Source of the DNA: Paracoccaceae bacterium | GTDB taxonomy: Bacteria; Pseudomonadota; Alphaproteobacteria; Rhodobacterales; Rhodobacteraceae | Assembly: GCA_021647745.1 (NCBI GenBank) | Contig: JAKIUB010000014.1 | Span: 1,214 to 65,213 of the forward strand | Reading direction: 5' to 3' | DNA: 64,000 bases | Part shown: piece after piece, positions 1-64,000 of the stretch | Layout: each line of letters opens with the position of its first letter | Position numbering within the stretch: position 1 is the first letter of the stretch | The notes under the pieces: model-generated | Told to the model about the DNA's origin: nothing | Seen by the model: the letters and a program-made list of their open reading frames with translations, nothing else | Database searches by the model: none | Program-made: the position numbers and the translations under genes

Positions 1-277
1 CACGCGAAACACCAGCACCCCGCAAGAACCCCTCGATCGCCTTATCCGGCGAGCCAACCCGAGGCCCTTTGCGCTCTTCGCGGATGGTCGCAGAATGCTC
101 CAGCACTCCGCAAATGCTCAAACACAAGCGGCGCGGGGTGGTGAACACCGCCGCGCTTTCGTAGGTAATGCCGGCATCTACCAAGCCGTCCGTCACCAGC
201 TTTTTGAGGTCTTCGCCTGCGCGCTTTTGCATCCGCGCCGGGATTTCCTCACTAAACAGCTCCAGCAAATAATCCAT
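1..277 (-). CDS. glyS: glycine--tRNA ligase beta subunit, N-terminal part (gene continues past the left edge of the window)
   Basis: Absent from the ORF track because it has no stop in the window. My reverse-strand translation from the ATG at 275-277 gives [32 protein letters not shown]...FTTPRRL, the conserved GlyS N-terminus. Same strand as, and downstream of, glyQ. Confidence 0.85.
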
Positions 278-280
278 GCT

Positions 281-721
281 CTATTCCTGATAAGTGTCGT
301 TAAGTTGCCGCCACCGGAAGGCGCGGCCATCGGGGTAAACCGCTACCATCAAGTCCATGCCTTCTTTATCTGCCATCTTTGCCAGATAGGCCACCGCCGC
401 ACCGGCTTGCAGATCAAGGGTGATGCGCTCGGCATTGTAGCAGTCAAACCACGGCGGGGGAGTGAGAGGGGTGGCGGCATCGGTCATATCCAGCCCCTGA
501 AAATCCGCCGGTGACACCAAAAAACACCCGCGCATTTTCAGGTTGGAGGAGGTGGCATCAATACCGACATAATTTTCAACCTCGATCACACGCTCCTGAA
601 CCGTGATCGAAGTGATATCGGTAACATCATCATAATAATAATAATACTGGAAGTAATACAGCGCCGCGCCAAAAATCAGCGGAAAACCGAACAGGCCAAA
701 TGCAACAAGTTTTCCGGTCAT
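281..721 (-). CDS. small membrane-anchored protein of unknown function, located between glyQ and glyS
   Basis: ORF 281-841 trimmed to the internal ATG at 719-721 (MTGKLVAFGLFGFPLIFGAALYYFQYYYYYDD...), which removes the overlap with glyQ. One N-terminal hydrophobic helix. No family recognised with certainty. Confidence 0.6.
   Translation of the reverse strand: MTGKLVAFGLFGFPLIFGAALYYFQYYYYYDDVTDITSITVQERVIEVENYVGIDATSSNLKMRGCFLVSPADFQGLDMTDAATPLTPPPWFDCYNAERITLDLQAGAAVAYLAKMADKEGMDLMVAVYPDGRAFRWRQLNDTYQE
632..646. repeat. (ATA)5 trinucleotide run, read as TAT x5 (Tyr5) in the minus-strand gene
   Basis: ataataataataata is directly visible. It is in frame with codons 26-30 of the 281-721 gene (FQYYYYYDD). 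Confidence 0.9.
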
Positions 722-806
722 AAGAATGCTCCTACGGCGATGGCCACATGTGTGAGAGGGATAGGAAGAGAAAAAAGGACGGGCAGAAAAATCAGGGCCG
801 TAATGC

Positions 807-1718
807 TCATGCGCCACCTGCCCCGGTCTGCATAAATGCATCCGCGCACATTTTTGTCAGCGCCCGCACGCGGCCAATATAGGCCTGCCGCTCGGTCACC
901 GAGATCACGCCGCGCGCATCAAGCAGGTTAAACACATGGCTGGCCTTGATTGCCTGATCATAAGCGGGGTGGGCCATAATAATCTTGCGGCCCGTTCTGG
1001 GGTCATTCGCCGGCGCGGCCAGTATCCGTTCGCACTCGGCCTCGGCATCCTCGAAATGCTTCAGCAATATGCCGGTGTCGGCAATATCGAAATTCCAGCG
1101 AGAATATTCTTCCTCGGTCTGCCGGAAAATATCGCCATAGCTCAGCGGCACCGGCGCATCAGGGGCGTTAAAAGGCATGTCCATTACATGGTCAACGCCC
1201 AGCACATACATCGCCAAACGCTCCAGCCCATAGGTCAGCTCGCCCGATACCGGCTTGCAGTCCATGCCCGCCACCTGCTGAAAATAGGTAAACTGGCCGA
1301 TCTCCATACCGTCACACCACACCTCCCAGCCAAGGCCCCAGGCACCTAATGTCGGCGACTCCCAGTCATCTTCCACAAAGCGGATATCATGCAGGTCCAT
1401 ATCAATCCCGATCGCCTCAAGCGAGCCAAGGTAAAGCGCCTGCAAATCCGGCGGTGAAGGCTTCAGGATCACCTGAAACTGGTAATAATGCTGCATCCGG
1501 TTGGGGTTTTCGCCGTAACGCCCATCAGTGGGTCGCCGGCTGGGCTGCACATAGGCCGCTGCCCAAGGCTTGGGGCCGAGCGCGCGCAGCGTGGTGGCGG
1601 GATGAAACGTGCCCGCGCCGACCTCCATATCATAGGGTTGCAGTATCGCGCAGCCCTGTCCTGCCCAATAGGCCTGCAACCGCAAAATGATCTCCTGAAA
1701 GCTTTGTGGTTTTTCCAT
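807..1718 (-). CDS. glyQ: glycine--tRNA ligase alpha subunit
   Basis: [40 protein letters not shown]... is the highly conserved GlyQ sequence. Start moved to the ATG at 1716-1718 (M12 of the track ORF). Confidence 0.97.
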
Positions 1719-1958
1719 TGGCTCCACCCCGTGCAAATCTCTGCCCTTCAATAGGGGGTGCGGGGCGGAGGGTCAATCACGCAACGCCTTGCCGGGCCAT
1801 TCTATCCTCCCCGATGGCCCGTCATAAAGCTCGAATTTCAACCCACCATACAGCCCCTGCCCTATTTTGGTGTAAAGAGCTATAAAGAACAGACGCGGTA
1901 TCCTTTTTCAGGCGACATACTGACGCCCAAAATCCAGAGGCCCGCTTAAAAGAAGTAA

Positions 1959-3356
1959 CTAGCGGGCAGAGGCCAGCACCGCCGCCAAAAACACTCGCAA
2001 ATCCTCATTCCGCGTCCGGTGGTTGGTAATATTCACCCGCACCGCCTTGCGCCCGTTAACGCTGGTCAAAGACGGCACCGCCACCCCGTTTTCCTGCAGC
2101 CTCAGCACAATCTCCTCGGTTGCCACATCGCCCAAAATATGGGCAAACACCACGACCGAGCTGGCCACGGGGGCCAACCGCTCCAGGCTTGGCTCCTTAT
2201 CCACCATATCGGCCAACAGCTTGGCCTGCGCACAGTTCCGGCTGATCGCCGCCCCCAGCGCCTCCGTGCCCAGCGCCGTGATTTGCGCCCATACTTTCAG
2301 CGCCCGAAACCCGCGCGAAAGCTCCGGCCCGTAATCCACCGGCCAAGGCCTCCCCGCGGCCAGCCCGCGCGCCGCACTGGCCAAGTAGTCCGGCGCGCTT
2401 TCAAAGGCCGCACGGTGCAATCCCTCGTCCCGCACCAGCACAAACCCCGCATCATAATTCACATGCAGCCATTTGTGAAAATCAAACGCCAAGCTATCTG
2501 CTCGCTCAACCCCGCGCAGCCTTGGCCGCAATATATCACTCAGCACCCCCGCCGCACCAAAGGCACCATCAATATGTAGCCAAAGCCCCTCTGCGGCTGC
2601 AATATCCGCCAAAGCATCAAGATCATCAAAGGCCCCGACATTCACCGTCCCCGCCGTGCCGACCAGCAAAAACGGCTCCAGCCCGGCCGCGCGGTCTGCC
2701 GTGATCATCTTGCGCAAAGCTGGCATATCCATCTCGAAAGCCGCATTCACCGGCACGGCCCGCAACGCATCACTGCCCAGCCCCAGCATATCAAACGCGC
2801 GGTTGATGCAATTATGCGCCTCCGATGAAGCATAGCCAACCAGCCGGTGCGCCCCCACCCCTACCTTGCGGGCACCCAGCTTTGCATCTCGTGCCACCTT
2901 CAAAGCCACAATCGTCGCCATTGATGTGCCCGACACCACCAGCCCACTGGCCCCCGCCGGAAAACCAAACATCTCTTTCACCCAGGCCACCACCTGTTTT
3001 TCCACATAAATCGCGCCGTGGTCGCGCCCGCCAAGGTTGGCATTCATTGCCGCTGCCGTGATCTCGGCCAGCAGCGAGGCCGCACCGCCGCTGCCATGCA
3101 CCCAGCCAAAAAACCTCGGGTGGGTATTGCCGACACCAAAAGGCAATAATTCCTCAAGCTGCGCCTGCACCTTTTCCATCCCGACACCCTGCTCTGGCAA
3201 GCTGGCATGCATCTGGCGCTTTAGCGTTTCCGGCAAGGGCGCCCACACCGCTCCCTCTCCCGCCTGTTCCATTTTATCCAGTGCGGCCTCCAGCATTTTT
3301 TGCGCGCTAGCACGAAAAGCGGGCCAGTTTTCGGGGTCAAGTGAAGGTCTGGCCAT
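1959..3356 (-). CDS. PLP-dependent group II amino-acid decarboxylase family protein
   Basis: 465 aa with HPRFFGWV near the N-terminus and the lysine motif DFHKWL typical of DOPA/glutamate-decarboxylase-fold enzymes. Substrate cannot be assigned from sequence alone. Confidence 0.8.
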   Translation of the reverse strand: MARPSLDPENWPAFRASAQKMLEAALDKMEQAGEGAVWAPLPETLKRQMHASLPEQGVGMEKVQAQLEELLPFGVGNTHPRFFGWVHGSGGAASLLAEITAAAMNANLGGRDHGAIYVEKQVVAWVKEMFGFPAGASGLVVSGTSMATIVALKVARDAKLGARKVGVGAHRLVGYASSEAHNCINRAFDMLGLGSDALRAVPVNAAFEMDMPALRKMITADRAAGLEPFLLVGTAGTVNVGAFDDLDALADIAAAEGLWLHIDGAFGAAGVLSDILRPRLRGVERADSLAFDFHKWLHVNYDAGFVLVRDEGLHRAAFESAPDYLASAARGLAAGRPWPVDYGPELSRGFRALKVWAQITALGTEALGAAISRNCAQAKLLADMVDKEPSLERLAPVASSVVVFAHILGDVATEEIVLRLQENGVAVPSLTSVNGRKAVRVNITNHRTRNEDLRVFLAAVLASAR

Positions 3357-3671
3357 ATTGCACGACTCCGGATCAAGAATATTGGAACAAAATAGAGTAA
3401 AAAAACCCGCCCTATTGGCGGTAAATACGTTATTTCCCGGTAATTATAAACAGTTTTGTGCTGCGTGGATAAAAAGCTAGACATTCCCCACGAATTTTGT
3501 GGGTTATTGACACCAAATAACCATTATTGTAGATTACAGTCAGCTTGGAGACACATATTATTGCCCCCACGCGTTAACCTCGTGGCAATGCAGAATGTAA
3601 TAATGGATTTAATTGGTCGGACAGCTTTCAGTTTAAGCCGTCTATTTAACAAGTAGGGAAAAGGGTGTAAA

Positions 3672-4886
3672 ATGGCAAATACAGAAACTCTAGTTTGGGC
3701 AAATGCAACTCCAGCAGGGGGGGCGCAATTAGCCGACTTTAACGGCGTGGCCCATAATGTTGGTGACATAACCGTAACCGCCACCCTGCTACCCGGTGAG
3801 GCAATCGATACAAACGCCGATCTAGCGTTCAACGGGTTTGGCGTTGATGCCGGCGAGCTTTATACTGGCGGTAATTACACCGGCGGCGGGGTCTCAAATA
3901 GCGCCCTCCATCTTTCAGACGCCGATGACTCAACGGCTGGCTACTCCCATACTGTCACTCTTGCTTTGGATTTCACATCAAATACCGGTGGTGATAACGG
4001 GGTAGATAACCTGGATTTCTGGATCAGTGATATCGACCAGGGCTCTTGGGATGATGTCATCACCATCCGCGTTTATGATCTTAACGGTGATCTGATCACA
4101 GATCCCGGCGCTGTCACCTTCCCTACCCTTGGCAGCAATCTGGTCGAAACAGGCGATACTCTCACCGTCGGCACCTTCGGGAATCTTGACCCCGTAGACG
4201 CCGGAGGTGCTGTAAATGTAGTTGTCACCGTCCCGATCAGCCGTATAGAGATTGACTACGGCAATGATGATGATGGCGGGCAGCGTGTCGAGATATCTGA
4301 TCTCACCTACGAGCCGCATTTTCCCCCGCCCTGCTTCACCACCGGCACCCGTATTCTCACCGAAAATGGCGAAGTCGCGGTCGAAGATCTGGTCGAGGGC
4401 GACCTTGTGGTCACCAAAGGCAACGGCCTGATGCCGATCCGCTGGATCGGCCAGCGCACAATCAAGGCTGTTGGCTCTATGGCTCCCGTCTGCATCAGCA
4501 AAGGCACCCTTGGCAACAGCCGTGACCTTCTGGTTTCGCCCGGCCACCACATGCTGCTTGCCGACGCCCGAATTTCCGCACTTTTCGCCGAAGATGAAGT
4601 GTTGGTCACCGCTAAATCCTTGCTGGACGGAGACCGTATCTACCGTAAATCCGGCGGCGAAGTGACCTATTTTCACATCCTGTTTGATCAACACGAGATC
4701 ATCTTTGCCGAAGGAGCGCCGGCCGAAAGCCTGCTCCTTGAGGAAAGCACCCTGCGCAGCTTCTCGAAAGAAACCTCTGACGAGGTGCTGGCACTCTTCC
4801 CCGAGCTGAACGGCAAAGCTTCCAACTACGGAAAGGTTGCCCGTCCGGTGCTCAACCCGGCCGAGGCCGGGCTGCTTGTCAACTAG
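3672..4886 (+). CDS. Hint (Hedgehog/intein-like, bacterial intein-like) domain-containing protein with an acidic Asp/Gly/Thr-rich N-terminal region
   Basis: 404 aa. The C-terminal half begins CFTTGTRILTENGEVAVEDLVEGDLVVT...IRWIG...HEIIFAEGAPAESL, the signature of the Hint_2-type module abundant in Rhodobacterales. No N-terminal signal peptide. SD-like aaaagggtg lies before the ATG at 3672. Confidence 0.85.
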   Translation: MANTETLVWANATPAGGAQLADFNGVAHNVGDITVTATLLPGEAIDTNADLAFNGFGVDAGELYTGGNYTGGGVSNSALHLSDADDSTAGYSHTVTLALDFTSNTGGDNGVDNLDFWISDIDQGSWDDVITIRVYDLNGDLITDPGAVTFPTLGSNLVETGDTLTVGTFGNLDPVDAGGAVNVVVTVPISRIEIDYGNDDDGGQRVEISDLTYEPHFPPPCFTTGTRILTENGEVAVEDLVEGDLVVTKGNGLMPIRWIGQRTIKAVGSMAPVCISKGTLGNSRDLLVSPGHHMLLADARISALFAEDEVLVTAKSLLDGDRIYRKSGGEVTYFHILFDQHEIIFAEGAPAESLLLEESTLRSFSKETSDEVLALFPELNGKASNYGKVARPVLNPAEAGLLVN

Positions 4887-4935
4887 GCACAGGGCCTTTC
4901 AAAAAGCGCCACCCTGCAGGGGGGCAGCCAAAACC

Positions 4936-4968
4936 AAAAAGGCGCGGCGTTGAATACCGCGCCTTTTT
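4936..4968. terminator. bidirectional rho-independent terminator between the convergent Hint gene and mcm
   Basis: aaaaaggcgcgg (4936-4947) / loop cgttgaata / ccgcgccttttt (4957-4968). Perfect 12-bp stem flanked by A/T runs on both strands. Confidence 0.75.
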
Positions 4969-4974
4969 GCATCT

Positions 4975-7104
4975 CTACCAGTTTTGCCGCCGAATAAGCC
5001 GCAGCACTTTCTTCGCCGCTTCAGGGATATTGGTGCCCGGCCCGAATATCGCCTTCACCCCGTGATCATAAAGATATTCATAATCCTGCTGCGGAATCAC
5101 CCCGCCGCACACCACAATAATATCGTTGGCACCAGCATCGCGCAGTGCATCCACCAGCAAGGGCGCAAGGGTTTTATGCCCTGCGGCCTGCGAGCTGATC
5201 CCGACTACATGCACGCCCTTGGCGATGGCCTCGGCGGCGGCCTCTTCGGGGGTTTGGAATAGCGGCCCGACATCGACATTAAAACCAAGGTCGGCAAAGG
5301 CCGTGGCGATCACTTTGGCACCGCGATCATGGCCATCCTGCCCCATTTTAACCACCAGCATATGCGGGGTGCGGCCCTCCTTCTTGGCAAAACTCTGCAC
5401 ATCTTCAACAATTTTGGCAAAGCCTTCATCGCCCGCGTAAGCCGCGCCATAAACCCCTTTCAGGGTTTTTACCTCGGCTTTATGGCGGCCAAACACCCGC
5501 TCCATCGCATTTGAAATCTCGCCCACCGAGGCCCGCGCCCGCGCCGCTTCCACCGCCAGCTCCAGCAGGTTTCCGGTGCCCCGCGCGCCCGCTTCCAGCG
5601 CTTCCAGTGCAGCGGTACAGGCGGCTTCATCGCGGTTTTTACGCATGTTTTTCAGGCGTTTGATCTGCCCCTCGCGCACCGCCACATTGTCTACATCCAG
5701 AATATCGATCGGGTCTTGCTGATCGAGCTTGTATTTATTAACCCCGACAACCACCTCTTCGCCGCGATCGACCAAAGCCTGCCGCCGCGCCGCGCTTTCC
5801 TCTATCCGCAGTTTTGGCATGCCGGATTCGACCGCCTTGGTCATGCCGCCCAACGCGTCAACCTCCTCGATCAGCGCCCATGCCTTATCAGCCAGCTCGG
5901 CGGTCAGGCTTTCAACATAGTAACTGCCCGCCAGCGGGTCGACCACGTTGGTTATGCCGGTTTCTTCTTGCAAGATCAGCTGGGTGTTGCGGGCAATACG
6001 GGCCGAAAAATCGGTGGGCAGGGCAATGGCCTCGTCCAGCGCATTGGTGTGCAGGCTCTGGGTGCCGCCAAGTGCCGCCGCCATCGCCTCGTAAGCGGTG
6101 CGGATCACGTTGTTATAAGGGTCCTGCTCTTGCAGGCTCACACCCGAAGTCTGGCAATGGGTGCGCAGCATTTTGCTGCTGGTCTTTTGCGCGCCAAACT
6201 CGGTCATGATCCGGTGCCACAGCAACCTTGCAGCACGCAGCTTGGCGGCTTCCATGAAAAAATTCATGCCAATGGCAAAGAAAAAGCTGAGCCGGCCAGC
6301 GAAAGCATCGACATCCATGCCCGCCTCAATCGCGGCACGCACATATTCCTTGCCATCTGCGAGGGTATAGGCCAGCTCCTGCACAAGGTTCGCGCCCGCC
6401 TCCTGCATATGATAGCCGCTGATTGAAATACTGTTGAATTTCGGCATCTCGGCGGCGGTATATTTAATAATATCCGAGACAATCCGCATGCTTGGCGCGG
6501 GCGGATAGATATAGGTGTTGCGGACCATAAACTCTTTCAGCACATCGTTTTGAATGGTGCCAGTCAGGGCCGCACGGCTCACCCCCTGCTCTTCCCCCGC
6601 CACAATAAAGCTCGCCAAAATAGGGATAACCGCGCCGTTCATCGTCATCGAAACCGACATTTTATCCAGCGGAATTCCGTCAAACAGGATCTTCATATCC
6701 TCGACGGAGTCAATCGCCACGCCCGCCTTGCCAACATCCCCCTCAACGCGCGGGTGGTCGCTATCATAGCCCCGGTGGGTAGCCAGATCAAAAGCAACAG
6801 AAACCCCCTTTTGCCCCGCCGCAAGGTTGCGCCGATAAAAGGCGTTACTCTCCTCGGCAGTAGAAAACCCGGCATATTGGCGGATGGTCCATGGCCGCCC
6901 GGTATACATGGTGGCGCGCGGGCCACGGGTGAAAGGCTCCAAGCCCGGCAGACTGTGCATATGGGGCAGGTCAGCTGTATCTTCGGCGGTATAAACCGGT
7001 TTCACGGTGATACCCTCGGGGGTTTGCCACTCGAGGCTTTCCAGCGGTTTGCCGCGCAGTTCCTTTTCAGCCAGTGCCTTCCAATCTGCTTTATCCGCCA
7101 TCAC
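4975..7104 (-). CDS. mcm: methylmalonyl-CoA mutase (single large subunit with a C-terminal B12-binding domain)
   Basis: 709 aa. Contains ...[57 protein letters not shown]... and a C-terminal ...[21 protein letters not shown]... cobalamin-binding motif. The start overlaps the pccA stop (ATGA at 7101-7104). Confidence 0.97.
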
Positions 7105-9092
7105 TCAAACTCCATAATCACCGCGTCAACTGCCATACTGTCACCCGGCGCCGCATTTATTTTGGCCACCACAGCCTTTTTCTCGGCACGCAGCACGTTT
7201 TCCATTTTCATCGCTTCCACGGTGCACAGCGCTTGGCCCTCCTGCACCTCGTCGCCAACCGCCACATTCAGGCTCACCACCAGCCCCGGCATTGGGCAGA
7301 GCAGCAATTTGGAGGTATCCGGCGCGGTTTTTTCAAGCATATGCTTAGAAAGCTCAAACAGGCGCGGGGTGCGGATGATAACCTTGAGGTCCGCCCCGCG
7401 ATGCCGCATTCGGTAGCCGCCGGCAATGGGCTGCACCTTGGCGACCACCATCTCGCCCGAAATATCAATCCGCGCCAGCCCCTCGCCGGGCTTCCAGCTT
7501 GAGGCCACCCGCAACTGGCTGCCATCCGCAAAGCTTACCGTTGAGCCATCGTGATCCGCCTCGATTTTTATCGCAAAATCCTGCCCGGCCAGCGAGATTA
7601 CAAAATCCTCGCCCACATGCCGCTCGTGGTTATCCAGACGCCCTGAAACCTGCGCCGCCCGAATTTCCGCCACCCGCATCATCGCCGAAGCCCCCGCCGC
7701 CAGTTGCTTGAGCACCGACTCGGGCAGCGTTGCCCCCTTAAAGCCGTCGGGGTATTCCTCGGCAATGAAAGCTGTGGTGATATCGCCCGATATGAAGCGC
7801 GGGTGGTCCATCACTGCGCTCAGAAACGGCAGGTTGTGGCCAATGCCCTCCAGCTCGAACCTGTCCAGCGCCTGACGCATATCGGCGATCGCGGTTGTTC
7901 TGTCCGGCGCCCATGTGCAAAGCTTGGCGATCATCGGATCATAAAACATGCTGATCTCGCCGCCTTCAAAAACCCCGGTATCATTGCGCACCCTGCCCTG
8001 CACCTCGGCGGGCGGGCGATACCGGGTGAGGCGGCCAATGGAAGGTAGGAAATTTCGGTAAGGATCCTCGGCATAAACCCGGCTTTCCATCGCCCAGCCA
8101 TTGATGCCGATATCGCTTTGCTTGAGCGCCAGCTTTTCCCCCGCCGCCACCAGGATCATCTGCTCGACCAGATCAATGCCGGTGATTAGCTCGGTCACCG
8201 GATGCTCGACCTGAAGCCGGGTGTTCATCTCCAGAAAATAGAAATTCTGCTCGCTATCCACGATAAATTCTACCGTGCCGGCGCTGCAATAATCCACCGC
8301 CTTTGAGAGCGCCACCGCCTCCGCCCCCATTTTGGCACGGGTTTCGGGGGTGAGAAACGGGCTGGGGGCCTCCTCGATCACCTTTTGCTGGCGGCGCTGG
8401 ATCGAACATTCGCGCTCATTGAGGTAAATGCAATTGCCGTGTTTATCACCCAGCACCTGAATCTCGATATGGCGCGGCTGGGTGATGAATTTTTCGATAA
8501 AAATCCGGTCATCGCCAAAGCTCGCCGCCGCCTCGTTTTTCGAGCTTTGGAAACCCTCGCGCGCCTCGTCGTCATTCCACGCGATCCGCATCCCCTTGCC
8601 ACCACCGCCGGCGCTCGCCTTGATCATCACCGGATAACCGACCTGGCGCGAAATCGTCACCGCCTCGTCGGCATCTTCTATCAGCCCCATATGGCCCGGC
8701 ACGGTCGAAACCCCTGCCTCCTCCGCCAGTTTTTTACTGGTTATTTTATCACCCATTGCCTTGATCGCACCAACGGGCGGGCCGATAAAGGCAATACCCG
8801 CCGCCTCCAGCGCTTCGGCAAATTTCGGGTTTTCACTCAAAAACCCGTAGCCAGGATGCACCGCTTCGGCTCCGGTTTCCTTAATCGCCGCCATAATTTT
8901 ATCTATCACGATATAGCTTTCGGCAGCGGGGGGCGGGCCGATATACACTGCCTCGTCAGCCATTTTTACATGCAGGGCGTTCCGGTCCGCATCCGAATAA
9001 ACCGCCACGGTTTTGATACCCATCTTCTGCGCGGTTTTGATCACCCGACAAGCGATCTCGCCACGATTGGCGATCAGTATTTTCTCAAACAT
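7101..9092 (-). CDS. pccA: propionyl-CoA carboxylase alpha subunit (biotin carboxylase + BCCP)
   Basis: [42 protein letters not shown]..., an ATP-grasp core, and the C-terminal biotinyl motif EAMKMEN. Start set to the ATG at 9090-9092 (M9 of the track ORF) with GAGGGG upstream. Confidence 0.95.
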
Positions 9093-9107
9093 CAGGCTAT
9101 GCCCCTC

Positions 9108-9147
9108 GAAAAACAAAAAAGGGCCGCCCGCATGTGCAGGCAGCCCC
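9108..9147 (-). terminator. rho-independent terminator-like hairpin downstream of the lipoprotein gene and 16 nt upstream of the pccA start
   Basis: On the minus strand: GGGCUGCC-loop-GGCGGCCC (8 bp including one G:U), followed by UUUUUUGUUUUU (plus-strand 9108-9120). Confidence 0.6.
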
Positions 9148-9178
9148 GTAAGGTATAGTACGCGAAACCGCGGCTATA

Positions 9179-9382
9179 TTAGCAGGTATTGGTCTGGTAA
9201 CAGGCCGCGCCAGCCGCACCGCCAATCGCCGCCCCCGTGACCATATTACCCCCTGTGACACCAGCAATCCCTGCACCAAGCACCGCGCCCATGCCGGCGG
9301 TTTCACCAATGGTTGTGCAGGCCGAAAGCGTAAAGCCTGCCAGTATAAGGGCCGCAAATTTATTCCGAACAATCGAACGCAT
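9179..9382 (-). CDS. small glycine-zipper lipoprotein
   Basis: 67 aa. Lipobox LSAC after a basic/hydrophobic leader (MRSIVRNKFAALILAGFTLSAC), then a GxxxG-rich zipper (GMGAVLGAGIAGVTGGNMVTGAAIGGAAGA). Confidence 0.7.
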   Translation of the reverse strand: MRSIVRNKFAALILAGFTLSACTTIGETAGMGAVLGAGIAGVTGGNMVTGAAIGGAAGAACYQTNTC

Positions 9383-9491
9383 GATATTTCTCCCTGTGGT
9401 TCATCTTCCCAAGATGCACGGGCTTTCCCCGTCAAACCAGTCTTTTTTTGAGAACAACACAGCAAGTTGGCGGATTGTCGCGCAAATACTT

Positions 9492-9866
9492 TCACGGCTC
9501 CCCCCCTTCAAACATATCGGGAAAGCTCACCTTGGCGCGCTTCACGTCTATCCTGAGCATCGCTTCATAAGAGACTGGATCAAAAGAATTTTCGGCCGGC
9601 ACCACCTCGCGGCCAAAAAACCAGCCAATCCGTCCGGCATCAAGATTTCCCCGCTCAAAGGGCTGGTCGCCAAAAGCCTCCCACAGGCAGGCCATAAACA
9701 CTGTGTCAGCTTTTTTATCTATCGCTCGGCGATCCCGAAAGCGCTCGCGCGCCTTTAGCGGTGTCACCCCCCTCGGCGAGGCGCGGCGGATGGTAAACTG
9801 CAAGTCCGAGCCGGGCAAACGCCCCGGAAAGCCGCGATGTTTAAGCATATAAGGCAGGTTGGCCAT
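9492..9866 (-). CDS. hypothetical protein (124 aa)
   Basis: ORF with protein-like composition, in series with the neighbouring minus-strand genes. No family recognised. Confidence 0.45.
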   Translation of the reverse strand: MANLPYMLKHRGFPGRLPGSDLQFTIRRASPRGVTPLKARERFRDRRAIDKKADTVFMACLWEAFGDQPFERGNLDAGRIGWFFGREVVPAENSFDPVSYEAMLRIDVKRAKVSFPDMFEGGEP

Positions 9867-9902
9867 ATCAGGCGCTCCTTTTCAGGGGCGCAGATGGCCC
9901 GT

Positions 9903-10190
9903 TCAGTCGTCGTCCTTGCCCAGATTCATCACCGCGATAGCGGCCGAAACGCCGCCAAAAGTCAGCGCAGTCTGGAAAAATAAGATAAAGGTGGCAATAC
10001 CGCTTTCGTCGCGCGCCAGCATATCGCCCACCCCGAGAAAATTGCTCCAGATGATGGCGAATACAAAGATCACGCCAATGGCAATACCATTTGCGGTGTG
10101 AAATATCAAAAAGCGCACCAGCTTGGGTGGATCGGGGAGTTTCATCGGCTTGGCCTTTATGTGTGGCCATAAGATACGCCGATTTTTCAA
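9903..10190 (-). CDS. small integral membrane protein (two predicted TM helices)
   Basis: 95 aa. LVRFLIFHTANGIAIGVIFVFAIIW and ATFILFFQTALTFGGVSAAIAVM are hydrophobic helices. Preferred over the overlapping 9868-10227 frame, which is Arg/Cys/His/Trp-rich. The start could instead be the internal MKLPDPP. Confidence 0.55.
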   Translation of the reverse strand: MKNRRILWPHIKAKPMKLPDPPKLVRFLIFHTANGIAIGVIFVFAIIWSNFLGVGDMLARDESGIATFILFFQTALTFGGVSAAIAVMNLGKDDD

Positions 10191-10223
10191 AGGTGCAAGA
10201 GGGGGGAGTTGTCGCAGACATAT

Positions 10224-11012
10224 TCACGCCTCCTCCACCGGACCAATTTCAAGGCACAGGTTCTTGACCCGCTGAAACCTGAAACCCGACCACGTGTAAA
10301 CATTCAACAGAGGCAGGCCCAGCGCCCGCTCCAATGAAATTTCAATCGTCGCAGCATCTTCGACGAGGAAGGATTCGATTTGCCTGGGTGGTGATTGCAA
10401 TACCATCTCGCACACATCCTTGAAAGGGAACCCGTCGCGATTGGCCGGACCAGCCCCCCGCCACCGAAACCCCAAGCGCAAGTTTCCGCCCCCCGAAAGC
10501 TCACTAAACTGTGCCGTAGCAATGCGCCAATCCTCCAGCGGAGGCTCTAAATACGGGGCCAGACTGCAACTGTTGCTATCATAATCCATCTGCAAATCTT
10601 CAGCATCTCTGAACCGATATAAGAACCGACCGCCCCGCACAAAGCTGACTGTAATTTCCCCAATTGGCGCGGCGCGGTTTCGATTGCCAAATACCCCTTT
10701 GGTATTTCTCGCCATGTTGCAAACGGCCAGGGCAATGCCAGCCATGGCTTCAGCGCTATCTGCTTTGGGCCAGTCAACAAAAATTCTTTTCTGGTAAGTC
10801 TCCATCTCTTCAGACCACACCAAAGCCCCCATATAAACTGGGATGCTCGCCCCATCTGGCAAGTTCGCGGCACCAATCTGCTTCAGAGGTGGGTATTTAA
10901 GGTATACCCCGAAGCCACCCACAAATACGGCCATGATGGACAAGAATATGATCTTGGCCTTCAAGCTTACCCCGCTAGGGGGGGGCGGGCGGTCTTTGAT
11001 TTGGTTCTCCAT
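10224..11012 (-). CDS. hypothetical membrane-anchored protein (262 aa)
   Basis: N-terminal TM segment (KIIFLSIMAVFVGGFGVYL) followed by a soluble domain. Starts 11 nt after the pccB stop, so it is probably co-transcribed. No family recognised. Confidence 0.55.
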   Translation of the reverse strand: MENQIKDRPPPPSGVSLKAKIIFLSIMAVFVGGFGVYLKYPPLKQIGAANLPDGASIPVYMGALVWSEEMETYQKRIFVDWPKADSAEAMAGIALAVCNMARNTKGVFGNRNRAAPIGEITVSFVRGGRFLYRFRDAEDLQMDYDSNSCSLAPYLEPPLEDWRIATAQFSELSGGGNLRLGFRWRGAGPANRDGFPFKDVCEMVLQSPPRQIESFLVEDAATIEISLERALGLPLLNVYTWSGFRFQRVKNLCLEIGPVEEA

Positions 11013-11023
11013 AATTACGGGCC

Positions 11024-12556
11024 CTATAGCGGAATGTTATCGTGTTTTTTCCACGGGTTGGTGAGTTTTTTATTGCGCAAGCTTGCAAAAGCCCGCGCCA
11101 CCCGTTTCCTCGTGTTGCGCGGCATGATCACCTCGTCAATAAAGCCGCGCTCGGCGGCCTTGAAGGGGCTGGCGAAATTGGCTTCGTAATCCTTGGTCAG
11201 GGTCGCGATCTTATCGGTGTCGCCCAGATCAGCGCGGTGGATAATCTCCACCGCCCCCGCCGCGCCCATCACGGCGATCTGGGCGCTTGGCCACGCGTAG
11301 TTAAAATCGCCCCGCAGGTGCTTGGAGGCCATCACATCATAGGCGCCGCCGTAAGCCTTGCGGGTGATCACCGTCACCTTGGGCACCGTGGCCTCGCCAT
11401 AAGCAAACAAAAGCTTGGCCCCGTGCTTGATCACCCCGCCATATTCCTGCGCGGTGCCGGGCAGAAAGCCGGGCACATCCACGAAGGTCAGGATCGGAAT
11501 TTCGAACGCATCACAAAAGCGCACAAAGCGGGCGGCCTTGCGCGAGCTGTCAATATCCAAGCACCCCGCCAGCACCATCGGCTGGTTGGCCACCACACCC
11601 ACCGTGCGCCCCTCAAGCCGGATAAACCCCGTCAGGATATTCTTGGCAAAATCTGCCTGAATCTCGAAAAAATCGCCCTCGTCGGCGGTCTTGCGGATCA
11701 GCTCATGCATATCGTAGGGGGTATTCGGGTTGTCCGGCACCAGCGTATCGAGGCTCTCTTCCACCCGATCATGAGCATCAAAAAATGGCCGTTCGGGGGG
11801 CTTTTCCCGGTTGTTAAGCGGCAAAAAGTCAACCAAGCGGCGGACCTCTATCAACGCCTCGATGTCGTTGTCAAAAGCGCCATCCGCGACCGAAGATTTA
11901 CTGGTATGGGTCTTGGCACCGCCCAGCTCTTCGGCGGTAACCACTTCATTCGTCACGGTTTTTACCACGTCAGGGCCGGTAACAAACATATAAGAGCTAT
12001 CGCGCACCATAAAAATAAAGTCGGTAATCGCAGGCGAATAAACCGCGCCACCCGCGCATGGTCCCATAATGACGCTGATCTGCGGGATCACCCCGCTGGC
12101 CTCGATATTTTTCTGAAACACATCGGCATAGCCGCCAAGCGCATCCACGCCCTCTTGAATACGTGCCCCGCCTGAGTCATTCAACCCAATCAACGGCGCG
12201 CCGTTTTTCATCGCCATATCGGCCACCTTGACGATTTTTTGCGCATGTGTGGCCGAAAGAGAACCACCCAGCACGGTGAAATCCTGCGAAAAAACATAAA
12301 CCATGCGGCCATTGATCGTGCCCCAGCCCGTCACCACGCCATCACCGGGGTATTTTTGTTTTTCCATGCCAAAATCGGTGCAGCGATGAGCAACAAACAT
12401 GTCAAACTCCTCAAAGCTGCCAGAATCAAGCAATACCTCAAGCCGTTCGCGCGCGGTCAGTTTGCCTTTGGAGTGCTGCACATCGATGCGGCGCTGTCCC
12501 CCGCCCAGCCTGGCTTCGGCACGGCGGGTTTCAAGCTGTTCGAGTATGGTTTGCAT
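11024..12556 (-). CDS. pccB: propionyl-CoA carboxylase beta subunit (carboxyltransferase)
   Basis: 510 aa. [44 protein letters not shown]...GWGTINGR...SGGARIQEG... is the classical PccB sequence. Confidence 0.97.
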
Positions 12557-12618
12557 GGGGCCTCCCTGAGGGTTTTCATAGCAGCTTAGGCCAATAAAAG
12601 CTTATGTGAAAGCGAGGA

Positions 12619-12674
12619 TTGGCAAATTTGCAAATTTATGTATAGTCAGATCAGTATTTTTGCGAATTTGCGAA
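12619..12674. promoter_or_regulatory. candidate PccR operator: two pairs of adjacent palindromic TTTGCRAA octamers in the pccB/pccR divergent intergenic region
   Basis: TTGGCAAA-TTTGCAAA at 12619-12634 and TTTGCGAA-TTTGCGAA at 12659-12674, with pair starts 40 bp apart. TTTGCAAA is its own reverse complement. Located between the pccB start (12556) and the pccR start (12684). Confidence 0.5.
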
Positions 12675-12683
12675 AGGCACGTC

Positions 12684-14078
12684 ATGGCAACCCAAAAACT
12701 ATACGCCGGTGTAAAGCTGCGCGAAGTGCGCCAAAAGCGAGGATTGACCCAAAAGACCTTTGCCGAAAAACTGGGCATTTCACTTTCATACCTTAACCAG
12801 ATGGAAAACAACCACCGCCCGATTTCAGCCACCGTGGTGCTGGCCATGGCGCAGGAATTCGGCTTTGATGTCACCGAGCTTTCCGTGGCCGAGGCCGATC
12901 GCATGGTGGTGGACATGCGCGAAGCCCTCGCCGATCCGCTATTTGGCGACCCTCCGCCGCTGGAAGACCTGCAACTCACCGCCTCCAACGCACCAGCGCT
13001 GGCCCGCGCCTTTCTCAACCTGCACCGCGCTCACCGCCACGCCCAGGACCGCCTTGCTTCGTTAAACGAAGCCTTGGGCCATGAAAGCACCACCCTTGAC
13101 CCCCAACCATGGGAAGAGGTGCGCGATTTCTTCCATTATTGCGACAATTATATCGACGCCGTTGATCGCGCTGCCGAAAGTTTTGCCAGCCGCACGGGCC
13201 TTGGCAATGGCACCCATATAGCCCTGCTTGAGCGCCACCTTTCACGCCAACACGGGATAGAGCTGCGTTTTCAAAAAACCACCCTGCGCCAGTTTGAAAA
13301 CAATATCCTTGGCATAAGAGCAGATGCCCCCAAATCAACCCAAGCCTTTCAGATCGCCCATCAAATTGCGCTGATAGAGCATGAGGTCCTGCTGGAATCC
13401 ACGCTGGATTTTGCCAAATTCGTCACACCACAAGCCCGTGCGATTTGCAAAATCGGCCTCGCGAATTACTTTGCAGGTGCCGCCCTGCTGCCCTACGGCC
13501 TGTTTTTGGCCGCCGCGCAATCCCTGCGCCATGATCTCGACCTGCTGGCCGAACGATTCGGTGCCAGTATCGAGCAGGTGGCGCACAGGCTTTCAACCCT
13601 ACAACGGGCGGGGGCAAAAGGTGTGCCGTTTTTCTTTGTCCGTGTTGATCAGGCGGGCACCATTACCAAGCGCCATTCGGCCACGCGGCTGCAATTCGCC
13701 CGTTTTGGCGGAGCCTGCCCGCTGTGGAATGTGCATCGTGCCTTCGAAACCCCGACGCGATATCTGCGCCAACTGGCCGAAACGCCGGACGGACGGCAGT
13801 ATTTTTGCCTCGCCAAGGATATCACCAAGCCCGGCGGTGCTTATGGCGCGCCCAAGCCGCGCTTTGCCATTGGCCTTGGCTGCGAGGTGAGCCACGCCAA
13901 ATCCCTTGTCTATGCGGATGATTTTGATCTCGAAAATAGCGCTGCCTTTGAGCCAATCGGCATTTCCTGCCGAATTTGCGAGCGCAAAACCTGCCACCAG
14001 CGCGCGGTGCCGCCACTGGCCAAACCGCTGCATATCAACCCGATGCAGCGCGGCACCCTCCCCTATGAAATTGGTTGA
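12684..14078 (+). CDS. pccR: short-chain fatty acyl-CoA regulator family transcription factor (XRE HTH + ImmA/IrrE-like domain + Cys-rich C-terminal domain)
   Basis: MATQKLYAGVKLREVRQKRGLTQKTFAEKLGISLSYLNQMENNHRPIS is an XRE-type HTH. Long C-terminal extension. Divergent from pccB, as for R. sphaeroides PccR. Start set to the ATG at 12684 (M27 of the track ORF). Confidence 0.85.
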   Translation: MATQKLYAGVKLREVRQKRGLTQKTFAEKLGISLSYLNQMENNHRPISATVVLAMAQEFGFDVTELSVAEADRMVVDMREALADPLFGDPPPLEDLQLTASNAPALARAFLNLHRAHRHAQDRLASLNEALGHESTTLDPQPWEEVRDFFHYCDNYIDAVDRAAESFASRTGLGNGTHIALLERHLSRQHGIELRFQKTTLRQFENNILGIRADAPKSTQAFQIAHQIALIEHEVLLESTLDFAKFVTPQARAICKIGLANYFAGAALLPYGLFLAAAQSLRHDLDLLAERFGASIEQVAHRLSTLQRAGAKGVPFFFVRVDQAGTITKRHSATRLQFARFGGACPLWNVHRAFETPTRYLRQLAETPDGRQYFCLAKDITKPGGAYGAPKPRFAIGLGCEVSHAKSLVYADDFDLENSAAFEPIGISCRICERKTCHQRAVPPLAKPLHINPMQRGTLPYEIG

Positions 14079-14122
14079 TTGCCGCCGCAGGGCCACGCTA
14101 AGGTAACGAAAAAGGGAATACC

Positions 14123-14635
14123 ATGGAACTGACCGGAAGCCGCATCATAAAGGCCAGCCGCGCGGAGGTTTGGCAGGCGCTAAATGACCCAGAGGTGCTC
14201 AAAGCCGCCATCCCCGGCTGCACGGAGCTGACCCGCGATGCGGATGGCGGCTTTAGCGCCGTTGTCACCCAAAAGGTTGGCCCGGTGAAGGCGACCTTCA
14301 AAGGCGCTGTGACCCTAAGCGATATTGTGGAGCTGGAAAGCTATACGATTAGCGGTGAAGGCAAAGGCGGCGCAGCAGGCTTTGCCAAGGGCGGGGCCAA
14401 GGTGCGGCTGGTGGATGTGGAAGGTGGCACCGAGCTTTTTTATGAGGTCGAGGCGCGCGTGGGCGGCAAGCTCGCGCAGCTCGGCTCGCGGCTGGTGGAT
14501 GGCTTTGCCAAAAAGATGGCCGACAAGTTTTTCGCCAATTTTCAGGCCGCTCTGGAGGGGTCGGAGGCCGAAGCACCAGCAGTGGCCCAGAAAAAAGGTT
14601 TCTGGCAATGGCTGCTGGCATTGTTCAAAAAGTAG
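14123..14635 (+). CDS. CoxG-like SRPBCC family protein (no cox structural genes nearby)
   Basis: MELTGSRIIKASRAEVWQALNDPEVLKAAIPGC...VGPVKATFKG... matches the carbon monoxide dehydrogenase subunit G fold family. Has an amphipathic C-terminal tail, KKGFWQWLLALFKK. Confidence 0.8.
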   Translation: MELTGSRIIKASRAEVWQALNDPEVLKAAIPGCTELTRDADGGFSAVVTQKVGPVKATFKGAVTLSDIVELESYTISGEGKGGAAGFAKGGAKVRLVDVEGGTELFYEVEARVGGKLAQLGSRLVDGFAKKMADKFFANFQAALEGSEAEAPAVAQKKGFWQWLLALFKK

Positions 14636-14644
14636 GAGCCCCTC

Positions 14645-15994
14645 TCACTCGGGCTTGATAAGCCCCGAAAACCCGGCCACCGCCACTAGGCTGAAAAACC
14701 AGCCAAGCGCAATGTGCGCCCACAGATAGGTGCGGGCGGCAATGCCGCTAATGCCGTGGCGGGCATCGGGAATCCACGCATCCTGCATTTCAAGGTCAAC
14801 AATCGGCAGCAGGGTATCGGCTGAATAGATAAACGGGTTAAAAATAGGATAGCTTTGCCCCGGCTCGCTGAGCAGATAGCACCATTTTTGCGAAGCCGCA
14901 TCCGCGCAGCCCATCCATGCTTGTGATTGCCACACCAGCAAAGAGCCGGGTTTTACCGCGCCGGCAAGATCAGCCAGTATAAAAACCAGCATCCCGAAAA
15001 GCATCAGCCCGGCCAGCCAGATGATAGAAAGCGAAGGCCGGTGGCCGTATCCGGCGCTGACCTTTAGCAGCCAGTTCCAGCCCTTGCGCCACCAAGGCGG
15101 GTTTTGCGCGGCGCGTTGCAGGCGTTCTTTTTCGATCATCACCTCGCGCGCATCTTCGCGGTGCCCCGTTTCACGCAGCACCTTGGCCAGTTGCTCATAA
15201 GGCTGCGGGCTAAAACCACGGGCGTGTTTGATCTTGGCCAGCCATTCAAGGCGGGTCTTGGCATCCAGCGGAACGCCCTCACCAAGAATGGACCCATAGC
15301 GAAACCGATCAATATAAATGCTTTCCGCCGCGCTTGGCCAACATTCCGCTGCATCACACAGCGCCGCAACCGACGCCCCGGCAAGGCTGATATCCCCGTT
15401 TATTTCAACGCCCTTCCGCAGAAAAAACCCGCCCTTGACCACCAGCCCATCAGCAATAAAAGCATATCCATGCGGCTGGCCATCCGCGCCCGATGAGGCG
15501 TTGAACTTTGCACCATCGCATTCAAGCCCCCCACCCAGCTTTGCCCCAACCAGCCGCACCACGCCTTTGACCTCAACCTCGCGCAGGGAAACACTACCCT
15601 TGGTCTCCAGCTGGTCAGCCTTCAGCCCCTGTGGCAGGTATGACCCATTCAAAAGCAGGTTTTGCATTTTGGCGCTTCGAAAAACCGGCGCGCTGTCAAA
15701 CCGGCAGTCAAACAGCGCCAAATCACCGGGCAAGGTGCAGCCATTCAGATCAAGCACATCTTTGATATGCGCACCTTTAATCCGCAAACCCTTTTCATGC
15801 AGGCGGCAGCTATCGCAACCGCCCAGCGCCAGATAGCGGATGAATGCTGCGCGCACCGTATAATCATCATCCCGCTCAGGGGACAGCAGGTCGTGGTGAA
15901 TAGTGATATCTTCACCGCTATCCAGCTCAGCAACAATTTGCTGCTCCGCTTTGAACAGCTCTCCAAAATCTTCAAGCTTGCGCAGTGCTTTCAT
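14645..15994 (-). CDS. membrane protein with an N-terminal pentapeptide-like beta-helix repeat region and a C-terminal multi-pass membrane domain
   Basis: Start set to the ATG at 15992-15994 (MKALRKL), preceded by GGAGGCAAG. Repeat-like segments include LDLNGCTLPGDLALFDCRF, LLLNGSYLPQGLKADQLETKGSVSLREVEVKGVVRLVGAKLGGGLECDGAKF and ADGLVVKGGFFLRKGVEINGDISLAGASV. Hydrophobic helices lie near the C-terminus (SIIWLAGLMLFGMLVFILADL; WAHIALGWFFSLVAVAGFSGL). Confidence 0.7.
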   Translation of the reverse strand: MKALRKLEDFGELFKAEQQIVAELDSGEDITIHHDLLSPERDDDYTVRAAFIRYLALGGCDSCRLHEKGLRIKGAHIKDVLDLNGCTLPGDLALFDCRFDSAPVFRSAKMQNLLLNGSYLPQGLKADQLETKGSVSLREVEVKGVVRLVGAKLGGGLECDGAKFNASSGADGQPHGYAFIADGLVVKGGFFLRKGVEINGDISLAGASVAALCDAAECWPSAAESIYIDRFRYGSILGEGVPLDAKTRLEWLAKIKHARGFSPQPYEQLAKVLRETGHREDAREVMIEKERLQRAAQNPPWWRKGWNWLLKVSAGYGHRPSLSIIWLAGLMLFGMLVFILADLAGAVKPGSLLVWQSQAWMGCADAASQKWCYLLSEPGQSYPIFNPFIYSADTLLPIVDLEMQDAWIPDARHGISGIAARTYLWAHIALGWFFSLVAVAGFSGLIKPE

Positions 15995-16027
15995 CTTGCC
16001 TCCTGTAGGGTCGGGCCTCACCTCACC

Positions 16028-16684
16028 TTAATCATCTCCATCAATCAACAGTTGCATCACCCGTGAGGCCAGCCGCAAGCTGTGGGTCGGGTCATCCGCT
16101 GCCACCGGCATGCTGGCGTCATAGGCACAGCGAATCACAGCGGCAATTGGCGGGCGCACGATGGCCATGTTGTTAGCTTCAATAATCCCTATGGGTGATT
16201 TCAGCAAAAACGCGCTCTCCGACCACAGCAAAATCGAGCGCGCCATCTGGTCGGTGGCCAGCGCCTGCACCGAAAGCTTGGCCATTTCAGCATCCACCTT
16301 GATCAGCAGGATGCACATTTTAATGCCACCTTGCTCGTCAAAGGCAAAGTGGCGATACTGGTTTGCCCCCGCGCGGTTAAGCTGGCCAACCAGCCCCTCC
16401 AGCCCCGGCATCATTTTATCGAGGTCCGGCACCTCGGCTATTTCCTCCCATTTCGAGCAGAAAAACACCAGAAAATTCGCGCCCAGCTCGGGGTCCATTT
16501 CGACCAGTTTCATATTGGCAATACCCGCCACGGCGGCAAAAGCCTCCTTGATGGCATCTAGCGATTTATCGTCAGTGCCAAAAACCACCGGCGCAATCGG
16601 GCGGCCCCAGCGGGCAAAGCGGTATTGGTTATCATGGCTGAAAAGCGCCTCGATCTGGCGCGCGTCAAAACCGTCATTAATCAT
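16028..16684 (-). CDS. hypothetical protein (218 aa) immediately downstream of ruvB
   Basis: Track ORF 16028-16942 trimmed to the ATG at 16682-16684 (MINDGFDARQIEALF...), one nt after the ruvB stop (16686-16688). The N-terminal extension overlaps ruvB and is Arg/Trp/Cys-rich. No family recognised with confidence. Confidence 0.6.
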   Translation of the reverse strand: MINDGFDARQIEALFSHDNQYRFARWGRPIAPVVFGTDDKSLDAIKEAFAAVAGIANMKLVEMDPELGANFLVFFCSKWEEIAEVPDLDKMMPGLEGLVGQLNRAGANQYRHFAFDEQGGIKMCILLIKVDAEMAKLSVQALATDQMARSILLWSESAFLLKSPIGIIEANNMAIVRPPIAAVIRCAYDASMPVAADDPTHSLRLASRVMQLLIDGDD

Positions 16685-16685
16685 A

Positions 16686-17702
16686 TTAGTCTCCAAAAAG
16701 ATCATCCGCGCGCGGGGCCGCCAGCCCGAGGTGTTTCCACGCTTTGGCCGCCAGCATCCGCCCGCGCGGGGTGCGTTGTATAAGGCCTTGCTGCAACAGA
16801 AAAGGCTCGATGACCTCCTCAATAGCATCCCTTGCCTCCGATAGCGCTGCGGCAATTGTTTCCACCCCCACGGGGCCGCCGCCGTAGTTTTCGGCCAGCA
16901 GTTTAAGGTAGCGGCGGTCCGCACTGTCCAGCCCCAGATCATCGACCCCGAGGCGCGTCAGCGCGATATTGGCGATCTCTTCGGTGACCTTGCCATTGCC
17001 CTGCACGATGGCAAAATCAACCACCCGGCGCAAAAGCCGCCCCGCCACACGGGGGGTGCCACGGGCGCGGCGCGCAATTTCCATCGCGCCGTTGGGGGTG
17101 GCGTCAGCCTTCATCAGGCGGGCAGCACGGGTGACGATCTGGATAAGTTCTTCGGTGTTATAAAACTCAAGGCGGGTCGGGATGCCAAAACGGTCCCGCA
17201 AGGGCGTGGTCAGCAGGCCAAGGCGGGTGGTGGCCCCGACCAAGGTAAACGGCTGCAAATCAATCCGCACCGTGCGCGCAGCCGGGCCTTCGCCGATCAC
17301 CAGATCCAGCTCGAAATCCTCCAGCGCAGGATAAAGGATTTCCTCCACCGCCGGATTCATACGGTGGATTTCGTCAATGAACAGCACATCGCGCTCATCC
17401 AGATTGGTCAGAATAGCGGCAAGATCCCCGGCCTTGGCCAGCACCGGCCCGCTGGTCATACGAAAGTTCACCCCAAGCTCGCGGCTGATAATCTGCGCGA
17501 GGGTGGTTTTGCCCAGCCCCGGCGGGCCGTAAAACAGCGTGTGGTCCATCGCCTGCCCGCGCCGCTTGGCGCTCTCGATAAACACGGCCAAATTTGCCCG
17601 CGCCTCGGCCTGCCCGATGAATTCATCCAGCACTTGCGGGCGCAGGGCGCGGTCGGCGTCTTGGGGCTGCTCTTCGGGGCGCAGGGTTTGGTCAGGTTCC
17701 AT
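16686..17702 (-). CDS. ruvB: Holliday junction branch migration DNA helicase RuvB
   Basis: [59 protein letters not shown]..., with the Walker A motif. Confidence 0.98.
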
Positions 17703-17707
17703 ATCAT

Positions 17708-18364
17708 CTACCCTTTCGGTGCCAGCAGCCGCAGCGCATTACGAATAAGATCAGACGCCCCGCCCTCCCCCGCCTGCGAAATCGCGGCGGCAGCATCGCC
17801 ATGGCCATAGCCGAGATTGACCAGCGCCGAAAGCGCATCAGCTTGAGCGTTGCCAACCATATCCGGCGTGGTATCAACCACCTCGTATTCCTCGGGCTTG
17901 GCAAGACTTTCGGCCTTGGGCGCATCCACCACTTTGGTCGCCGCCCCGCCCATCGCCATTACCTTATGGGCTTTGTCTTTCAGCTCCAGCACCACGCGCT
18001 GCGCCAGCTTTGGCCCCACGCCCGGTGCGGCTTTTATCGCGGCCTGATCGCCAAGGGTAATGGCGCGGCTCACACCATCCGCCCCGAGCGTGCCCATGAT
18101 CGCCAGTGCCGCCTTGGCCCCCACGCCCTGCACACTCACCAAAAGCCGGTGCCATTCGCGCTCGCCCATGCTGGGAAAGCCGAAAAGCTGGAGCAGGTCT
18201 TCGCGCACCAGAAGCTCGGTAAACAGCGCTGCCGGGGCACCCAAGGGGGGCATGGCGGCAAGGGTGCGCGAGGATACATAAACCACATAGCCCACCCCGC
18301 CGGTGTCGATCATCACATGATCCGCGCCGATATAATCAAGCCTGCCAGATATTTTGCCGATCAT
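17708..18364 (-). CDS. ruvA: Holliday junction branch migration complex subunit RuvA
   Basis: [31 protein letters not shown]...[15 protein letters not shown]. The ATG overlaps the ruvC stop (ATGA at 18361-18364). Confidence 0.97.
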
Positions 18365-18867
18365 GCGCTTGCCCTTTCAATGGCGGATTGCAGGCGGCCT
18401 GCGAACCGCGCGTGGTGCGTATGGCAAAGTGCAATCGCCAGCGCATCAGAGGCATCCGCATTGGCAATATGAATGCCCGGAAGCTGGAGCCGCACCATAT
18501 GCTCCACCTGTTTTTTATCGGCGTGCCCCACCCCCACCACCACCTTTTTCACCGCATTGGGCGCATATTCCGCCACCTCAAGACCTGCCTTGGCGGGCAC
18601 CAGCAGGCAGATACCACGGGCTTGCCCGAGCTTCAGTGTGCCCGCCGCGTCTTTGTTCACGAACGTATGCTCCACCGCTGCGGTTTCTGGTTGATAACAC
18701 ACCATTACCTCACTCAACTGCATGTAAAGGCTTAGTAAACGCTCAGAAAGGTCATCGCCCTCCGAGGCACAGACACCATTGGCAACATGGGTGATTTTGC
18801 TACCCACAGCATCCACCACCCCCCATCCGGTGCGCCTTAAGCCCGGATCAATCCCTATCACCCGCAT
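18361..18867 (-). CDS. ruvC: crossover junction endodeoxyribonuclease RuvC
   Basis: [19 protein letters not shown]...[12 protein letters not shown]...DALAIALCH. Confidence 0.97.
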
Positions 18868-19077
18868 GTGCCTGCTCCTTTATGTTTTTCAACACCTAGC
18901 ACGAAACAGGAACAAACACCAAGCCAAAACCCATATGATTTGCGCCGTGTGCGGTTTGGATGTTTTAACGGTGTAGCGAGGCCTACATGCCTTATACCCG
19001 CCGGGCCTTTTCCCGGCAATGGGGGCGCCAGCCTGCACCGGCCTCCATGCTCGGGCCGCGATTATGGCCGATCAGGC

Positions 19078-19680
19078 TCATGCGTCAAAGTCCTTCAGCC
19101 GTGCGACATAGCGCGCCAATGTGTCGATCTCGAGGTTGACAGCATCTCCCGCCTTGACGCTGTGCCATGTTGTGTGCGCTTTGGTGTGGGGGATGATATT
19201 CACCCCGAAGCGGCAGCCCTCTACATCATTAACCGTCAGCGATGTGCCATTGAGCGCCACCGACCCTTTGGGCGCAATAAACCGCGCCAGCGCAGCCGGT
19301 GCCTCGAATTCAAAGCGCGTGCTTTCACCTTCATCCCGGGTGGAGAGCACCTGCGCCACCCCGTCCACATGCCCCGATACGATATGCCCGCCCAGCTCGT
19401 CCCCCAGCTTCAGCGCCCGTTCGAGGTTGAGCTTTGTGCCCACAGGCCAGGCGGTATTTGCAGTAAGGATATTGGTTTTCCCCAGGCTTTCCGCAGAAAT
19501 ATCCACATCAAACCAGCTTTCACCCTTATCGACTACAGTAAGGCAAATGCCGTCACAGGCGATCGAAGCGCCGATATCCACCCCGCCCGTTTCATAGCGC
19601 GTGCCGATCCGCACATGCAGGTCTCCGCGCATTTCAACCTGCAAAACCTCGCCAATATCGGTAATAATTCCGGTAAACAT
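19078..19680 (-). CDS. ribE: riboflavin synthase
   Basis: MFTGIITDIGEV...SIACDGICLTVV...GGHIVSGHVDG...SVALNGTSLTVN shows the internal two-barrel duplication typical of riboflavin synthase. Confidence 0.95.
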   Translation of the reverse strand: MFTGIITDIGEVLQVEMRGDLHVRIGTRYETGGVDIGASIACDGICLTVVDKGESWFDVDISAESLGKTNILTANTAWPVGTKLNLERALKLGDELGGHIVSGHVDGVAQVLSTRDEGESTRFEFEAPAALARFIAPKGSVALNGTSLTVNDVEGCRFGVNIIPHTKAHTTWHSVKAGDAVNLEIDTLARYVARLKDFDA

Positions 19681-19768
19681 TTTTTGCCCTCACAGCCTTT
19701 TTCTGCCCCTTGGTAGCAAGCGATCTGCGCCGCGGCAAGGCATGGGCGTATATTGGTTGTGAGACTCG

Positions 19769-21085
19769 GTGATATTACATATAGAAAAAGAAATAATTGT
19801 AATCGAGAGCCGTGTGTCGCATTCAACCCGTCATTTTTTGTTTCTGCAAGGTCCCCACGGCCCGTTTTTCGGCCAGCTCGGCGCAGCGCTACAGGCTGAC
19901 GGGCACGCAGTGTTCAAGGTCGGCTTTAACCGTGGCGACAGGTTTTTTTGGCCCCGCCGCTTGCCCTATACCCCCTATCGCGGCGACGAGTCGGGCTGGG
20001 CCAAGGCGCTGGAAAGACTGATCAAGGTAAATGCTATCACCGATATCGTAATTTATGGCGATGCGCGTCCGCTCCATGCGGCTGCGGTAACGGCAGCCAA
20101 AGCCCACGGGCTGAAGCTGCACTGCTTTGAAGAAGGCTATCTGCGCCCGTTCTGGGCAACCTACGAGCGCAATGGCGCCAACGGAAACTCGCCCCTGATG
20201 GCCCTGGGCATTGAGAAAATGCGCGATATTCTTGGTGATGACGCCCCAAGGCTCGCAAAAACCCCCGCCCAATGGGGACCTCTCTGGCATCATATTTTTT
20301 ATGGTGCGGTTTTTCACCTGAACCTGCTGTTTCCCTCAAAAACCTATGCGCGCTACCAACCCCATCGCGTGGTGTCGGTCCGGCAGGAGTTTTTGGCTGG
20401 CCTGCGCGCCATGGCCACCCTGCCGCTACATTCGATCAACCGGCGGCTCGCAACACAACGGCTTTTCAAGCGTAAAGATCCCTATTTTTTAGGGCTTTTG
20501 CAGCTCGGACACGATAGTTCCATCCTCAGCCATTCTGCCTTTGATACCAACAAACAATTTGTCGATTTGTGCATCAAGGAGTTTTCGCGCGGGGCCAGCG
20601 CCCCTTTGCGACTGGTCTTCAAAACCCATCCTCTGGATGACGGCCGCGACAAGCTCGACCGGCATATCCGCACCACAGCCACCCGCCACAATGTTGCCGA
20701 CCGAGTGGATTTCATTCAGGGCGGCAAACTTGGCGCACTCCTTGATCGGGCAACCGGTGCCATCACCATCAATTCCACCGCCGCCCAGCAGGCGCTGTGG
20801 CGCGGCCTGCCGGTGCGCGCAACCGGAAATTCTGTTTTCAAGAAAGGCCAGCTGGTTTCTCGCCAGCCTCTGGCCGAATTTTTCAAATCCCCGACCCCGC
20901 CAGACAGGGAATCCTACCTTGTTTATCGGGCGTTTTTACTGCAAACATCGCAAGTGCCGGGCGGCTACTACACCAACGAAGGCCGCATGGCCCTGATATC
21001 GCGCGTGGTCAATATGATGTTGGCAGAGGAAGATCCCTATTCCAGCTTTATCCACCGCCATGTGGCAAAAACGACCCAGAAATAA
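19769..21085 (+). CDS. kpsS: capsule polysaccharide biosynthesis/export protein KpsS (beta-Kdo transferase family)
   Basis: ...RHFLFLQGPHGPFFGQLG...CFEEGYLRPFW...FKTHPLDDG...NSTAAQQALWRGLPV are KpsS/LipB-type motifs. The start is uncertain: the track uses GTG 19769 inside an AT-rich stretch, and the in-frame GTG at 19814 is an alternative. Confidence 0.8.
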   Translation: MILHIEKEIIVIESRVSHSTRHFLFLQGPHGPFFGQLGAALQADGHAVFKVGFNRGDRFFWPRRLPYTPYRGDESGWAKALERLIKVNAITDIVIYGDARPLHAAAVTAAKAHGLKLHCFEEGYLRPFWATYERNGANGNSPLMALGIEKMRDILGDDAPRLAKTPAQWGPLWHHIFYGAVFHLNLLFPSKTYARYQPHRVVSVRQEFLAGLRAMATLPLHSINRRLATQRLFKRKDPYFLGLLQLGHDSSILSHSAFDTNKQFVDLCIKEFSRGASAPLRLVFKTHPLDDGRDKLDRHIRTTATRHNVADRVDFIQGGKLGALLDRATGAITINSTAAQQALWRGLPVRATGNSVFKKGQLVSRQPLAEFFKSPTPPDRESYLVYRAFLLQTSQVPGGYYTNEGRMALISRVVNMMLAEEDPYSSFIHRHVAKTTQK

Positions 21086-21209
21086 ACAACTCAGCCACCA
21101 CCTAGCAAACCGCTGGTTTTTTTGCGCAGCGCGCACTATGGTAGTGTCAATAATGCGTAAAAAGCGCAATAAATATTGCTGGCCGGATATCTAATGACAG
21201 GTAGAAACA

Positions 21210-22352
21210 TTGGGAAAACATAACACTACCAGCCGGAAAGTGCGGCTTGCCGCGCTAATGAGTATGTTGCTGGTACTGGGCGCCTGTGGCCTGCCACGCT
21301 CCGGCCCCTCGCAGGCCGAGATCATGGCCGGTTCGGTCGAGAATGGCGGTAGCACCAATATCGTGATGGTCGATGACCGTGTCGCCCGCGCCGCAACCCT
21401 GAGCCAGCCGCTTGGTTTTTCACGCAGCTTTCTTAATGCCGGTCTCGCGGCCGTAGACCGGATCCGCGCCGGTGATCTTATTACAATCACCATCTGGGAA
21501 AATGTCGACAATGGCCTGCTAGCCGAGACGGGGGCCAGCTCGACCACCCTGAGCGACATCGAAGTCGACCAACTCGGAAATATTTTTGTGCCCTATGCAG
21601 GCACAATCCGCGCTTCCGGGCGCACCCCCGAAGGATTGCGCACCGACATAACCCGTGAGCTGGAGCGCCAAACCCCTGACCCGCAGGTTGAAGTGCGGCG
21701 CAAGCCCGGCAATGGTGCCGCGGTCAATGTTGTGGGCGGGGTAAACAAGCAGGGTGTCTATCTGCTTCATGCAGCCTCCCGCCGGCTCACCGCCATGCTG
21801 GCCAGTGCGGGCGGGATATCTCTCGACCCCGCCGGCACCAAGGTCATCGTGCAACGCGGCAATGAATCAGGCGCCATCTGGCTGCGTGATCTCTACTCAA
21901 ACCCGAAAAACGACATCACCCTGCGCGCCAATGACCGGATTATCGTTGAAAAGGACGAGCGCTATTTCTCCGTGCTGGGCGCCACTACGGGGCAAGCGCG
22001 CATAGATTTCACCAGCCGCAACCCAAGTATCGTGGATGCGCTTTCACTTATAGGCGGGCTAAACAGCCGGATCGCCGACCCGCGCGGGATATTCATCTTT
22101 CGCATGGAGACGGCTGACATCGCCAACAAGGTGCTTGACACCACCCAATTCACCACCCCGCAGCGCGTTGCCTATGTAATAGATTTGACGACAGACGAGA
22201 GTATTTTTACGGCACAGACCTTCAAAATCCGCGATCGCGATACGATCTATGTCACTGAAGCTCCATTTGTGGGCTGGACACGGGTGCTTGAATCCATCGC
22301 CGGAACGGTGAATACTCTGGATAGCCTCGCAACTGTAGCGAGTGCGCTCTAG
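21210..22352 (+). CDS. polysaccharide export protein (Wza/KpsD-like periplasmic/outer-membrane component), probable lipoprotein
   Basis: Lipobox LVLGACG. Poly_export-like motif DIEVDQLGNIFVPYAGTIRASGRTPEGLRTDITREL, followed by SLBB-like repeats. The track start is TTG 21210. Other possible starts are GTG 21240 and ATG 21258. Confidence 0.8.
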   Translation: MGKHNTTSRKVRLAALMSMLLVLGACGLPRSGPSQAEIMAGSVENGGSTNIVMVDDRVARAATLSQPLGFSRSFLNAGLAAVDRIRAGDLITITIWENVDNGLLAETGASSTTLSDIEVDQLGNIFVPYAGTIRASGRTPEGLRTDITRELERQTPDPQVEVRRKPGNGAAVNVVGGVNKQGVYLLHAASRRLTAMLASAGGISLDPAGTKVIVQRGNESGAIWLRDLYSNPKNDITLRANDRIIVEKDERYFSVLGATTGQARIDFTSRNPSIVDALSLIGGLNSRIADPRGIFIFRMETADIANKVLDTTQFTTPQRVAYVIDLTTDESIFTAQTFKIRDRDTIYVTEAPFVGWTRVLESIAGTVNTLDSLATVASAL

Positions 22353-22379
22353 GGCTTTGGGCCGAACAAAGGATTAACA

Positions 22380-24389
22380 GTGCAAAAACTGGCGGTCTAC
22401 ACGCTTGGCTTCCTGCAGGTTCCCTATATCCGCAAAATGCTGCGTATTACGGGCTGGCAGGTGCAGCTCGGGCCTTTGGCACCTAATGCCGCGGCTGTCG
22501 GTGTCTGGGGCAGAAAGCCGCGGGCGCAGCGGGGGATCAAAGCCTCAAGCCGCCGTGGCCTGCCGCTGCTAAGCGTGGAAGACGCTTTTTTGCGCTCGGT
22601 TCACCCCGGACCAAAAAGCGCACCTGCCGGGCTGGTACTGGATAATATCGGCATTTTCTTTGATGCCAGCCAGCCCTCGCGCCTCGAAAATATCCTGAAT
22701 TTTGAACCACTGAACGACCCGGCCGAGATCAAGCGCGCGCGCGAGGGCATCGCCTTTTTGCGCCATTACGGGCTATCAAAGTATAACCCTGTGCCGCGCG
22801 GCAACCAAAACACCCCCGCGCCCGGCTATGTGCTGGTGGTTGACCAAACCCGAGGAGATGCCTCGATCACTTGCGGCATGGCCGCAGACCACACATTCGC
22901 CACCATGCTGGCCAAGGCTCGCGTGGACCACCCGAAAAAACGTATCGTCATCCGCACCCACCCCGCAGTCGGCCCCCGTGCCAAACAGGGGCATTTCGGG
23001 CTGGCCGATCTGGATGCCCGCACCAGTATTACCAGCCAGCCAATAAACCCGTGGGACCTGCTCGAAGGCGCTTTGGCGGTTTATTGTGTCACCTCGCAGC
23101 TTGGCTTTGAAGCCATATTGGCCGGTCACCGGCCTGTGGTATTCGGCATACCTTTTTATGCCGGATGGGGGCTGAGTGACGACCAGCAAAGCTGCACGCG
23201 CCGCCAGCGCCAGCTTAGTGTCGAGCAGTTGTTTATCGGGGCAATGCTGCGCTATCCGGCATGGGTGGACCTTGCCTCCAGCCAGCCTTGCAGCTTCGAG
23301 AGCGCGGCTTTGGCGCTGCTGGCCCGCGCGCGACATCATTGGCTAAGTGCTACGCCCAGCGTCGCGGTCGGCATGCGCAGCTGGAAGCGACAACAGATAT
23401 CAAGGTTTTTATCACGGGCCATTTTCAGCCCGCCGTCACAGGCAGCCAACGCGGCAAAAAAACGCGGCGCGCGGGTGGTTGTCTGGGCCAATCAGCAGGA
23501 TCAGGCGCTCAAAACTGCCTGCGCGACCAACAATGTAGCGCTTTGGCGCATGGAAGACGGATTTTTGCGCTCGCGCGGGCTGGGCGCGGCGCTGACACCG
23601 GCCGAATCGGTGGTGCTTGATGATCTTGGCATTTATTACGACCCCACACGCCCTTCACGGCTGGAACGCTTGATCGAGGATTCGGTTCACCTTCCAGAGG
23701 TCGCACTGATCCGCGCACGCCGTCTCATCAAGCAGGTGGTAGCGGAAAATATTACCAAATACAACCTGAAGATAGCCACGCCCGATTTTTTCATTCCCTC
23801 CGGCAGGCAGGTTATTCTCGTTCCCGGACAGGTCGAGGATGACGCCTCTATCCGCCTTGGCGCAGGCGAGGTTTGCACCAATCTAGGGCTGCTTCAGGCC
23901 ACTCGCCGCGCCAATCCCGACGCATTTATCATCTATAAACCCCACCCCGATGTCGAAGCAGGGCTGCGGTCGGGCTTGGTGAAAAACCCGACCGCACTGG
24001 CGGATGTGGTAGCGAATAATGCCCCGATCGTCCCCCTGCTCGATATTGCCGACGAGATCTGGACCATGACCTCCCTCACCGGTTTCGAGGCCCTGCTGCG
24101 GGGGAAAAAAACCACCTGTCTCGGTATGCCGTTTTACGCTGGCTGGGGCCTGACGAACGACCTTTCTCCCCCCTGTCCACGCCGCCACGCCCGCCCGGAC
24201 CTTGCCGCGCTGGCCCATGCGGTATTGATAGATTACCCGCTCTATCTCGACCCGAAAACCGGCAGGGCCTGCACGCCGGAATTACTGGTAATTCGCTTAA
24301 AAAATGGTAAAGGAAAGCGGCACACTCGCCTGAAGTTACTGTCAAAAATACAAGGACGCCTTGCCTCGTTCGCCCACCTGTGGCGCTAG
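22380..24389 (+). CDS. kpsC: capsule polysaccharide biosynthesis/export protein KpsC (tandem beta-Kdo transferase domains)
   Basis: 669 aa with two similar halves: ...LSVEDAFLRSV...LVLDNIGIFFDASQPSRLE... and ...WRMEDGFLRSRGLG...VVLDDLGIYYDPTRPSRLE.... Each half ends in a PFYAGWGL motif. GTG start at 22380. Confidence 0.88.
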   Translation: MQKLAVYTLGFLQVPYIRKMLRITGWQVQLGPLAPNAAAVGVWGRKPRAQRGIKASSRRGLPLLSVEDAFLRSVHPGPKSAPAGLVLDNIGIFFDASQPSRLENILNFEPLNDPAEIKRAREGIAFLRHYGLSKYNPVPRGNQNTPAPGYVLVVDQTRGDASITCGMAADHTFATMLAKARVDHPKKRIVIRTHPAVGPRAKQGHFGLADLDARTSITSQPINPWDLLEGALAVYCVTSQLGFEAILAGHRPVVFGIPFYAGWGLSDDQQSCTRRQRQLSVEQLFIGAMLRYPAWVDLASSQPCSFESAALALLARARHHWLSATPSVAVGMRSWKRQQISRFLSRAIFSPPSQAANAAKKRGARVVVWANQQDQALKTACATNNVALWRMEDGFLRSRGLGAALTPAESVVLDDLGIYYDPTRPSRLERLIEDSVHLPEVALIRARRLIKQVVAENITKYNLKIATPDFFIPSGRQVILVPGQVEDDASIRLGAGEVCTNLGLLQATRRANPDAFIIYKPHPDVEAGLRSGLVKNPTALADVVANNAPIVPLLDIADEIWTMTSLTGFEALLRGKKTTCLGMPFYAGWGLTNDLSPPCPRRHARPDLAALAHAVLIDYPLYLDPKTGRACTPELLVIRLKNGKGKRHTRLKLLSKIQGRLASFAHLWR

Positions 24390-25306
24390 GGTTTAGCCGC
24401 CGGATGGCTGCTGTTATATATCTCCATCAGGCGGGTCTGGTCCAGACTGGTATAAATCTGAGTGCTGGAAAGGGAGGCATGGCCGAGCAGCTCCTGAATG
24501 GTGCGCAAATCTCCGCCCGCCTCCAGCAAGTGGGTGGCAAACGAGTGGCGCAGCGCGTGTGGCGTGGCAGTGGCCGGCAGACCGAGCTGTCCGCGCAACC
24601 CTTCCATCAGCTTTTGAATGGCCCGCGCCCCCAGCCGCTTGCCGCGCACCCCGATAAACAGCGGCCCGTCATCAGCAAGATCGTGGGGGCAGGCTTTGAG
24701 GTAGGCTTCCACCCCTGCCCGCGCGACCGGCAGCACCGGTAATATCCGCTCTTTGTTGCCCTTGCCTATGATCCGCAAAACCTCGGGTAAGGGGGCGGCA
24801 GCACGGTTCAACCCCAGTGCTTCCGATATTCGCATACCGCAACCATAAAGCAGTAATATTACAGCGGTATCGCGCGCAGCCACCCATGGCTCTTGATGCT
24901 GAATATCAACCTGTGCGAGCATTTCACGAGCATCTCCAGCCGCTACTGGCCGCGGCAAATTTGGCTTTACCCTTGGGCCGCGCATCGAGGGAACAGCCGC
25001 GTTTTCAATCCCTTCCATCTCAAGCAGCCAGCCATAAAACCCCTTCACCGCAGACAGTGCCCGTGCGAGGCTGCGCGCTGATAGCCCGCGCCCGCGCGCA
25101 TCGGCCATCCACGCCCGCATATCGCGCACACCGACAGCTCCCAGCGCCGAAAGCCCGACATCACCCCCGTGATAGCGGTTTAAAAAGCCGAGAAACCCGC
25201 TCACATCACGCTGGTATGCCTCTATTGTTTTTGGGCTTTTTCCCTGCACCTGCGCGGCCAAAAGCCAGCGCTGCATCAAATCCAGCGCTTGCGCCGAGCC
25301 GCTCAC
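24386..25306 (-). CDS. xerC: tyrosine site-specific recombinase XerC
   Basis: C-terminal catalytic residues ...ATPHALRHSFATHLLEAGGDLRTIQELLGHASLSSTQIYT... Preceded by a DUF484 gene, the usual xerC context. Start is GTG 25306 (GTGA overlap with the DUF484 stop) or ATG 25276. XerC versus XerD is not proven. Confidence 0.85.
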   Translation of the reverse strand: MSGSAQALDLMQRWLLAAQVQGKSPKTIEAYQRDVSGFLGFLNRYHGGDVGLSALGAVGVRDMRAWMADARGRGLSARSLARALSAVKGFYGWLLEMEGIENAAVPSMRGPRVKPNLPRPVAAGDAREMLAQVDIQHQEPWVAARDTAVILLLYGCGMRISEALGLNRAAAPLPEVLRIIGKGNKERILPVLPVARAGVEAYLKACPHDLADDGPLFIGVRGKRLGARAIQKLMEGLRGQLGLPATATPHALRHSFATHLLEAGGDLRTIQELLGHASLSSTQIYTSLDQTRLMEIYNSSHPAAKP

Positions 25307-25989
25307 GCCACCCAGCGGCGTAAAATACGCTCAAAAGCCTCGGCGAAAAATGTCAGCAGGTCTACCCCTTGTTCGGGGCTGAAGCGGTCGGTATTTTCAG
25401 AGCCAAAGGCCAGGAGCGCCGGAAGTTGCTTTTGCCCAAGGTCCAGGCGCAGCAATGCTTCGGATTTTACCCGACCGGCAGCGGCAGTAAACACCTTGGA
25501 TTTGTTTGGACCAGCCAGGCGCAGCGTAACTTTGCGCAGGGCAATATCACGGCCATTGGTAACGATCTCGCGAATCGCCCCCGGCTCCAGCGGGGTGATT
25601 ACCGCATGGGGCAGCTCGTTGCTCTGGGATTTGCGCTCGATGCAAAGCCGCACCATATCAACCCCCAATATATTAGCGACCTCGCTTTGCAGCACATCAA
25701 GAAAGCTCTGGAAATCGCGCGGCTCAAGCACCGAAAGCACGGCGCGCTGCACCTGACTGGTGCCCGCCATATTGTCATAGGCGGCAGCAATCACACTGGC
25801 ATGGGTATCTTCCAGCCGTTCCAGCCGCTGCTCCAGCCGCTCCAGAAAGACATTGCGCAGGTCAACCACGCGCTCGCCATTAACCGCATCTTGCGCGTGC
25901 AAAAGCGCGCGCATCACGTCGCTATCATCCAGCACCACCGAAGGGTCGCTCAGAATATCGGCTTTAAGTTTTTTGATCGCGTCGCTCAT
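25303..25989 (-). CDS. DUF484 family protein
   Basis: 228 aa. MSDAIKKLKADILSDPSVVLDDSDVMRALL... with a GAF-like C-terminal half. Conserved partner upstream of xerC. Confidence 0.8.
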   Translation of the reverse strand: MSDAIKKLKADILSDPSVVLDDSDVMRALLHAQDAVNGERVVDLRNVFLERLEQRLERLEDTHASVIAAAYDNMAGTSQVQRAVLSVLEPRDFQSFLDVLQSEVANILGVDMVRLCIERKSQSNELPHAVITPLEPGAIREIVTNGRDIALRKVTLRLAGPNKSKVFTAAAGRVKSEALLRLDLGQKQLPALLAFGSENTDRFSPEQGVDLLTFFAEAFERILRRWVA

Positions 25990-26014
25990 CTTGTCCTCGA
26001 ATAAGCTAGGGGCC

Positions 26015-26668
26015 TCAAAGAATCTGCTGGCCGGTTTTGGCCCAGTCGGCCATAAAGGCTTTCAGGCCCTTTTCTGTCAGCGGGTGGTCGGCGAGCTTTT
26101 TCAGCACCTCCGGCGGGGCGGTCACCACATCGGCACCGATCAGCGCTGATTGGGTCACATGGTTAACCGTGCGCACCGAGGCCACGAGAATCTCGGTTTT
26201 GAACAGGTAATTGTCATAGATGGTACGAATTTCGTCAATCAGGTCCATACCGTCGAGGTTTATATCATCGAGCCGTCCCACGAAGGGCGAAATAAATGTT
26301 GCGCCAGCCTTGGCGGCCAGCAATGCTTGGTTGGCAGAAAAGCACAGCGTAACATTAACCATGGTGCCTTCGTCCGACAGGGTTTTGCAGGCCTTTAGCC
26401 CTGCCCATGTCAGCGGCACTTTTACTGCGATGTTTTCGGCGATTTTTGCAAGCTTGCGGCCCTCGGCTATCATGTCTTCGGCACCGGTTGCCACCACTTC
26501 GGCACTAACCGGCCCATCAACCAGCGCGCAGATCTCTTTGGTCACCTCGAGTATATCGCGCCCCGATTTCAGGATCAGCGAAGGGTTGGTAGTAACCCCG
26601 TCAACCATGCCGGTTTCATTCAGCTCCGCAATGGCGTCAATATCCGCGGTATCTACAAAAAATTTCAT
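26015..26668 (-). CDS. fsa: fructose-6-phosphate aldolase / short transaldolase (type 3B)
   Basis: [32 protein letters not shown]...[12 protein letters not shown]...VNVTLCFS...[12 protein letters not shown]. Start moved to the ATG at 26666-26668. Confidence 0.93.
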
Positions 26669-26749
26669 GCCTGTCATCCGTTTATTATGCGCTCCCCGCG
26701 AGCGGTTTCGCTATACCATATCCCAAGGATTCGGTGGATGGAAGCCAAC

Positions 26750-28942
26750 ATGACACAGCCAGAGGATTTTAATGAAGGAGAAGCGGTGGCCGTACTGACC
26801 ACCGAGCCGGTAGAGCGCCTGCTTGATTATCTTGCACCAACGGGCGGGGTCAGCATCGGGAGACTTGTCAAGGTGCCGCTGGGACCAAGGCAGGTGATCG
26901 GGGTGGTTTGGGGAAAAGGCACAGGGTTTGCGCCGGAAAAGCTGCGCAAAATCAGTACAGTCTCCGACGCGCCGGCCATTACCGGCGAAATGCTTGATTT
27001 CATCAAAAGGGTGGCAGATTATAATGTTGCGCCGCTAAGCGCGGTATTGCGCCTCGCCACCCGCGCGCCGGGCCTGCTGGACCCGCCCGCCAAGCGCAAG
27101 CTCGTATCCCTCAGCGGATTAATACCGGCCAAGCAAACCGCCGCACGCAAAAAGGTGATAGCATTTTTGCAAGCCGGGGGCGGGCGGCCTTTTGCGCCCG
27201 TCGAGCTGGCTCAATTTGCCGGTGTGTCGCAAGGGGTGGTTACCGGCCTGATAAAACAAGGGGTGCTTTTGGTAGAGGATGCCCCGAGAGACCTGCCCTA
27301 CCCCAGGCTTGACCCCGCCCATAAAGGCAAAGCGCTTTCCGCACTGCAAAGCAAAGCCGCCAAAGCCCTGCGAAAATCCGTGCAGAGCCGGACCTATCAT
27401 ACCACCTTGTTAAAGGGGGTTACCGGCTCTGGCAAAACCGAGGTGTACCTAGAGGCTGTGGCCGAGGTGTTAACGCAAGGCCGCCAAGGGCTGGTGCTCT
27501 TGCCCGAAATTGCCCTGACGGTGGATTTTATTGCCCGACTGGAGGCACGCTTTGGCGCGCGCCCCGCCGAATGGCACTCGGGCGCGACCATGTCCGAGCG
27601 CCGCCGCTGCTGGCGGGCGGTGGCTATGGGCGAGGCGCAGCTGGTGGTCGGGGCGCGCTCGGCGCTGTTTTTGCCCTTTTTCGACCTTGGGCTGATTGTG
27701 GTTGATGAGGAACATGACGGCTCCTACAAACAAGAAGAAGGGGTATATTATCATGCCCGTGATATGGCGGTGCTGCGCGCCTCGATCAGCGGTGCCGGTG
27801 TGATACTGGCCACTGCCACCCCGAGCCTGGAGACATGGGCCAATGCCGAGGCCGGCAAATATATCCGCCTCGATCTGCCCGAGCGCTTTGGCACTGCCAA
27901 GCTGCCCGAAATGGCGGCAATAGATATGCGCAGCGAGAAAATGCAGCCCAACCAGTGGATATCCCCCACCCTGCGCGAGGAGATGCGCAAGGTTTATGGC
28001 GAGGGTAGCCAGTCTTTACTGTTTCTCAACCGGCGCGGCTATGCGCCGCTAACCCTGTGCCGCGCTTGCGGCGAGCAGGTCGGCTGCGAAAGCTGCGATG
28101 CCCGCATGGTCGAGCACAAGTTTCAAAACCGGCTGGTCTGCCACCAGTGCGGCGCCACAAAACCTATCCCCGATACCTGCCCCTCTTGCGAGGTCAGCGG
28201 CAAAATGACCGCGCTGGGACCAGGGGTGGAGCGCATAGCCGAAGAGGTGGCAGAGGTCTTTCCCGATGCGCGGGTGGAGATACTTTCGTCTGATCTGTCG
28301 GATTCAGCCCGCGGGCTGAAAGAGCGAATAGAGGCGATTGCGGCGGGCAAGGCCGATATTATCATCGGCACGCAGATGGTAGCCAAAGGCCATAACTTTC
28401 CGCACCTGACGCTGGTCGGGGTGATAGATGCCGACCTCGGCCTGCAAGGCGGAGATTTGCGGGCAGCAGAAAAAAGCTTTCAGCTCATCCGGCAGGTGGC
28501 AGGGCGAGCCGGCAGGGCCGAAAAACCGGGCCGCGCACTGCTGCAAAGCTTTCAGCCCGGCCACCCTGTGATCGAGGCGATCCTGTCTGGCGACGAGGAG
28601 GCCTTTTGGCAGACCGAAGCAAAGGCGCGGCTCGAGGCCGGCATGCCCCCCTATGGCCGGCTTGCGGGGGTGATTATTTCCAGCCCGAAACAGGCGGATG
28701 CATTTGATATAGCAAACCGGTTGGCGCGAAATGCCCGGCCATTGCTGAATATCGGCGCCCGGGTTTTTGGCCCTGCCGCCGCCCCCATTGCCAAGGTGCG
28801 CGACCACTACCGTGTGCGCCTGCTGGTAAAAGCCGCCAAAGGTGCGCCGCTACAGCGGGCATTGCGCCTATGGGTGCGCCCGCTCAAACGCCCGCCAAAC
28901 CTGCGCATCCGACTGGATATCGACCCGCAAACCTTCTTTTAA
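26750..28942 (+). CDS. priA: primosomal replication restart protein N' (PriA helicase)
   Basis: Walker A motif [18 protein letters not shown] box (VVDEEHD) and a Cys-rich zinc region ([17 protein letters not shown]...CHQCG...CPSC). Start set to the ATG at 26750 (MTQPEDF). Confidence 0.95.
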
Positions 28943-29036
28943 AGCCCTCTCCGAGAAAAATTCGCCATGTTGGGTGCCGCTTTCTGGCCAATGGCTGAAA
29001 ACAACGCTAAGACTTGAGGAAAACCCGAGGAACCAC

Positions 29037-30134
29037 ATGAGCCGCCACCCCGATATCATCCCCCAGCCCGGAATTCTGGGCATTACCCCCTATGTTGCCG
29101 GTAAAACCACCGCCAAGGGTGGCAACCGTGTGACCAAGCTATCAAGCAACGAAAACCCGCTCGGCCCCAGCCCCTTGGCCAAGGCCGCCTATATCGAGGC
29201 CGCCGCCGCGCTGGAGCTTTATCCAAGCGCGGAGCACGCCGCCCTGCGTGCTGCCATTGCCGAAGTGCACGGGCTGGAGGCCAACCGCATTATCTGCGGG
29301 GCCGGCTCTGACGAGATCATCGCCTTTTTGTGTAACACCTATGCCGGTCCGGGCGACGAGGTGCTTTATACCGAACACGGGTTTTCGATGTATGCGATAT
29401 CGGCACGGGCGGCAGGGGCCACGCCGGTCACGGCCCCCGAGCAAAACCGCAAAGCCGATATAGACGCACTTCTGGCCGCCTGCACAAATCGCACAAGGCT
29501 GGTGTTTTTGGCCAACCCCAACAACCCGACCGGCACGATGGTGGCTGAATCAGAGATCAACCGCCTTGCCGAGGGCCTGCCACCACAGGCGCTGCTGGTG
29601 CTTGATGGTGCCTATGCCGAGTTTATCGAGGGATTTGGCGGCCATGCCGCGCTGGTTGAAGCTTGCGATAATGTAGTGATGACCCGCACCTTTTCAAAAA
29701 TATACGGGCTGGGCGGGGCGCGTATTGGTTGGGGCTATGGCCCGGCGCATGTGATCGACGCCCTCAACCGTGTGCGCGGGCCTTTTAATGTGAGCGCAGC
29801 CGCGCTGGCCGCCGCAGAGGCCGCTGTAAAGGACGAAACCTATACCATCCGCTGTCGCGATGAAAACAGCAAATGGCGGGCGTGGCTGCGTGAAGCCTTG
29901 GCCAAAGCCGGCATTCCATCTGACGAGAGCCATACCAATTTCATCCTCGCCCGCTTTGCCGACACCCCCACCGCCAATGCCGCCGACGCCTATTTGCAAA
30001 ACCGCGGGTTGGTGGTACGCAATGTAGCTGGCTATGGGCTGGCTGATTGCCTGCGCATCACCATCGGCGACGAAATCGCCTGCCGCGCCGTGGCTGCAAC
30101 CCTGACCGACTTCATGAAAGGTGCTCGCGCATGA
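29037..30134 (+). CDS. hisC: histidinol-phosphate aminotransferase
   Basis: ...[13 protein letters not shown]...NPNNPTG...[18 protein letters not shown]... Start set to the ATG at 29037 ([12 protein letters not shown]). The track extension overlaps priA. Confidence 0.93.
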
Positions 30135-31048
30135 GCCAGTATAAACACGTTGCCCTGATCGGGCTGGGCCTGCTGGCCAGCTCTATCAGCCTTGCCATGC
30201 GCCGCGCCGGCATGAAAGCCCGCATCACCGGCACCGCCCGCTCGAAAGCCACCCGCGACACCGCGCTGAAACTCGGGCTGGTAGATGCGGTATTTGACAC
30301 CGCCGCCGAGGCCGTAAAGGGTGCTGATCTGGTGATCCTCTGTGTGCCGGTCGGGGTGATGGGAGCCATTGCCGAAGAGATCGCGCCATATCTGACCGAA
30401 GGTTGCACGGTTACCGATGTTGGCTCGGTCAAGCGCGCCGTGGTCGAGGCCGTTAACCCGCATATGCCGGATGGCGTGCATTTCATCCCCTCCCATCCGA
30501 TGGCTGGCACCGAAAAATCCGGCCCCGAAGCCGGCTTTGCTTCGCTGTTTGACAATCGCTGGTGCTTGATGACCCCGCTCGAGAGCAATGACCACGCCAC
30601 CGTCGAGCGCCTAAAAGTATTCTGGGGCGCGCTCGGCGCCAATGTCGAAATGATGGAGATTGACCACCATGATCTGGTGGCCAGCGTTATCTCGCACACA
30701 CCGCATCTGATCGCCTATACCATGGTCGGGGTGGCGGACGGCATGAACCGGGTGGCCAAAACCGAGGTGGTTAACTATTCCGCCGCCGGTTTTCGTGATT
30801 TCACCCGCATCGCCGCCTCTGACCCGACCATGTGGCGCGATGTATTTCTGAATAATAAAGACGCCACACTAGAGGTGCTTGGCCGCTTCACCGAAGAGCT
30901 TTTGGCCCTGCAACGCGCTATCCGGTTGGGGGATGGCGACTTTTTGTTTGATTATTTCACCCGCACGCGGGATATCCGGCGTAGTATTATCGACGCGGGC
31001 CAAGACACCAACGCCCCCGATTTTGGTCGAAACAAAGAGGAAAGCTGA
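30131..31048 (+). CDS. tyrC: prephenate/arogenate dehydrogenase family protein
   Basis: Rossmann N-terminus [18 protein letters not shown], then ...[19 protein letters not shown]... ATGA overlap with the hisC stop at 30131-30134. The hisC-tyrC pairing is common. Confidence 0.88.
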
Positions 31049-31049
31049 C

Positions 31050-31661
31050 ATGTATAAATCCGTCATCCTGTTTGCGCTCATACTATCCGCCTGCACCCGC
31101 AGCGGCGCGCCGGACCTCTCTGCCTATAGCGCCGGGCACAGTACCCGCCTTTGCGGCAACCCTGCCCTGCTGGGCGAAAAGCTCGATGATATCGCGCAAG
31201 GCCAGTGCCGCATCGACAACCCTGTCGCTGTGCATGTGGTTGCCGGTGTTACCCTGTCCACCCCCGCAACGCTGAATTGCGATACAGCCAATACCCTCGC
31301 GGACTGGGTCGAAAACGATGCCCAGCAAGCGGTGAAAAAACTGCGCAGCCGGATTAGCAGCATGCGGGTTCTGGCCTCCTATGCCTGCCGCACCCGCAAT
31401 AGCCGACCCGGGGCGCGGCTTTCCGAGCATGCGCTTGGCAATGCGATAGACTTGGGCTCTTTCACGCTGGAAAACGGCATCGTGCTGAGCATCAAGGATG
31501 ACTGGCGTCGGCGCAACAAAGAGGGAAAAGCCATCCGTGCGCTGGTAGATAGCGCCTGCGGCCCTTTTGGCACCGTGCTCAGCCCTGATTCTGACCGGTT
31601 CCACCAAGATAACCTGCATCTTGATACCGCCTCCTACCGCTCCGGTGCCTATTGCCCCTAG
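31050..31661 (+). CDS. extensin-like C-terminal domain protein, probable lipoprotein
   Basis: MYKSVILFALILSAC lipobox, then ...LNCDTANTLADWV...SYACRTRNSRPGARLSEHALGNAIDLGSF...DRFHQDNLHLD, typical of the bacterial extensin-like family. ATG at 31050, two nt after the tyrC stop. Confidence 0.78.
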   Translation: MYKSVILFALILSACTRSGAPDLSAYSAGHSTRLCGNPALLGEKLDDIAQGQCRIDNPVAVHVVAGVTLSTPATLNCDTANTLADWVENDAQQAVKKLRSRISSMRVLASYACRTRNSRPGARLSEHALGNAIDLGSFTLENGIVLSIKDDWRRRNKEGKAIRALVDSACGPFGTVLSPDSDRFHQDNLHLDTASYRSGAYCP

Positions 31662-32863
31662 TGCGGCGTCCGCAGCAAAACCCACATCGCCACAGCCGCT
31701 ACGATCGCGCCGAGCAAAAACGGCGCGCCGGGAAAGTATAGCCCGCCCTCAAGGGTAAACAGCTTGAACATGCCGGTAAAAACCAGTGGCGCAATGATTG
31801 CGGCGAGGGATTCTATGCTGCCCAGAACCCCTTGCAAATCACCCTGCTCGCTATCCGGCACCTTCTTGGAAAGCACACCGTTTATGACCGGGCCTGCCAC
31901 CTCGCCAAGCGCGGCCACCGAGATCAGGGCAAAGACCATCCATGTCTCCAGCGCGAGGCTGATGCCGAGCATAGCAAGGATAATCGCCGAAATACCCAGT
32001 CGGATTGTCCTATACTCGCCCAAGCGGGGCAAAAGCCACCGGATCAGCACACCTTGCACAAACACCACCCCCAAGCCGTAGGCCGCCAGCGAAAACCCGA
32101 TGGTGGCGGTGGACCAGTCAAACTTTTCTTTGCCATAAAAGCTCCAGACACTTGGATAGGCATAGCCGGCCAGCATCAGGCAAAACACCACAATCAGCAT
32201 CGGCCGCAGCTCGCGTTGGCTGATTGCATTGCGCAGGGCCGAAAAGGGATTGGCGCGCCGCCAAGTAAAACTGCGGCGTTTTTCCACCGGCAAGGATTCC
32301 GGCAACAAAAACCACCCGAAGATAAAATTCAGCCCTGCAAACCCCGCCGCTGCAAAAAACGGCAGGCGGACATCTACCGCCCCGAGCATACCGCCAATCG
32401 CAGGCCCGAGAATAAAGCCTATGCCAAAGGTTGCCCCGATCATGCCGAAATTTTTCGCCCGATCTTCAGGCGCGCTGATATCGGCGATATAGGCTGTTGC
32501 GGTAGAGATCGTGGCCCCCGCGATCCCCGCCACCAGCCGACCAATAAACAATAGCGCAAAATTTCCGGCCAGCCCCATGATGATATAATCAACAAATAAT
32601 GCCGCAATGCCGGCCAGCAAAACCGGCCGCCGCCCGAAACGGTCTGAAAGGTTACCCAATATCGGCAGAAAGAAAAACTGCATCAAGGCATAAACAGCAA
32701 CCAGAGCGCCGCCAAAAAGCGCGGCACTCGGCACATCTTCAAAGCCGAGATCTTCGAGCAGCTCCGGCATCACCGGAAATATCAACCCGATCCCGATAGC
32801 GTCCAGCAAAATGGTGGCGATAGCAAAGCCCATGCCCGCCTTATGTTTTTTAGCTATATTCAT
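31658..32863 (-). CDS. MFS transporter, Tet/TCR-type drug:H+ antiporter family
   Basis: 401 aa, about 12 hydrophobic helices. Contains ...[18 protein letters not shown]... and ...[14 protein letters not shown] (MFS motif A). Confidence 0.85.
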
Positions 32864-32874
32864 ACCGCAGATAT

Positions 32875-32908
32875 AATAAAGGCCCCGCAGGGTAGCGAGG
32901 CCTTTATT
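32875..32908 (-). terminator. hairpin terminator after atpC (end of the F1 operon)
   Basis: aataaaggcc (32875-32884) / 14-nt loop / ggcctttatt (32899-32908). 10-bp perfect stem with a U-rich 3' side on the minus strand. Confidence 0.5.
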
Positions 32909-32923
32909 GGTATGATTATTGCG

Positions 32924-33322
32924 CTAAATTGCGTGGCGAATAAGCAGCTCGTGATGCTCTGCCACCCGTCGTGCGGCGGCCGCATTCTGGTGCTCTGTCG
33001 CGGCTTCAAGATCGGCCTTGGCGATATTATGGAACTCTTCCAGTATCTCCTTGGTCACCTCGCCTTTGGGCAGGGCATTTTCGGCCAAAACCGTAACTCC
33101 CTCTGCCGATATCTCGGCAAAGCCGCCGGTGACAAGGTATTCGGTGGTCTCCGCACCGGCCACAACCGTCACATAGCCCGGGCGCAGGGTGGTAACCAGT
33201 GGTTCATGGTTCGGCATTGCCACCATATCACCATCAGTGCCCGGAATGCTCACGCTTTCGGCTTGCAGTGAAGCCAGCTTACGCTCCGGGGATACCAGAT
33301 CAAATTGCATTGTATCAGCCAT
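32924..33322 (-). CDS. atpC: F0F1 ATP synthase subunit epsilon
   Basis: [49 protein letters not shown]..., last gene of atpHAGDC. Confidence 0.93.
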
Positions 33323-33334
33323 TGGTGGCCTCCT

Positions 33335-34777
<1,443 letters not shown>

Positions 34778-35650
34778 TTAAAGCGCTTCAGCGCCCGAGA
34801 TAATCTCGATCAATTCATTGGTAATCGCAGCCTGACGCGAGCGGTTATACTCGATGGTCAGTTTGTCGATCATTTCGCCAGCGTTGCGGGTCGCGTTGTC
34901 CATAGCAGACATCCGCGCGCCCTGCTCCGAGGCTCCATTTTCCAGCAGCGCCGTGAAAATCTGGGTCGAAACCGCACGCGGCAGCAAATCATCCAGAATT
35001 TCGCTTTCTTCCGGCTCGAAGTCATAGAGCGTAGAGGAGGTCTCCTCGGCGACATCAAACTTGGCAGGAATAAGCTGAAGTGCGGTCGGGATCTGGGTCA
35101 CAACCGATTCAAACCGGCTGTAAAAGATCGTTGCCACGTCAAACTCGGCCGTATCAAAACGCTTGATCAGGTCTTTGCCGATATTAGCCGCGTGTACATA
35201 GCCAAGGCGCTTAACCTCGGAATGGTCCACGTGATGGATCATGATATCGCCAAAATCACGCTTGAGCTGGTCACGGCCTTTTTTGCCAACGGTGATCATT
35301 TTCACCGTTTTGCCAGCTGCGACAAGCTCGTTTGCATGCGCCCGCGCCAATTTGGCAATCGACGAGTTAAACCCGCCGCACAGCCCGCGCTCGGAGGTAG
35401 CGACGATCAGCAGATGCACATCGTCTTTTCCCGTGCCGCGCAGAAGCAAAGGTGCGTTCTCGCTTTCAGCAGCGCCTTGAGCCAGATTTCCAAGGACCGC
35501 GTTCATCCGCGCCGCATAAGGGCGCGCGTCTTCAGCGGATTCCTGGGCGCGGCGCAATTTCGCCGCAGCCACCATCTGCATGGCCTTGGTGATTTTCCGA
35601 GTGTTTTTAACACTCTGGATCCTCGTTTTTAGGTCTTTGAGGTTCGCCAT
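34778..35650 (-). CDS. atpG: F0F1 ATP synthase subunit gamma
   Basis: [36 protein letters not shown]...[15 protein letters not shown]. Confidence 0.98.
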
Positions 35651-35681
35651 TGGCTAAAACTCCTTTCCCTTAAGGCCAAAA

Positions 35682-37220
35682 TTACGCGAAGTCTTTTGCG
35701 AAAGCTTCGAGCACGGATTTGACGCTGTCATCCAGCTCACCTTTAACCTTGCGGTCATTATCGGTGATGTCTTTCAGCAGGTCGGCATGGTTGGTGCGCA
35801 GGTGCGCCAGCAAGCCGGCCTCAAAGCGGCCAACGTCTTTAACGTCAACTTTATCAAGGTAGCCTTTGGTGCCGGCATAAATAACCATAACCTGCTCGGC
35901 ATTGGTCAGCGGCGAATATTGCGCCTGCTTCAGCAGCTCGGTCAGGCGCGCACCACGGGCAAGCAATGCCTGTGTAGCAGCATCCAGATCAGAACCGAAC
36001 TGGGCAAAAGCCGCCATCTCGCGGTACTGCGCCAGCTCCAGCTTCAGAGAGCCAGCCACAGACGACATCGCCTTGGTTTGCGCCGAAGAGCCAACCCGCG
36101 ATACCGAAAGGCCTGTGTTAACCGCCGGACGGATGCCCGCGTTAAACAGCTCGGTTTCGAGGAAGATCTGACCATCGGTGATCGAAATCACGTTGGTTGG
36201 AATAAATGCCGAAACATCGCCGCCCTGGGTTTCAATGATCGGCAGCGCGGTGAGCGAGCCAGAACCATAATCCGCGTTCAATTTCGACGAACGCTCAAGC
36301 AAGCGAGAGTGAAGATAAAACACATCGCCCGGGTAAGCTTCACGTCCGGGTGGACGGCGCAGCAGCAAGGACATTTGGCGATAAGCCACGGCCTGCTTGG
36401 AAAGGTCATCATAGATGATCAGCGCGTGGCGGCCATTGTCACGGAAATGCTCGGCCATCGCGGTGGCGCAATAAGGGGCGAGGAACTGAAGAGGTGCAGG
36501 GTCTGAAGCGGTCGCTGCCACAACGATGGAATATTCCATCGCGCCGTTTTCTTCCAGCTTGCGCACGAGTTGGGCCACGGTAGAGCGTTTTTGCCCGATC
36601 GCCACATATACGCAGTAAAGTTTTTTATACTCGTCATCACCAGCCGCGTCATTATACGCCTTCTGGTTCAGAACCGCATCCAGCGCCACAGCTGATTTGC
36701 CGGTCTGGCGGTCACCAATGATCAGCTCGCGCTGGCCACGACCAACGGGAATAAGCGCATCAACAGATTTCAGGCCGGTTGCCATAGGCTCATGCACCGA
36801 TTTACGCGGAATAATACCGGGGGCTTTCACATCGGCCACCGAGCGTTTTGTGGTTTTCAACGGGCCTTTGCCGTCAATCGGATTACCCAAGCCATCAACC
36901 ACGCGGCCAAGCAGCTCGTCGCCCACGGGCACATCCACAATCGAGTTGGTGCGCTTTACAACGTCACCCTCTTTGATATCCCTGTCCGAACCGAAAATCA
37001 CGATACCGACGTTATCAGTCTCGAGGTTCAGCGCCATTCCGCGGATACCACCGGGGAATTCAACCATTTCACCGGCCTGAACATTGTCCAACCCATATAC
37101 ACGCGCAATACCGTCACCAACTGACAGCACACGCCCCACTTCGGCGACTTCGGCCTCGGCACCAAAATTCTTGATCTGGTTCTTGAGAATCGCAGAGATT
37201 TCCGCGGCTTGGATGCTCAT
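35682..37220 (-). CDS. atpA: F0F1 ATP synthase subunit alpha
   Basis: ...[27 protein letters not shown]... P-loop, full-length 512 aa. Confidence 0.99.
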
Positions 37221-37781
37221 TTATCCGACCTCTTTCATTGCATTTTGAAGATTGTTAAGTTTGCTGCGAAGCGAGCTGTCGATCATGAGTGAACCCACCT
37301 TCACAATAAGACCGCCAATAAGATCCTTATCCACGGTCACATTTACTTTCACGTCTTTGCCAACCGATTTTTTAAGCGCGGCGGCCAGTGCGGTGCTTTG
37401 CTTTTCGGTCAGAGCCTTGGCGGCGATCACATCCGCGCTCACCTCGCCGCGATCATCAGCGGCCAGTGCTTTTACCTGAGAGATCATCGCAGGCAGCACA
37501 TCAAGGCGGCGGTTTTCAGCCATCAGGGCCACGGTGTTGGAAACATCCGCCCCCAGCCCCATTTTATCGGTCAGGGCGCGCAGGGCTTTGCCTTGCTCCT
37601 CGCGGCTGAGCAATGGCGAGGTGATGACATCGCGCAAATCGGCGCTTTCATCAAGCGCCCCTTGCAGCGAATCAAGATCAGCCTCGATAGCGGCCAGGCT
37701 TTTGGCCGCCTTGGCGATCTGGAACAATGCGATCGCATAGCGCCCCGAGGCCCCTGCGGTTATTGATGCTGTAGCAGACAC
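37221..37781 (-). CDS. atpH: F0F1 ATP synthase subunit delta (OSCP)
   Basis: ...GRYAIALFQIAKAAKSL...VTSPLLSREEQ...IGGLIVKVGSLMIDSSLRSKLNNLQ. Start set to the GTG at 37779-37781, preceded by AAAGGGG, giving a 186-aa product. The track ORF extends to 37820. Confidence 0.9.
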   Translation of the reverse strand: MSATASITAGASGRYAIALFQIAKAAKSLAAIEADLDSLQGALDESADLRDVITSPLLSREEQGKALRALTDKMGLGADVSNTVALMAENRRLDVLPAMISQVKALAADDRGEVSADVIAAKALTEKQSTALAAALKKSVGKDVKVNVTVDKDLIGGLIVKVGSLMIDSSLRSKLNNLQNAMKEVG

Positions 37782-38110
37782 GAACACCCCTTTATTCTCA
37801 ACACCCGCTTGTGCGGGCAATAGCTTACCGTTCGGCGAGTCACATACAAACTCGTTGAAATCGTCGCGGTGATAGCAGAGGGTTGCGCTTGAGGCAAGAG
37901 AGCGGCCAAAACCCGTGGATCTGAGTTTATAAGTGCATTATCAATAAGTTAACCCAGTATTTTCGCTCGATGCGGCGCTTTACGCGGCATATTTGTTGAT
38001 TTTTTTAGGGGGAGAGGCGGTGAATCGGGGAGATTTGGGAATGCAGGGTGGGTTTCAACTCACCATCAGCGGCGTGGTGGGTTAAAACCCGCCCTACAAT
38101 CCGGCTCTTC

Positions 38111-38860
38111 TCAGCCCCGCGCTGCAGGCTTAGGCCTGCCCAGCCCCTGCAATATCCCAACCGGCGCCTTAACCGCCTCGCGCAGCCCGCCTTTGGGCAG
38201 GGCGTATACCTGCTTGGTTGCCTCCAGCAATATCGCCCCGGCCCCAAGCCCGCCGCCCATGCGCGGTCCCCATTTTTCCCAAAACGGGGCCGATTTCAGC
38301 CAAAACCGCTTCTGGCTTGGCGGCGCAAATAGCGCCATCACATGGCGCTCGGCCTGAAAGCGGTGCAGGCGCAGGTAGCCCTCCAACTGCCCCACGGAAT
38401 AAGGCCGGCCATAGCCAAAAGGGGTGCCGTCAGACCTTGCCCATATCCCCGAACGATTGGGCACGATGAATACCACCTTGCCCCCCGGCGCCAACACCCG
38501 CCAAATTTCTGCCAGCAAGGCATCCGGCTGCTCGCAGGTTTCCAGCCCGTGCGCTACCACCAGCCGATCAAGGCTGCCCGCCACCACGGGCCACGACACC
38601 TCCTCCACCAGCGCCGTCAGGTTCGCGGCGCCCGATGGCCAGTGCATCACGCCCTGTTGCCCCGGCATCAAGCCCAGCACCCGCTGCGCCTCGCCCATAA
38701 AGGGCCGCAGCACCGGCACGGCAAAGCCAAACCCCGCCACGTCCATGCCTTTCACATCGGGCCACAGCCCTCGCATAGCCCCCTGCAAGCCATGCTGCGC
38801 CGAGCGCCCCAGCTTGGTGCGATAATAAAAGTTCCGCAAATCTATGACATCGATATGCAT
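38111..38860 (-). CDS. class I SAM-dependent methyltransferase
   Basis: MHIDVIDLRNFYY... with ...DRLVVAHGLE...LLAEIWRVLAPGGKVVFIVPN (methyltransferase motifs). Divergent from gloB, a common pairing in alphaproteobacteria. Start moved to the ATG at 38858-38860. Confidence 0.75.
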   Translation of the reverse strand: MHIDVIDLRNFYYRTKLGRSAQHGLQGAMRGLWPDVKGMDVAGFGFAVPVLRPFMGEAQRVLGLMPGQQGVMHWPSGAANLTALVEEVSWPVVAGSLDRLVVAHGLETCEQPDALLAEIWRVLAPGGKVVFIVPNRSGIWARSDGTPFGYGRPYSVGQLEGYLRLHRFQAERHVMALFAPPSQKRFWLKSAPFWEKWGPRMGGGLGAGAILLEATKQVYALPKGGLREAVKAPVGILQGLGRPKPAARG

Positions 38861-38991
38861 TGGCCCTCCTCGGGTTTTCCCAATTCTAGCCACCTCCGGT
38901 CAACCGCGCAACGCCTGAAAAATTCAGCCATACCTTCCCCATTGCAAAGCCCGCCGCTTTCCGCCAAGATTTCCGAAAAGAAAGACGCGAA

Positions 38992-39711
38992 ATGACCCAC
39001 GAAATCCTCACCATCCCCTGCCTTGCAGATAACTACGCCTACCTGCTCCATGACCTGGCCACCGGCACCACCGCTGTGATAGATGCCCCCGAGGCCGCCC
39101 CCATTCTGGCCGCTCTGGAAAGGAGGGGCTGGAGCCTCGACATGGTGCTGCTCACCCACCACCACTGGGACCATATCGACGGGCTGCCCGACCTGCTGGC
39201 AAAGACAACGCCCCGCATCATCGGTGCCGCTCAAGATGCCCACCGCCTTCCCAAGCTGGATATTGCTGTAAACGAAGGTGACATCATCAAGGTCGGCAAC
39301 CTGGAAGGGCGGATTATCGATGTCTCGGGCCACACACTAAACCACATAGCCTTCGCCTTTCCCGGTGCGGTATTTAGCGGTGACAGCCTGTTTGCGCTGG
39401 GCTGCGGGCGCGTTTTCGAGGGCGATATGGAAATGATGCATAACAGCCTGCAAAAACTTGCGGCGCTGCCCCCTGACACCCTTGTCTATTCGGGCCACGA
39501 ATACACCCTTGCCAATGCCGCATTCGCGCTGGAGGTCGAGCCGGAAAACACCGCGCTCATTGCCCGCGTACAAAAGATAAAACAGCTGCGGGCTAAAGGC
39601 ATACCCACTGTGCCCGCCGCTTTATCGCTAGAGCTGGAGACAAACCCGTTTTTGCGCGCACGCACCGGCACTGAATTCGCCAAACTGCGCAGCGCCAAGG
39701 ATAATTTCTAG
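38992..39711 (+). CDS. gloB: hydroxyacylglutathione hydrolase (glyoxalase II)
   Basis: ...IPCLADNYAYLLHD...LLTHHHWDHIDG...GHTLNHIAF...GDSLFALGCGRVFEG...YSGHEYTLANAAFA... Confidence 0.93.
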   Translation: MTHEILTIPCLADNYAYLLHDLATGTTAVIDAPEAAPILAALERRGWSLDMVLLTHHHWDHIDGLPDLLAKTTPRIIGAAQDAHRLPKLDIAVNEGDIIKVGNLEGRIIDVSGHTLNHIAFAFPGAVFSGDSLFALGCGRVFEGDMEMMHNSLQKLAALPPDTLVYSGHEYTLANAAFALEVEPENTALIARVQKIKQLRAKGIPTVPAALSLELETNPFLRARTGTEFAKLRSAKDNF

Positions 39712-39720
39712 GAGGTGGCC

Positions 39721-40542
39721 GTGCCCACACAGAAAAACAACACCGGCCCGCTTGAAACCCGCCTTCATGTGCTAAGCTGGAATATATGGTGGCAATTCGG
39801 ACCATGGCGCGAGCGCGCAACGGCCATCGAAACCACAATCAGAGCCGCCAATCCCGACCTGATCGCCTTGCAGGAGGTTTGGGGAGACAAGGTCGAAAAT
39901 TTTGCAAAAATACTGGCGGGAAAGCTCGGCTACCATTATTTTTACGCCGATTGTATGACCATGAACGGAACCGGCTTTGGCAATGCTGTTCTTTCGCGCT
40001 GGCCAATCACAAAACCGGAAACAATCACCCTCTCCGGCGCAACCGGAACCGGTGAAACCCGTAATGCAATTTTCGCCCAAGTCGCGGGGCCACGTGGCGA
40101 TATTCCGTTTTTTTGCACCCACCTCAACTGGCGCTATGACCAGAGCCATATTCGCCAGCAACAGGTATGTGAAATCGCCGAATTTGTAAAAACCTACGCA
40201 GCCGGAAAAATGCCCCCCATTCTGGGCGGAGACTTTAACGCCGAACCGATGAGCGACGAGATCCGCGCACTTACCGGGCTGTCCAAGGCCGCAGCCGACG
40301 GTCTTGTATTCCATGACGCATGGGCTGTCGCGGGCAAGGGCCAAGGCCACACCTGGAATAACGAAAACCCCTTTGTTGCCAGCAAATTCGAGCCGGACCG
40401 CCGAATCGACTATATATTTTCAGGGTATCCGAAAGCGCGGGGGCGCGGGCATGTCACCGGCGCCCGAATAATCGGAAATGTCGCGATAGACGGTATATGG
40501 CCAAGCGACCACTTCGGATTGCAAGCGGAAATCAGGTATTAA
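39721..40542 (+). CDS. endonuclease/exonuclease/phosphatase (EEP) family protein
   Basis: ...LHVLSWNIWWQFGPW...PDLIALQEVW...GGDFNAEP...SDHFGL... are EEP catalytic motifs. The track start is GTG 39715. I prefer GTG 39721 because GGAGG (39711-39715) is then correctly spaced. Confidence 0.8.
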   Translation: MPTQKNNTGPLETRLHVLSWNIWWQFGPWRERATAIETTIRAANPDLIALQEVWGDKVENFAKILAGKLGYHYFYADCMTMNGTGFGNAVLSRWPITKPETITLSGATGTGETRNAIFAQVAGPRGDIPFFCTHLNWRYDQSHIRQQQVCEIAEFVKTYAAGKMPPILGGDFNAEPMSDEIRALTGLSKAAADGLVFHDAWAVAGKGQGHTWNNENPFVASKFEPDRRIDYIFSGYPKARGRGHVTGARIIGNVAIDGIWPSDHFGLQAEIRY

Positions 40543-40717
40543 GCCAGCCAAAAATATGAGCCTTTAGGCTGTAAACAATGCAGCCACCCTCCAATCGACA
40601 TCTGTTGCTAGTGCAACACATGCGCTCTTGATTGGGCGATGGCCTCGCTGCGCTCGGCGGATATTCCCGCGACCAAACCGCCTGATCACCACAAATTTAG
40701 CCTATTTGAGACGATTT

Positions 40718-40749
40718 CCCTTGAAGCCTGACAAATAAACCCGAAGTTA
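40718..40749 (+). promoter_or_regulatory. candidate sigma32 (RpoH)-type promoter upstream of clpA
   Basis: cccTTGAAg (CTTGAA at 40720-40725), a 14-nt spacer, then CCCGAAGTTA (40740-40749). Resembles the enterobacterial CTTGAA-N13-17-CCCCATNT consensus. About 60 nt upstream of the clpA ATG. Pattern match only. Confidence 0.25.
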
Positions 40750-40811
40750 AAAGGTAAGCATTAGGCTGCGTTTTGTGCAGCTGCATTTTGAATTCGGGCT
40801 AGGAGGGCAAT

Positions 40812-43127
40812 ATGCCATCATTTTCCACCACCCTTGAAGAGGCTATCCATAAAGCGCTGAGCCTCGCAAACGAGCGCCGCCACGAGCTGGCAACGTTGGA
40901 GCACCTGCTCTTGGCGCTGGTAGACGAGCCAGAGGCGCGCAAGGTAATGACCGCCTGCGCTGTTGATATGGACAAGCTCAAACGGCAGCTGACACGGTTC
41001 ATAGATAACGATCTTGATTCTCTGGTATCCGAGATTGAAGGCACCGAAGCCGCACCAACCACCGGCTTTCAGCGTGTGATCCAGCGCGCAGCGATCCATG
41101 TGCAAAGCTCCGGCCATGCCGAGGTAACCGGAGCAAATGTGCTGGTCGCGATCTTTACCGAGCGCGAAAGCCACGCCGCCTATTACCTGCAACAACAAGA
41201 CATGACCCGCTATGACGCGGTCAATTTTATCAGCCACGGGGTGGCAAAAGATCCGGCTTATAACGAGCATGTGCCATTGCAAGGCGCTGGCGATCTGGCC
41301 GATGACGTAACCCCTGGCGAGAAAAAAGAGACCGCGCTACAAAAATATTGTGATGACCTGAACGCCAAGGCCCGCGCTGGCGAGGTCGACCCGTTGATCG
41401 GCCGCCAGCACGAGGTAGATCGCTGCATTCAGGTGCTGTGTCGCCGCCGCAAGAATAACCCCATTCTAGTGGGTGATCCGGGCGTGGGCAAAACCGCCAT
41501 CGCGGAAGGGCTGGCGCGCAAAATCGTGGATGAAGAAGTGCCGAAGGTGCTTTCGGAAACCACAATATTCTCGCTGGATATGGGCGCATTGCTGGCCGGC
41601 ACCCGCTATCGCGGTGATTTCGAGGAGCGGCTGAAAGCGGTAATGAAAGAGATGGAGGAGCATGATAATGCCGTGCTTTTCATTGACGAAATTCATACGG
41701 TGATTGGCGCGGGTGCGACCTCTGGCGGGGCGATGGATGCGTCTAATTTGCTCAAGCCTGCGCTTCAAGGCGGCAAGCTGCGCTGCATGGGTTCAACCAC
41801 CTATAAGGAATATCGCCAGCATTTCGAAAAAGATCGCGCGCTGGCGCGGCGCTTCCAGAAGATCGACGTAAAAGAGCCAAGCATTCCGGATGCCATCAAA
41901 ATCCTGATGGGGCTGAAGCCCTATTTTGAAGAGCATCACGATATCCGCTATACCAATGACGGCATCAAAACCGCCGTTGATCTGGCCGCGCGCTATATCA
42001 ATGATCGCAAGCTGCCCGATAGCGCAATTGACGTGATCGACGAAGCTGGCGCTGCGCAAATGCTGGTGGCTGAAAGCAAGCGGCGCAAAACCATTGGCAC
42101 CAAGGATATTGAGGCCGTAGTAGCCAAAATCGCCCGCATTCCGCCCAAAAGCGTATCCAAAGATGATAGCGAGGTGCTGCGCGACCTTGAAAAAAGTCTG
42201 AAAAGGGTGGTGTTCGGGCAGGATGATGCGATTACGGCGCTGGCCAGCTCGATCAAGCTGGCGCGCGCGGGCCTGCGCGAGCCGGAAAAGCCGATCGGGA
42301 ATTATCTTTTTGCCGGGCCTACGGGCGTGGGCAAAACCGAGGTCGCCAAGCAATTGGCTGATGTTTTGGGCGTGGAGCTTTTGCGCTTTGATATGTCGGA
42401 ATATATGGAAAAACACGCGGTTAGCCGCTTGATCGGCGCGCCTCCGGGCTATGTCGGCTTTGATCAGGGCGGATTGCTGACGGACGGGGTCGACCAAAAC
42501 CCGCATTGTGTGCTGCTGCTGGACGAGATGGAAAAGGCGCATCCCGATGTGTTTAATATCCTGCTGCAAGTGATGGATCACGGCAAGCTGACCGACCATA
42601 ACGGCAAAGCGATTGATTTTCGCAATGTAGTGCTGATCATGACCAGCAATGCGGGCGCCGCCGAGCAGGCAAAATCGGCCATCGGCTTTGGCGATACCAA
42701 GCGGGTGGGCGAAGATACCGCCGCCGTCGAGCGCACCTTTACGCCGGAATTTCGCAATCGCCTCGATGCGGTGATCAGCTTTAGCTCGCTTCCGCGCGAG
42801 GTGATCCTGCAGGTGGTGGAAAAATTCGTGCTTCAGCTTGAGGCGCAATTGATGGATCGAAATGTAACCATCGAGCTGACCGAAGCGGCGGCGAACTGGC
42901 TTTCCAAAAAAGGCTATGATGATAAAATGGGGGCGCGGCCATTGGGGCGCACCATTCAGGAATACATCAAAAAGCCGCTGGCGGAGGAGCTGCTATTTGG
43001 CAAGCTTGTCAAAGGCGGCTCGGTGCGGGTCGAGGTCAAGGACGGGAAAATCCATCTGGAAATTCTGGAGCCGGAAAAGCTTCGGATTTCCACCCCGAAA
43101 AAACCGCCAATGCTGACAACCGAATAA
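40812..43127 (+). CDS. clpA: ATP-dependent Clp protease ATP-binding subunit ClpA
   Basis: 771 aa. Clp N-domain (MPSFSTTLEEAIHKALSLANERRHELATLEHLLLAL) and two AAA+ modules (GDPGVGKTAIAEGLA; GPTGVGKTEVAKQLA). No ClpB-type middle coiled coil. Confidence 0.97.
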   Translation: MPSFSTTLEEAIHKALSLANERRHELATLEHLLLALVDEPEARKVMTACAVDMDKLKRQLTRFIDNDLDSLVSEIEGTEAAPTTGFQRVIQRAAIHVQSSGHAEVTGANVLVAIFTERESHAAYYLQQQDMTRYDAVNFISHGVAKDPAYNEHVPLQGAGDLADDVTPGEKKETALQKYCDDLNAKARAGEVDPLIGRQHEVDRCIQVLCRRRKNNPILVGDPGVGKTAIAEGLARKIVDEEVPKVLSETTIFSLDMGALLAGTRYRGDFEERLKAVMKEMEEHDNAVLFIDEIHTVIGAGATSGGAMDASNLLKPALQGGKLRCMGSTTYKEYRQHFEKDRALARRFQKIDVKEPSIPDAIKILMGLKPYFEEHHDIRYTNDGIKTAVDLAARYINDRKLPDSAIDVIDEAGAAQMLVAESKRRKTIGTKDIEAVVAKIARIPPKSVSKDDSEVLRDLEKSLKRVVFGQDDAITALASSIKLARAGLREPEKPIGNYLFAGPTGVGKTEVAKQLADVLGVELLRFDMSEYMEKHAVSRLIGAPPGYVGFDQGGLLTDGVDQNPHCVLLLDEMEKAHPDVFNILLQVMDHGKLTDHNGKAIDFRNVVLIMTSNAGAAEQAKSAIGFGDTKRVGEDTAAVERTFTPEFRNRLDAVISFSSLPREVILQVVEKFVLQLEAQLMDRNVTIELTEAAANWLSKKGYDDKMGARPLGRTIQEYIKKPLAEELLFGKLVKGGSVRVEVKDGKIHLEILEPEKLRISTPKKPPMLTTE

Positions 43128-43141
43128 ACAGTAGCAAGCGC

Positions 43142-45067
43142 TTATCGCTCTGTCAGCTTCAACTCGATGCGCCGGTTGGCAGCCCGCGCTTCGGGGCTGT
43201 TTCCTTGGCGAAGGGGTTGAAACTGCCCGTAGCCGTTAGCCGCAAGTCGACGGGGCGAAAAACCCTCGACATCTATTAAATAGCGCACCACCGAAAGCGC
43301 ACGGGCCTGTGACAGCGCCCAGTTTGCATCCACCTGACCGGTGGTATCTGTATGGCCTTCTACCTGCAATATCCAGTTGATCTCGGGCGGGATATCCCCG
43401 GCGACATCGCGCAGAACCGATGCGACATCGGACATCTGCTTTTGCCCTTCATGGCCAAGATTTGACGAGCCGGGTTCAAATAACACCTCCGAAGAGAAAA
43501 CAAACCGGTCACCAACGATTTGCAGCTCTTCGCGCCCGCCAAGTATCGCACGCATCCGGCCAAAAAATTCGGAGCGAAAGGAGCGCAAGTCATTAGCCTC
43601 GGCCTTCAGGCGCTCGGCTTCAGCCGCCAGAAGGTCGCGCTCCCGGCTCTCGGCATCGGCCCGCGCCCGCTCCTCGACAGCCACCCTTGCCAGTGCTGTA
43701 TTCAACTGGGAGCCGAGGTTTTCAATGCGGATATTAGCCTCGCTATCGGCTTGGGCCGAAGCATCGAGCAAGCCCTGAAGCTGGTTAAGTTCGGCGCGCA
43801 AGGCGGCTGTTTGCCGGTTGAGCAGCGCGATCCGGCGCTGGGCCTCCGCAGACTGGCCCTTTTCCGCAGCCAGCAAACGCGCGGCCTCGTCCAGAGCGGC
43901 CTGCTGGCTGGTGATGATTTCGGCAGGATCCTGCCCCTCCAGCTCGCGGCGGGCGGCACGCAGGGCAGCAAGTTGGGTCAGGGTATCTTCGGCGCGCCGA
44001 CGCTCGGCCTCCAGCGACAGGGTCATGGCAGTCAGTTCGGCATCGGCATTGGCGAGGCGCGTACGTAGCGCCTCGGCGGCGGCAGCCTCGGCAAGCTGGC
44101 CACGCTCGGCGGCACTAAGCGCTGAAGCCCGCTCGGCGAGCGCCAGCTCGGCGGCGGCAATCCGGGCATCCTGATCCTCCAACAGCGCTTCAAGTCGGGA
44201 TTTTTCTTCGGCAGTCTGGAGGGCGGTGGTGACAGAGATTCGGGCCTCGGCCAATTGTTGCAGCACCGCTATACGCGCCAGTTGTTCAGTGTTCAACTCC
44301 TCCTCCAGCACCCGTTTAGCCTCGGTGAGTGCCGTGATCTCGGCGGCGCGCTCGCTGCTGGCGCTTTGGGCCGCGCGCTTGGCTGCTTCGGCCAGAAACA
44401 GCGCCTGCGTAGCGCTGGCGATCTGCTCCTGCATGGCCGAAACTTGCGCCGAGCGATCCGTCTGCCCGGTTTCCAGCTCGGCAATCATGGCGCGCAAGGC
44501 CTCGGTGCGGGCCGCGGCCAGCCTTGCGGCTTCGGCTTCGGCATCTATCTCTTGGCGGGCGGCGGCCAGCGCCAGCTCGGCGGCGGCCTTGGCGTCCATT
44601 TCGGCCAGCACAGCTGATTGCGCTTCAGCGACAGCATCACCCAAATCGCGGTTCTGGGTGATCAGGGTAGCGATTTGCGCCTCGAAACCGGTGATCTTTT
44701 CGGCACTTTCCTCAATCTCTTGCTGCAATTCCTGCCGCTGGCGGGTAAGCAAGGCAATGAGGGCGGTCCGGGCGGCATCCTCGTTTCGGGCCTCGGTCAG
44801 GGCACTGTTGAGTTCGCCCAGCTCCCGCTCCAACCCGCGCGAGCGGTTTTGCTCCAGCCCGAGCACATCGGCCAGCCCGGCAACCTGCTCGCTCAGCGCG
44901 ACCAGCTCGTCATCCTGATCGCTGATCGTCTCGCTCAGCACGAACTGCACGATCATAAAAATACTGATAACAAAGAACAGCACCAACAAAAGCGCTGTCA
45001 TCGCGTCTACAAACCCGGGCCAGATATTGGGGGGTTCGCGCCCGTTTCCACGTCTGCCGAGGGCCAT
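43142..45067 (-). CDS. MotB/OmpA-like peptidoglycan-binding protein with an N-terminal MotB-type TM helix and a ~420-aa coiled-coil spacer
   Basis: 641 aa. The N-terminus NIWPGFVDAMTALLLVLFFVISIF carries the conserved Asp of MotB/TolR/ExbD-type plugs. Residues about 60-490 are A/E/L/R/Q-rich and heptad-like. The C-terminus FVFSSEVLFEPGSSNL...LQVEGHTDTTG...SQARALSVVRYL...NRRIELKL is an OmpA_C-like domain. Confidence 0.85.
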   Translation of the reverse strand: MALGRRGNGREPPNIWPGFVDAMTALLLVLFFVISIFMIVQFVLSETISDQDDELVALSEQVAGLADVLGLEQNRSRGLERELGELNSALTEARNEDAARTALIALLTRQRQELQQEIEESAEKITGFEAQIATLITQNRDLGDAVAEAQSAVLAEMDAKAAAELALAAARQEIDAEAEAARLAAARTEALRAMIAELETGQTDRSAQVSAMQEQIASATQALFLAEAAKRAAQSASSERAAEITALTEAKRVLEEELNTEQLARIAVLQQLAEARISVTTALQTAEEKSRLEALLEDQDARIAAAELALAERASALSAAERGQLAEAAAAEALRTRLANADAELTAMTLSLEAERRRAEDTLTQLAALRAARRELEGQDPAEIITSQQAALDEAARLLAAEKGQSAEAQRRIALLNRQTAALRAELNQLQGLLDASAQADSEANIRIENLGSQLNTALARVAVEERARADAESRERDLLAAEAERLKAEANDLRSFRSEFFGRMRAILGGREELQIVGDRFVFSSEVLFEPGSSNLGHEGQKQMSDVASVLRDVAGDIPPEINWILQVEGHTDTTGQVDANWALSQARALSVVRYLIDVEGFSPRRLAANGYGQFQPLRQGNSPEARAANRRIELKLTER

Positions 45068-46249
45068 TTAGCTGCCCCGCGCGTTGGCCAGTGCCAAAAT
45101 GCTCTGGGCCAAGGTGGACATATCGGCGCGCAGATCGCTCAGGGTTTCCTGCCGACCCACGGACATTTCTTCCAGCACCCTTAAAAGCTGCACATCTATG
45201 TTGCGCAGCCGCGAGCGCGCTTCACTATCAAGCAGGCCGCTGCTTTCCTCGCGGTCGCGCAAGATGCGGGTCATCTCCGCTTGCGAGCTGGCAATGCGCT
45301 CGAACACCTCTTCATCAAAGGCTGCGCTGCCGCCCGGTGCCGCGGCCAGCCCCTGCATTGCCACAGCCAGCTGGCTCAGGGCTTCTTCGGTATTCTGGCG
45401 CGATTGCTCGCCGCGCAGGCTGACATCTTTCAGGGTTTCGATCTGCATCGCGGTTTGCTCCATAAAACCGTGGAGCGCTGCAAGATCACTGCCCCCGCTG
45501 CCTTCGCTCTCGCCAACAAGGCTGAGCTTGGTAATGGAGGACAGCCACTCTTCCAGCTCCATATAAAACCGGTTTTGCCCGTGTGAGGCAAACAGCTCCA
45601 GCAAGCCAACAACCAGCGAGCCGGCCAAACCAAGTAGCGAGGAAGCAAAAGCCGTGCCCATACCGCCCAGCTGATCCTCAAGCCCGGACATCAGGTTTTT
45701 AAACACTTCCGAGGCCGTCTGCCCTTCCTGCGGGGCGAGGCTGCGGATGGTATCCACCACCGCCGGCACCGTGGTCGCCAGCCCGTAAAACGTGCCGAGC
45801 AGCCCGAGAAAGATTAGCAGGCTGGCAATATATCGGGTGATATCACGCAATTCGTCCAGCCTTGTGCCAACCGAATCAAGGATAGAGCGGCTGGAGGTGG
45901 AGGTGATGGATTTGCGGGCACGGCTATCGCGCAGCAGCGCCTCAAGATTGGCCAGAATGCGCGGTGCCCGCACAAATTCGTGCCCCGGACGGTCAAGCAC
46001 AAAGCCCTTGATCCAGCGCACCGCCACCAAAAGAGAGATGATTTGCCAAAAACAGGCCAGTACCCCGATGGCAAAAACCGCGATAATCACCCCGTTAAGA
46101 TAGGGAGAAACGATGAATATCCGCGACATCGACGGCAGCGCCCCCACCGCGCCCACCATGACCAAACCCAATATAACAAGCATAATAAAGGCTTGGCGCG
46201 TCGGTCGGGAAAATCTCGGCTCGCGCTTTGAATCAATGACAAGCTTCAT
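45068..46249 (-). CDS. MotA/TolQ/ExbB proton-channel family protein with a ~160-aa helical C-terminal tail
   Basis: 393 aa. Two N-terminal TM helices and a cytoplasmic loop. Then LLIFLGLLGTFYGL and GGMGTAFASSLLGLAGSLVVGLLELF, the signature helices of MotA_ExbB channels. Its stop codon (45068-45070) directly abuts the ATG of the MotB-like gene. Confidence 0.85.
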   Translation of the reverse strand: MKLVIDSKREPRFSRPTRQAFIMLVILGLVMVGAVGALPSMSRIFIVSPYLNGVIIAVFAIGVLACFWQIISLLVAVRWIKGFVLDRPGHEFVRAPRILANLEALLRDSRARKSITSTSSRSILDSVGTRLDELRDITRYIASLLIFLGLLGTFYGLATTVPAVVDTIRSLAPQEGQTASEVFKNLMSGLEDQLGGMGTAFASSLLGLAGSLVVGLLELFASHGQNRFYMELEEWLSSITKLSLVGESEGSGGSDLAALHGFMEQTAMQIETLKDVSLRGEQSRQNTEEALSQLAVAMQGLAAAPGGSAAFDEEVFERIASSQAEMTRILRDREESSGLLDSEARSRLRNIDVQLLRVLEEMSVGRQETLSDLRADMSTLAQSILALANARGS

Positions 46250-46253
46250 TCGG

Positions 46254-46362
46254 CTTATTCACTCCTGCAAAATAATCAATACCGGATACTACACCCGCCA
46301 AAGGATTTGGCCAGCATATATCAATAGATTCCCGCAAAATCCCTTCATATTCGGTGAATAAG
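46254..46362. repeat. 9-bp inverted repeat, arm starts 100 bp apart, spanning most of the divergent MotA-like/SPFH promoter region
   Basis: ttcgg-CTTATTCAC at 46249-46262 and ttcgg-GTGAATAAG at 46349-46362. The 9-mers are exact reverse complements and each is preceded by the same ttcgg. Confidence 0.6.
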
Positions 46363-46413
46363 TGCCTATATGTAGTATTATTATTTTCTATAATCACAAC
46401 TATTGGAGCCAAA

Positions 46414-47355
46414 ATGAACGATCTTTCGAATCTATTCGCAAGCGCCGCCGGACCGGCAATTGCGCTGGTGTTCTTTGCTGTAATTCTGATCTGGATGACA
46501 GTAAAAACCGTGCCGCAAGGCGAGGAATGGACGGTAGAGCGCTTTGGCCGCTATACCCGCACCTTGCCGCCCGGGCTGCGCTTTCTGGTGCCGATTGTGG
46601 ATAAGGTCGGGGCCAAGATCAACATGATGGAGACCGTGCTCGACATCAATTCCCAAGAGGTGATCACCAAAGACAACGCCATGGTGGTGGCCGATGCGAT
46701 CGCGTTTTATCAGGTGGTGGATGCGGCGCAAGCGGCTTATGAGGTTCGCGATCTGGAGCGCGCCTTGCGTAACCTTTCCATGACCAATATCCGCTCGGTA
46801 ATCGGCTCGATGGACCTTGATGAAAGCCTTTCCAACCGCGATATGATCAACTCCCGCCTGCTCGGGGTGATCGACGAGGCCTCCCAGAGCTGGGGGGTGA
46901 AGGTGACACGGGTCGAGATCAAGGACCTCGCGCCACCGGCAGATATCAACGAGGCGATGGCCCGGCAAATGAAGGCCGAGCGCACCAAGCGCGCCGATAT
47001 TTTGCAGGCCGAGGGCCACAAGCAGGCCGCGATTCTAAAAGCCGAAGGCGAGCGCGAAAGCCAGATCCGCGAAGCTGAAGGCCGGCGCGAGGCGGCCTTT
47101 TTGGATGCCGAGGCCCGCGAGCGTGGTGCCGAGGCCGAGGCCAAGGCAACCCAGATGGTCTCCAAGGCTATTGCCGAGGGCGACATTCAGGCGATCAACT
47201 ATTTTGTTGCCAATAAATACACCGAAGCGCTGCGCGATATTGCCGCCTCGCCCAACTCCAAAACCGTGATGATCCCGCTGGAAGCCACTGGCTTGCTTGG
47301 CTCCATTGCCGGTATTGCCGACATAGCCAAGGCCGTCACCGGAAAGGAAAAGTAG
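46414..47355 (+). CDS. SPFH/Band 7 (stomatin/paraslipin-like) membrane protein
   Basis: ...[36 protein letters not shown]...[17 protein letters not shown]... plus a charged A/E/R-rich C-terminal coiled coil. Start set to the ATG at 46414 (MNDLSNLF). Confidence 0.92.
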
Positions 47356-47823
47356 ATGGTCGACTTCTTTCTCTGGGTGGGGGAGGCCAGCCCGTGGCTG
47401 TGGCTGGCGCTCGGGATAGCGCTTTTGGCGCTTGAAATCCTGGCGCCCTCATTTGTGCTGATCTGGCCCGGCCTTGCGGCGATGGTTATGGCGCTGCTTG
47501 CGTGGCTGGCGCCAAGGTTTTCCGGCGAGGCAACGCTGGCGCTATTTGCCGGCCTGAGCATCGCGCTGCTCTTTGGCGGGCGGGCTTTGATGGCACGGAT
47601 AGATCAGGCCGAGCCACAATCCATCCTGAACGCCAGAGGCAAAAATATGGTTGGGCGCAAGGCCAGGGTGTTGAGCGTCAGCGGACCGCAGGGCAAGGTC
47701 GAGATAGACGGTGTGCAATGGCCCGCCACCTGGGAAGATGGCACCAGCCCCGAAGTCGGCAGCTGGGTGCTCATCACTCAAAGCACAGGATTAATTCTGT
47801 CGGCGACCTCGCCGCAAAGGTGA
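47356..47823 (+). CDS. NfeD family membrane protein
   Basis: 155 aa. Three hydrophobic helices and a C-terminal OB-like segment (GRKARVLSVSGPQGKVEIDGVQWPA). Its ATG directly follows the SPFH stop, the classical SPFH-NfeD pair. Confidence 0.85.
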   Translation: MVDFFLWVGEASPWLWLALGIALLALEILAPSFVLIWPGLAAMVMALLAWLAPRFSGEATLALFAGLSIALLFGGRALMARIDQAEPQSILNARGKNMVGRKARVLSVSGPQGKVEIDGVQWPATWEDGTSPEVGSWVLITQSTGLILSATSPQR

Positions 47824-47883
47824 TTGAAACCTAAAGGCCCATATGTTACATATTAACGAAATTATAACCATTTTTTGGGTATC

Positions 47884-48924
47884 ATGTTTAAAAGTGTGCT
47901 TTTTTATACTCTTAGTATATTTGCCGTAGCTATAAGCGCGGCAAGCGCCGCAGAGGATTGCGATCGGTATACAGTCATGCGCGGGGATACTCTCCGCACG
48001 ATCTCCGAACGCTATTATGGTACACGAGAGCTTTCTTCGGTTATTTATGGTGCCAATATCGGCACTGTCGGCAAAGACCCCAATACTATCGAAATAGGCA
48101 TGTCCCTGGCTATTCCTTGTCGTGATGGCTTTATGCCGCCGTTGCCCGGCGCGTTTTCAACTATCACCGAACCGCGGGAAGCCAATGGCCAAAGCCCCGC
48201 GCCGCAGTTTTTGGCCAAGAGCGGTGGTGCCGCTTTCATGAGCCAGAATGGCAATGGTGTCATTCCGGACATCCTTGCCGCCGCGCTGCGCAAAGGTGGC
48301 TATCGCGATAGTCTGGAAATGGAACGCCCCGCAAACAGCGACACAATATTGCGGCTTGCGGCCATGGAAGCTAGCACCTTGCTCTCCTTTCCATGGATCA
48401 AGCCCGATTGCGACACCCCCTCTCATCTTTCCGCGCAGTCAACCGATCTGTGCAAAAATTTCGTGTTTTCCGATCCGCTTTTCGAAACCACGCTAGGGCT
48501 GTTTACCCGGGCAGATGCGGCCCAGACCACCTCCACCTCTGCCAGTGATCTTTCGGGCAGCCGTTTTTGCCTGCCACAGTTTCATTCCGACACCCTGCTG
48601 CGCAGCATGGGGCTTACTGTGGAAGCAGAAGATATCACTCGCGCGCCGGATTTTAACACCTGCGTCACTGGCCTGCTCTCGGGAATGTATAATGTGATCG
48701 TCGCTGATTACCAAAGCTATAGCACATTTTATCGCGGACATCCGGCCGAGGTTGTTGATATTTCGCTGTTTGCCCGTCAGGTTACGCTGCATGCCGTGGC
48801 CTATAGGAAAAACCCCGATGCACTATCGGTGCTGCAAATCGCCAATTCCGGCCTCGAGCAGATCATGGCATCCGGCGAGTGGTTCGGTATTGTACAAGAA
48901 CACCTGTCACCCCGCACGAACTAG
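47884..48924 (+). CDS. secreted LysM domain protein fused to a periplasmic substrate-binding (PBP2/SBP_bac_3-like) domain
   Basis: Signal peptide MFKSVLFYTLSIFAVAISAASA. LysM segment YTVMRGDTLRTISERYYG...IYGANIGTVGKDPNTIEIGMSLAIP. The remaining ~250 aa resemble type-2 solute-binding proteins. ATG 47884 is preferred over the track TTG at 47875. Confidence 0.7.
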   Translation: MFKSVLFYTLSIFAVAISAASAAEDCDRYTVMRGDTLRTISERYYGTRELSSVIYGANIGTVGKDPNTIEIGMSLAIPCRDGFMPPLPGAFSTITEPREANGQSPAPQFLAKSGGAAFMSQNGNGVIPDILAAALRKGGYRDSLEMERPANSDTILRLAAMEASTLLSFPWIKPDCDTPSHLSAQSTDLCKNFVFSDPLFETTLGLFTRADAAQTTSTSASDLSGSRFCLPQFHSDTLLRSMGLTVEAEDITRAPDFNTCVTGLLSGMYNVIVADYQSYSTFYRGHPAEVVDISLFARQVTLHAVAYRKNPDALSVLQIANSGLEQIMASGEWFGIVQEHLSPRTN

Positions 48925-48936
48925 TTTTGCAAGCCG

Positions 48937-49476
48937 CTATGAACGTGCTTCCGGCACCATACGGCTGAGCTGCTCTATATCCCCGTCACGAATACCAAGC
49001 TCGGCCAAGTGGCGGGCGGTATTGTGCAGGTAGGCGCAATTGTGGCCTGCCGAACCACTGGCACGAGCGATCACCTCTGCCTGTTCAGACAGCCCCAGCC
49101 CGCCCGCATATTGGCTATGGTCACGATCAACAACATAGCAAAGCGCCAAGACCTCGCGCCCGTCGGTGAGCCGCACCGAATGCTGCTCTTCCATATAGGC
49201 CGCCGAGACCAGCTCGCGCCCGCGCAGATAATCATGCGCCGAGCGCGCCAAACTGGGCGACACATAATAGGCCACACCACCACAGCTGGCACCGACCTTT
49301 TTCTCTAGCGCTAAAACCAGGCCGGGGGCGTCTGTTGTGCCGCGGTAATGCACTGACCACATGCAAAAGCCGCGATGAAAGCCGCGAAGGGCCGCCAGCT
49401 GGCGCTCCGCATATTCAAACCCCGGCTTCCAGATCAGTGATCCGTAGCCAAACACCCACAACCCGTTTTCATACAT
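48937..49476 (-). CDS. gamma-glutamylcyclotransferase, ChaC family
   Basis: MYENGLWVFGYGSLIWKPGFEYAERQLAALRGFHRGFCMWSVHYRGT...PGLVLAL is the ChaC signature. Start moved to the ATG at 49474-49476. Confidence 0.85.
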   Translation of the reverse strand: MYENGLWVFGYGSLIWKPGFEYAERQLAALRGFHRGFCMWSVHYRGTTDAPGLVLALEKKVGASCGGVAYYVSPSLARSAHDYLRGRELVSAAYMEEQHSVRLTDGREVLALCYVVDRDHSQYAGGLGLSEQAEVIARASGSAGHNCAYLHNTARHLAELGIRDGDIEQLSRMVPEARS

Positions 49477-49555
49477 TGTAATTGCCGCCTCCCCCGCACT
49501 TATGATAACATGGAGAAAATACAGACGAAACCCCAATAAACTATGGGAGTCCAAA

Positions 49556-50542
49556 ATGAAATGGCTATTGAAACTGGTTGTTGTTGCCGCGATTGTATGG
49601 AGCGGTTATTGGTATATCGGGGCGCAGACGCAAGAAAAGCTCTATGCCAGCCTGCTTGAAAACAGCCGCGCCGAAGGCTGGACAGCCGAGAGCGGCAACC
49701 TCGGCGTTGCCGGCTTCCCCTCCCGCTTTGACACAACCCTGACCGATCTGAATTTTGCCACGCCGGACGGAGACTGGGGCTGGCGCGGCGAAAAGATCCA
49801 GATTATCGCGCAATCTTATCAGCCCAACCATATTGTGATGTCGTGGTCTGGCACGCAGGTGGTGGATACACCGGCAGGTAGTGCGACTATCACCAGCGAA
49901 ATGCTGCGGGCCAGCATTGTGGTTGCGCCCAAGGTGGCGCTGCCGCTCTCTCGCCTCCAGCTTGAGGGACAGAGGCTGGAGCTTGAGGATACACACTGGC
50001 AGGCAAAAATCGAAACCCTCAACCTCGCCCTTTTTCAGGAGGAAGACACGCCCCGCCGCTACCGCCTCGGGGCCAACCTTACCAATATCACCCCGCCGGA
50101 CAGCACCAGCTCGTTCATTGGAGGAGGCACATATTTACCCGAGATAATCGAGCGCATCCACCTTTCCGCCCTGTTGGATTTTGATGGTGATATCAACCGC
50201 GAGGCCCTAGACAGCCGGCAGCCGCCAAAACCTGTCAGCGCAATAATTGAAACGGCTACGATCATTTGGGGCAGCTCGGAACTGAGTATATCAGGCGAAT
50301 TAAAACGGGCAGATAACGGCTATGTCGAGGGGCAACTCGCCTTCGAGGTCAAGGGCTGGCAGCCTCTTTTTGATGTGTTCAAACAGGCAAGCAGCCTTAC
50401 CACCACCGAAAAAATCACACTGCGGCGGGCGCTGGATAGCGCTGCCGGTGGCGGAAATCTGGCTTTCACGCTGGTGCTTGATAACGGAGAGGCCAGAATT
50501 GGGCCGTTTATCGTCGGGCCGGCGCCGGTCTATCCTTTTTGA
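49556..50542 (+). CDS. DUF2125 domain-containing protein
   Basis: MKWLLKLVVVAAIVWSGYWYIGAQ... signal-anchor, then ...GVAGFPSRFDTTLTDLNFATPDG..., as in alphaproteobacterial DUF2125 proteins. Start moved to the ATG at 49556. Confidence 0.7.
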   Translation: MKWLLKLVVVAAIVWSGYWYIGAQTQEKLYASLLENSRAEGWTAESGNLGVAGFPSRFDTTLTDLNFATPDGDWGWRGEKIQIIAQSYQPNHIVMSWSGTQVVDTPAGSATITSEMLRASIVVAPKVALPLSRLQLEGQRLELEDTHWQAKIETLNLALFQEEDTPRRYRLGANLTNITPPDSTSSFIGGGTYLPEIIERIHLSALLDFDGDINREALDSRQPPKPVSAIIETATIIWGSSELSISGELKRADNGYVEGQLAFEVKGWQPLFDVFKQASSLTTTEKITLRRALDSAAGGGNLAFTLVLDNGEARIGPFIVGPAPVYPF

Positions 50543-50570
50543 CACCGGCTAACGCATTGATCACCGTGCC

Positions 50571-51044
50571 TCAAAGCAAAAAAGGAAAGCCCCCTTCATG
50601 CTGCAAAAGCGCTATCTTGCTTTCCAACCCGCCAAGGCCGGAAAAACCACCAAGACCGGTTTTGGACAGCACCCTGTGGCAAGGGATAAGCAGGGGGATC
50701 GGGTTTGCGCCGCAGGCCTGCCCGACAGGCTGGGCTGGGCAACCAAGCGCAGCGGCGATCTGGCCATAGGACATGGTTTCACCGTAAGGGATGGCACGCA
50801 TGGCAGCAAATACACCCTGCTGAAAGGCCGATCCTTTCGGGGCCAGTGGCAGGTCAAACTTCTGTAGCGTGCCATCTTCATAAGCTTTGATCTGCGCCGC
50901 AGCTTCGGCAAGCAGGAGCGAAGTTTCGCCCAACAGCGGCGCTGTACCGAGCCGAAGCGCGATGATAGATGTCTCGTCCGCCTCCAGTACAAGCTGGCCA
51001 AAACGGGTATCAACGCCGATGATCACCGCCCCTCGATGCGCCAT
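50571..51044 (-). CDS. ogt: methylated-DNA--protein-cysteine methyltransferase
   Basis: ...IPYGETMSYGQIAAALGCPAQPVGQACGANPIPLLIPCHRVL... with the PCHRV active site. Start is either the ATG at 51042-51044 (22-nt overlap with the upstream gene) or the GTG at 51024-51026 (GTGA overlap with its stop). Confidence 0.88.
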   Translation of the reverse strand: MAHRGAVIIGVDTRFGQLVLEADETSIIALRLGTAPLLGETSLLLAEAAAQIKAYEDGTLQKFDLPLAPKGSAFQQGVFAAMRAIPYGETMSYGQIAAALGCPAQPVGQACGANPIPLLIPCHRVLSKTGLGGFSGLGGLESKIALLQHEGGFPFLL

Positions 51045-53083
51045 GCCAGCAGGCTGAAAAAGGCGGCGACCAACAAATATATCCAACCAGCCGCCAAGGG
51101 TTTCAGGCGCACATCCTGCACCGTGTAGGCCCCGCGCGACACGATACCCATCCAGCCTCGGCCCGCAGCAACACGGCCCTCGCGCACCACCCGCAAGCCC
51201 GGCAGTCCTGCCTCAAGCGAAAAATTACCGCCACCGGTCGCGCTAACCATCGCGGCCAGTGGCGCCGAGGTGGCGATCGGATCGACGAACTCGACCGGCG
51301 TAACCGGACCGGTAGCCACCACGGCTTGCGCATCACCCTCGCGCAGCCGGTACACCCCGCTTTCAAGCGCCGTAAAACCCACCCGCCAGCGACCCTCGGA
51401 GATAAGCTCGAAAGCCAGCGATTGCTCGGCTCCGCTTGGAGACACAACCGTCAGCTCACCGACTTCACCGCTCAGCATCTGGCGCTCGACCACCACTTCC
51501 ATGCCGCGCGCCGCGCCGATCAGCACGTTTTCCTCCAATTCCGGCTCTTTCATCAGCCAATGCGCAAGGCGGCGCAGTAGCTCGCGCTGCGGCCCGCCGC
51601 CCTCATAGCCCCGGCTCCACAGCCAGGCCTGATCAGAGGTCAGCAGCGCCAACCGGCCCTCGCCAACCCGTGAAAGCTGCAACAGGGGGCGACCCTCCGG
51701 CCCAGCCATTACCGTATCACCTTCCAGCGGATCAACCTCGACAATCCGCATCCAGCGGCCCCATGTCGGATCAGCGCCATCAACCCCCTGCCCTTCCAGC
51801 CCTTGCGTTACCGGATGGCGCTTGCCGATTTCGGTCACCCTTGGCAAAAAGCCCTGCTCCAGCACGCGACCCGTAGGCGCGGCAGGCAAAATGGCACGCA
51901 GCGGCGAACGATACAGGCTTTCGGCACTGGCAAATGATGGGCCAGAGGCGATCAGCACCGCCCCCCCGTCGCTCACATAATTGGCAACATTTTCAATATA
52001 AACCTGCGGCAGCACTCCTTGGCGGCGAAAACGGTCAAAGATAATCAGATCAAAATCGTCGATCTTTTCGGTAAACAGCTCCTGCGTTGGAAAGGCAATC
52101 AACGACATTTCCTCGTAAGGCACCCCGTCCTGCTTTTCGGGAGAGCGCAGGATGGTAAAATGCACCAGATCAACCGAGGCATCAGCCTTCAGCAGGTTGC
52201 GCCATGTGCGCTCTCCAGCATAAGGCTCACCCGATATCAGCAGCACCCGCAAGCGGTCGCGCACCCCGTTGACGCTCAAAATGGTGCGGTTGTTCAGGCC
52301 GGTCAGCTCGCCTTCCATCTCCGGCGTGCGGACCTCCAGCAGGTTGATACCGGCATGGTTGATGGTCAGGTTTAGCGGCACATCGGCATTGAGCGGGAGA
52401 TCGATCACCTGCTCCCGCCCGCCGTCAATGGTAGCGATCACCCTTGCCATCCCGTTTGCATCAGGGGCCGCGCCCTTGTCCTCGATCCGCAATACCAACT
52501 GCACCTCTTCGCCGACAATCCCGAAAGCGGGGGCGGTTTTCACAATAATCGAGCGGTCCCAGTCCGTCGCTTCACCCGTCAGTAATTGCTGCACCGGGGC
52601 AGCAGGCAGATACGGGGTGCCGGCATCCGCGACCACCCCGTCCGTGAGCAAAAACACCCCCGACAGCCGATCTGCCGAAATGCTGCCGGCGGCCTCGCGC
52701 AGAGCCTCGACCAATAGCGTGCCATCGCGGCCTGCATCTTCAACTCGCCGCAAAACCACCTCGGGCGGGTTTGGCAAGGCCGCCAGCGCAGCTTGCAGAC
52801 CCGCCAGCGCAGTGGCGGTTTGCTCTGGCCGCACGGTCAGGGTTTGAGACGAGGTTTCATCTACCACAATGACCACTGCATCGGTTTCAGGTATGCGGTT
52901 TTCTTCGCGCCAAAGCGGGTTGGCCAGCGCCAGCGCCAGCGCAACCAGCGCCAGCGTGCGCAACCACCAGCCCTTTAGCCCGCGCCACGCGGCAAAGCCC
53001 AGTAACAACGCTGCCACGGCAAAAACTGTAGCCAAAAGCCATAGCGGCAGCATCGGATCAAAAGCGATGGAGGTGGTGTTCAT
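51023..53083 (-). CDS. large membrane protein, fourth gene of the MoxR/DUF58/BatA-like operon
   Basis: 686 aa. N-terminal double TM (LPLWLLATVFAVAALLLGFAAW...LRTLALVALALALA) and a C-terminal TM (WIYLLVAAFFSLLAW). ATGA overlap with the upstream gene at 53080-53083. Confidence 0.75.
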   Translation of the reverse strand: MNTTSIAFDPMLPLWLLATVFAVAALLLGFAAWRGLKGWWLRTLALVALALALANPLWREENRIPETDAVVIVVDETSSQTLTVRPEQTATALAGLQAALAALPNPPEVVLRRVEDAGRDGTLLVEALREAAGSISADRLSGVFLLTDGVVADAGTPYLPAAPVQQLLTGEATDWDRSIIVKTAPAFGIVGEEVQLVLRIEDKGAAPDANGMARVIATIDGGREQVIDLPLNADVPLNLTINHAGINLLEVRTPEMEGELTGLNNRTILSVNGVRDRLRVLLISGEPYAGERTWRNLLKADASVDLVHFTILRSPEKQDGVPYEEMSLIAFPTQELFTEKIDDFDLIIFDRFRRQGVLPQVYIENVANYVSDGGAVLIASGPSFASAESLYRSPLRAILPAAPTGRVLEQGFLPRVTEIGKRHPVTQGLEGQGVDGADPTWGRWMRIVEVDPLEGDTVMAGPEGRPLLQLSRVGEGRLALLTSDQAWLWSRGYEGGGPQRELLRRLAHWLMKEPELEENVLIGAARGMEVVVERQMLSGEVGELTVVSPSGAEQSLAFELISEGRWRVGFTALESGVYRLREGDAQAVVATGPVTPVEFVDPIATSAPLAAMVSATGGGNFSLEAGLPGLRVVREGRVAAGRGWMGIVSRGAYTVQDVRLKPLAAGWIYLLVAAFFSLLAWRIEGR

Positions 53084-55806
53084 TGCCCCAGCCTTTCAAG
53101 CAGCGCCGGTATATGCACCTGATCGGATTTATAATTGCCTGTCATCACATACATGATCAGGTTAACCCCGAAGCGCTTGGCCAGCTCGCGCTGCCGATCG
53201 CCCCGCGTGCCGGTCCCCACCGGATACATCGGCCTGCCGTTTTCATTCAGCGCCCAGGCACTGGCAAAATCGTTAGAGCCGATCACCACAGGTGTGACGC
53301 CATCATTAAGGTTGCGAAAAGGAGCGCCCTCGGTCGTGGTCAGGTTGCTGGGAGCCTCGACCCACAGCTCGCCCTTGTTCCAGCGCCCCGGAAACACCTC
53401 CAGCAGATAAAACGAGCGCCCGAGCACATGATCCGGTTCTATCGGGGAAAGAGGCGGGATTTCAAGCTGCGCGGTCAGGCGCTGCAGCGCCGCCCCGTTG
53501 ATAGAGCCAGCGCCAAGCTGGGCATCGCGGGTGTCAAACAGGATCATCCCGCCATTGCGCAGATAGCTGTTAACCTTGCCCGCAGCTTGCGGCGAAAGCG
53601 TGGTCTGCAGATCTGAAACCGGCCAATACAGAAAGGGAATAAGCGATATATCATCGCGCTCTATATCAACCGAAATCGGATCTACCGGCTCGATCGAGGT
53701 GCGCTCGAACAGGGTGCGAGACAGGCCGTAAAGACCGGCGCGCGATATTTCGTCGGTGCGGCTGTCGCCGGTCAGCACATAGGCAAGCACGGTGTTGTTG
53801 GCGGCCAGCAAAGCACGGGCATCAGTGGTTTCCTGTGCGTCGGCCTGCGGGGCAATACCCAGCATTAGCCCCACCAGCGCCACCTGTGCGCCGCCTCTTA
53901 GCCGCCCCGAGATGAACAGCGAGGCCATGATATCCAGCGCTAAAAGCGCAAATGCCAGCAACAAAAGCAATGGCTTTAGCGGGGTTTCGGGGCGGGTATC
54001 AAAACCCTCGACCACAACATTTGCAGGCAGGCCATATAGCGCCATTGGCAGGGTTTCCTCGCTCAAAAGGTTCACCGCCACCTCACGCTCGTTGCTTTGA
54101 TAATACCCTGGCGGGGTAGTGGCATTACGCTCGCCTTTGCCCAGCACTTCACCGCTGACCGCTTGCGCGGGCGCGGCATCCACCAGATTACCAAACCCGT
54201 CCAGCGCGCGGACCAGCAGCCAGTTTTGCCCCGCCAGCTCGTCAGCCGCAGCCGCACCGCCACGCGCACTAACCGACAGCCGCGTCAACATATCGACAAA
54301 CAACCCCGATAGCGGCAGGTTCGACCATTCGGCATTGGCGGTGACATGAAATAGCACGATCCGGCCCTGCCCATGGCGCGTGGCCGTGACCAGCGGTGTG
54401 CCATCTTCCAGTGCGGCCATCACCTTGCCCGCCAAATCAGGGCCGGGCTGAGCCAATACCTGCGCAAACACCTCTACATCATCAGGCGGCACCAGACCGG
54501 CAAAGGGGCTGTCATTACCAAAAGGACGCAGGCGTTTGGGGGTTGCCCATGTCATCGCGCCGCCCAGTTGGCGGCCACCGGCGCGCAGTTGCACCGGCAA
54601 TAGCGGGTCAACCGTGGCGATATCCCGCGAGGCCGAGGCCAGCCGCGGGCCAGCAAAGCGCAGCAGGGTGCCGCCAGCTTCAACCCAGTCGAGCACACGG
54701 GTGGTTTCATCATCTGGAAGGCTGGTAACATCGGCCAGTATCAGCACATCCGGCACTGCCAAAAGCAGCTCGTCCAGCGTACCGCGAATGACTTGTGATG
54801 ACGGCTCCAGCGCTTTTTTAAGGTAAAACAGCGGATCCACCAGTTGCGGGCCTTCCTGGCTATCGCGCGGGGTATAAAGCGCCACTTTGCGCCGGATCAG
54901 CCCGCTATCGGCCAGTACCACTCCGCCCGCCGAAGCCCCCGTGCCCAGCGCGATACGGGTGATACGGTTGCGTAGCTCGAAAGGCATGTCAAATATCGCC
55001 AGTGTATCTGTTTCACCAGCGGTGAACCGAGCATCGCTGCGCCATAATACCTGCTCTACCCCGTCAGGCGCAGGGCCAATGGCCAAAAGCGGCACACTGA
55101 TGGCCCCGACGCTATCAACCCGGTGCACAGGAACAAGCAACTGCTCACCCTCGATCCGCGCCGGCAATAAGGATAGTGCAGGCGACGGGCTGGAGACCAC
55201 GCTTAGCGCCCCTTGTTTTTGCAGGGCTTTGGCCAGCGGCCCGGCATCATTCATACCGTCAGACAGCCAGATGGTCTGAAACGGTTCTTGCGGGTTTTGT
55301 ACCAGCCAGTCAGCAAAGGCGGCGCGATCAGGGGTATAGGGTGCAGGTGTCAGGCTTTGCACAATCGGCATCAGATCAGACGCAGCGGCAAAGCCAAGGT
55401 CGCCCTCGGCAGGCAAGGGGGCTGTGAGAAGGCGCAGGGCCACGGGGCGGGTAGAGGACGCCAGAATTGCCTCGACCTTGGAAAGCCGCGCCTGCCAATC
55501 GGGCGCACTGGCCCAGCCGCCATCAAGCAGCACCAAAAGCCGCGCATCACTAACGGTTTTGGCACGCGGATTCAGCACCGGCTCGGCAAAGGCGATAATC
55601 GCGGCAGCCAGCGCGGTAAGGCGCAACAAAAGCAACCACCACGGGGTGTGATCAGGGGTGCTTTCGGGGTCTTTCAGGCCTAAAAGCAGCTGCACACCCG
55701 GAAAGCGGCGGCGCGAGGGCGCAGGGGGCACCGCACGCAGCAACCACCATAAAAGCGGCAGCGCCAGCAAGCCAAGCAATATGGCGGGGGAAAGGAACCC
55801 GATCAT
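53080..55806 (-). CDS. BatA-type N-terminal double-TM domain / C-terminal DUF4159 domain protein
   Basis: 908 aa. MIGFLSPAILLGLLALPLLWWLLRAVPP...RRRFPGVQLL is the aerotolerance-regulator N-terminal motif. The C-terminus ...VIGSNDFASAWAL...AKRFGVNLIMYVMTGNYKSDQVH... is DUF4159-like. ATGA overlap with the DUF58 stop at 55803-55806. Confidence 0.8.
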   Translation of the reverse strand: MIGFLSPAILLGLLALPLLWWLLRAVPPAPSRRRFPGVQLLLGLKDPESTPDHTPWWLLLLRLTALAAAIIAFAEPVLNPRAKTVSDARLLVLLDGGWASAPDWQARLSKVEAILASSTRPVALRLLTAPLPAEGDLGFAAASDLMPIVQSLTPAPYTPDRAAFADWLVQNPQEPFQTIWLSDGMNDAGPLAKALQKQGALSVVSSPSPALSLLPARIEGEQLLVPVHRVDSVGAISVPLLAIGPAPDGVEQVLWRSDARFTAGETDTLAIFDMPFELRNRITRIALGTGASAGGVVLADSGLIRRKVALYTPRDSQEGPQLVDPLFYLKKALEPSSQVIRGTLDELLLAVPDVLILADVTSLPDDETTRVLDWVEAGGTLLRFAGPRLASASRDIATVDPLLPVQLRAGGRQLGGAMTWATPKRLRPFGNDSPFAGLVPPDDVEVFAQVLAQPGPDLAGKVMAALEDGTPLVTATRHGQGRIVLFHVTANAEWSNLPLSGLFVDMLTRLSVSARGGAAAADELAGQNWLLVRALDGFGNLVDAAPAQAVSGEVLGKGERNATTPPGYYQSNEREVAVNLLSEETLPMALYGLPANVVVEGFDTRPETPLKPLLLLLAFALLALDIMASLFISGRLRGGAQVALVGLMLGIAPQADAQETTDARALLAANNTVLAYVLTGDSRTDEISRAGLYGLSRTLFERTSIEPVDPISVDIERDDISLIPFLYWPVSDLQTTLSPQAAGKVNSYLRNGGMILFDTRDAQLGAGSINGAALQRLTAQLEIPPLSPIEPDHVLGRSFYLLEVFPGRWNKGELWVEAPSNLTTTEGAPFRNLNDGVTPVVIGSNDFASAWALNENGRPMYPVGTGTRGDRQRELAKRFGVNLIMYVMTGNYKSDQVHIPALLERLGQ

Positions 55807-56741
55807 CTACCTGCCCCTAAAGAATTGAAAAGCCAAAGCAATGCGGCTTTGGGCGCGGTATCGGTGCTGTGGCGTAAATAGTGCCAGCCGGCACGGTGCG
55901 CCCATGTTTTCAGCCGCTCGGAGCGGGTATCGAGGCGGGCGAGATATTCATCGCGCAGAGCCTTGGCGCGTCTGGTTTCAAAATCAACCAGCCCGCCCAT
56001 GCTTTCAAAAATGATCCGCCCGTCATAGGGGAAGCTCAGCTCCGAGGGGTCAAGGATATGGATGATCGCGCCGTCATTTCCGGCCTCTGCATGGGCGCTC
56101 AAGGCGGGGAAGATCGTGCTTTCATCCCCCATAAAATCCGAGAAAAACAACCGGTGGCCGCCCCGCACACCGTGGGGGTGAGGCAGCGGGCCATAGTCGG
56201 AATCACTACCAAGACCGGCCAGCGCCAACGCCATCTGGTGTAGCTTGCTTTGGCCGAAACCCGGGCGAGCGGCGGGCGAGGCCAGCAGGCTGACCCGCTC
56301 ACCGGCGCGACTGAGCAGGCTGGCGCAGGCCAGCGCCAGCAGCTTGGCGCGCTGCGATTTAGGCTCTAGTTTGCCGCTGAAATAATCCATGGCTTTTGAA
56401 GGGTCGACCCAGAAACCAACCGTCTGGCTGGCCTCCCACTCGCGCTCGCGGATGAAAAGCGCATCGCCCTGTGCCGAGCGCCGCCAGTCTATGCTGGCGA
56501 GGCTATCGCCGGGCATCGCGTGGCGATATTGCCAGAAACTTTCACCGTTACCGGCGCGGCGGCGGCCATGCGCCCCCATAGCAACATTGGCAGCCAGCCG
56601 CTCGGCATCGGCCAAAAGCGGCGGCAAGGCACCAGCCAGCGCTTGCGCGCGGGCGCGCAGGTCTTTTGGGGCACTCGCGCGGGCGCGCAGGTCTTTTGGG
56701 GCACTCGCGCGAGCGCGCAGAGATTGCGGGGCTTGGCTCAC
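55803..56741 (-). CDS. DUF58 domain-containing protein
   Basis: ...GESFWQYRHAMPGDSLASIDWRRSAQGDALFIREREWE... is the DUF58 core. GTG start overlaps the MoxR stop (GTGA at 56738-56741). Confidence 0.88.
   Translation of the reverse strand: MSQAPQSLRARASAPKDLRARASAPKDLRARAQALAGALPPLLADAERLAANVAMGAHGRRRAGNGESFWQYRHAMPGDSLASIDWRRSAQGDALFIREREWEASQTVGFWVDPSKAMDYFSGKLEPKSQRAKLLALACASLLSRAGERVSLLASPAARPGFGQSKLHQMALALAGLGSDSDYGPLPHPHGVRGGHRLFFSDFMGDESTIFPALSAHAEAGNDGAIIHILDPSELSFPYDGRIIFESMGGLVDFETRRAKALRDEYLARLDTRSERLKTWAHRAGWHYLRHSTDTAPKAALLWLFNSLGAGR
56647..56732. repeat. 30-bp tandem direct repeat (2 perfect copies plus 1 diverged copy) inside the 5' end of the DUF58 gene
   Basis: gcgcgggcgcgcaggtcttttggggcactc occurs at 56647-56676 and again at 56677-56706. 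A diverged third copy starts at 56707. In frame, it encodes APKDLRARAS x2 after APQSLRARAS. Confidence 0.92.
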
Positions 56742-57742
56742 GCGGCAGCGCTTTTGCGGGCCGCAGTAATGCTAAGATCATCAATCACATCCAGCAACGA
56801 GATATTTTCGGCCCGCGCAGCAAAGCCCAGCGCCATACGGTGGATCAGCACCGGCCGTGCCAGTGCCGATACATCATCAATCGAGGGTGCCAACCGACCT
56901 TGCAACAAAGCCCGCGCCCGCACTGCCAGCATCAGTGCCTGCGCCGCGCGCGGCCCCGGTCCCCAGACCACGGCTTTATTAACCAGATCAGAGGCCCCCG
57001 CACTGCCCGGCCGCGCGGCACGCACAAGGTCAAGGATCATATCCACCACCTGTTCGCCCACCGGCATCCGCCGGATCAGCTGCTGGGCTGCGATCAGGCT
57101 TTCGGCATCAAACACCGGTTCAAGCGTTGATTCAGCGGTGCCGGTGGTGGCCAGAATAATGGCACGTTCGTCGTCATAGGTAGGGTAGTCGATATCTACC
57201 TGCATCAAAAACCGGTCAAGCTGGGCCTCTGGCAGCGGGTATGTGCCCTCTTGCTCAACCGGGTTTTGGGTAGCAAGAACATGAAAAGGCGCAGGAAGGT
57301 CAAAGCGTTGGCCTGCAACAGTAACGTGATGCTCTTGCATGGCCTGCAACAGGGCAGACTGGGTGCGCGGGCTGGCACGGTTGATCTCGTCGCCCATCAT
57401 CAGCTGGCAAAAAACCGGCCCCTTGATGAAGCGAAAGGCGCGGGTGCCATCCTCGGCGGTCTCTAATACCTCGGAGCCAAGGATATCGGCCGGCATCAAA
57501 TCAGGGGTAAATTGCACGCGGTTTGAATTGAGGCCGAGCACAGTGCCCAAGGCTTCAACCAGCAAGGTTTTGGCCAGACCCGGCACCCCGACCAGCAGCC
57601 CGTGGCCACCGCAAAGCACAGTCATCAAGGTTTGGTCTACCACCTCGGTCTGGCCGATCACGCGGCGGGCGATCATGGCTTTGGCCTGCTTTAGCTTTGC
57701 GCTCAGCGCTCTGATCTGCTCAAGGTTGGCGGTATCTGGCAT
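56738..57742 (-). CDS. MoxR-family AAA+ ATPase
   Basis: ...VIGQTEVVDQTLMTVLCGGHGLLVGVPGLAKTLLVEALG...RVQFTPDLMPADILG...ANQNP-type ...VLATQNPVEQEGTYPLPEAQLDRF... Start set to the ATG at 57740-57742 (MPDTANLEQ). Confidence 0.93.
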   Translation of the reverse strand: MPDTANLEQIRALSAKLKQAKAMIARRVIGQTEVVDQTLMTVLCGGHGLLVGVPGLAKTLLVEALGTVLGLNSNRVQFTPDLMPADILGSEVLETAEDGTRAFRFIKGPVFCQLMMGDEINRASPRTQSALLQAMQEHHVTVAGQRFDLPAPFHVLATQNPVEQEGTYPLPEAQLDRFLMQVDIDYPTYDDERAIILATTGTAESTLEPVFDAESLIAAQQLIRRMPVGEQVVDMILDLVRAARPGSAGASDLVNKAVVWGPGPRAAQALMLAVRARALLQGRLAPSIDDVSALARPVLIHRMALGFAARAENISLLDVIDDLSITAARKSAAA

Positions 57743-57843
57743 ATTGAATTCTCCCAATTTTTTGCCAGTTTAACGCCCGTGCTGGATTCGTCTAGCAAAG
57801 CTGCTATCCTGTGAGCACTATTCCACCGAAATAGGGCACAAAA

Positions 57844-58437
57844 ATGATAAAAACCGATCAGAATTCCGTGAAGCCAACAGCAGACAGCCTTGCGAGTGCC
57901 GCTCAAGGCTTTGCGGCGCGCGGCCCGGCACCGGTGCATTTGTGGAATCCTGAATATTGTGGCGATCTGGACATGCGCATTGCGCACGATGGCACATGGT
58001 TTTATCTCGGCACCCCGATCGGGCGGCTACCGCTGGTAAAACTGTTTTCTTCCATTCTCAAGCGCGAGGGGGATGGCTATTTTTTGGTCACGCCGGTAGA
58101 GAAGGTTGGCATAAAAGTTGATGATGTACCCTTTATCGCGGTTGATTTCGAGGTCGAGGCGGGGCCGGTTATTAGCTTCACCACCAATGTCGGTGATGTC
58201 TTTAAGCTGGACGCGACCCACCCGATGCGGATCGAAACCAACCCTGATACCGGCGAGCCGACACCCTATGTCCGGGTGCGTAGCAATCTTGATGCCCGCA
58301 TAGACCGAAAAAGCTTTTACCGGCTGGTCGAGCTGGCCCAAACCGCCGAACATAAAGACGCAACATGGATTGGAGTGCGCTCAAAGGGTATGTTTTTTCC
58401 GTTTATTCACCAGGATTCCCTGGGAAACCCCGTCTGA
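57844..58437 (+). CDS. DUF1285 domain-containing protein
   Basis: ...PVHLWNPEYCGDLDMRIAHDGTWFYLGTPIGRLPLVKLFSSILKREGDGYFLVTPVEKVGIKVDDVPF... matches the conserved DUF1285 core. Confidence 0.8.
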   Translation: MIKTDQNSVKPTADSLASAAQGFAARGPAPVHLWNPEYCGDLDMRIAHDGTWFYLGTPIGRLPLVKLFSSILKREGDGYFLVTPVEKVGIKVDDVPFIAVDFEVEAGPVISFTTNVGDVFKLDATHPMRIETNPDTGEPTPYVRVRSNLDARIDRKSFYRLVELAQTAEHKDATWIGVRSKGMFFPFIHQDSLGNPV

Positions 58438-58487
58438 CAAAAAGTTTTTATATTTTTAATGGATTTATTTTATATTTACTGGCAGAT

Positions 58488-59429
58488 GTGCAGGACTGCA
58501 CAAGCATAGCTAAGGTAGAACACCCCTTGTTACAGCCCAACCCGAAATCATCTTCTATTTTGACCAGACTGGAGAGCTGGAGAAGTAAGCATTTTGATCA
58601 GGGCGCGCTGCATTTGGGGCTAACCTATCAACAAATTCTGGCGTCAGCCGATATCCGGTGGAAGCTGATTTTCAGGGCGGCTCGCCAAATCATCACCCTG
58701 TATTTTCTGACCTATGAGCTATACGTTCTCGTATTGGGGCTGGTTTTATTGCTCATCACCACCGGCGCCTTTATTCAACCCGGTGTCGAGATCGGTATGG
58801 CAAGGCCGGTGTTTATCGGAATATTGACCCTTATCACAGTAGCTTTGCCTGCGCTGCTGCATTTTTTCCTGCTGCCGTTGCATATCATTTTCCAAGCCCG
58901 TCTCTGGGTGCTCACACTGATCCATAGTTTGCTTGCAAGCGTTATCCTCAGCGGAATAGAGCCGTGGGTCGGCTCGATGATATTACCAGTCCAACCTTTG
59001 GGTTTTAGCGATATTTTTCTGCCAAATTTGGTGATCTATCTTTTTTCAATCGGCATTATTACCCTGCGGGTAAGGGATACGGTCTCTTATTCCGCGTATA
59101 AGAACCGCCACGATTCAAGCGGAATAGACAGCCTGCTACCCCCCGCTTTGCGCGGCAAGCTCGCCTATATTTCCGCTCAGGATCATTATGTAAAAATTGT
59201 CACCCTTAAAGGAGAGCACCTCCATCGGATGCCGTTTTCCGCAGCTGTAAAAATGCTGGGCAATACCAAAGGCATGCTGGTGCATCGCTCCCATTGGGTT
59301 TCGTGCAATGCTATGCTCATACTGGAAAAATCAGCAGATAAATATGCGCTCAAGCTACGCGACGGCACCTGTATTCCTGTTGCCAAATCAAAATTTACCC
59401 AGGTTCAAACTTATCTGGACACCCGTTAA
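58488..59429 (+). CDS. membrane protein with a C-terminal LytTR DNA-binding domain
   Basis: C-terminus ...LAYISAQDHYVKIVTLKGEHLHRMPFSAAVKMLGNTKGMLVHRSHWVSCNAM...LKLRDGTCIPVAKSKF is a LytTR domain. It is preceded by about five hydrophobic helices. There is no in-frame ATG before residue ~145 of the track ORF. The GTG at 58488 is the first start past the DUF1285 stop, so the start is uncertain. Confidence 0.7.
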   Translation: MQDCTSIAKVEHPLLQPNPKSSSILTRLESWRSKHFDQGALHLGLTYQQILASADIRWKLIFRAARQIITLYFLTYELYVLVLGLVLLLITTGAFIQPGVEIGMARPVFIGILTLITVALPALLHFFLLPLHIIFQARLWVLTLIHSLLASVILSGIEPWVGSMILPVQPLGFSDIFLPNLVIYLFSIGIITLRVRDTVSYSAYKNRHDSSGIDSLLPPALRGKLAYISAQDHYVKIVTLKGEHLHRMPFSAAVKMLGNTKGMLVHRSHWVSCNAMLILEKSADKYALKLRDGTCIPVAKSKFTQVQTYLDTR

Positions 59430-59432
59430 TAT

Positions 59433-59927
59433 TCAAAAATATCTGCCAAATTCATCAAAGACCTGTCGGTAGATCGCCCGCTTGAAGGGGATGATCTTGT
59501 CCAGCACCTCGTCAGCCTCCATCCATTTCCATTCCGAAAACTCGGGGGCTTCGGTATGGATATTGATGCAACTATCCGGCCCGAGAAACCGAAGTAAAAA
59601 CCAGCGCTGCTTCTGGCCGCGAAACCGCGCTACACCGTTCTTTTTGGTAAAAAGGCGCTGCGCCACTTCAGGGGGGAAATCATATTTCAACCACTCCCGA
59701 CTATGGGCCACCACCTTGACAGCATCCGCCAAAACACCGGTCTCTTCCGCCAGTTCGCGCAGCGCGGCGGCCTCGGGCATCTCGCCGGTATCTATCCCGC
59801 CTTGTGGCATCTGCCACGCATCCGGCATATCAAGCCGTCGACCGACAAAAACCTTGCCTTCAGGATTAAGCAATACCAGCCCCGCATTGGGGCGATAGGG
59901 CAGCGCGGCAAATTCACTGTTCTTCAT
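59433..59927 (-). CDS. rppH: RNA pyrophosphohydrolase (NUDIX)
   Basis: ...YRPNAGLVLLNPEGKVFVGRR...WQMPQGGIDTGEMPEAAALRELAEETG... Nudix box, plus ...GQKQRWFLLRF... Confidence 0.93.
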   Translation of the reverse strand: MKNSEFAALPYRPNAGLVLLNPEGKVFVGRRLDMPDAWQMPQGGIDTGEMPEAAALRELAEETGVLADAVKVVAHSREWLKYDFPPEVAQRLFTKKNGVARFRGQKQRWFLLRFLGPDSCINIHTEAPEFSEWKWMEADEVLDKIIPFKRAIYRQVFDEFGRYF

Positions 59928-60026
59928 GGTAGGCTTTCACGGGCATTTCAATGTCAGGGGGCCAAAACCCTGTCAGCCAATGCAAAAAAGGCACTGACTG
60001 CGGGTAAAGGTGTGGCCCCCTTGTTG

Positions 60027-61355
60027 CTACTGGGAACCAAGAACGGTGATACCCTTGATCAGGTCAATCGCATAGGCGAGCTGGTTATCCTGTCCTTTGA
60101 GTTTGGCGGCTGCCTCTTGCTCGGCGCGCTCGGCATCCACCTGTTTGCGCTCGTCCTCGGTGAGGGAGTCATTCTCGATCGAGCCGCGCAGGTCAGCTTC
60201 CGAGCGCCGGTCCGGCTGGTCTTCGGCTTCTGGATCCTCAGGAACAGGCGGAACATATTCGACAATAATATCCGGCTCGACACCGAGGTTCTGGATGGAG
60301 CGGCCCGAGGGGGTATAATAGCGCGCGGTGGTCAGGCGGATGGCGCCATTTCCCTGCATCGGCATGATCGTCTGGACCGACCCCTTGCCAAAACTCTTGG
60401 TGCCGACAATCACAGCCCGCCGGTGATCTTGCAGTGCGCCGGCCACAATCTCGGAGGCCGAAGCCGAACCGCCATTGATCAGCACAACCAAAGGCTTGCC
60501 CAATGTCAGGTCGCCCTCTTCAGCGCTATAGCGGCTGGAATCAAGGTCCGAGCGGCCCCGTGTCGATACGATCTCGCCCTCCTCCAGAAAGGCGTCCGAA
60601 ATACTGATCGCCTCGCTAAGCAACCCGCCAGGGTTGTTGCGCAGATCCAGCACAAAACCGTCAATGTTTTCAAGACCACCAGCGGCTTCGATTTCACGGG
60701 CGATGCCATCTGCCATATTGGGGTAGCTCTGCTCGTTAAATGTGGTCACGCGCATCACAATTGTGCTGCCTTCGGTGCGCACCCGGGCGGCGGTGAGCTT
60801 GATGATCGCGCGGGTCAAGGTTACCTCGAACGGCTCTTGGTCACGGTCCCGCACAATGGTGAGGGTAATATCGGAGCCAACAGGGCCGCGCATCATGTCT
60901 ACCGCTTCATTCAAGGTCAGGCCAAGAGTTTGCTCGCCATTAACCGCAGTAATAAAATCACCTGATTGCAGGCCGGCCTTGTCTGCCGGTGTGTCGTCCA
61001 TCGGCGAGACGATCTTCACCCAGCCCTCTTCCTGCGTCACCTCGATGCCCAACCCGCCAAATTCACCACGGGTGTCGAATTGCATTTCTTCATAGTTTCG
61101 CGGGGCGAGGTAGGATGAATGCGGGTCAAGCGAGACCAGCATTCCGTTGATCGCGGCGCGGATCAGTTCCTGATCATCAACCTCGTCCACATAGGAGGCG
61201 CGTATCCGCTCGAAAATATCGCCAAACAGGTCAAGCTGCTCGTAAGTGTTGGTTTCCGGCGCAGCTTCCTGTGCGAAACTCGGCAGTGCAAGCTGGGTAC
61301 TGGCAATCATGCCTGCCATAATGCCACCTGTGGCTGCCATCCAATATTTCTTCAT
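60027..61355 (-). CDS. ctpA: carboxy-terminal processing protease (S41 family)
   Basis: Signal peptide, PDZ segment (GGLGIEVTQEEGWVKIVSPMDDTPADKAGLQSGDFITAVNG) and S41 core (VLDLRNNPGGLL...VLINGGSASASEIVAGALQD...GTKSFGKGSVQ). Start moved to the ATG at 61353-61355. Confidence 0.93.
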   Translation of the reverse strand: MKKYWMAATGGIMAGMIASTQLALPSFAQEAAPETNTYEQLDLFGDIFERIRASYVDEVDDQELIRAAINGMLVSLDPHSSYLAPRNYEEMQFDTRGEFGGLGIEVTQEEGWVKIVSPMDDTPADKAGLQSGDFITAVNGEQTLGLTLNEAVDMMRGPVGSDITLTIVRDRDQEPFEVTLTRAIIKLTAARVRTEGSTIVMRVTTFNEQSYPNMADGIAREIEAAGGLENIDGFVLDLRNNPGGLLSEAISISDAFLEEGEIVSTRGRSDLDSSRYSAEEGDLTLGKPLVVLINGGSASASEIVAGALQDHRRAVIVGTKSFGKGSVQTIMPMQGNGAIRLTTARYYTPSGRSIQNLGVEPDIIVEYVPPVPEDPEAEDQPDRRSEADLRGSIENDSLTEDERKQVDAERAEQEAAAKLKGQDNQLAYAIDLIKGITVLGSQ

Positions 61356-61369
61356 AAGAACAATCCTGT

Positions 61370-62488
61370 CTAGTTTACAGCGAACCAAGTTAAAGGGTCC
61401 ACCGGTATTCCATTTTCCCGAATCTCTATATAGAGGCTTTCGGCGCCCTTGTCATTTTCGCCTGTCGATTCCGCAAGAAACTCGGCAGAATCCGGTATTT
61501 CCCCCCCAAGAAGCCCCAAAGCGGCGCCAGATTCAAGCACATCTCCCGTGTTCACGTAAACTTGTCCAAAACCCGCGTATATTTGCAGCTGTTCGGGGGC
61601 CGGCTCAAGGATAACAACCTGACCATATTCCAGAAGCCCTCCGGCAAACCTCACAATACCGGCCTGCGGCGCCAGTACCAGCGAAAGCGCTGGCGCAGTT
61701 AGCAAAATGCCGGGCTGCCGAATTCCTATCCCGTTAGGCTGATTATAACTGCGCACAATAGTTCCACTGACCGGCAAAGGCAATGTGCCGCGCAAGGTCA
61801 AAAGTTGCGTTTCACTAAGCGGTGCCGCGCCGGAAAGCCGGGAGCCAAGCGCCGTGGCCAGCCCGCCGAGGTCTTCGCTCGCGCGTACCAGCTGCTCAAG
61901 ATTGTCCAGCAAATTTGCGGGGTTTTCGGGTGCTGGCTGGTCCGCCCTTATAGCCGCAGCCAGCTCGCGGCGGGCCTGTTTCAGGGTTTCCAGCGCGGTG
62001 CGAATATTGGCCAATGCTTCATCGTGCAGGGCATTCAGGGCTTCAATAGTCGCCAGCTCCGCACGCAGTTTCTCCGCTTGCGCACGAAGGGTCGGGGTAA
62101 TAGCCGAGAGGATCATCGCCGCACGGGCCGAAGCCGTTGCGCCAGCCGGATGCAAAATACGAAAAGCCACCGGTGTATTTTCGAGCGCGGCAAGTGTGGC
62201 CAGCAAGTTACCCATCTCGCCACGATTTTGGGCGATGGCGTTTTGTTTTTGCTTGGCAACCATGATCGAGGCACGCAAGGCAAGGCGCAGAGAACCAAGG
62301 CCGGTTTCAAGGCTACGAATAGTGTTGGAGAGAGCCGCCACACGGTCTTCATTCGCCTCCGCAGCAGCCAGCGCTGTCGTCGCCATTCGGATATCTTCAG
62401 AGGCGGCACGCAGCGCCAGCACAGGATCGCTCTGGGCGACTGCCGGACTGGTCAACAAAACCAGTAAAAAAAACAGAAACTTCCTCAA
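61370..62488 (-). CDS. EnvC-like murein hydrolase activator (coiled coil + degenerate LytM/M23 domain)
   Basis: Signal peptide RKFLFFLLVLLTSPAVAQ, a ~230-aa A/L/E/R coiled coil and a C-terminal LytM-like domain. TTG start at 62486-62488 overlaps the gpmI stop (TTGA). No nearby ATG preserves the signal peptide. Confidence 0.8.
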   Translation of the reverse strand: MRKFLFFLLVLLTSPAVAQSDPVLALRAASEDIRMATTALAAAEANEDRVAALSNTIRSLETGLGSLRLALRASIMVAKQKQNAIAQNRGEMGNLLATLAALENTPVAFRILHPAGATASARAAMILSAITPTLRAQAEKLRAELATIEALNALHDEALANIRTALETLKQARRELAAAIRADQPAPENPANLLDNLEQLVRASEDLGGLATALGSRLSGAAPLSETQLLTLRGTLPLPVSGTIVRSYNQPNGIGIRQPGILLTAPALSLVLAPQAGIVRFAGGLLEYGQVVILEPAPEQLQIYAGFGQVYVNTGDVLESGAALGLLGGEIPDSAEFLAESTGENDKGAESLYIEIRENGIPVDPLTWFAVN

Positions 62489-64000
62489 CCCGATAACAAT
62501 GACACGCCGGTCATCTCCTCTGGCTGGGGCAAGCCCATAAGCTCTAGCAAGCTCGGCGCCAGGTCTGCCAGCCGCCCGCCCGCTCGCAATCGCCTGCCCG
62601 GCGGCCCGTTAAACAAAATAACCGGCACGGGATTGAGGGTATGGGCAGTGTGAGGCTCACCGGTAATCGGGTCTACCATGACCTCGCAATTGCCATGATC
62701 CGCCGTGAGAACCATAGTGCCACCAACAGTTTCCAGCGCAACAAGCACCTTGGCCAATCCCGCATCCACCGCCTCGCAGGCCTTGATCGCCGCGCCGAGA
62801 TCACCGGTGTGACCAACCATATCCGGATTGGCATAATTGACCACTATCAGGTCATATTTCTGGCCGGTGATCGCCTCGACAAAATGCTCCGTCACCTCGG
62901 CAGCGGACATTTCAGGCTGCATATCATAGGTTTTCACCTTGGGACTAGGGGCAACATATCGATCCTCGGCTGGTTCGGGCGCCTCCTCGCCACCGTTCAG
63001 AAAAAACGTCACATGGGGGTATTTTTCGGTCTCCGCCAGCCTGAACTGGCTGCGCCCGTGAAGCGAAACCCAGTGGCCCAATGTATTTTTTATTGGCCGG
63101 GAGGGAAACATCACCTCCATGAATTCATTGTGCAGTGTCGAATATTCGGCAATGCCGGTAAGGATGGCCAGTTTGGGGCGTGGGCCGGTTTTGCAGGCAT
63201 TAAAGCCCGGTTCTGCCAGCGCCCGCAGTATCTGCCGCGCGCGATCAGCCCGAAAATTAAGAAAGAGCAGACCGTCGCCATCTCTCATTCCGGTATAATC
63301 CCCGATCGGAGCCGGAGAGATGAACTCGTCGGTTTCGCCCATAGCATAGGCGGCCTTGATCGCCTCGTCGGCGCTGGCCGCACGCGCGCCCTTGGCCCGA
63401 ACCATCAGTTCAAACGCGGTTTGAACCCGCTCCCAGCGGTTATCCCTGTCCATCGCAAAAAAACGGCCAATCACGGTCGCGATACTGGCCCCTTCCGGCA
63501 AGGCGGCATTCAGCACTTTAATCTGCCCGAGTGCTGATTTGGGCGGCACATCCCGACCATCTAGAAAGGCATGAATAACCACCGGCACGCCGGCTGCCGC
63601 AATAACCTGAGCTGCTTTTGCAATATGATCCTGATGGGCATGCACCCCGCCCGGCGAGGCAAGACCAGCCAGATGCGCGGTGCCGCCAGAGGCCTTGAGC
63701 TTGTCGATAAAGCGGAGCAGCGCCGGATTACGGTCAAAGCTGCCATCTTTGATCGCGGTATTTATTTTGGGCAAATCCATCCAGACCACCCGCCCCGCGC
63801 CGATATTGGTGTGGCCGACCTCGGAATTGCCCATCTGCCCTTCAGGCAGGCCGACATCCTCGCCGCTAGCGACCAGCGTTGCATTCGGGTGGTTTTTCAT
63901 CAGCCCGTCAAAAGCCGGCGTATGTGCTTGGGCGACCGCGTTATTGCGTGTATCAGCCGAAAGCCCCCAGCCATCCAGAATACATAAAACAACAGGTTTC
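62485..64000 (-). CDS. gpmI: 2,3-bisphosphoglycerate-independent phosphoglycerate mutase (the start lies beyond the right edge of the window)
   Basis: ...GNSEVGHTNIGAGRVV...ADHGN... The track ORF starts at an internal Met (63900). My reverse-strand translation of 63901-64000 continues in frame as KPVVLCILDGWGLSADTRNNAVAQAHTPAFDGL, the conserved GpmI N-terminus. Confidence 0.95.
   Translation of the reverse strand, partial: KPVVLCILDGWGLSADTRNNAVAQAHTPAFDGLMKNHPNATLVASGEDVGLPEGQMGNSEVGHTNIGAGRVVWMDLPKINTAIKDGSFDRNPALLRFIDKLKASGGTAHLAGLASPGGVHAHQDHIAKAAQVIAAAGVPVVIHAFLDGRDVPPKSALGQIKVLNAALPEGASIATVIGRFFAMDRDNRWERVQTAFELMVRAKGARAASADEAIKAAYAMGETDEFISPAPIGDYTGMRDGDGLLFLNFRADRARQILRALAEPGFNACKTGPRPKLAILTGIAEYSTLHNEFMEVMFPSRPIKNTLGHWVSLHGRSQFRLAETEKYPHVTFFLNGGEEAPEPAEDRYVAPSPKVKTYDMQPEMSAAEVTEHFVEAITGQKYDLIVVNYANPDMVGHTGDLGAAIKACEAVDAGLAKVLVALETVGGTMVLTADHGNCEVMVDPITGEPHTAHTLNPVPVILFNGPPGRRLRAGGRLADLAPSLLELMGLPQPEEMTGVSLLSG

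What the first reader, a model, noticed from the sequence alone, without database searches (positions are those of the whole stretch)
43142..46249. Orphan MotA/MotB-type stator pair whose MotB-like subunit carries a ~420-aa coiled-coil spacer
Two minus-strand genes are packed head to tail: the stop at 45068-45070 abuts the ATG at 45065-45067.

The 393-aa product has the two signature helices of MotA/TolQ/ExbB ion channels (LGLLGTFYGL; GTAFASSLLGLAGSLVVG) plus a ~160-aa helical tail.

The 641-aa product starts like MotB/TolR/ExbD, with a single TM helix carrying the conserved Asp (WPGFVDAMTALLLVLFFV). It ends in an OmpA-like peptidoglycan-binding domain (QVEGHTDTTG...NRRIELKL). About 420 residues of A/E/L/R/Q-rich, heptad-like sequence separate the two ends. 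Canonical MotB proteins are only about 300 aa in total.

As a single helix, 420 aa x 0.15 nm is roughly 60 nm, longer than a periplasm is wide. The spacer must therefore fold back, lie along the wall, or do something unusual.

The window holds no flagellar, tol-pal, tonB/exbD or gliding genes, and no Zorya-type effector genes. The neighbours are clpA (convergent) and SPFH/NfeD (divergent). I do not know of a characterised function for this architecture. It looks like an ion-driven envelope machine of unknown output.
Basis: partly seen in the sequence, partly recalled or inferred. Interest (0 to 1): 0.7.

Follow-up and report, generated by a model that had tools for sequence, protein, structure and literature searches.

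The report
Orphan ZorAB-like motor with giant periplasmic rod
Two adjacent core-genome genes of a marine Rhodobacteraceae bacterium encode what looks like an ion-driven membrane motor tied to the cell wall by a roughly 65-nm coiled-coil rod; the pair is conserved across Alphaproteobacteria and its function is essentially unknown.

Summary
Two abutting minus-strand genes encode a 393-aa A subunit and a 641-aa B subunit.

A does not reach Pfam's MotA_ExbB cut-off. Its confident AF2 model matches only A subunits of 5:2 ion-driven motors (ExbB, TolQ and ZorA first, flagellar MotA last). All 50 diverse relatives tested hit ZorA HMMs.

B has one TM helix with an invariant Asp (WPGFVD), then about 450 helical residues, then a MotB/PomB-type OmpA domain. 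It is a formal member of NCBIfam NF006542 (PRK09039).

The spacer is a genuine coiled coil. It shows phase-coherent 3.5-residue periodicity, L/I/V at a positions and L/A at d positions. Indels among homologues are heptad-quantised: 75% of gaps of 4 residues or more are multiples of 7. Rod length ranges from about 134 to about 1,200 residues between lineages.

The pair is 'orphan' in all 74 loci examined. It lies in core chromosome, is never phage- or truly plasmid-borne, and never sits beside flagellar, Tol/Ton or Zorya effector genes. It occurs across several alphaproteobacterial orders, including S. meliloti.

The only experimental work found concerns a very probable orthologue, the 'MotAB' of non-flagellated Komagataeibacter hansenii. 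That pair shows polar localisation and cell-length and cellulose phenotypes.

Best reading: a housekeeping, ZorAB-like, peptidoglycan-tethered proton motor whose output is unknown.

The parts
45068..46249 (-). A subunit gene (393 aa): ExbB/TolQ/ZorA-fold channel subunit with four predicted TM helices and a C-terminal helical tail
   Evidence: ORF. AF2 with MSA gives pLDDT 81.9. The top 48 Foldseek PDB hits are all A subunits of 5:2 motors. PADLOC ZorA1 E 3.6e-11, and 50/50 relatives hit it.
45533..46201 (-). A membrane core, residues 17-239: TM1-TM2, a compact cytoplasmic domain, then TM3 (FLGLLGT153F) and TM4 (GMGTAFASS204L)
   Evidence: pLDDT above 90 across the core. G149, L151, G152, T153, G156, L157, A200, F201, G207 and L208 are invariant and S204 is at least 90% conserved in 50 diverse relatives.
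45071..45532 (-). A cytoplasmic tail, residues 240-393: three helices (255-302, 309-337, 342-392) with the conserved C-terminal motif LRNID..RL.EE..GR....LR.E
   Evidence: AF2 secondary structure at pLDDT 65-75. Conservation in alignment A1. Weak 3.55-residue periodicity, reached by 33 of 1000 shuffles. The PADLOC ZorA1 match runs into the tail up to residue 299.
43142..45067 (-). B subunit gene (641 aa): TM helix with Asp, coiled-coil rod, OmpA-like peptidoglycan-binding domain
   Evidence: ORF. NCBIfam NF006542 scores 596 bits against a cut-off of 388. Pfam OmpA.
44936..45022 (-). B TM helix, residues 16-44 (WPGFVDAMTALLLVLFFVISIFMIVQFVL), with the invariant Asp21 at 45005-45007
   Evidence: W, P, G, F, V and D are invariant in alignment A3. 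The WPGF.D motif is present in the 143 homologues measured. Arg-rich residues 1-15 precede the helix and acidic residues follow it, which implies N-in topology (sequence).
43553..44929 (-). B periplasmic coiled-coil rod, residues about 47-505 (about 67 nm if straight)
   Evidence: 3.5-residue periodicity, 0 of 1000 shuffles. Heptad threading gives L/I/V at a and L/A at d. Heptad-quantised indels. Anchor distance clusters modulo 7.
43553..43840 (-). Conserved 'neck' of the rod, residues about 410-505 (LLNRQ..ALRAEL..L..LLDAS...IENLGSQLNTALA...FRSEFFGR), interrupted here by a 28-residue (4-heptad) insert
   Evidence: Conserved in all divergent B proteins. The 28-residue gap appears against S. 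meliloti B. The best NCBIfam stretch is 387-641.
43172..43483 (-). OmpA-like peptidoglycan-binding domain, residues 529-632, of the MotB/PomB type
   Evidence: Pfam PF00691 E 1.7e-19. The best PDB sequence hits are MotB/PomB periplasmic domains, with PomB aligned from residue 473. GHTD...LSxARA...NRRIE is conserved.
46262..46266 (-). AGGAG Shine-Dalgarno-like element 12 nt upstream of the A start codon
   Evidence: Read directly from the sequence. No promoter or terminator signal exceeds the shuffle expectation.

Best explanation
The two genes encode a housekeeping member of the 5:2 ion-driven motor superfamily. It is conserved across Alphaproteobacteria, and its closest annotated relatives are the ZorAB cores of Zorya systems.

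Proposed working:
- Five A subunits form a ring around two B TM helices. Each A has four TM helices, an ExbB-like compact cytoplasmic domain and a cytoplasmic helical tail of about 150 residues.
- Protons pass via B Asp21 and the A Thr153/Ser204 pair. This drives stepwise rotation of the A ring relative to the B dimer.
- The two B chains leave the ring as a parallel, in-register, two-stranded coiled coil. In this organism it has about 450 residues (about 65 nm). It ends in a dimeric MotB/PomB-type OmpA domain that holds peptidoglycan.
- The rod is several times longer than the roughly 9-nm membrane-to-wall gap (E. coli value). It must therefore lie at a shallow angle between the inner membrane and the wall, anchoring the motor to a distant wall site.
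- With B fixed to the wall, the moving part is the A ring. The likely output is its conserved cytoplasmic tail, as in Zorya, or a membrane partner encoded elsewhere.
- The probable biological role is in envelope, pole or division homeostasis rather than motility or phage defence.

Shown here: gene structure, the fold of A, the invariant residues, the OmpA domain, the coiled-coil nature and heptad-quantised evolution of the rod, orphan core-genome context, and distribution.

Inferred: 5:2 stoichiometry, proton use, rotation, the parallel dimer, peptidoglycan binding, the geometry of the rod, and the output and role.
For: - Fold of A: the top 48 Foldseek PDB hits are all ExbB, TolQ, ZorA or MotA chains, with probability about 1.0 and TMt up to 0.57. 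The model has pLDDT above 90 in the core.
- Sequence affinity: 50/50 relatives hit PADLOC ZorA1 (best 1.3e-15) and 47/50 hit ZorA3. By comparison, 30/50 hit Pfam MotA_ExbB (best 2e-5). NCBIfam returns only a weak ZorA hit.
- Channel residues: Thr153 is invariant and Ser204 at least 90% conserved in A. Asp in WPGFVD of B is invariant. ZorA Thr147/Ser184 with ZorB Asp26 are the corresponding functional residues (PMC11946911).
- Genes abut as TAA|ATG and are adjacent in 60 of 61 Rhodobacterales loci and 12 of 13 other loci.
- B C-terminus is of MotB/PomB type, with the GHTD, R and NRR motifs conserved.
- Rod: 3.5-residue periodicity. a positions are L/I/V 60% and d positions L/A 64%. 2343 of 3127 gaps of at least 4 aa are multiples of 7. 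The 56 distinct anchor distances fall in mod-7 classes [9,13,0,4,25,5,0], p about 9e-11. Single uncompensated heptad indels occur at five or more sites, which fits a parallel homodimer.
- Core context: housekeeping neighbours. No phage hit, and the only 'plasmid' hits are mislabelled chromosomes.
- Role: the K. hansenii pair localises to poles. Overexpression elongates cells. Disruption changes the cellulose network, and the organism has no flagellum. The link to this family rests on identical MotA N-terminal and MotB C-terminal peptides deduced from published primers.
Against: - The window A protein is below Pfam's gathering score.
- Family profiles find no solved 5:2 motor by sequence.
- The B N-terminus hits neither MotB_plug nor ExbD.
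- Foldseek E-values are only about 1e-2.
- No multimer model could be made, so the 5:2 assembly and the Asp-Thr/Ser contacts are unverified.
- The AF2 model of B is low confidence (pLDDT 57) and shows helix breaks at 93-95, 200-204, 283-285, 378-380 and 402-406 that could allow fold-back.
- Anchor distances fall in three main register classes, not one, so a strict angular phase between the two ends is not conserved.
- A long coiled coil is torsionally soft, which makes it a poor reaction arm for a rotary motor.
- No partner for the A tail is known.
- K. hansenii orthology rests on short terminal peptides, and its phenotypes come from overexpression and are indirect.
Confidence: 0.55

Rival explanations
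1. Periplasmic force transducer, analogous to Tol/Ton or GldLM. The motor's useful output is on the periplasmic side. Ion flow turns or pulls the B coiled-coil rod, or a partner riding on the A ring, to do work on the wall, the outer membrane or a periplasmic partner. The cytoplasmic tail only holds or regulates the ring.
For: - The core fold of A is closest to ExbB and TolQ.
- In six loci from other alphaproteobacterial lineages a third gene sits directly upstream of A. It encodes an exported protein with a long Pro/Ala-rich linker and an OmpA-like C-terminus, an arrangement reminiscent of TonB/TolA.
- Strong selection for an unbroken heptad register along the whole rod would make sense for a mechanical transmission element.
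- The K. hansenii phenotypes concern cell length and an extracellular polymer.
Against: - B ends in a canonical peptidoglycan-binding OmpA domain with conserved binding motifs. That would immobilise the rod rather than let it turn.
- The upstream gene is absent from the window and from all 61 Rhodobacterales loci.
- Rod length varies about nine-fold, which is hard to reconcile with reaching a target at a fixed distance.
Confidence: 0.17
2. Passive structural tether. The pair is a static staple between the inner membrane and peptidoglycan, or a periplasmic scaffold. The channel-like features are evolutionary relics and no ion-driven movement occurs.
For: - A long rod plus a wall-binding domain is what a tether or spacer needs.
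- The A protein is very divergent from all working motors at sequence level.
- The conserved Pro found in TM helices of ExbB, TolQ and MotA appears to be absent from TM4 (GSLVLG) (the comparison is from my own knowledge).
Against: - The Asp in the B helix is invariant, and so are Thr153 and the G/L/T motif of TM3. Ser204 is nearly invariant across relatives that are only 30-50% identical. Such conservation is unexpected for relics.
- A tether would not need a five-subunit channel partner encoded in strict adjacency in nearly every locus examined.
Confidence: 0.12
3. Zorya-like anti-phage sensor whose effectors are encoded elsewhere in the genome.
For: - ZorA HMMs are the best sequence matches family-wide.
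- The architecture is shared: an A subunit with a C-terminal cytoplasmic helical tail and a B subunit with a PG-binding domain.
Against: - NCBIfam ZorA scores 17 bits against a cut-off of 500.
- No ZorC, D, E, F or G gene, nor any defence gene, is nearby in 74 loci.
- The pair sits in conserved core synteny (clpA; efp, inositol monophosphatase, rpmE) across orders, which indicates vertical inheritance.
- No phage or true plasmid copy exists.
- The tail is about 150 residues against about 500 in ZorA, and ZorB has no linker whereas B has a rod of 134 to about 1,200 residues.
Confidence: 0.06
4. Spare or specialised flagellar stator (a MotAB paralogue), as the automated names 'flagellar motor protein MotA' and 'chemotaxis protein MotB' suggest.
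For: - Four-TM topology like MotA, and a MotB/PomB-type C-terminal domain.
- Automated annotations use these names.
- Overexpression in K. hansenii increased colony spreading.
Against: - The pair is never next to flagellar genes in 74 loci.
- It is very probably present in non-flagellated Komagataeibacter.
- Flagellar MotA ranks only 48th and 50th in the fold search, behind ExbB, TolQ and ZorA.
- There is no NCBIfam MotA hit and no MotB_plug hit.
- The cytoplasmic loop of about 60 residues is compact like ExbB.
- The P. inhibens motility screen recovered only the motA and motB of the flagellar gene cluster.
Confidence: 0.04

Closest known systems
ZorAB, the membrane core of Zorya anti-phage systems (PDB 8QYD, 8VVN)
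   Same: It is the best sequence relative of A: 50/50 family members hit ZorA HMMs. Both have the 5:2-motor A fold, a polar Thr/Ser pair in the two inner helices plus an Asp in the B helix, an A subunit that continues into a cytoplasmic helical tail, and a B subunit that ends in a MotB-like peptidoglycan-binding domain.
   Different: - ZorA has three TM helices; four are predicted here.
- The ZorA tail is about 500 residues (70 nm); the tail here is about 150 residues in three helices.
- The ZorB PG-binding domain is fused to the TM helix without a linker; here a coiled coil of 134 to about 1,200 residues intervenes.
- Zorya always carries effector genes (ZorC/D and others) and sits in defence islands. 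This pair has none and lies in vertically inherited core genome.
- The score is far below NCBIfam's ZorA cut-off.
Flagellar stator MotAB/PomAB
   Same: Four-TM A subunit. B has an N-terminal TM Asp (the D-x-M-T-A motif resembles E. coli MotB, from my own recollection) and an OmpA-like MotB/PomB-type C-terminal domain. The two genes are adjacent.
   Different: - No flagellar context.
- Very probably present in a non-flagellated genus.
- The cytoplasmic domain of A is compact and ExbB-like, with no match to MotA models.
- There is no MotB plug match.
- The linker is a rigid coiled coil 3-20 times longer than MotB's flexible linker.
ExbBD and TolQR (Ton and Tol motors)
   Same: These give the best structural matches to the A core (TMt 0.45-0.57). 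They also share a compact cytoplasmic domain and the LGLLGT-type inner-helix motif.
   Different: - ExbB and TolQ have three TM helices and no long C-terminal tail.
- ExbD and TolR have a different periplasmic fold, not OmpA.
- They work with TonB or TolA encoded nearby. No such partner exists in the window, although some other lineages have an upstream Pro-rich, OmpA-like protein.
NCBIfam NF006542 / PRK09039 'peptidoglycan-binding protein' family
   Same: B scores 596 bits against a cut-off of 388 and is therefore a formal member. The shorter sibling models (about 343-350 aa) correspond to the ancestral short-rod form, such as the S. meliloti protein.
   Different: The family is a naming model only and no function is attached to it. 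The window protein has about 300 more rod residues than the short forms.
Komagataeibacter hansenii 'MotA' (348 aa) and 'MotB' (321 aa) (Jacek et al. 2019, PMC6570709)
   Same: An alphaproteobacterial orphan pair with a 4-TM A and a 1-TM B carrying an OmpA domain. The MotA N-terminus MTRPTTY and the MotB C-terminus EFRLTDR, deduced from the primers, are identical to those of family members P0293 and B_L069. The sizes match the short-rod form.
   Different: - Short rod.
- Only phenotypes are known (polar localisation, cell elongation on overexpression, altered cellulose network, colony spreading), with no mechanism.
- Orthology is inferred from terminal peptides and architecture, not from a full alignment.
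GldLM, the gliding/T9SS 5:2 motor
   Same: A 5:2-type motor whose B-like subunit (GldM) forms a long dimeric periplasmic arm. This comparison is from my own knowledge.
   Different: GldM is built of globular domains, reaches the outer membrane and has no PG-binding OmpA domain. No sequence or fold match was seen here.

Membership tests
5:2 ion-driven motor superfamily (MotA/ExbB/TolQ/ZorA with MotB/ExbD/TolR/ZorB) | A subunit has the ExbB/TolQ/MotA/ZorA fold | tested here: met
   The AF2 model has core pLDDT above 90. The top 48 Foldseek PDB hits are all such chains, with probability about 1.0 and TMt up to 0.57, although E-values are only about 1e-2.
5:2 ion-driven motor superfamily (MotA/ExbB/TolQ/ZorA with MotB/ExbD/TolR/ZorB) | Pfam MotA_ExbB (PF01618) at or above the gathering score | tested here: not met
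   The window protein scores 15.7 bits against a cut-off of 22.9. 30 of 50 relatives hit weakly, best E 2e-5.
5:2 ion-driven motor superfamily (MotA/ExbB/TolQ/ZorA with MotB/ExbD/TolR/ZorB) | B subunit has a single N-terminal TM helix with a conserved Asp | tested here: met
   WPGFVD is invariant in alignment A3 and present in the 143 homologues measured. There is no HMM or PDB sequence match to MotB_plug, ExbD or ZorB.
5:2 ion-driven motor superfamily (MotA/ExbB/TolQ/ZorA with MotB/ExbD/TolR/ZorB) | Conserved polar Thr/Ser pair on the two inner A helices facing the Asp | tested here: inconclusive
   Thr153 is invariant and Ser204 at least 90% conserved. Their equivalence to ZorA Thr147/Ser184 is inferred from motif position, not from a complex model.
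5:2 ion-driven motor superfamily (MotA/ExbB/TolQ/ZorA with MotB/ExbD/TolR/ZorB) | A5B2 stoichiometry and ion-driven rotation | not testable with these tools
Flagellar stator MotAB/PomAB | Encoded with, or functionally tied to, flagellar genes | tested here: not met
   No flagellar gene appears among 43 window ORFs. None was seen next to the pair in the 61 Rhodobacterales loci, which were probed only with the window's neighbour proteins. None appears among the called genes flanking the pair in the 13 other loci; the nearest is a FlbT-domain gene about 7 kb away in L065.
Flagellar stator MotAB/PomAB | MotB plug/TM region (Pfam PF13677) and MotA family models | tested here: not met
   No MotB_plug hit even at E up to 1 on isolated N-termini. 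No NCBIfam MotA hit for A. MotA ranks 48th and 50th in the fold search.
Flagellar stator MotAB/PomAB | OmpA-like MotB/PomB-type peptidoglycan-binding domain | tested here: met
   Pfam OmpA scores 70 bits. The best PDB sequence hits are MotB and PomB periplasmic domains.
Zorya ZorAB | ZorA and ZorB family models at curated thresholds | tested here: not met
   NCBIfam ZorA_4 scores 17 bits against a cut-off of 500. PADLOC ZorA1 E is 3.6e-11 but covers only model positions 105-249 of 683. 50/50 relatives hit it. ZorB hits cover only the OmpA part.
Zorya ZorAB | Adjacent effector genes (ZorC/ZorD, ZorE, ZorF/G) and a defence-island or mobile context | tested here: not met
   Neighbours are housekeeping genes in all loci. 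There is no phage copy, and the only 'plasmid' hits are mislabelled chromosomes.
Zorya ZorAB | Long pentameric cytoplasmic tail on A, and a PG-binding domain fused without linker on B | tested here: not met
   The tail is about 150 residues in three helices, against about 500 residues in ZorA. B carries a rod of about 450 residues, whereas ZorB has no linker.
NCBIfam NF006542 (PRK09039.1-1) peptidoglycan-binding protein | Whole-protein score above the curated cut-off | tested here: met
   596.1 bits against a cut-off of 388.
Ton/Tol motors (ExbBD, TolQR) | B subunit with an ExbD/TolR periplasmic domain, and a TonB/TolA partner encoded nearby | tested here: not met
   B carries an OmpA domain instead. 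There is no TonB, TolA, TolB or Pal gene in the window. An upstream Pro-rich, OmpA-like gene exists only in other lineages.

The most novel reading that the evidence does not exclude
Alphaproteobacteria possess a previously unrecognised housekeeping class of 5:2 rotary motor, sister to the Zorya ZorAB core. In this class the wall-anchoring subunit has evolved into a continuous parallel coiled-coil rod. The rod's length is tuned in whole heptads from about 20 nm to more than 150 nm and it lies in the space between inner membrane and wall. The machine would act as an ion-powered envelope mechanosensor or 'winch' at poles or division sites, transmitting wall-to-membrane displacement to the cytoplasm through the A tail. 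It could also represent the cellular ancestor from which Zorya sensors were recruited.
Probability: 0.3. Interest if true: 0.85.

Novelty: new variant of a known kind. Interest (0 to 1): 0.66.

Why it matters
Five-to-two ion-driven motors are known to power flagella, Ton/Tol transport, gliding/T9SS and Zorya defence. Each newly understood member has revealed a new way of coupling membrane energy to work elsewhere in the cell.

This pair is a further member with three notable properties:
- It is conserved across several alphaproteobacterial orders, including the genetically tractable Sinorhizobium, and very probably Komagataeibacter.
- It sits in core genome and has no known output.
- It is most similar to the Zorya sensor core, which raises the question of what a 'domesticated' or ancestral ZorAB does in uninfected cells.

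The heptad-quantised rod, which varies about nine-fold in length, is a natural experiment on how rod length and register affect a wall-anchored motor. Rod-swap and register-shift mutants would test this directly.

The analysis also corrects misleading automated names ('flagellar motor protein MotA', 'chemotaxis protein MotB', 'biopolymer transporter ExbB').

Tried and rejected
- **Rgs growth-pole proteins of S. meliloti as orthologues.** The paper contains no MotA, MotB, OmpA or ExbB-type protein. Rejected.
- **CenKR regulon of R. sphaeroides.** No matching gene is mentioned.
- **'PRK09039' in the literature.** Only two unrelated mentions.
- **Sequence search of A against PDB.** The single sequence, the full family profile and the TM-core profile all failed to give a significant 5:2-motor hit. 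The full profile was swamped by coiled-coil noise from the tail.
- **N-terminal profile of B against PDB and Pfam.** No MotB, ZorB, ExbD or TolR hit.
- **Single-sequence AF2 of B.** It gave only a low-confidence all-helical model (pLDDT 57), so its tertiary arrangement was not used.
- **Third large protein search with a divergent profile.** It again returned mostly Rhodobacterales and added little.
- **Cluster look-ups.** They gave few taxon names.
- **DNA tandem repeats.** None explains the rod expansion in the window gene.
- **Promoter and terminator scans.** No more sites than in shuffles.
- **P. inhibens 'orphan second motA'.** It is up in ctrA mutants, but no locus tag or sequence was available, so it could not be tied to this family.
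- **Strict single register class between TM and neck.** Rejected: three main mod-7 classes exist.
- **Correction.** An early note of mine called the gene junction an ATGA overlap. The sequence shows TAA|ATG abutment.

Full report
**1. The observation**

The A stop codon TAA (45070-45068) is followed at once by the B start ATG (45067-45065), so the genes abut without a spacer. An AGGAG lies 12 nt upstream of the A start. All quoted peptide motifs are present.

The neighbours are as described:
- clpA is convergent, and its stop is 14 nt from the B stop.
- An SPFH/Band-7 gene and an NfeD gene are divergent.
- Further out lie a methyltransferase, gloB, an EEP phosphatase, a weak LysM protein, ChaC and DUF2125.

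I scanned 43 large ORFs of the window with Pfam. The region is ordinary core chromosome: glyQ, methylmalonyl-CoA mutase, propionyl-CoA carboxylase, ruvAB, capsule export, a XerC-like recombinase, priA, F1-ATPase subunits and a Bat/MoxR cluster. It holds no flagellar, Tol-Pal, TonB/ExbD, gliding or Zorya effector genes. An identical copy of A is on record from a 67.8-kb contig of a Rhodobacteraceae metagenome-assembled genome.

**2. What the A protein is**

Pfam gives only a sub-threshold MotA_ExbB hit (15.7 bits against a cut-off of 22.9). NCBIfam gives only a weak ZorA hit and no MotA, TolQ or ExbB hit. PADLOC gives ZorA1 at E 3.6e-11 over residues 135-299.

The family is large:
- More than 8000 close hits in the 90%-clustered collection.
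- 2134, 1177 and 389 representative clusters at E up to 1e-3, 1e-10 and 1e-30 respectively.

In an alignment of 50 relatives that are 30-50% identical to the window protein, the motif FLGLLGTFxGL of the third helix is conserved, with G149, L151, G152, T153, G156 and L157 invariant. So is GMGTAFSSSLxGLAGSL of the fourth helix, with A200, F201, G207 and L208 invariant and S204 at least 90% conserved.

Of these 50 relatives, 30 hit Pfam MotA_ExbB weakly (best E 2e-5). All 50 hit PADLOC ZorA1 (best 1.3e-15) and 47 hit ZorA3.

Sequence profiles of the family, whether full length or trimmed to the membrane core, find no solved 5:2 motor significantly.

Structure settles the question. AF2 with the 50-sequence alignment gives pLDDT 81.9, with values above 90 through residues about 11-240. 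Foldseek against the PDB returns A subunits of 5:2 motors as every one of its top 48 hits. ExbB, TolQ and ZorA come first (TMt up to 0.57, probability about 1.0), and flagellar MotA appears only at ranks 48 and 50. The E-values are modest, at about 1e-2.

The model and the hydrophobic segments indicate four TM helices, as in MotA. The loop between TM2 and TM3 is a compact cytoplasmic domain of about 60 residues, as in ExbB. A tail of about 150 residues follows, made of three helices (255-302, 309-337, 342-392). Its C-terminal motifs are conserved across the family.

**3. What the B protein is**

The C-terminus is a canonical OmpA domain (70 bits, residues 529-632). Its best solved relatives are the periplasmic domains of MotB and PomB, with PomB aligning from residue 473 onwards.

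The whole protein passes the curated cut-off of NCBIfam NF006542 (PRK09039.1-1, 'peptidoglycan-binding protein'; 596 against 388 bits). The sibling models of that group are only about 343-350 residues long.

The N-terminus has Arg-rich residues 1-15, then one hydrophobic helix, then acidic residues. This implies an N-in topology. Within the helix, W-P-G-F-V-D is invariant.

This N-terminus matches no Pfam MotB_plug or ExbD model, even at E up to 1, and no solved B subunit. Its assignment as the Asp-bearing axle helix therefore rests on three things:
- its architecture;
- its invariance;
- its strict pairing with an ExbB/ZorA-fold partner.

The D-A-M-T-A motif resembles E. coli MotB D-F-M-T-A. 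That is my recollection, not a test.

**4. The spacer is a real, register-preserving coiled coil of variable length**

Residues 60-490 are 25% Ala, 14% Glu, 14% Leu, 10% Arg and 8% Gln, with a single Pro. The strongest periodicity of L/I/V/M/F over the whole 431 residues is exactly 3.5. Its power is 2.09 against 0.38+-0.19 in shuffles, and 0 of 1000 shuffles reach it, which means the heptad phase is coherent over long distances.

A register threading gives uninterrupted heptads over residues 47-153, 164-260, 291-382 and 384-479. The a positions are 60% L/I/V and the d positions are 64% L/A. This pattern is typical of parallel dimers (the 'parallel dimer' reading is an inference).

The evolutionary evidence is the strongest.
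- Among 148 unique full-length Rhodobacterales homologues (519-897 aa), the gaps in 1678 close pairwise alignments are dominated by lengths 7, 14, 21, 28 and 35. Of 3127 gaps of at least 4 residues, 2343 are multiples of seven, against about 14% expected. The pairs are not independent.
- The distance between the WPGF.D anchor and the RSEFF anchor ranges from 165 to 732 residues. It takes 56 distinct values, which fall into mod-7 classes [9,13,0,4,25,5,0] (chi-square p about 9e-11). Ladders such as 466-473-...-515 are visible.
- The populated classes differ by +1, +3 or +4. In coiled-coil theory these are the tolerated 'skip', 'stammer' and 'stutter' discontinuities (established knowledge).

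Relative to its closest relatives, the window protein shows indels of 21, 46 (= 42+4), +4/-3, +7 and -7 residues at five separate sites along the rod. Against the 342-aa S. meliloti protein it has about 230 extra rod residues plus a 28-residue insert in the neck.

Single, uncompensated heptad indels scattered along the rod fit a parallel homodimer. They do not fit an intramolecular hairpin, where each arm would need compensation (inference).

There are no DNA-level tandem repeats in the gene.

Rod length is about 134 residues (about 20 nm) in the shortest form (L067, 328 aa) and about 450 residues (about 67 nm) here. Two further expansions reach total B lengths of 935 aa (L070, outside Rhodobacterales) and 1426 aa (L050).

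The distal 60-100 residues of the rod, the 'neck', and the OmpA motifs GHTD, LSxxRA and NRRIE are conserved in all forms.

**5. Context and distribution**

A and B are adjacent in 60 of 61 Rhodobacterales loci; the exception is a truncated contig. Within that order, clpA is convergent in 45 loci and SPFH/NfeD is divergent in about 33.

Thirteen loci from other Alphaproteobacteria were also examined. They comprise Rhodospirillales-like and otherwise unclassified MAG contigs and S. meliloti; named cluster members also place the family in Hyphomicrobiaceae and Sphingomonadales. In these loci:
- The pair is again alone among housekeeping genes.
- An inositol-monophosphatase gene, usually preceded by efp, lies upstream in ten of them.
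- An ABC exporter and rpmE are often nearby.
- clpA and clpS lie downstream in one.
- The pair is split by about 5 kb in one locus, L072.

In six of the thirteen, a third gene sits directly upstream of A. It encodes an exported protein with a long Pro/Ala-rich linker and an OmpA-like C-terminus. It is absent from the window and from Rhodobacterales.

tblastn finds no copy in 50,697 phage records. In 72,556 'plasmid' records it finds only five, all of them 3.5-4.6-Mb chromosomes filed as plasmids.

One of these supplies an annotated S. meliloti orthologue pair. A is 368 aa, 41% identical, E 2e-49. B is 342 aa, 40-41% identical at both ends. [quoted passage not shown]

**6. Literature**

I found no mechanistic study.
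- The 2025 survey of MotAB and its non-flagellar relatives does not single out this family in the sections read. It states that non-flagellar B subunits lack OmpA homology, which this family, like ZorB, contradicts.
- The only experimental work is on 'MotA' (348 aa, four TM) and 'MotB' (321 aa, one TM plus OmpA) of the non-flagellated alphaproteobacterium Komagataeibacter hansenii. GFP fusions are polar. Overexpression gives elongated or filamentous cells, more colony spreading and a looser cellulose network. Disruption gives denser cellulose.
- From the published primers, that MotA begins (M)TRPTTY and that MotB ends EFRLTDR*. Both peptides are identical to those of family members (P0293; B_L069), and the sizes fit the short-rod form. 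I regard orthology as very probable but not proven.
- A Phaeobacter study mentions an 'orphan second motA' that is induced in ctrA mutants. I could not link it to this family.

**7. Mechanism**

The Zorya structure paper gives the reference points:
- ZorA5B2 is a proton-driven 5:2 motor.
- ZorB Asp26 faces ZorA Thr147 and Ser184.
- The ZorB wall-binding dimer is fused directly to the TM helices.
- The ZorA tail projects 70 nm into the cytoplasm.
- The E. coli membrane-to-wall gap is about 9 nm.

By analogy, I propose that A forms a pentameric ring that turns around a B dimer, using Asp21 with Thr153 and Ser204. B is held to the wall by its OmpA dimer at the end of a parallel coiled coil. The conserved A tail, or a membrane partner, carries the output.

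A 67-nm rod cannot stand in a gap of about 9 nm, nor in a periplasm that I recall as roughly 25-30 nm wide (not a value tested here). It must lie at a shallow angle and anchor at a lateral distance.

Points that weaken this picture:
- No complex model exists.
- Foldseek E-values are modest.
- The AF2 model of B has helix breaks that might allow folding back.
- Three register classes exist rather than one.
- A long coiled coil is torsionally soft.

The rivals are a periplasmic force transducer (favoured by the upstream Pro-rich gene in other lineages), a passive tether, a Zorya-like defence sensor and a spare flagellar stator. They are weighed in their own section. The last two are poorly supported by context.

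**8. Verdict**

The finding is real and more interesting in detail than described. It is a distinct family of 5:2-type motor conserved across several alphaproteobacterial orders and nearest to ZorAB, with no known output. In Rhodobacterales its wall-anchoring subunit has expanded, heptad by heptad, into a very long periplasmic rod.

It is a new variant of a known kind rather than a new kind. The gene family is catalogued under uninformative or misleading names, and one probable orthologue has descriptive phenotypes.

Noticed in passing
L062 7240-8004; L065 6335-7960; L069 4664-5908; L070 4596-5930 (also L063, L064): In non-Rhodobacterales lineages a third gene lies directly upstream of A, overlapping its start in L062. 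It encodes an exported protein with a signal-peptide-like N-terminus, a long Pro/Ala-rich low-complexity linker and an OmpA-like C-terminus (RRLSLSRALAVRTYL...). The layout recalls TonB or TolA placed next to their motors. The gene is absent from the window and from all 61 Rhodobacterales loci.
   Followed up: partly
L050 (B about 9200-13520, 1426 aa); L070 7216-10023 (935 aa): These are independent, extreme expansions of the B coiled coil. The L070 one lies outside Rhodobacterales and visibly contains repeated ERDRLL-type units. Rod expansion is therefore recurrent.
   Followed up: partly
L072 1-706 (-) and 6001-7179 (+): This is the one locus in which A and a B-like gene (WPGFVD ... RSEFF) are separated by about 5 kb and lie on opposite strands. 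An ABC ATPase follows A instead of B.
   Followed up: no
L065, L067, L069, L070, L072, L073: Outside Rhodobacterales there is recurrent synteny. thiE, efp and an inositol monophosphatase lie upstream. A roughly 600-aa ABC exporter (ABC_membrane plus ABC_tran), rpmE, DUF1465 and DUF1192 lie downstream. This may be simple vertical synteny, or the exporter may be functionally linked.
   Followed up: no
L073 (CP090106.1) and hits H1-H5: PLSDB contains whole chromosomes of 3.5-4.6 Mb filed as plasmids, for example S. meliloti Ak57 'pSymB' at 3.72 Mb. They carry ribosomal protein and purine biosynthesis genes.
   Followed up: no
window 43127-43142: The stop codons of the convergent clpA and B genes are only 14 nt apart. 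This leaves no room for separate intrinsic terminators outside coding sequence. No ORF of 80 aa or more (no clpS-like gene) was listed in the 270-nt gap upstream of clpA (40543-40811).
   Followed up: no
window 61370-62488 (-): A 372-aa protein has a C-terminal M23 peptidase domain preceded by a coiled-coil-like region (weak coiled-coil family hits at residues 129-214). This is an EnvC-like layout, and it lies next to a phosphoglycerate mutase gene.
   Followed up: no
window 3672-4886 (+): A 404-aa protein carries a Hint_2 (Hedgehog/intein-like) domain at E 6e-49.
   Followed up: no
window 10224-11012 (-), 14645-16021 (-), 16028-16942 (-), 18868-19716 (+), 59703-60965 (+): Five sizeable ORFs (262-458 aa) have no Pfam match at E up to 1, apart from one faint pentapeptide-repeat hit. 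Two of them lie just downstream of ruvAB. My recollection, not tested here, is that many proteobacteria carry ybgC and tolQRA at that position.
   Followed up: partly
Phaeobacter inhibens (literature; no locus held): An 'orphan second copy of motA' is more than 12-fold up in ctrA and cckA mutants while all flagellar genes go down (PMC11974857). If it is the orthologue of the window A gene, this family would be under cell-cycle control and regulated oppositely to flagella.
   Followed up: partly
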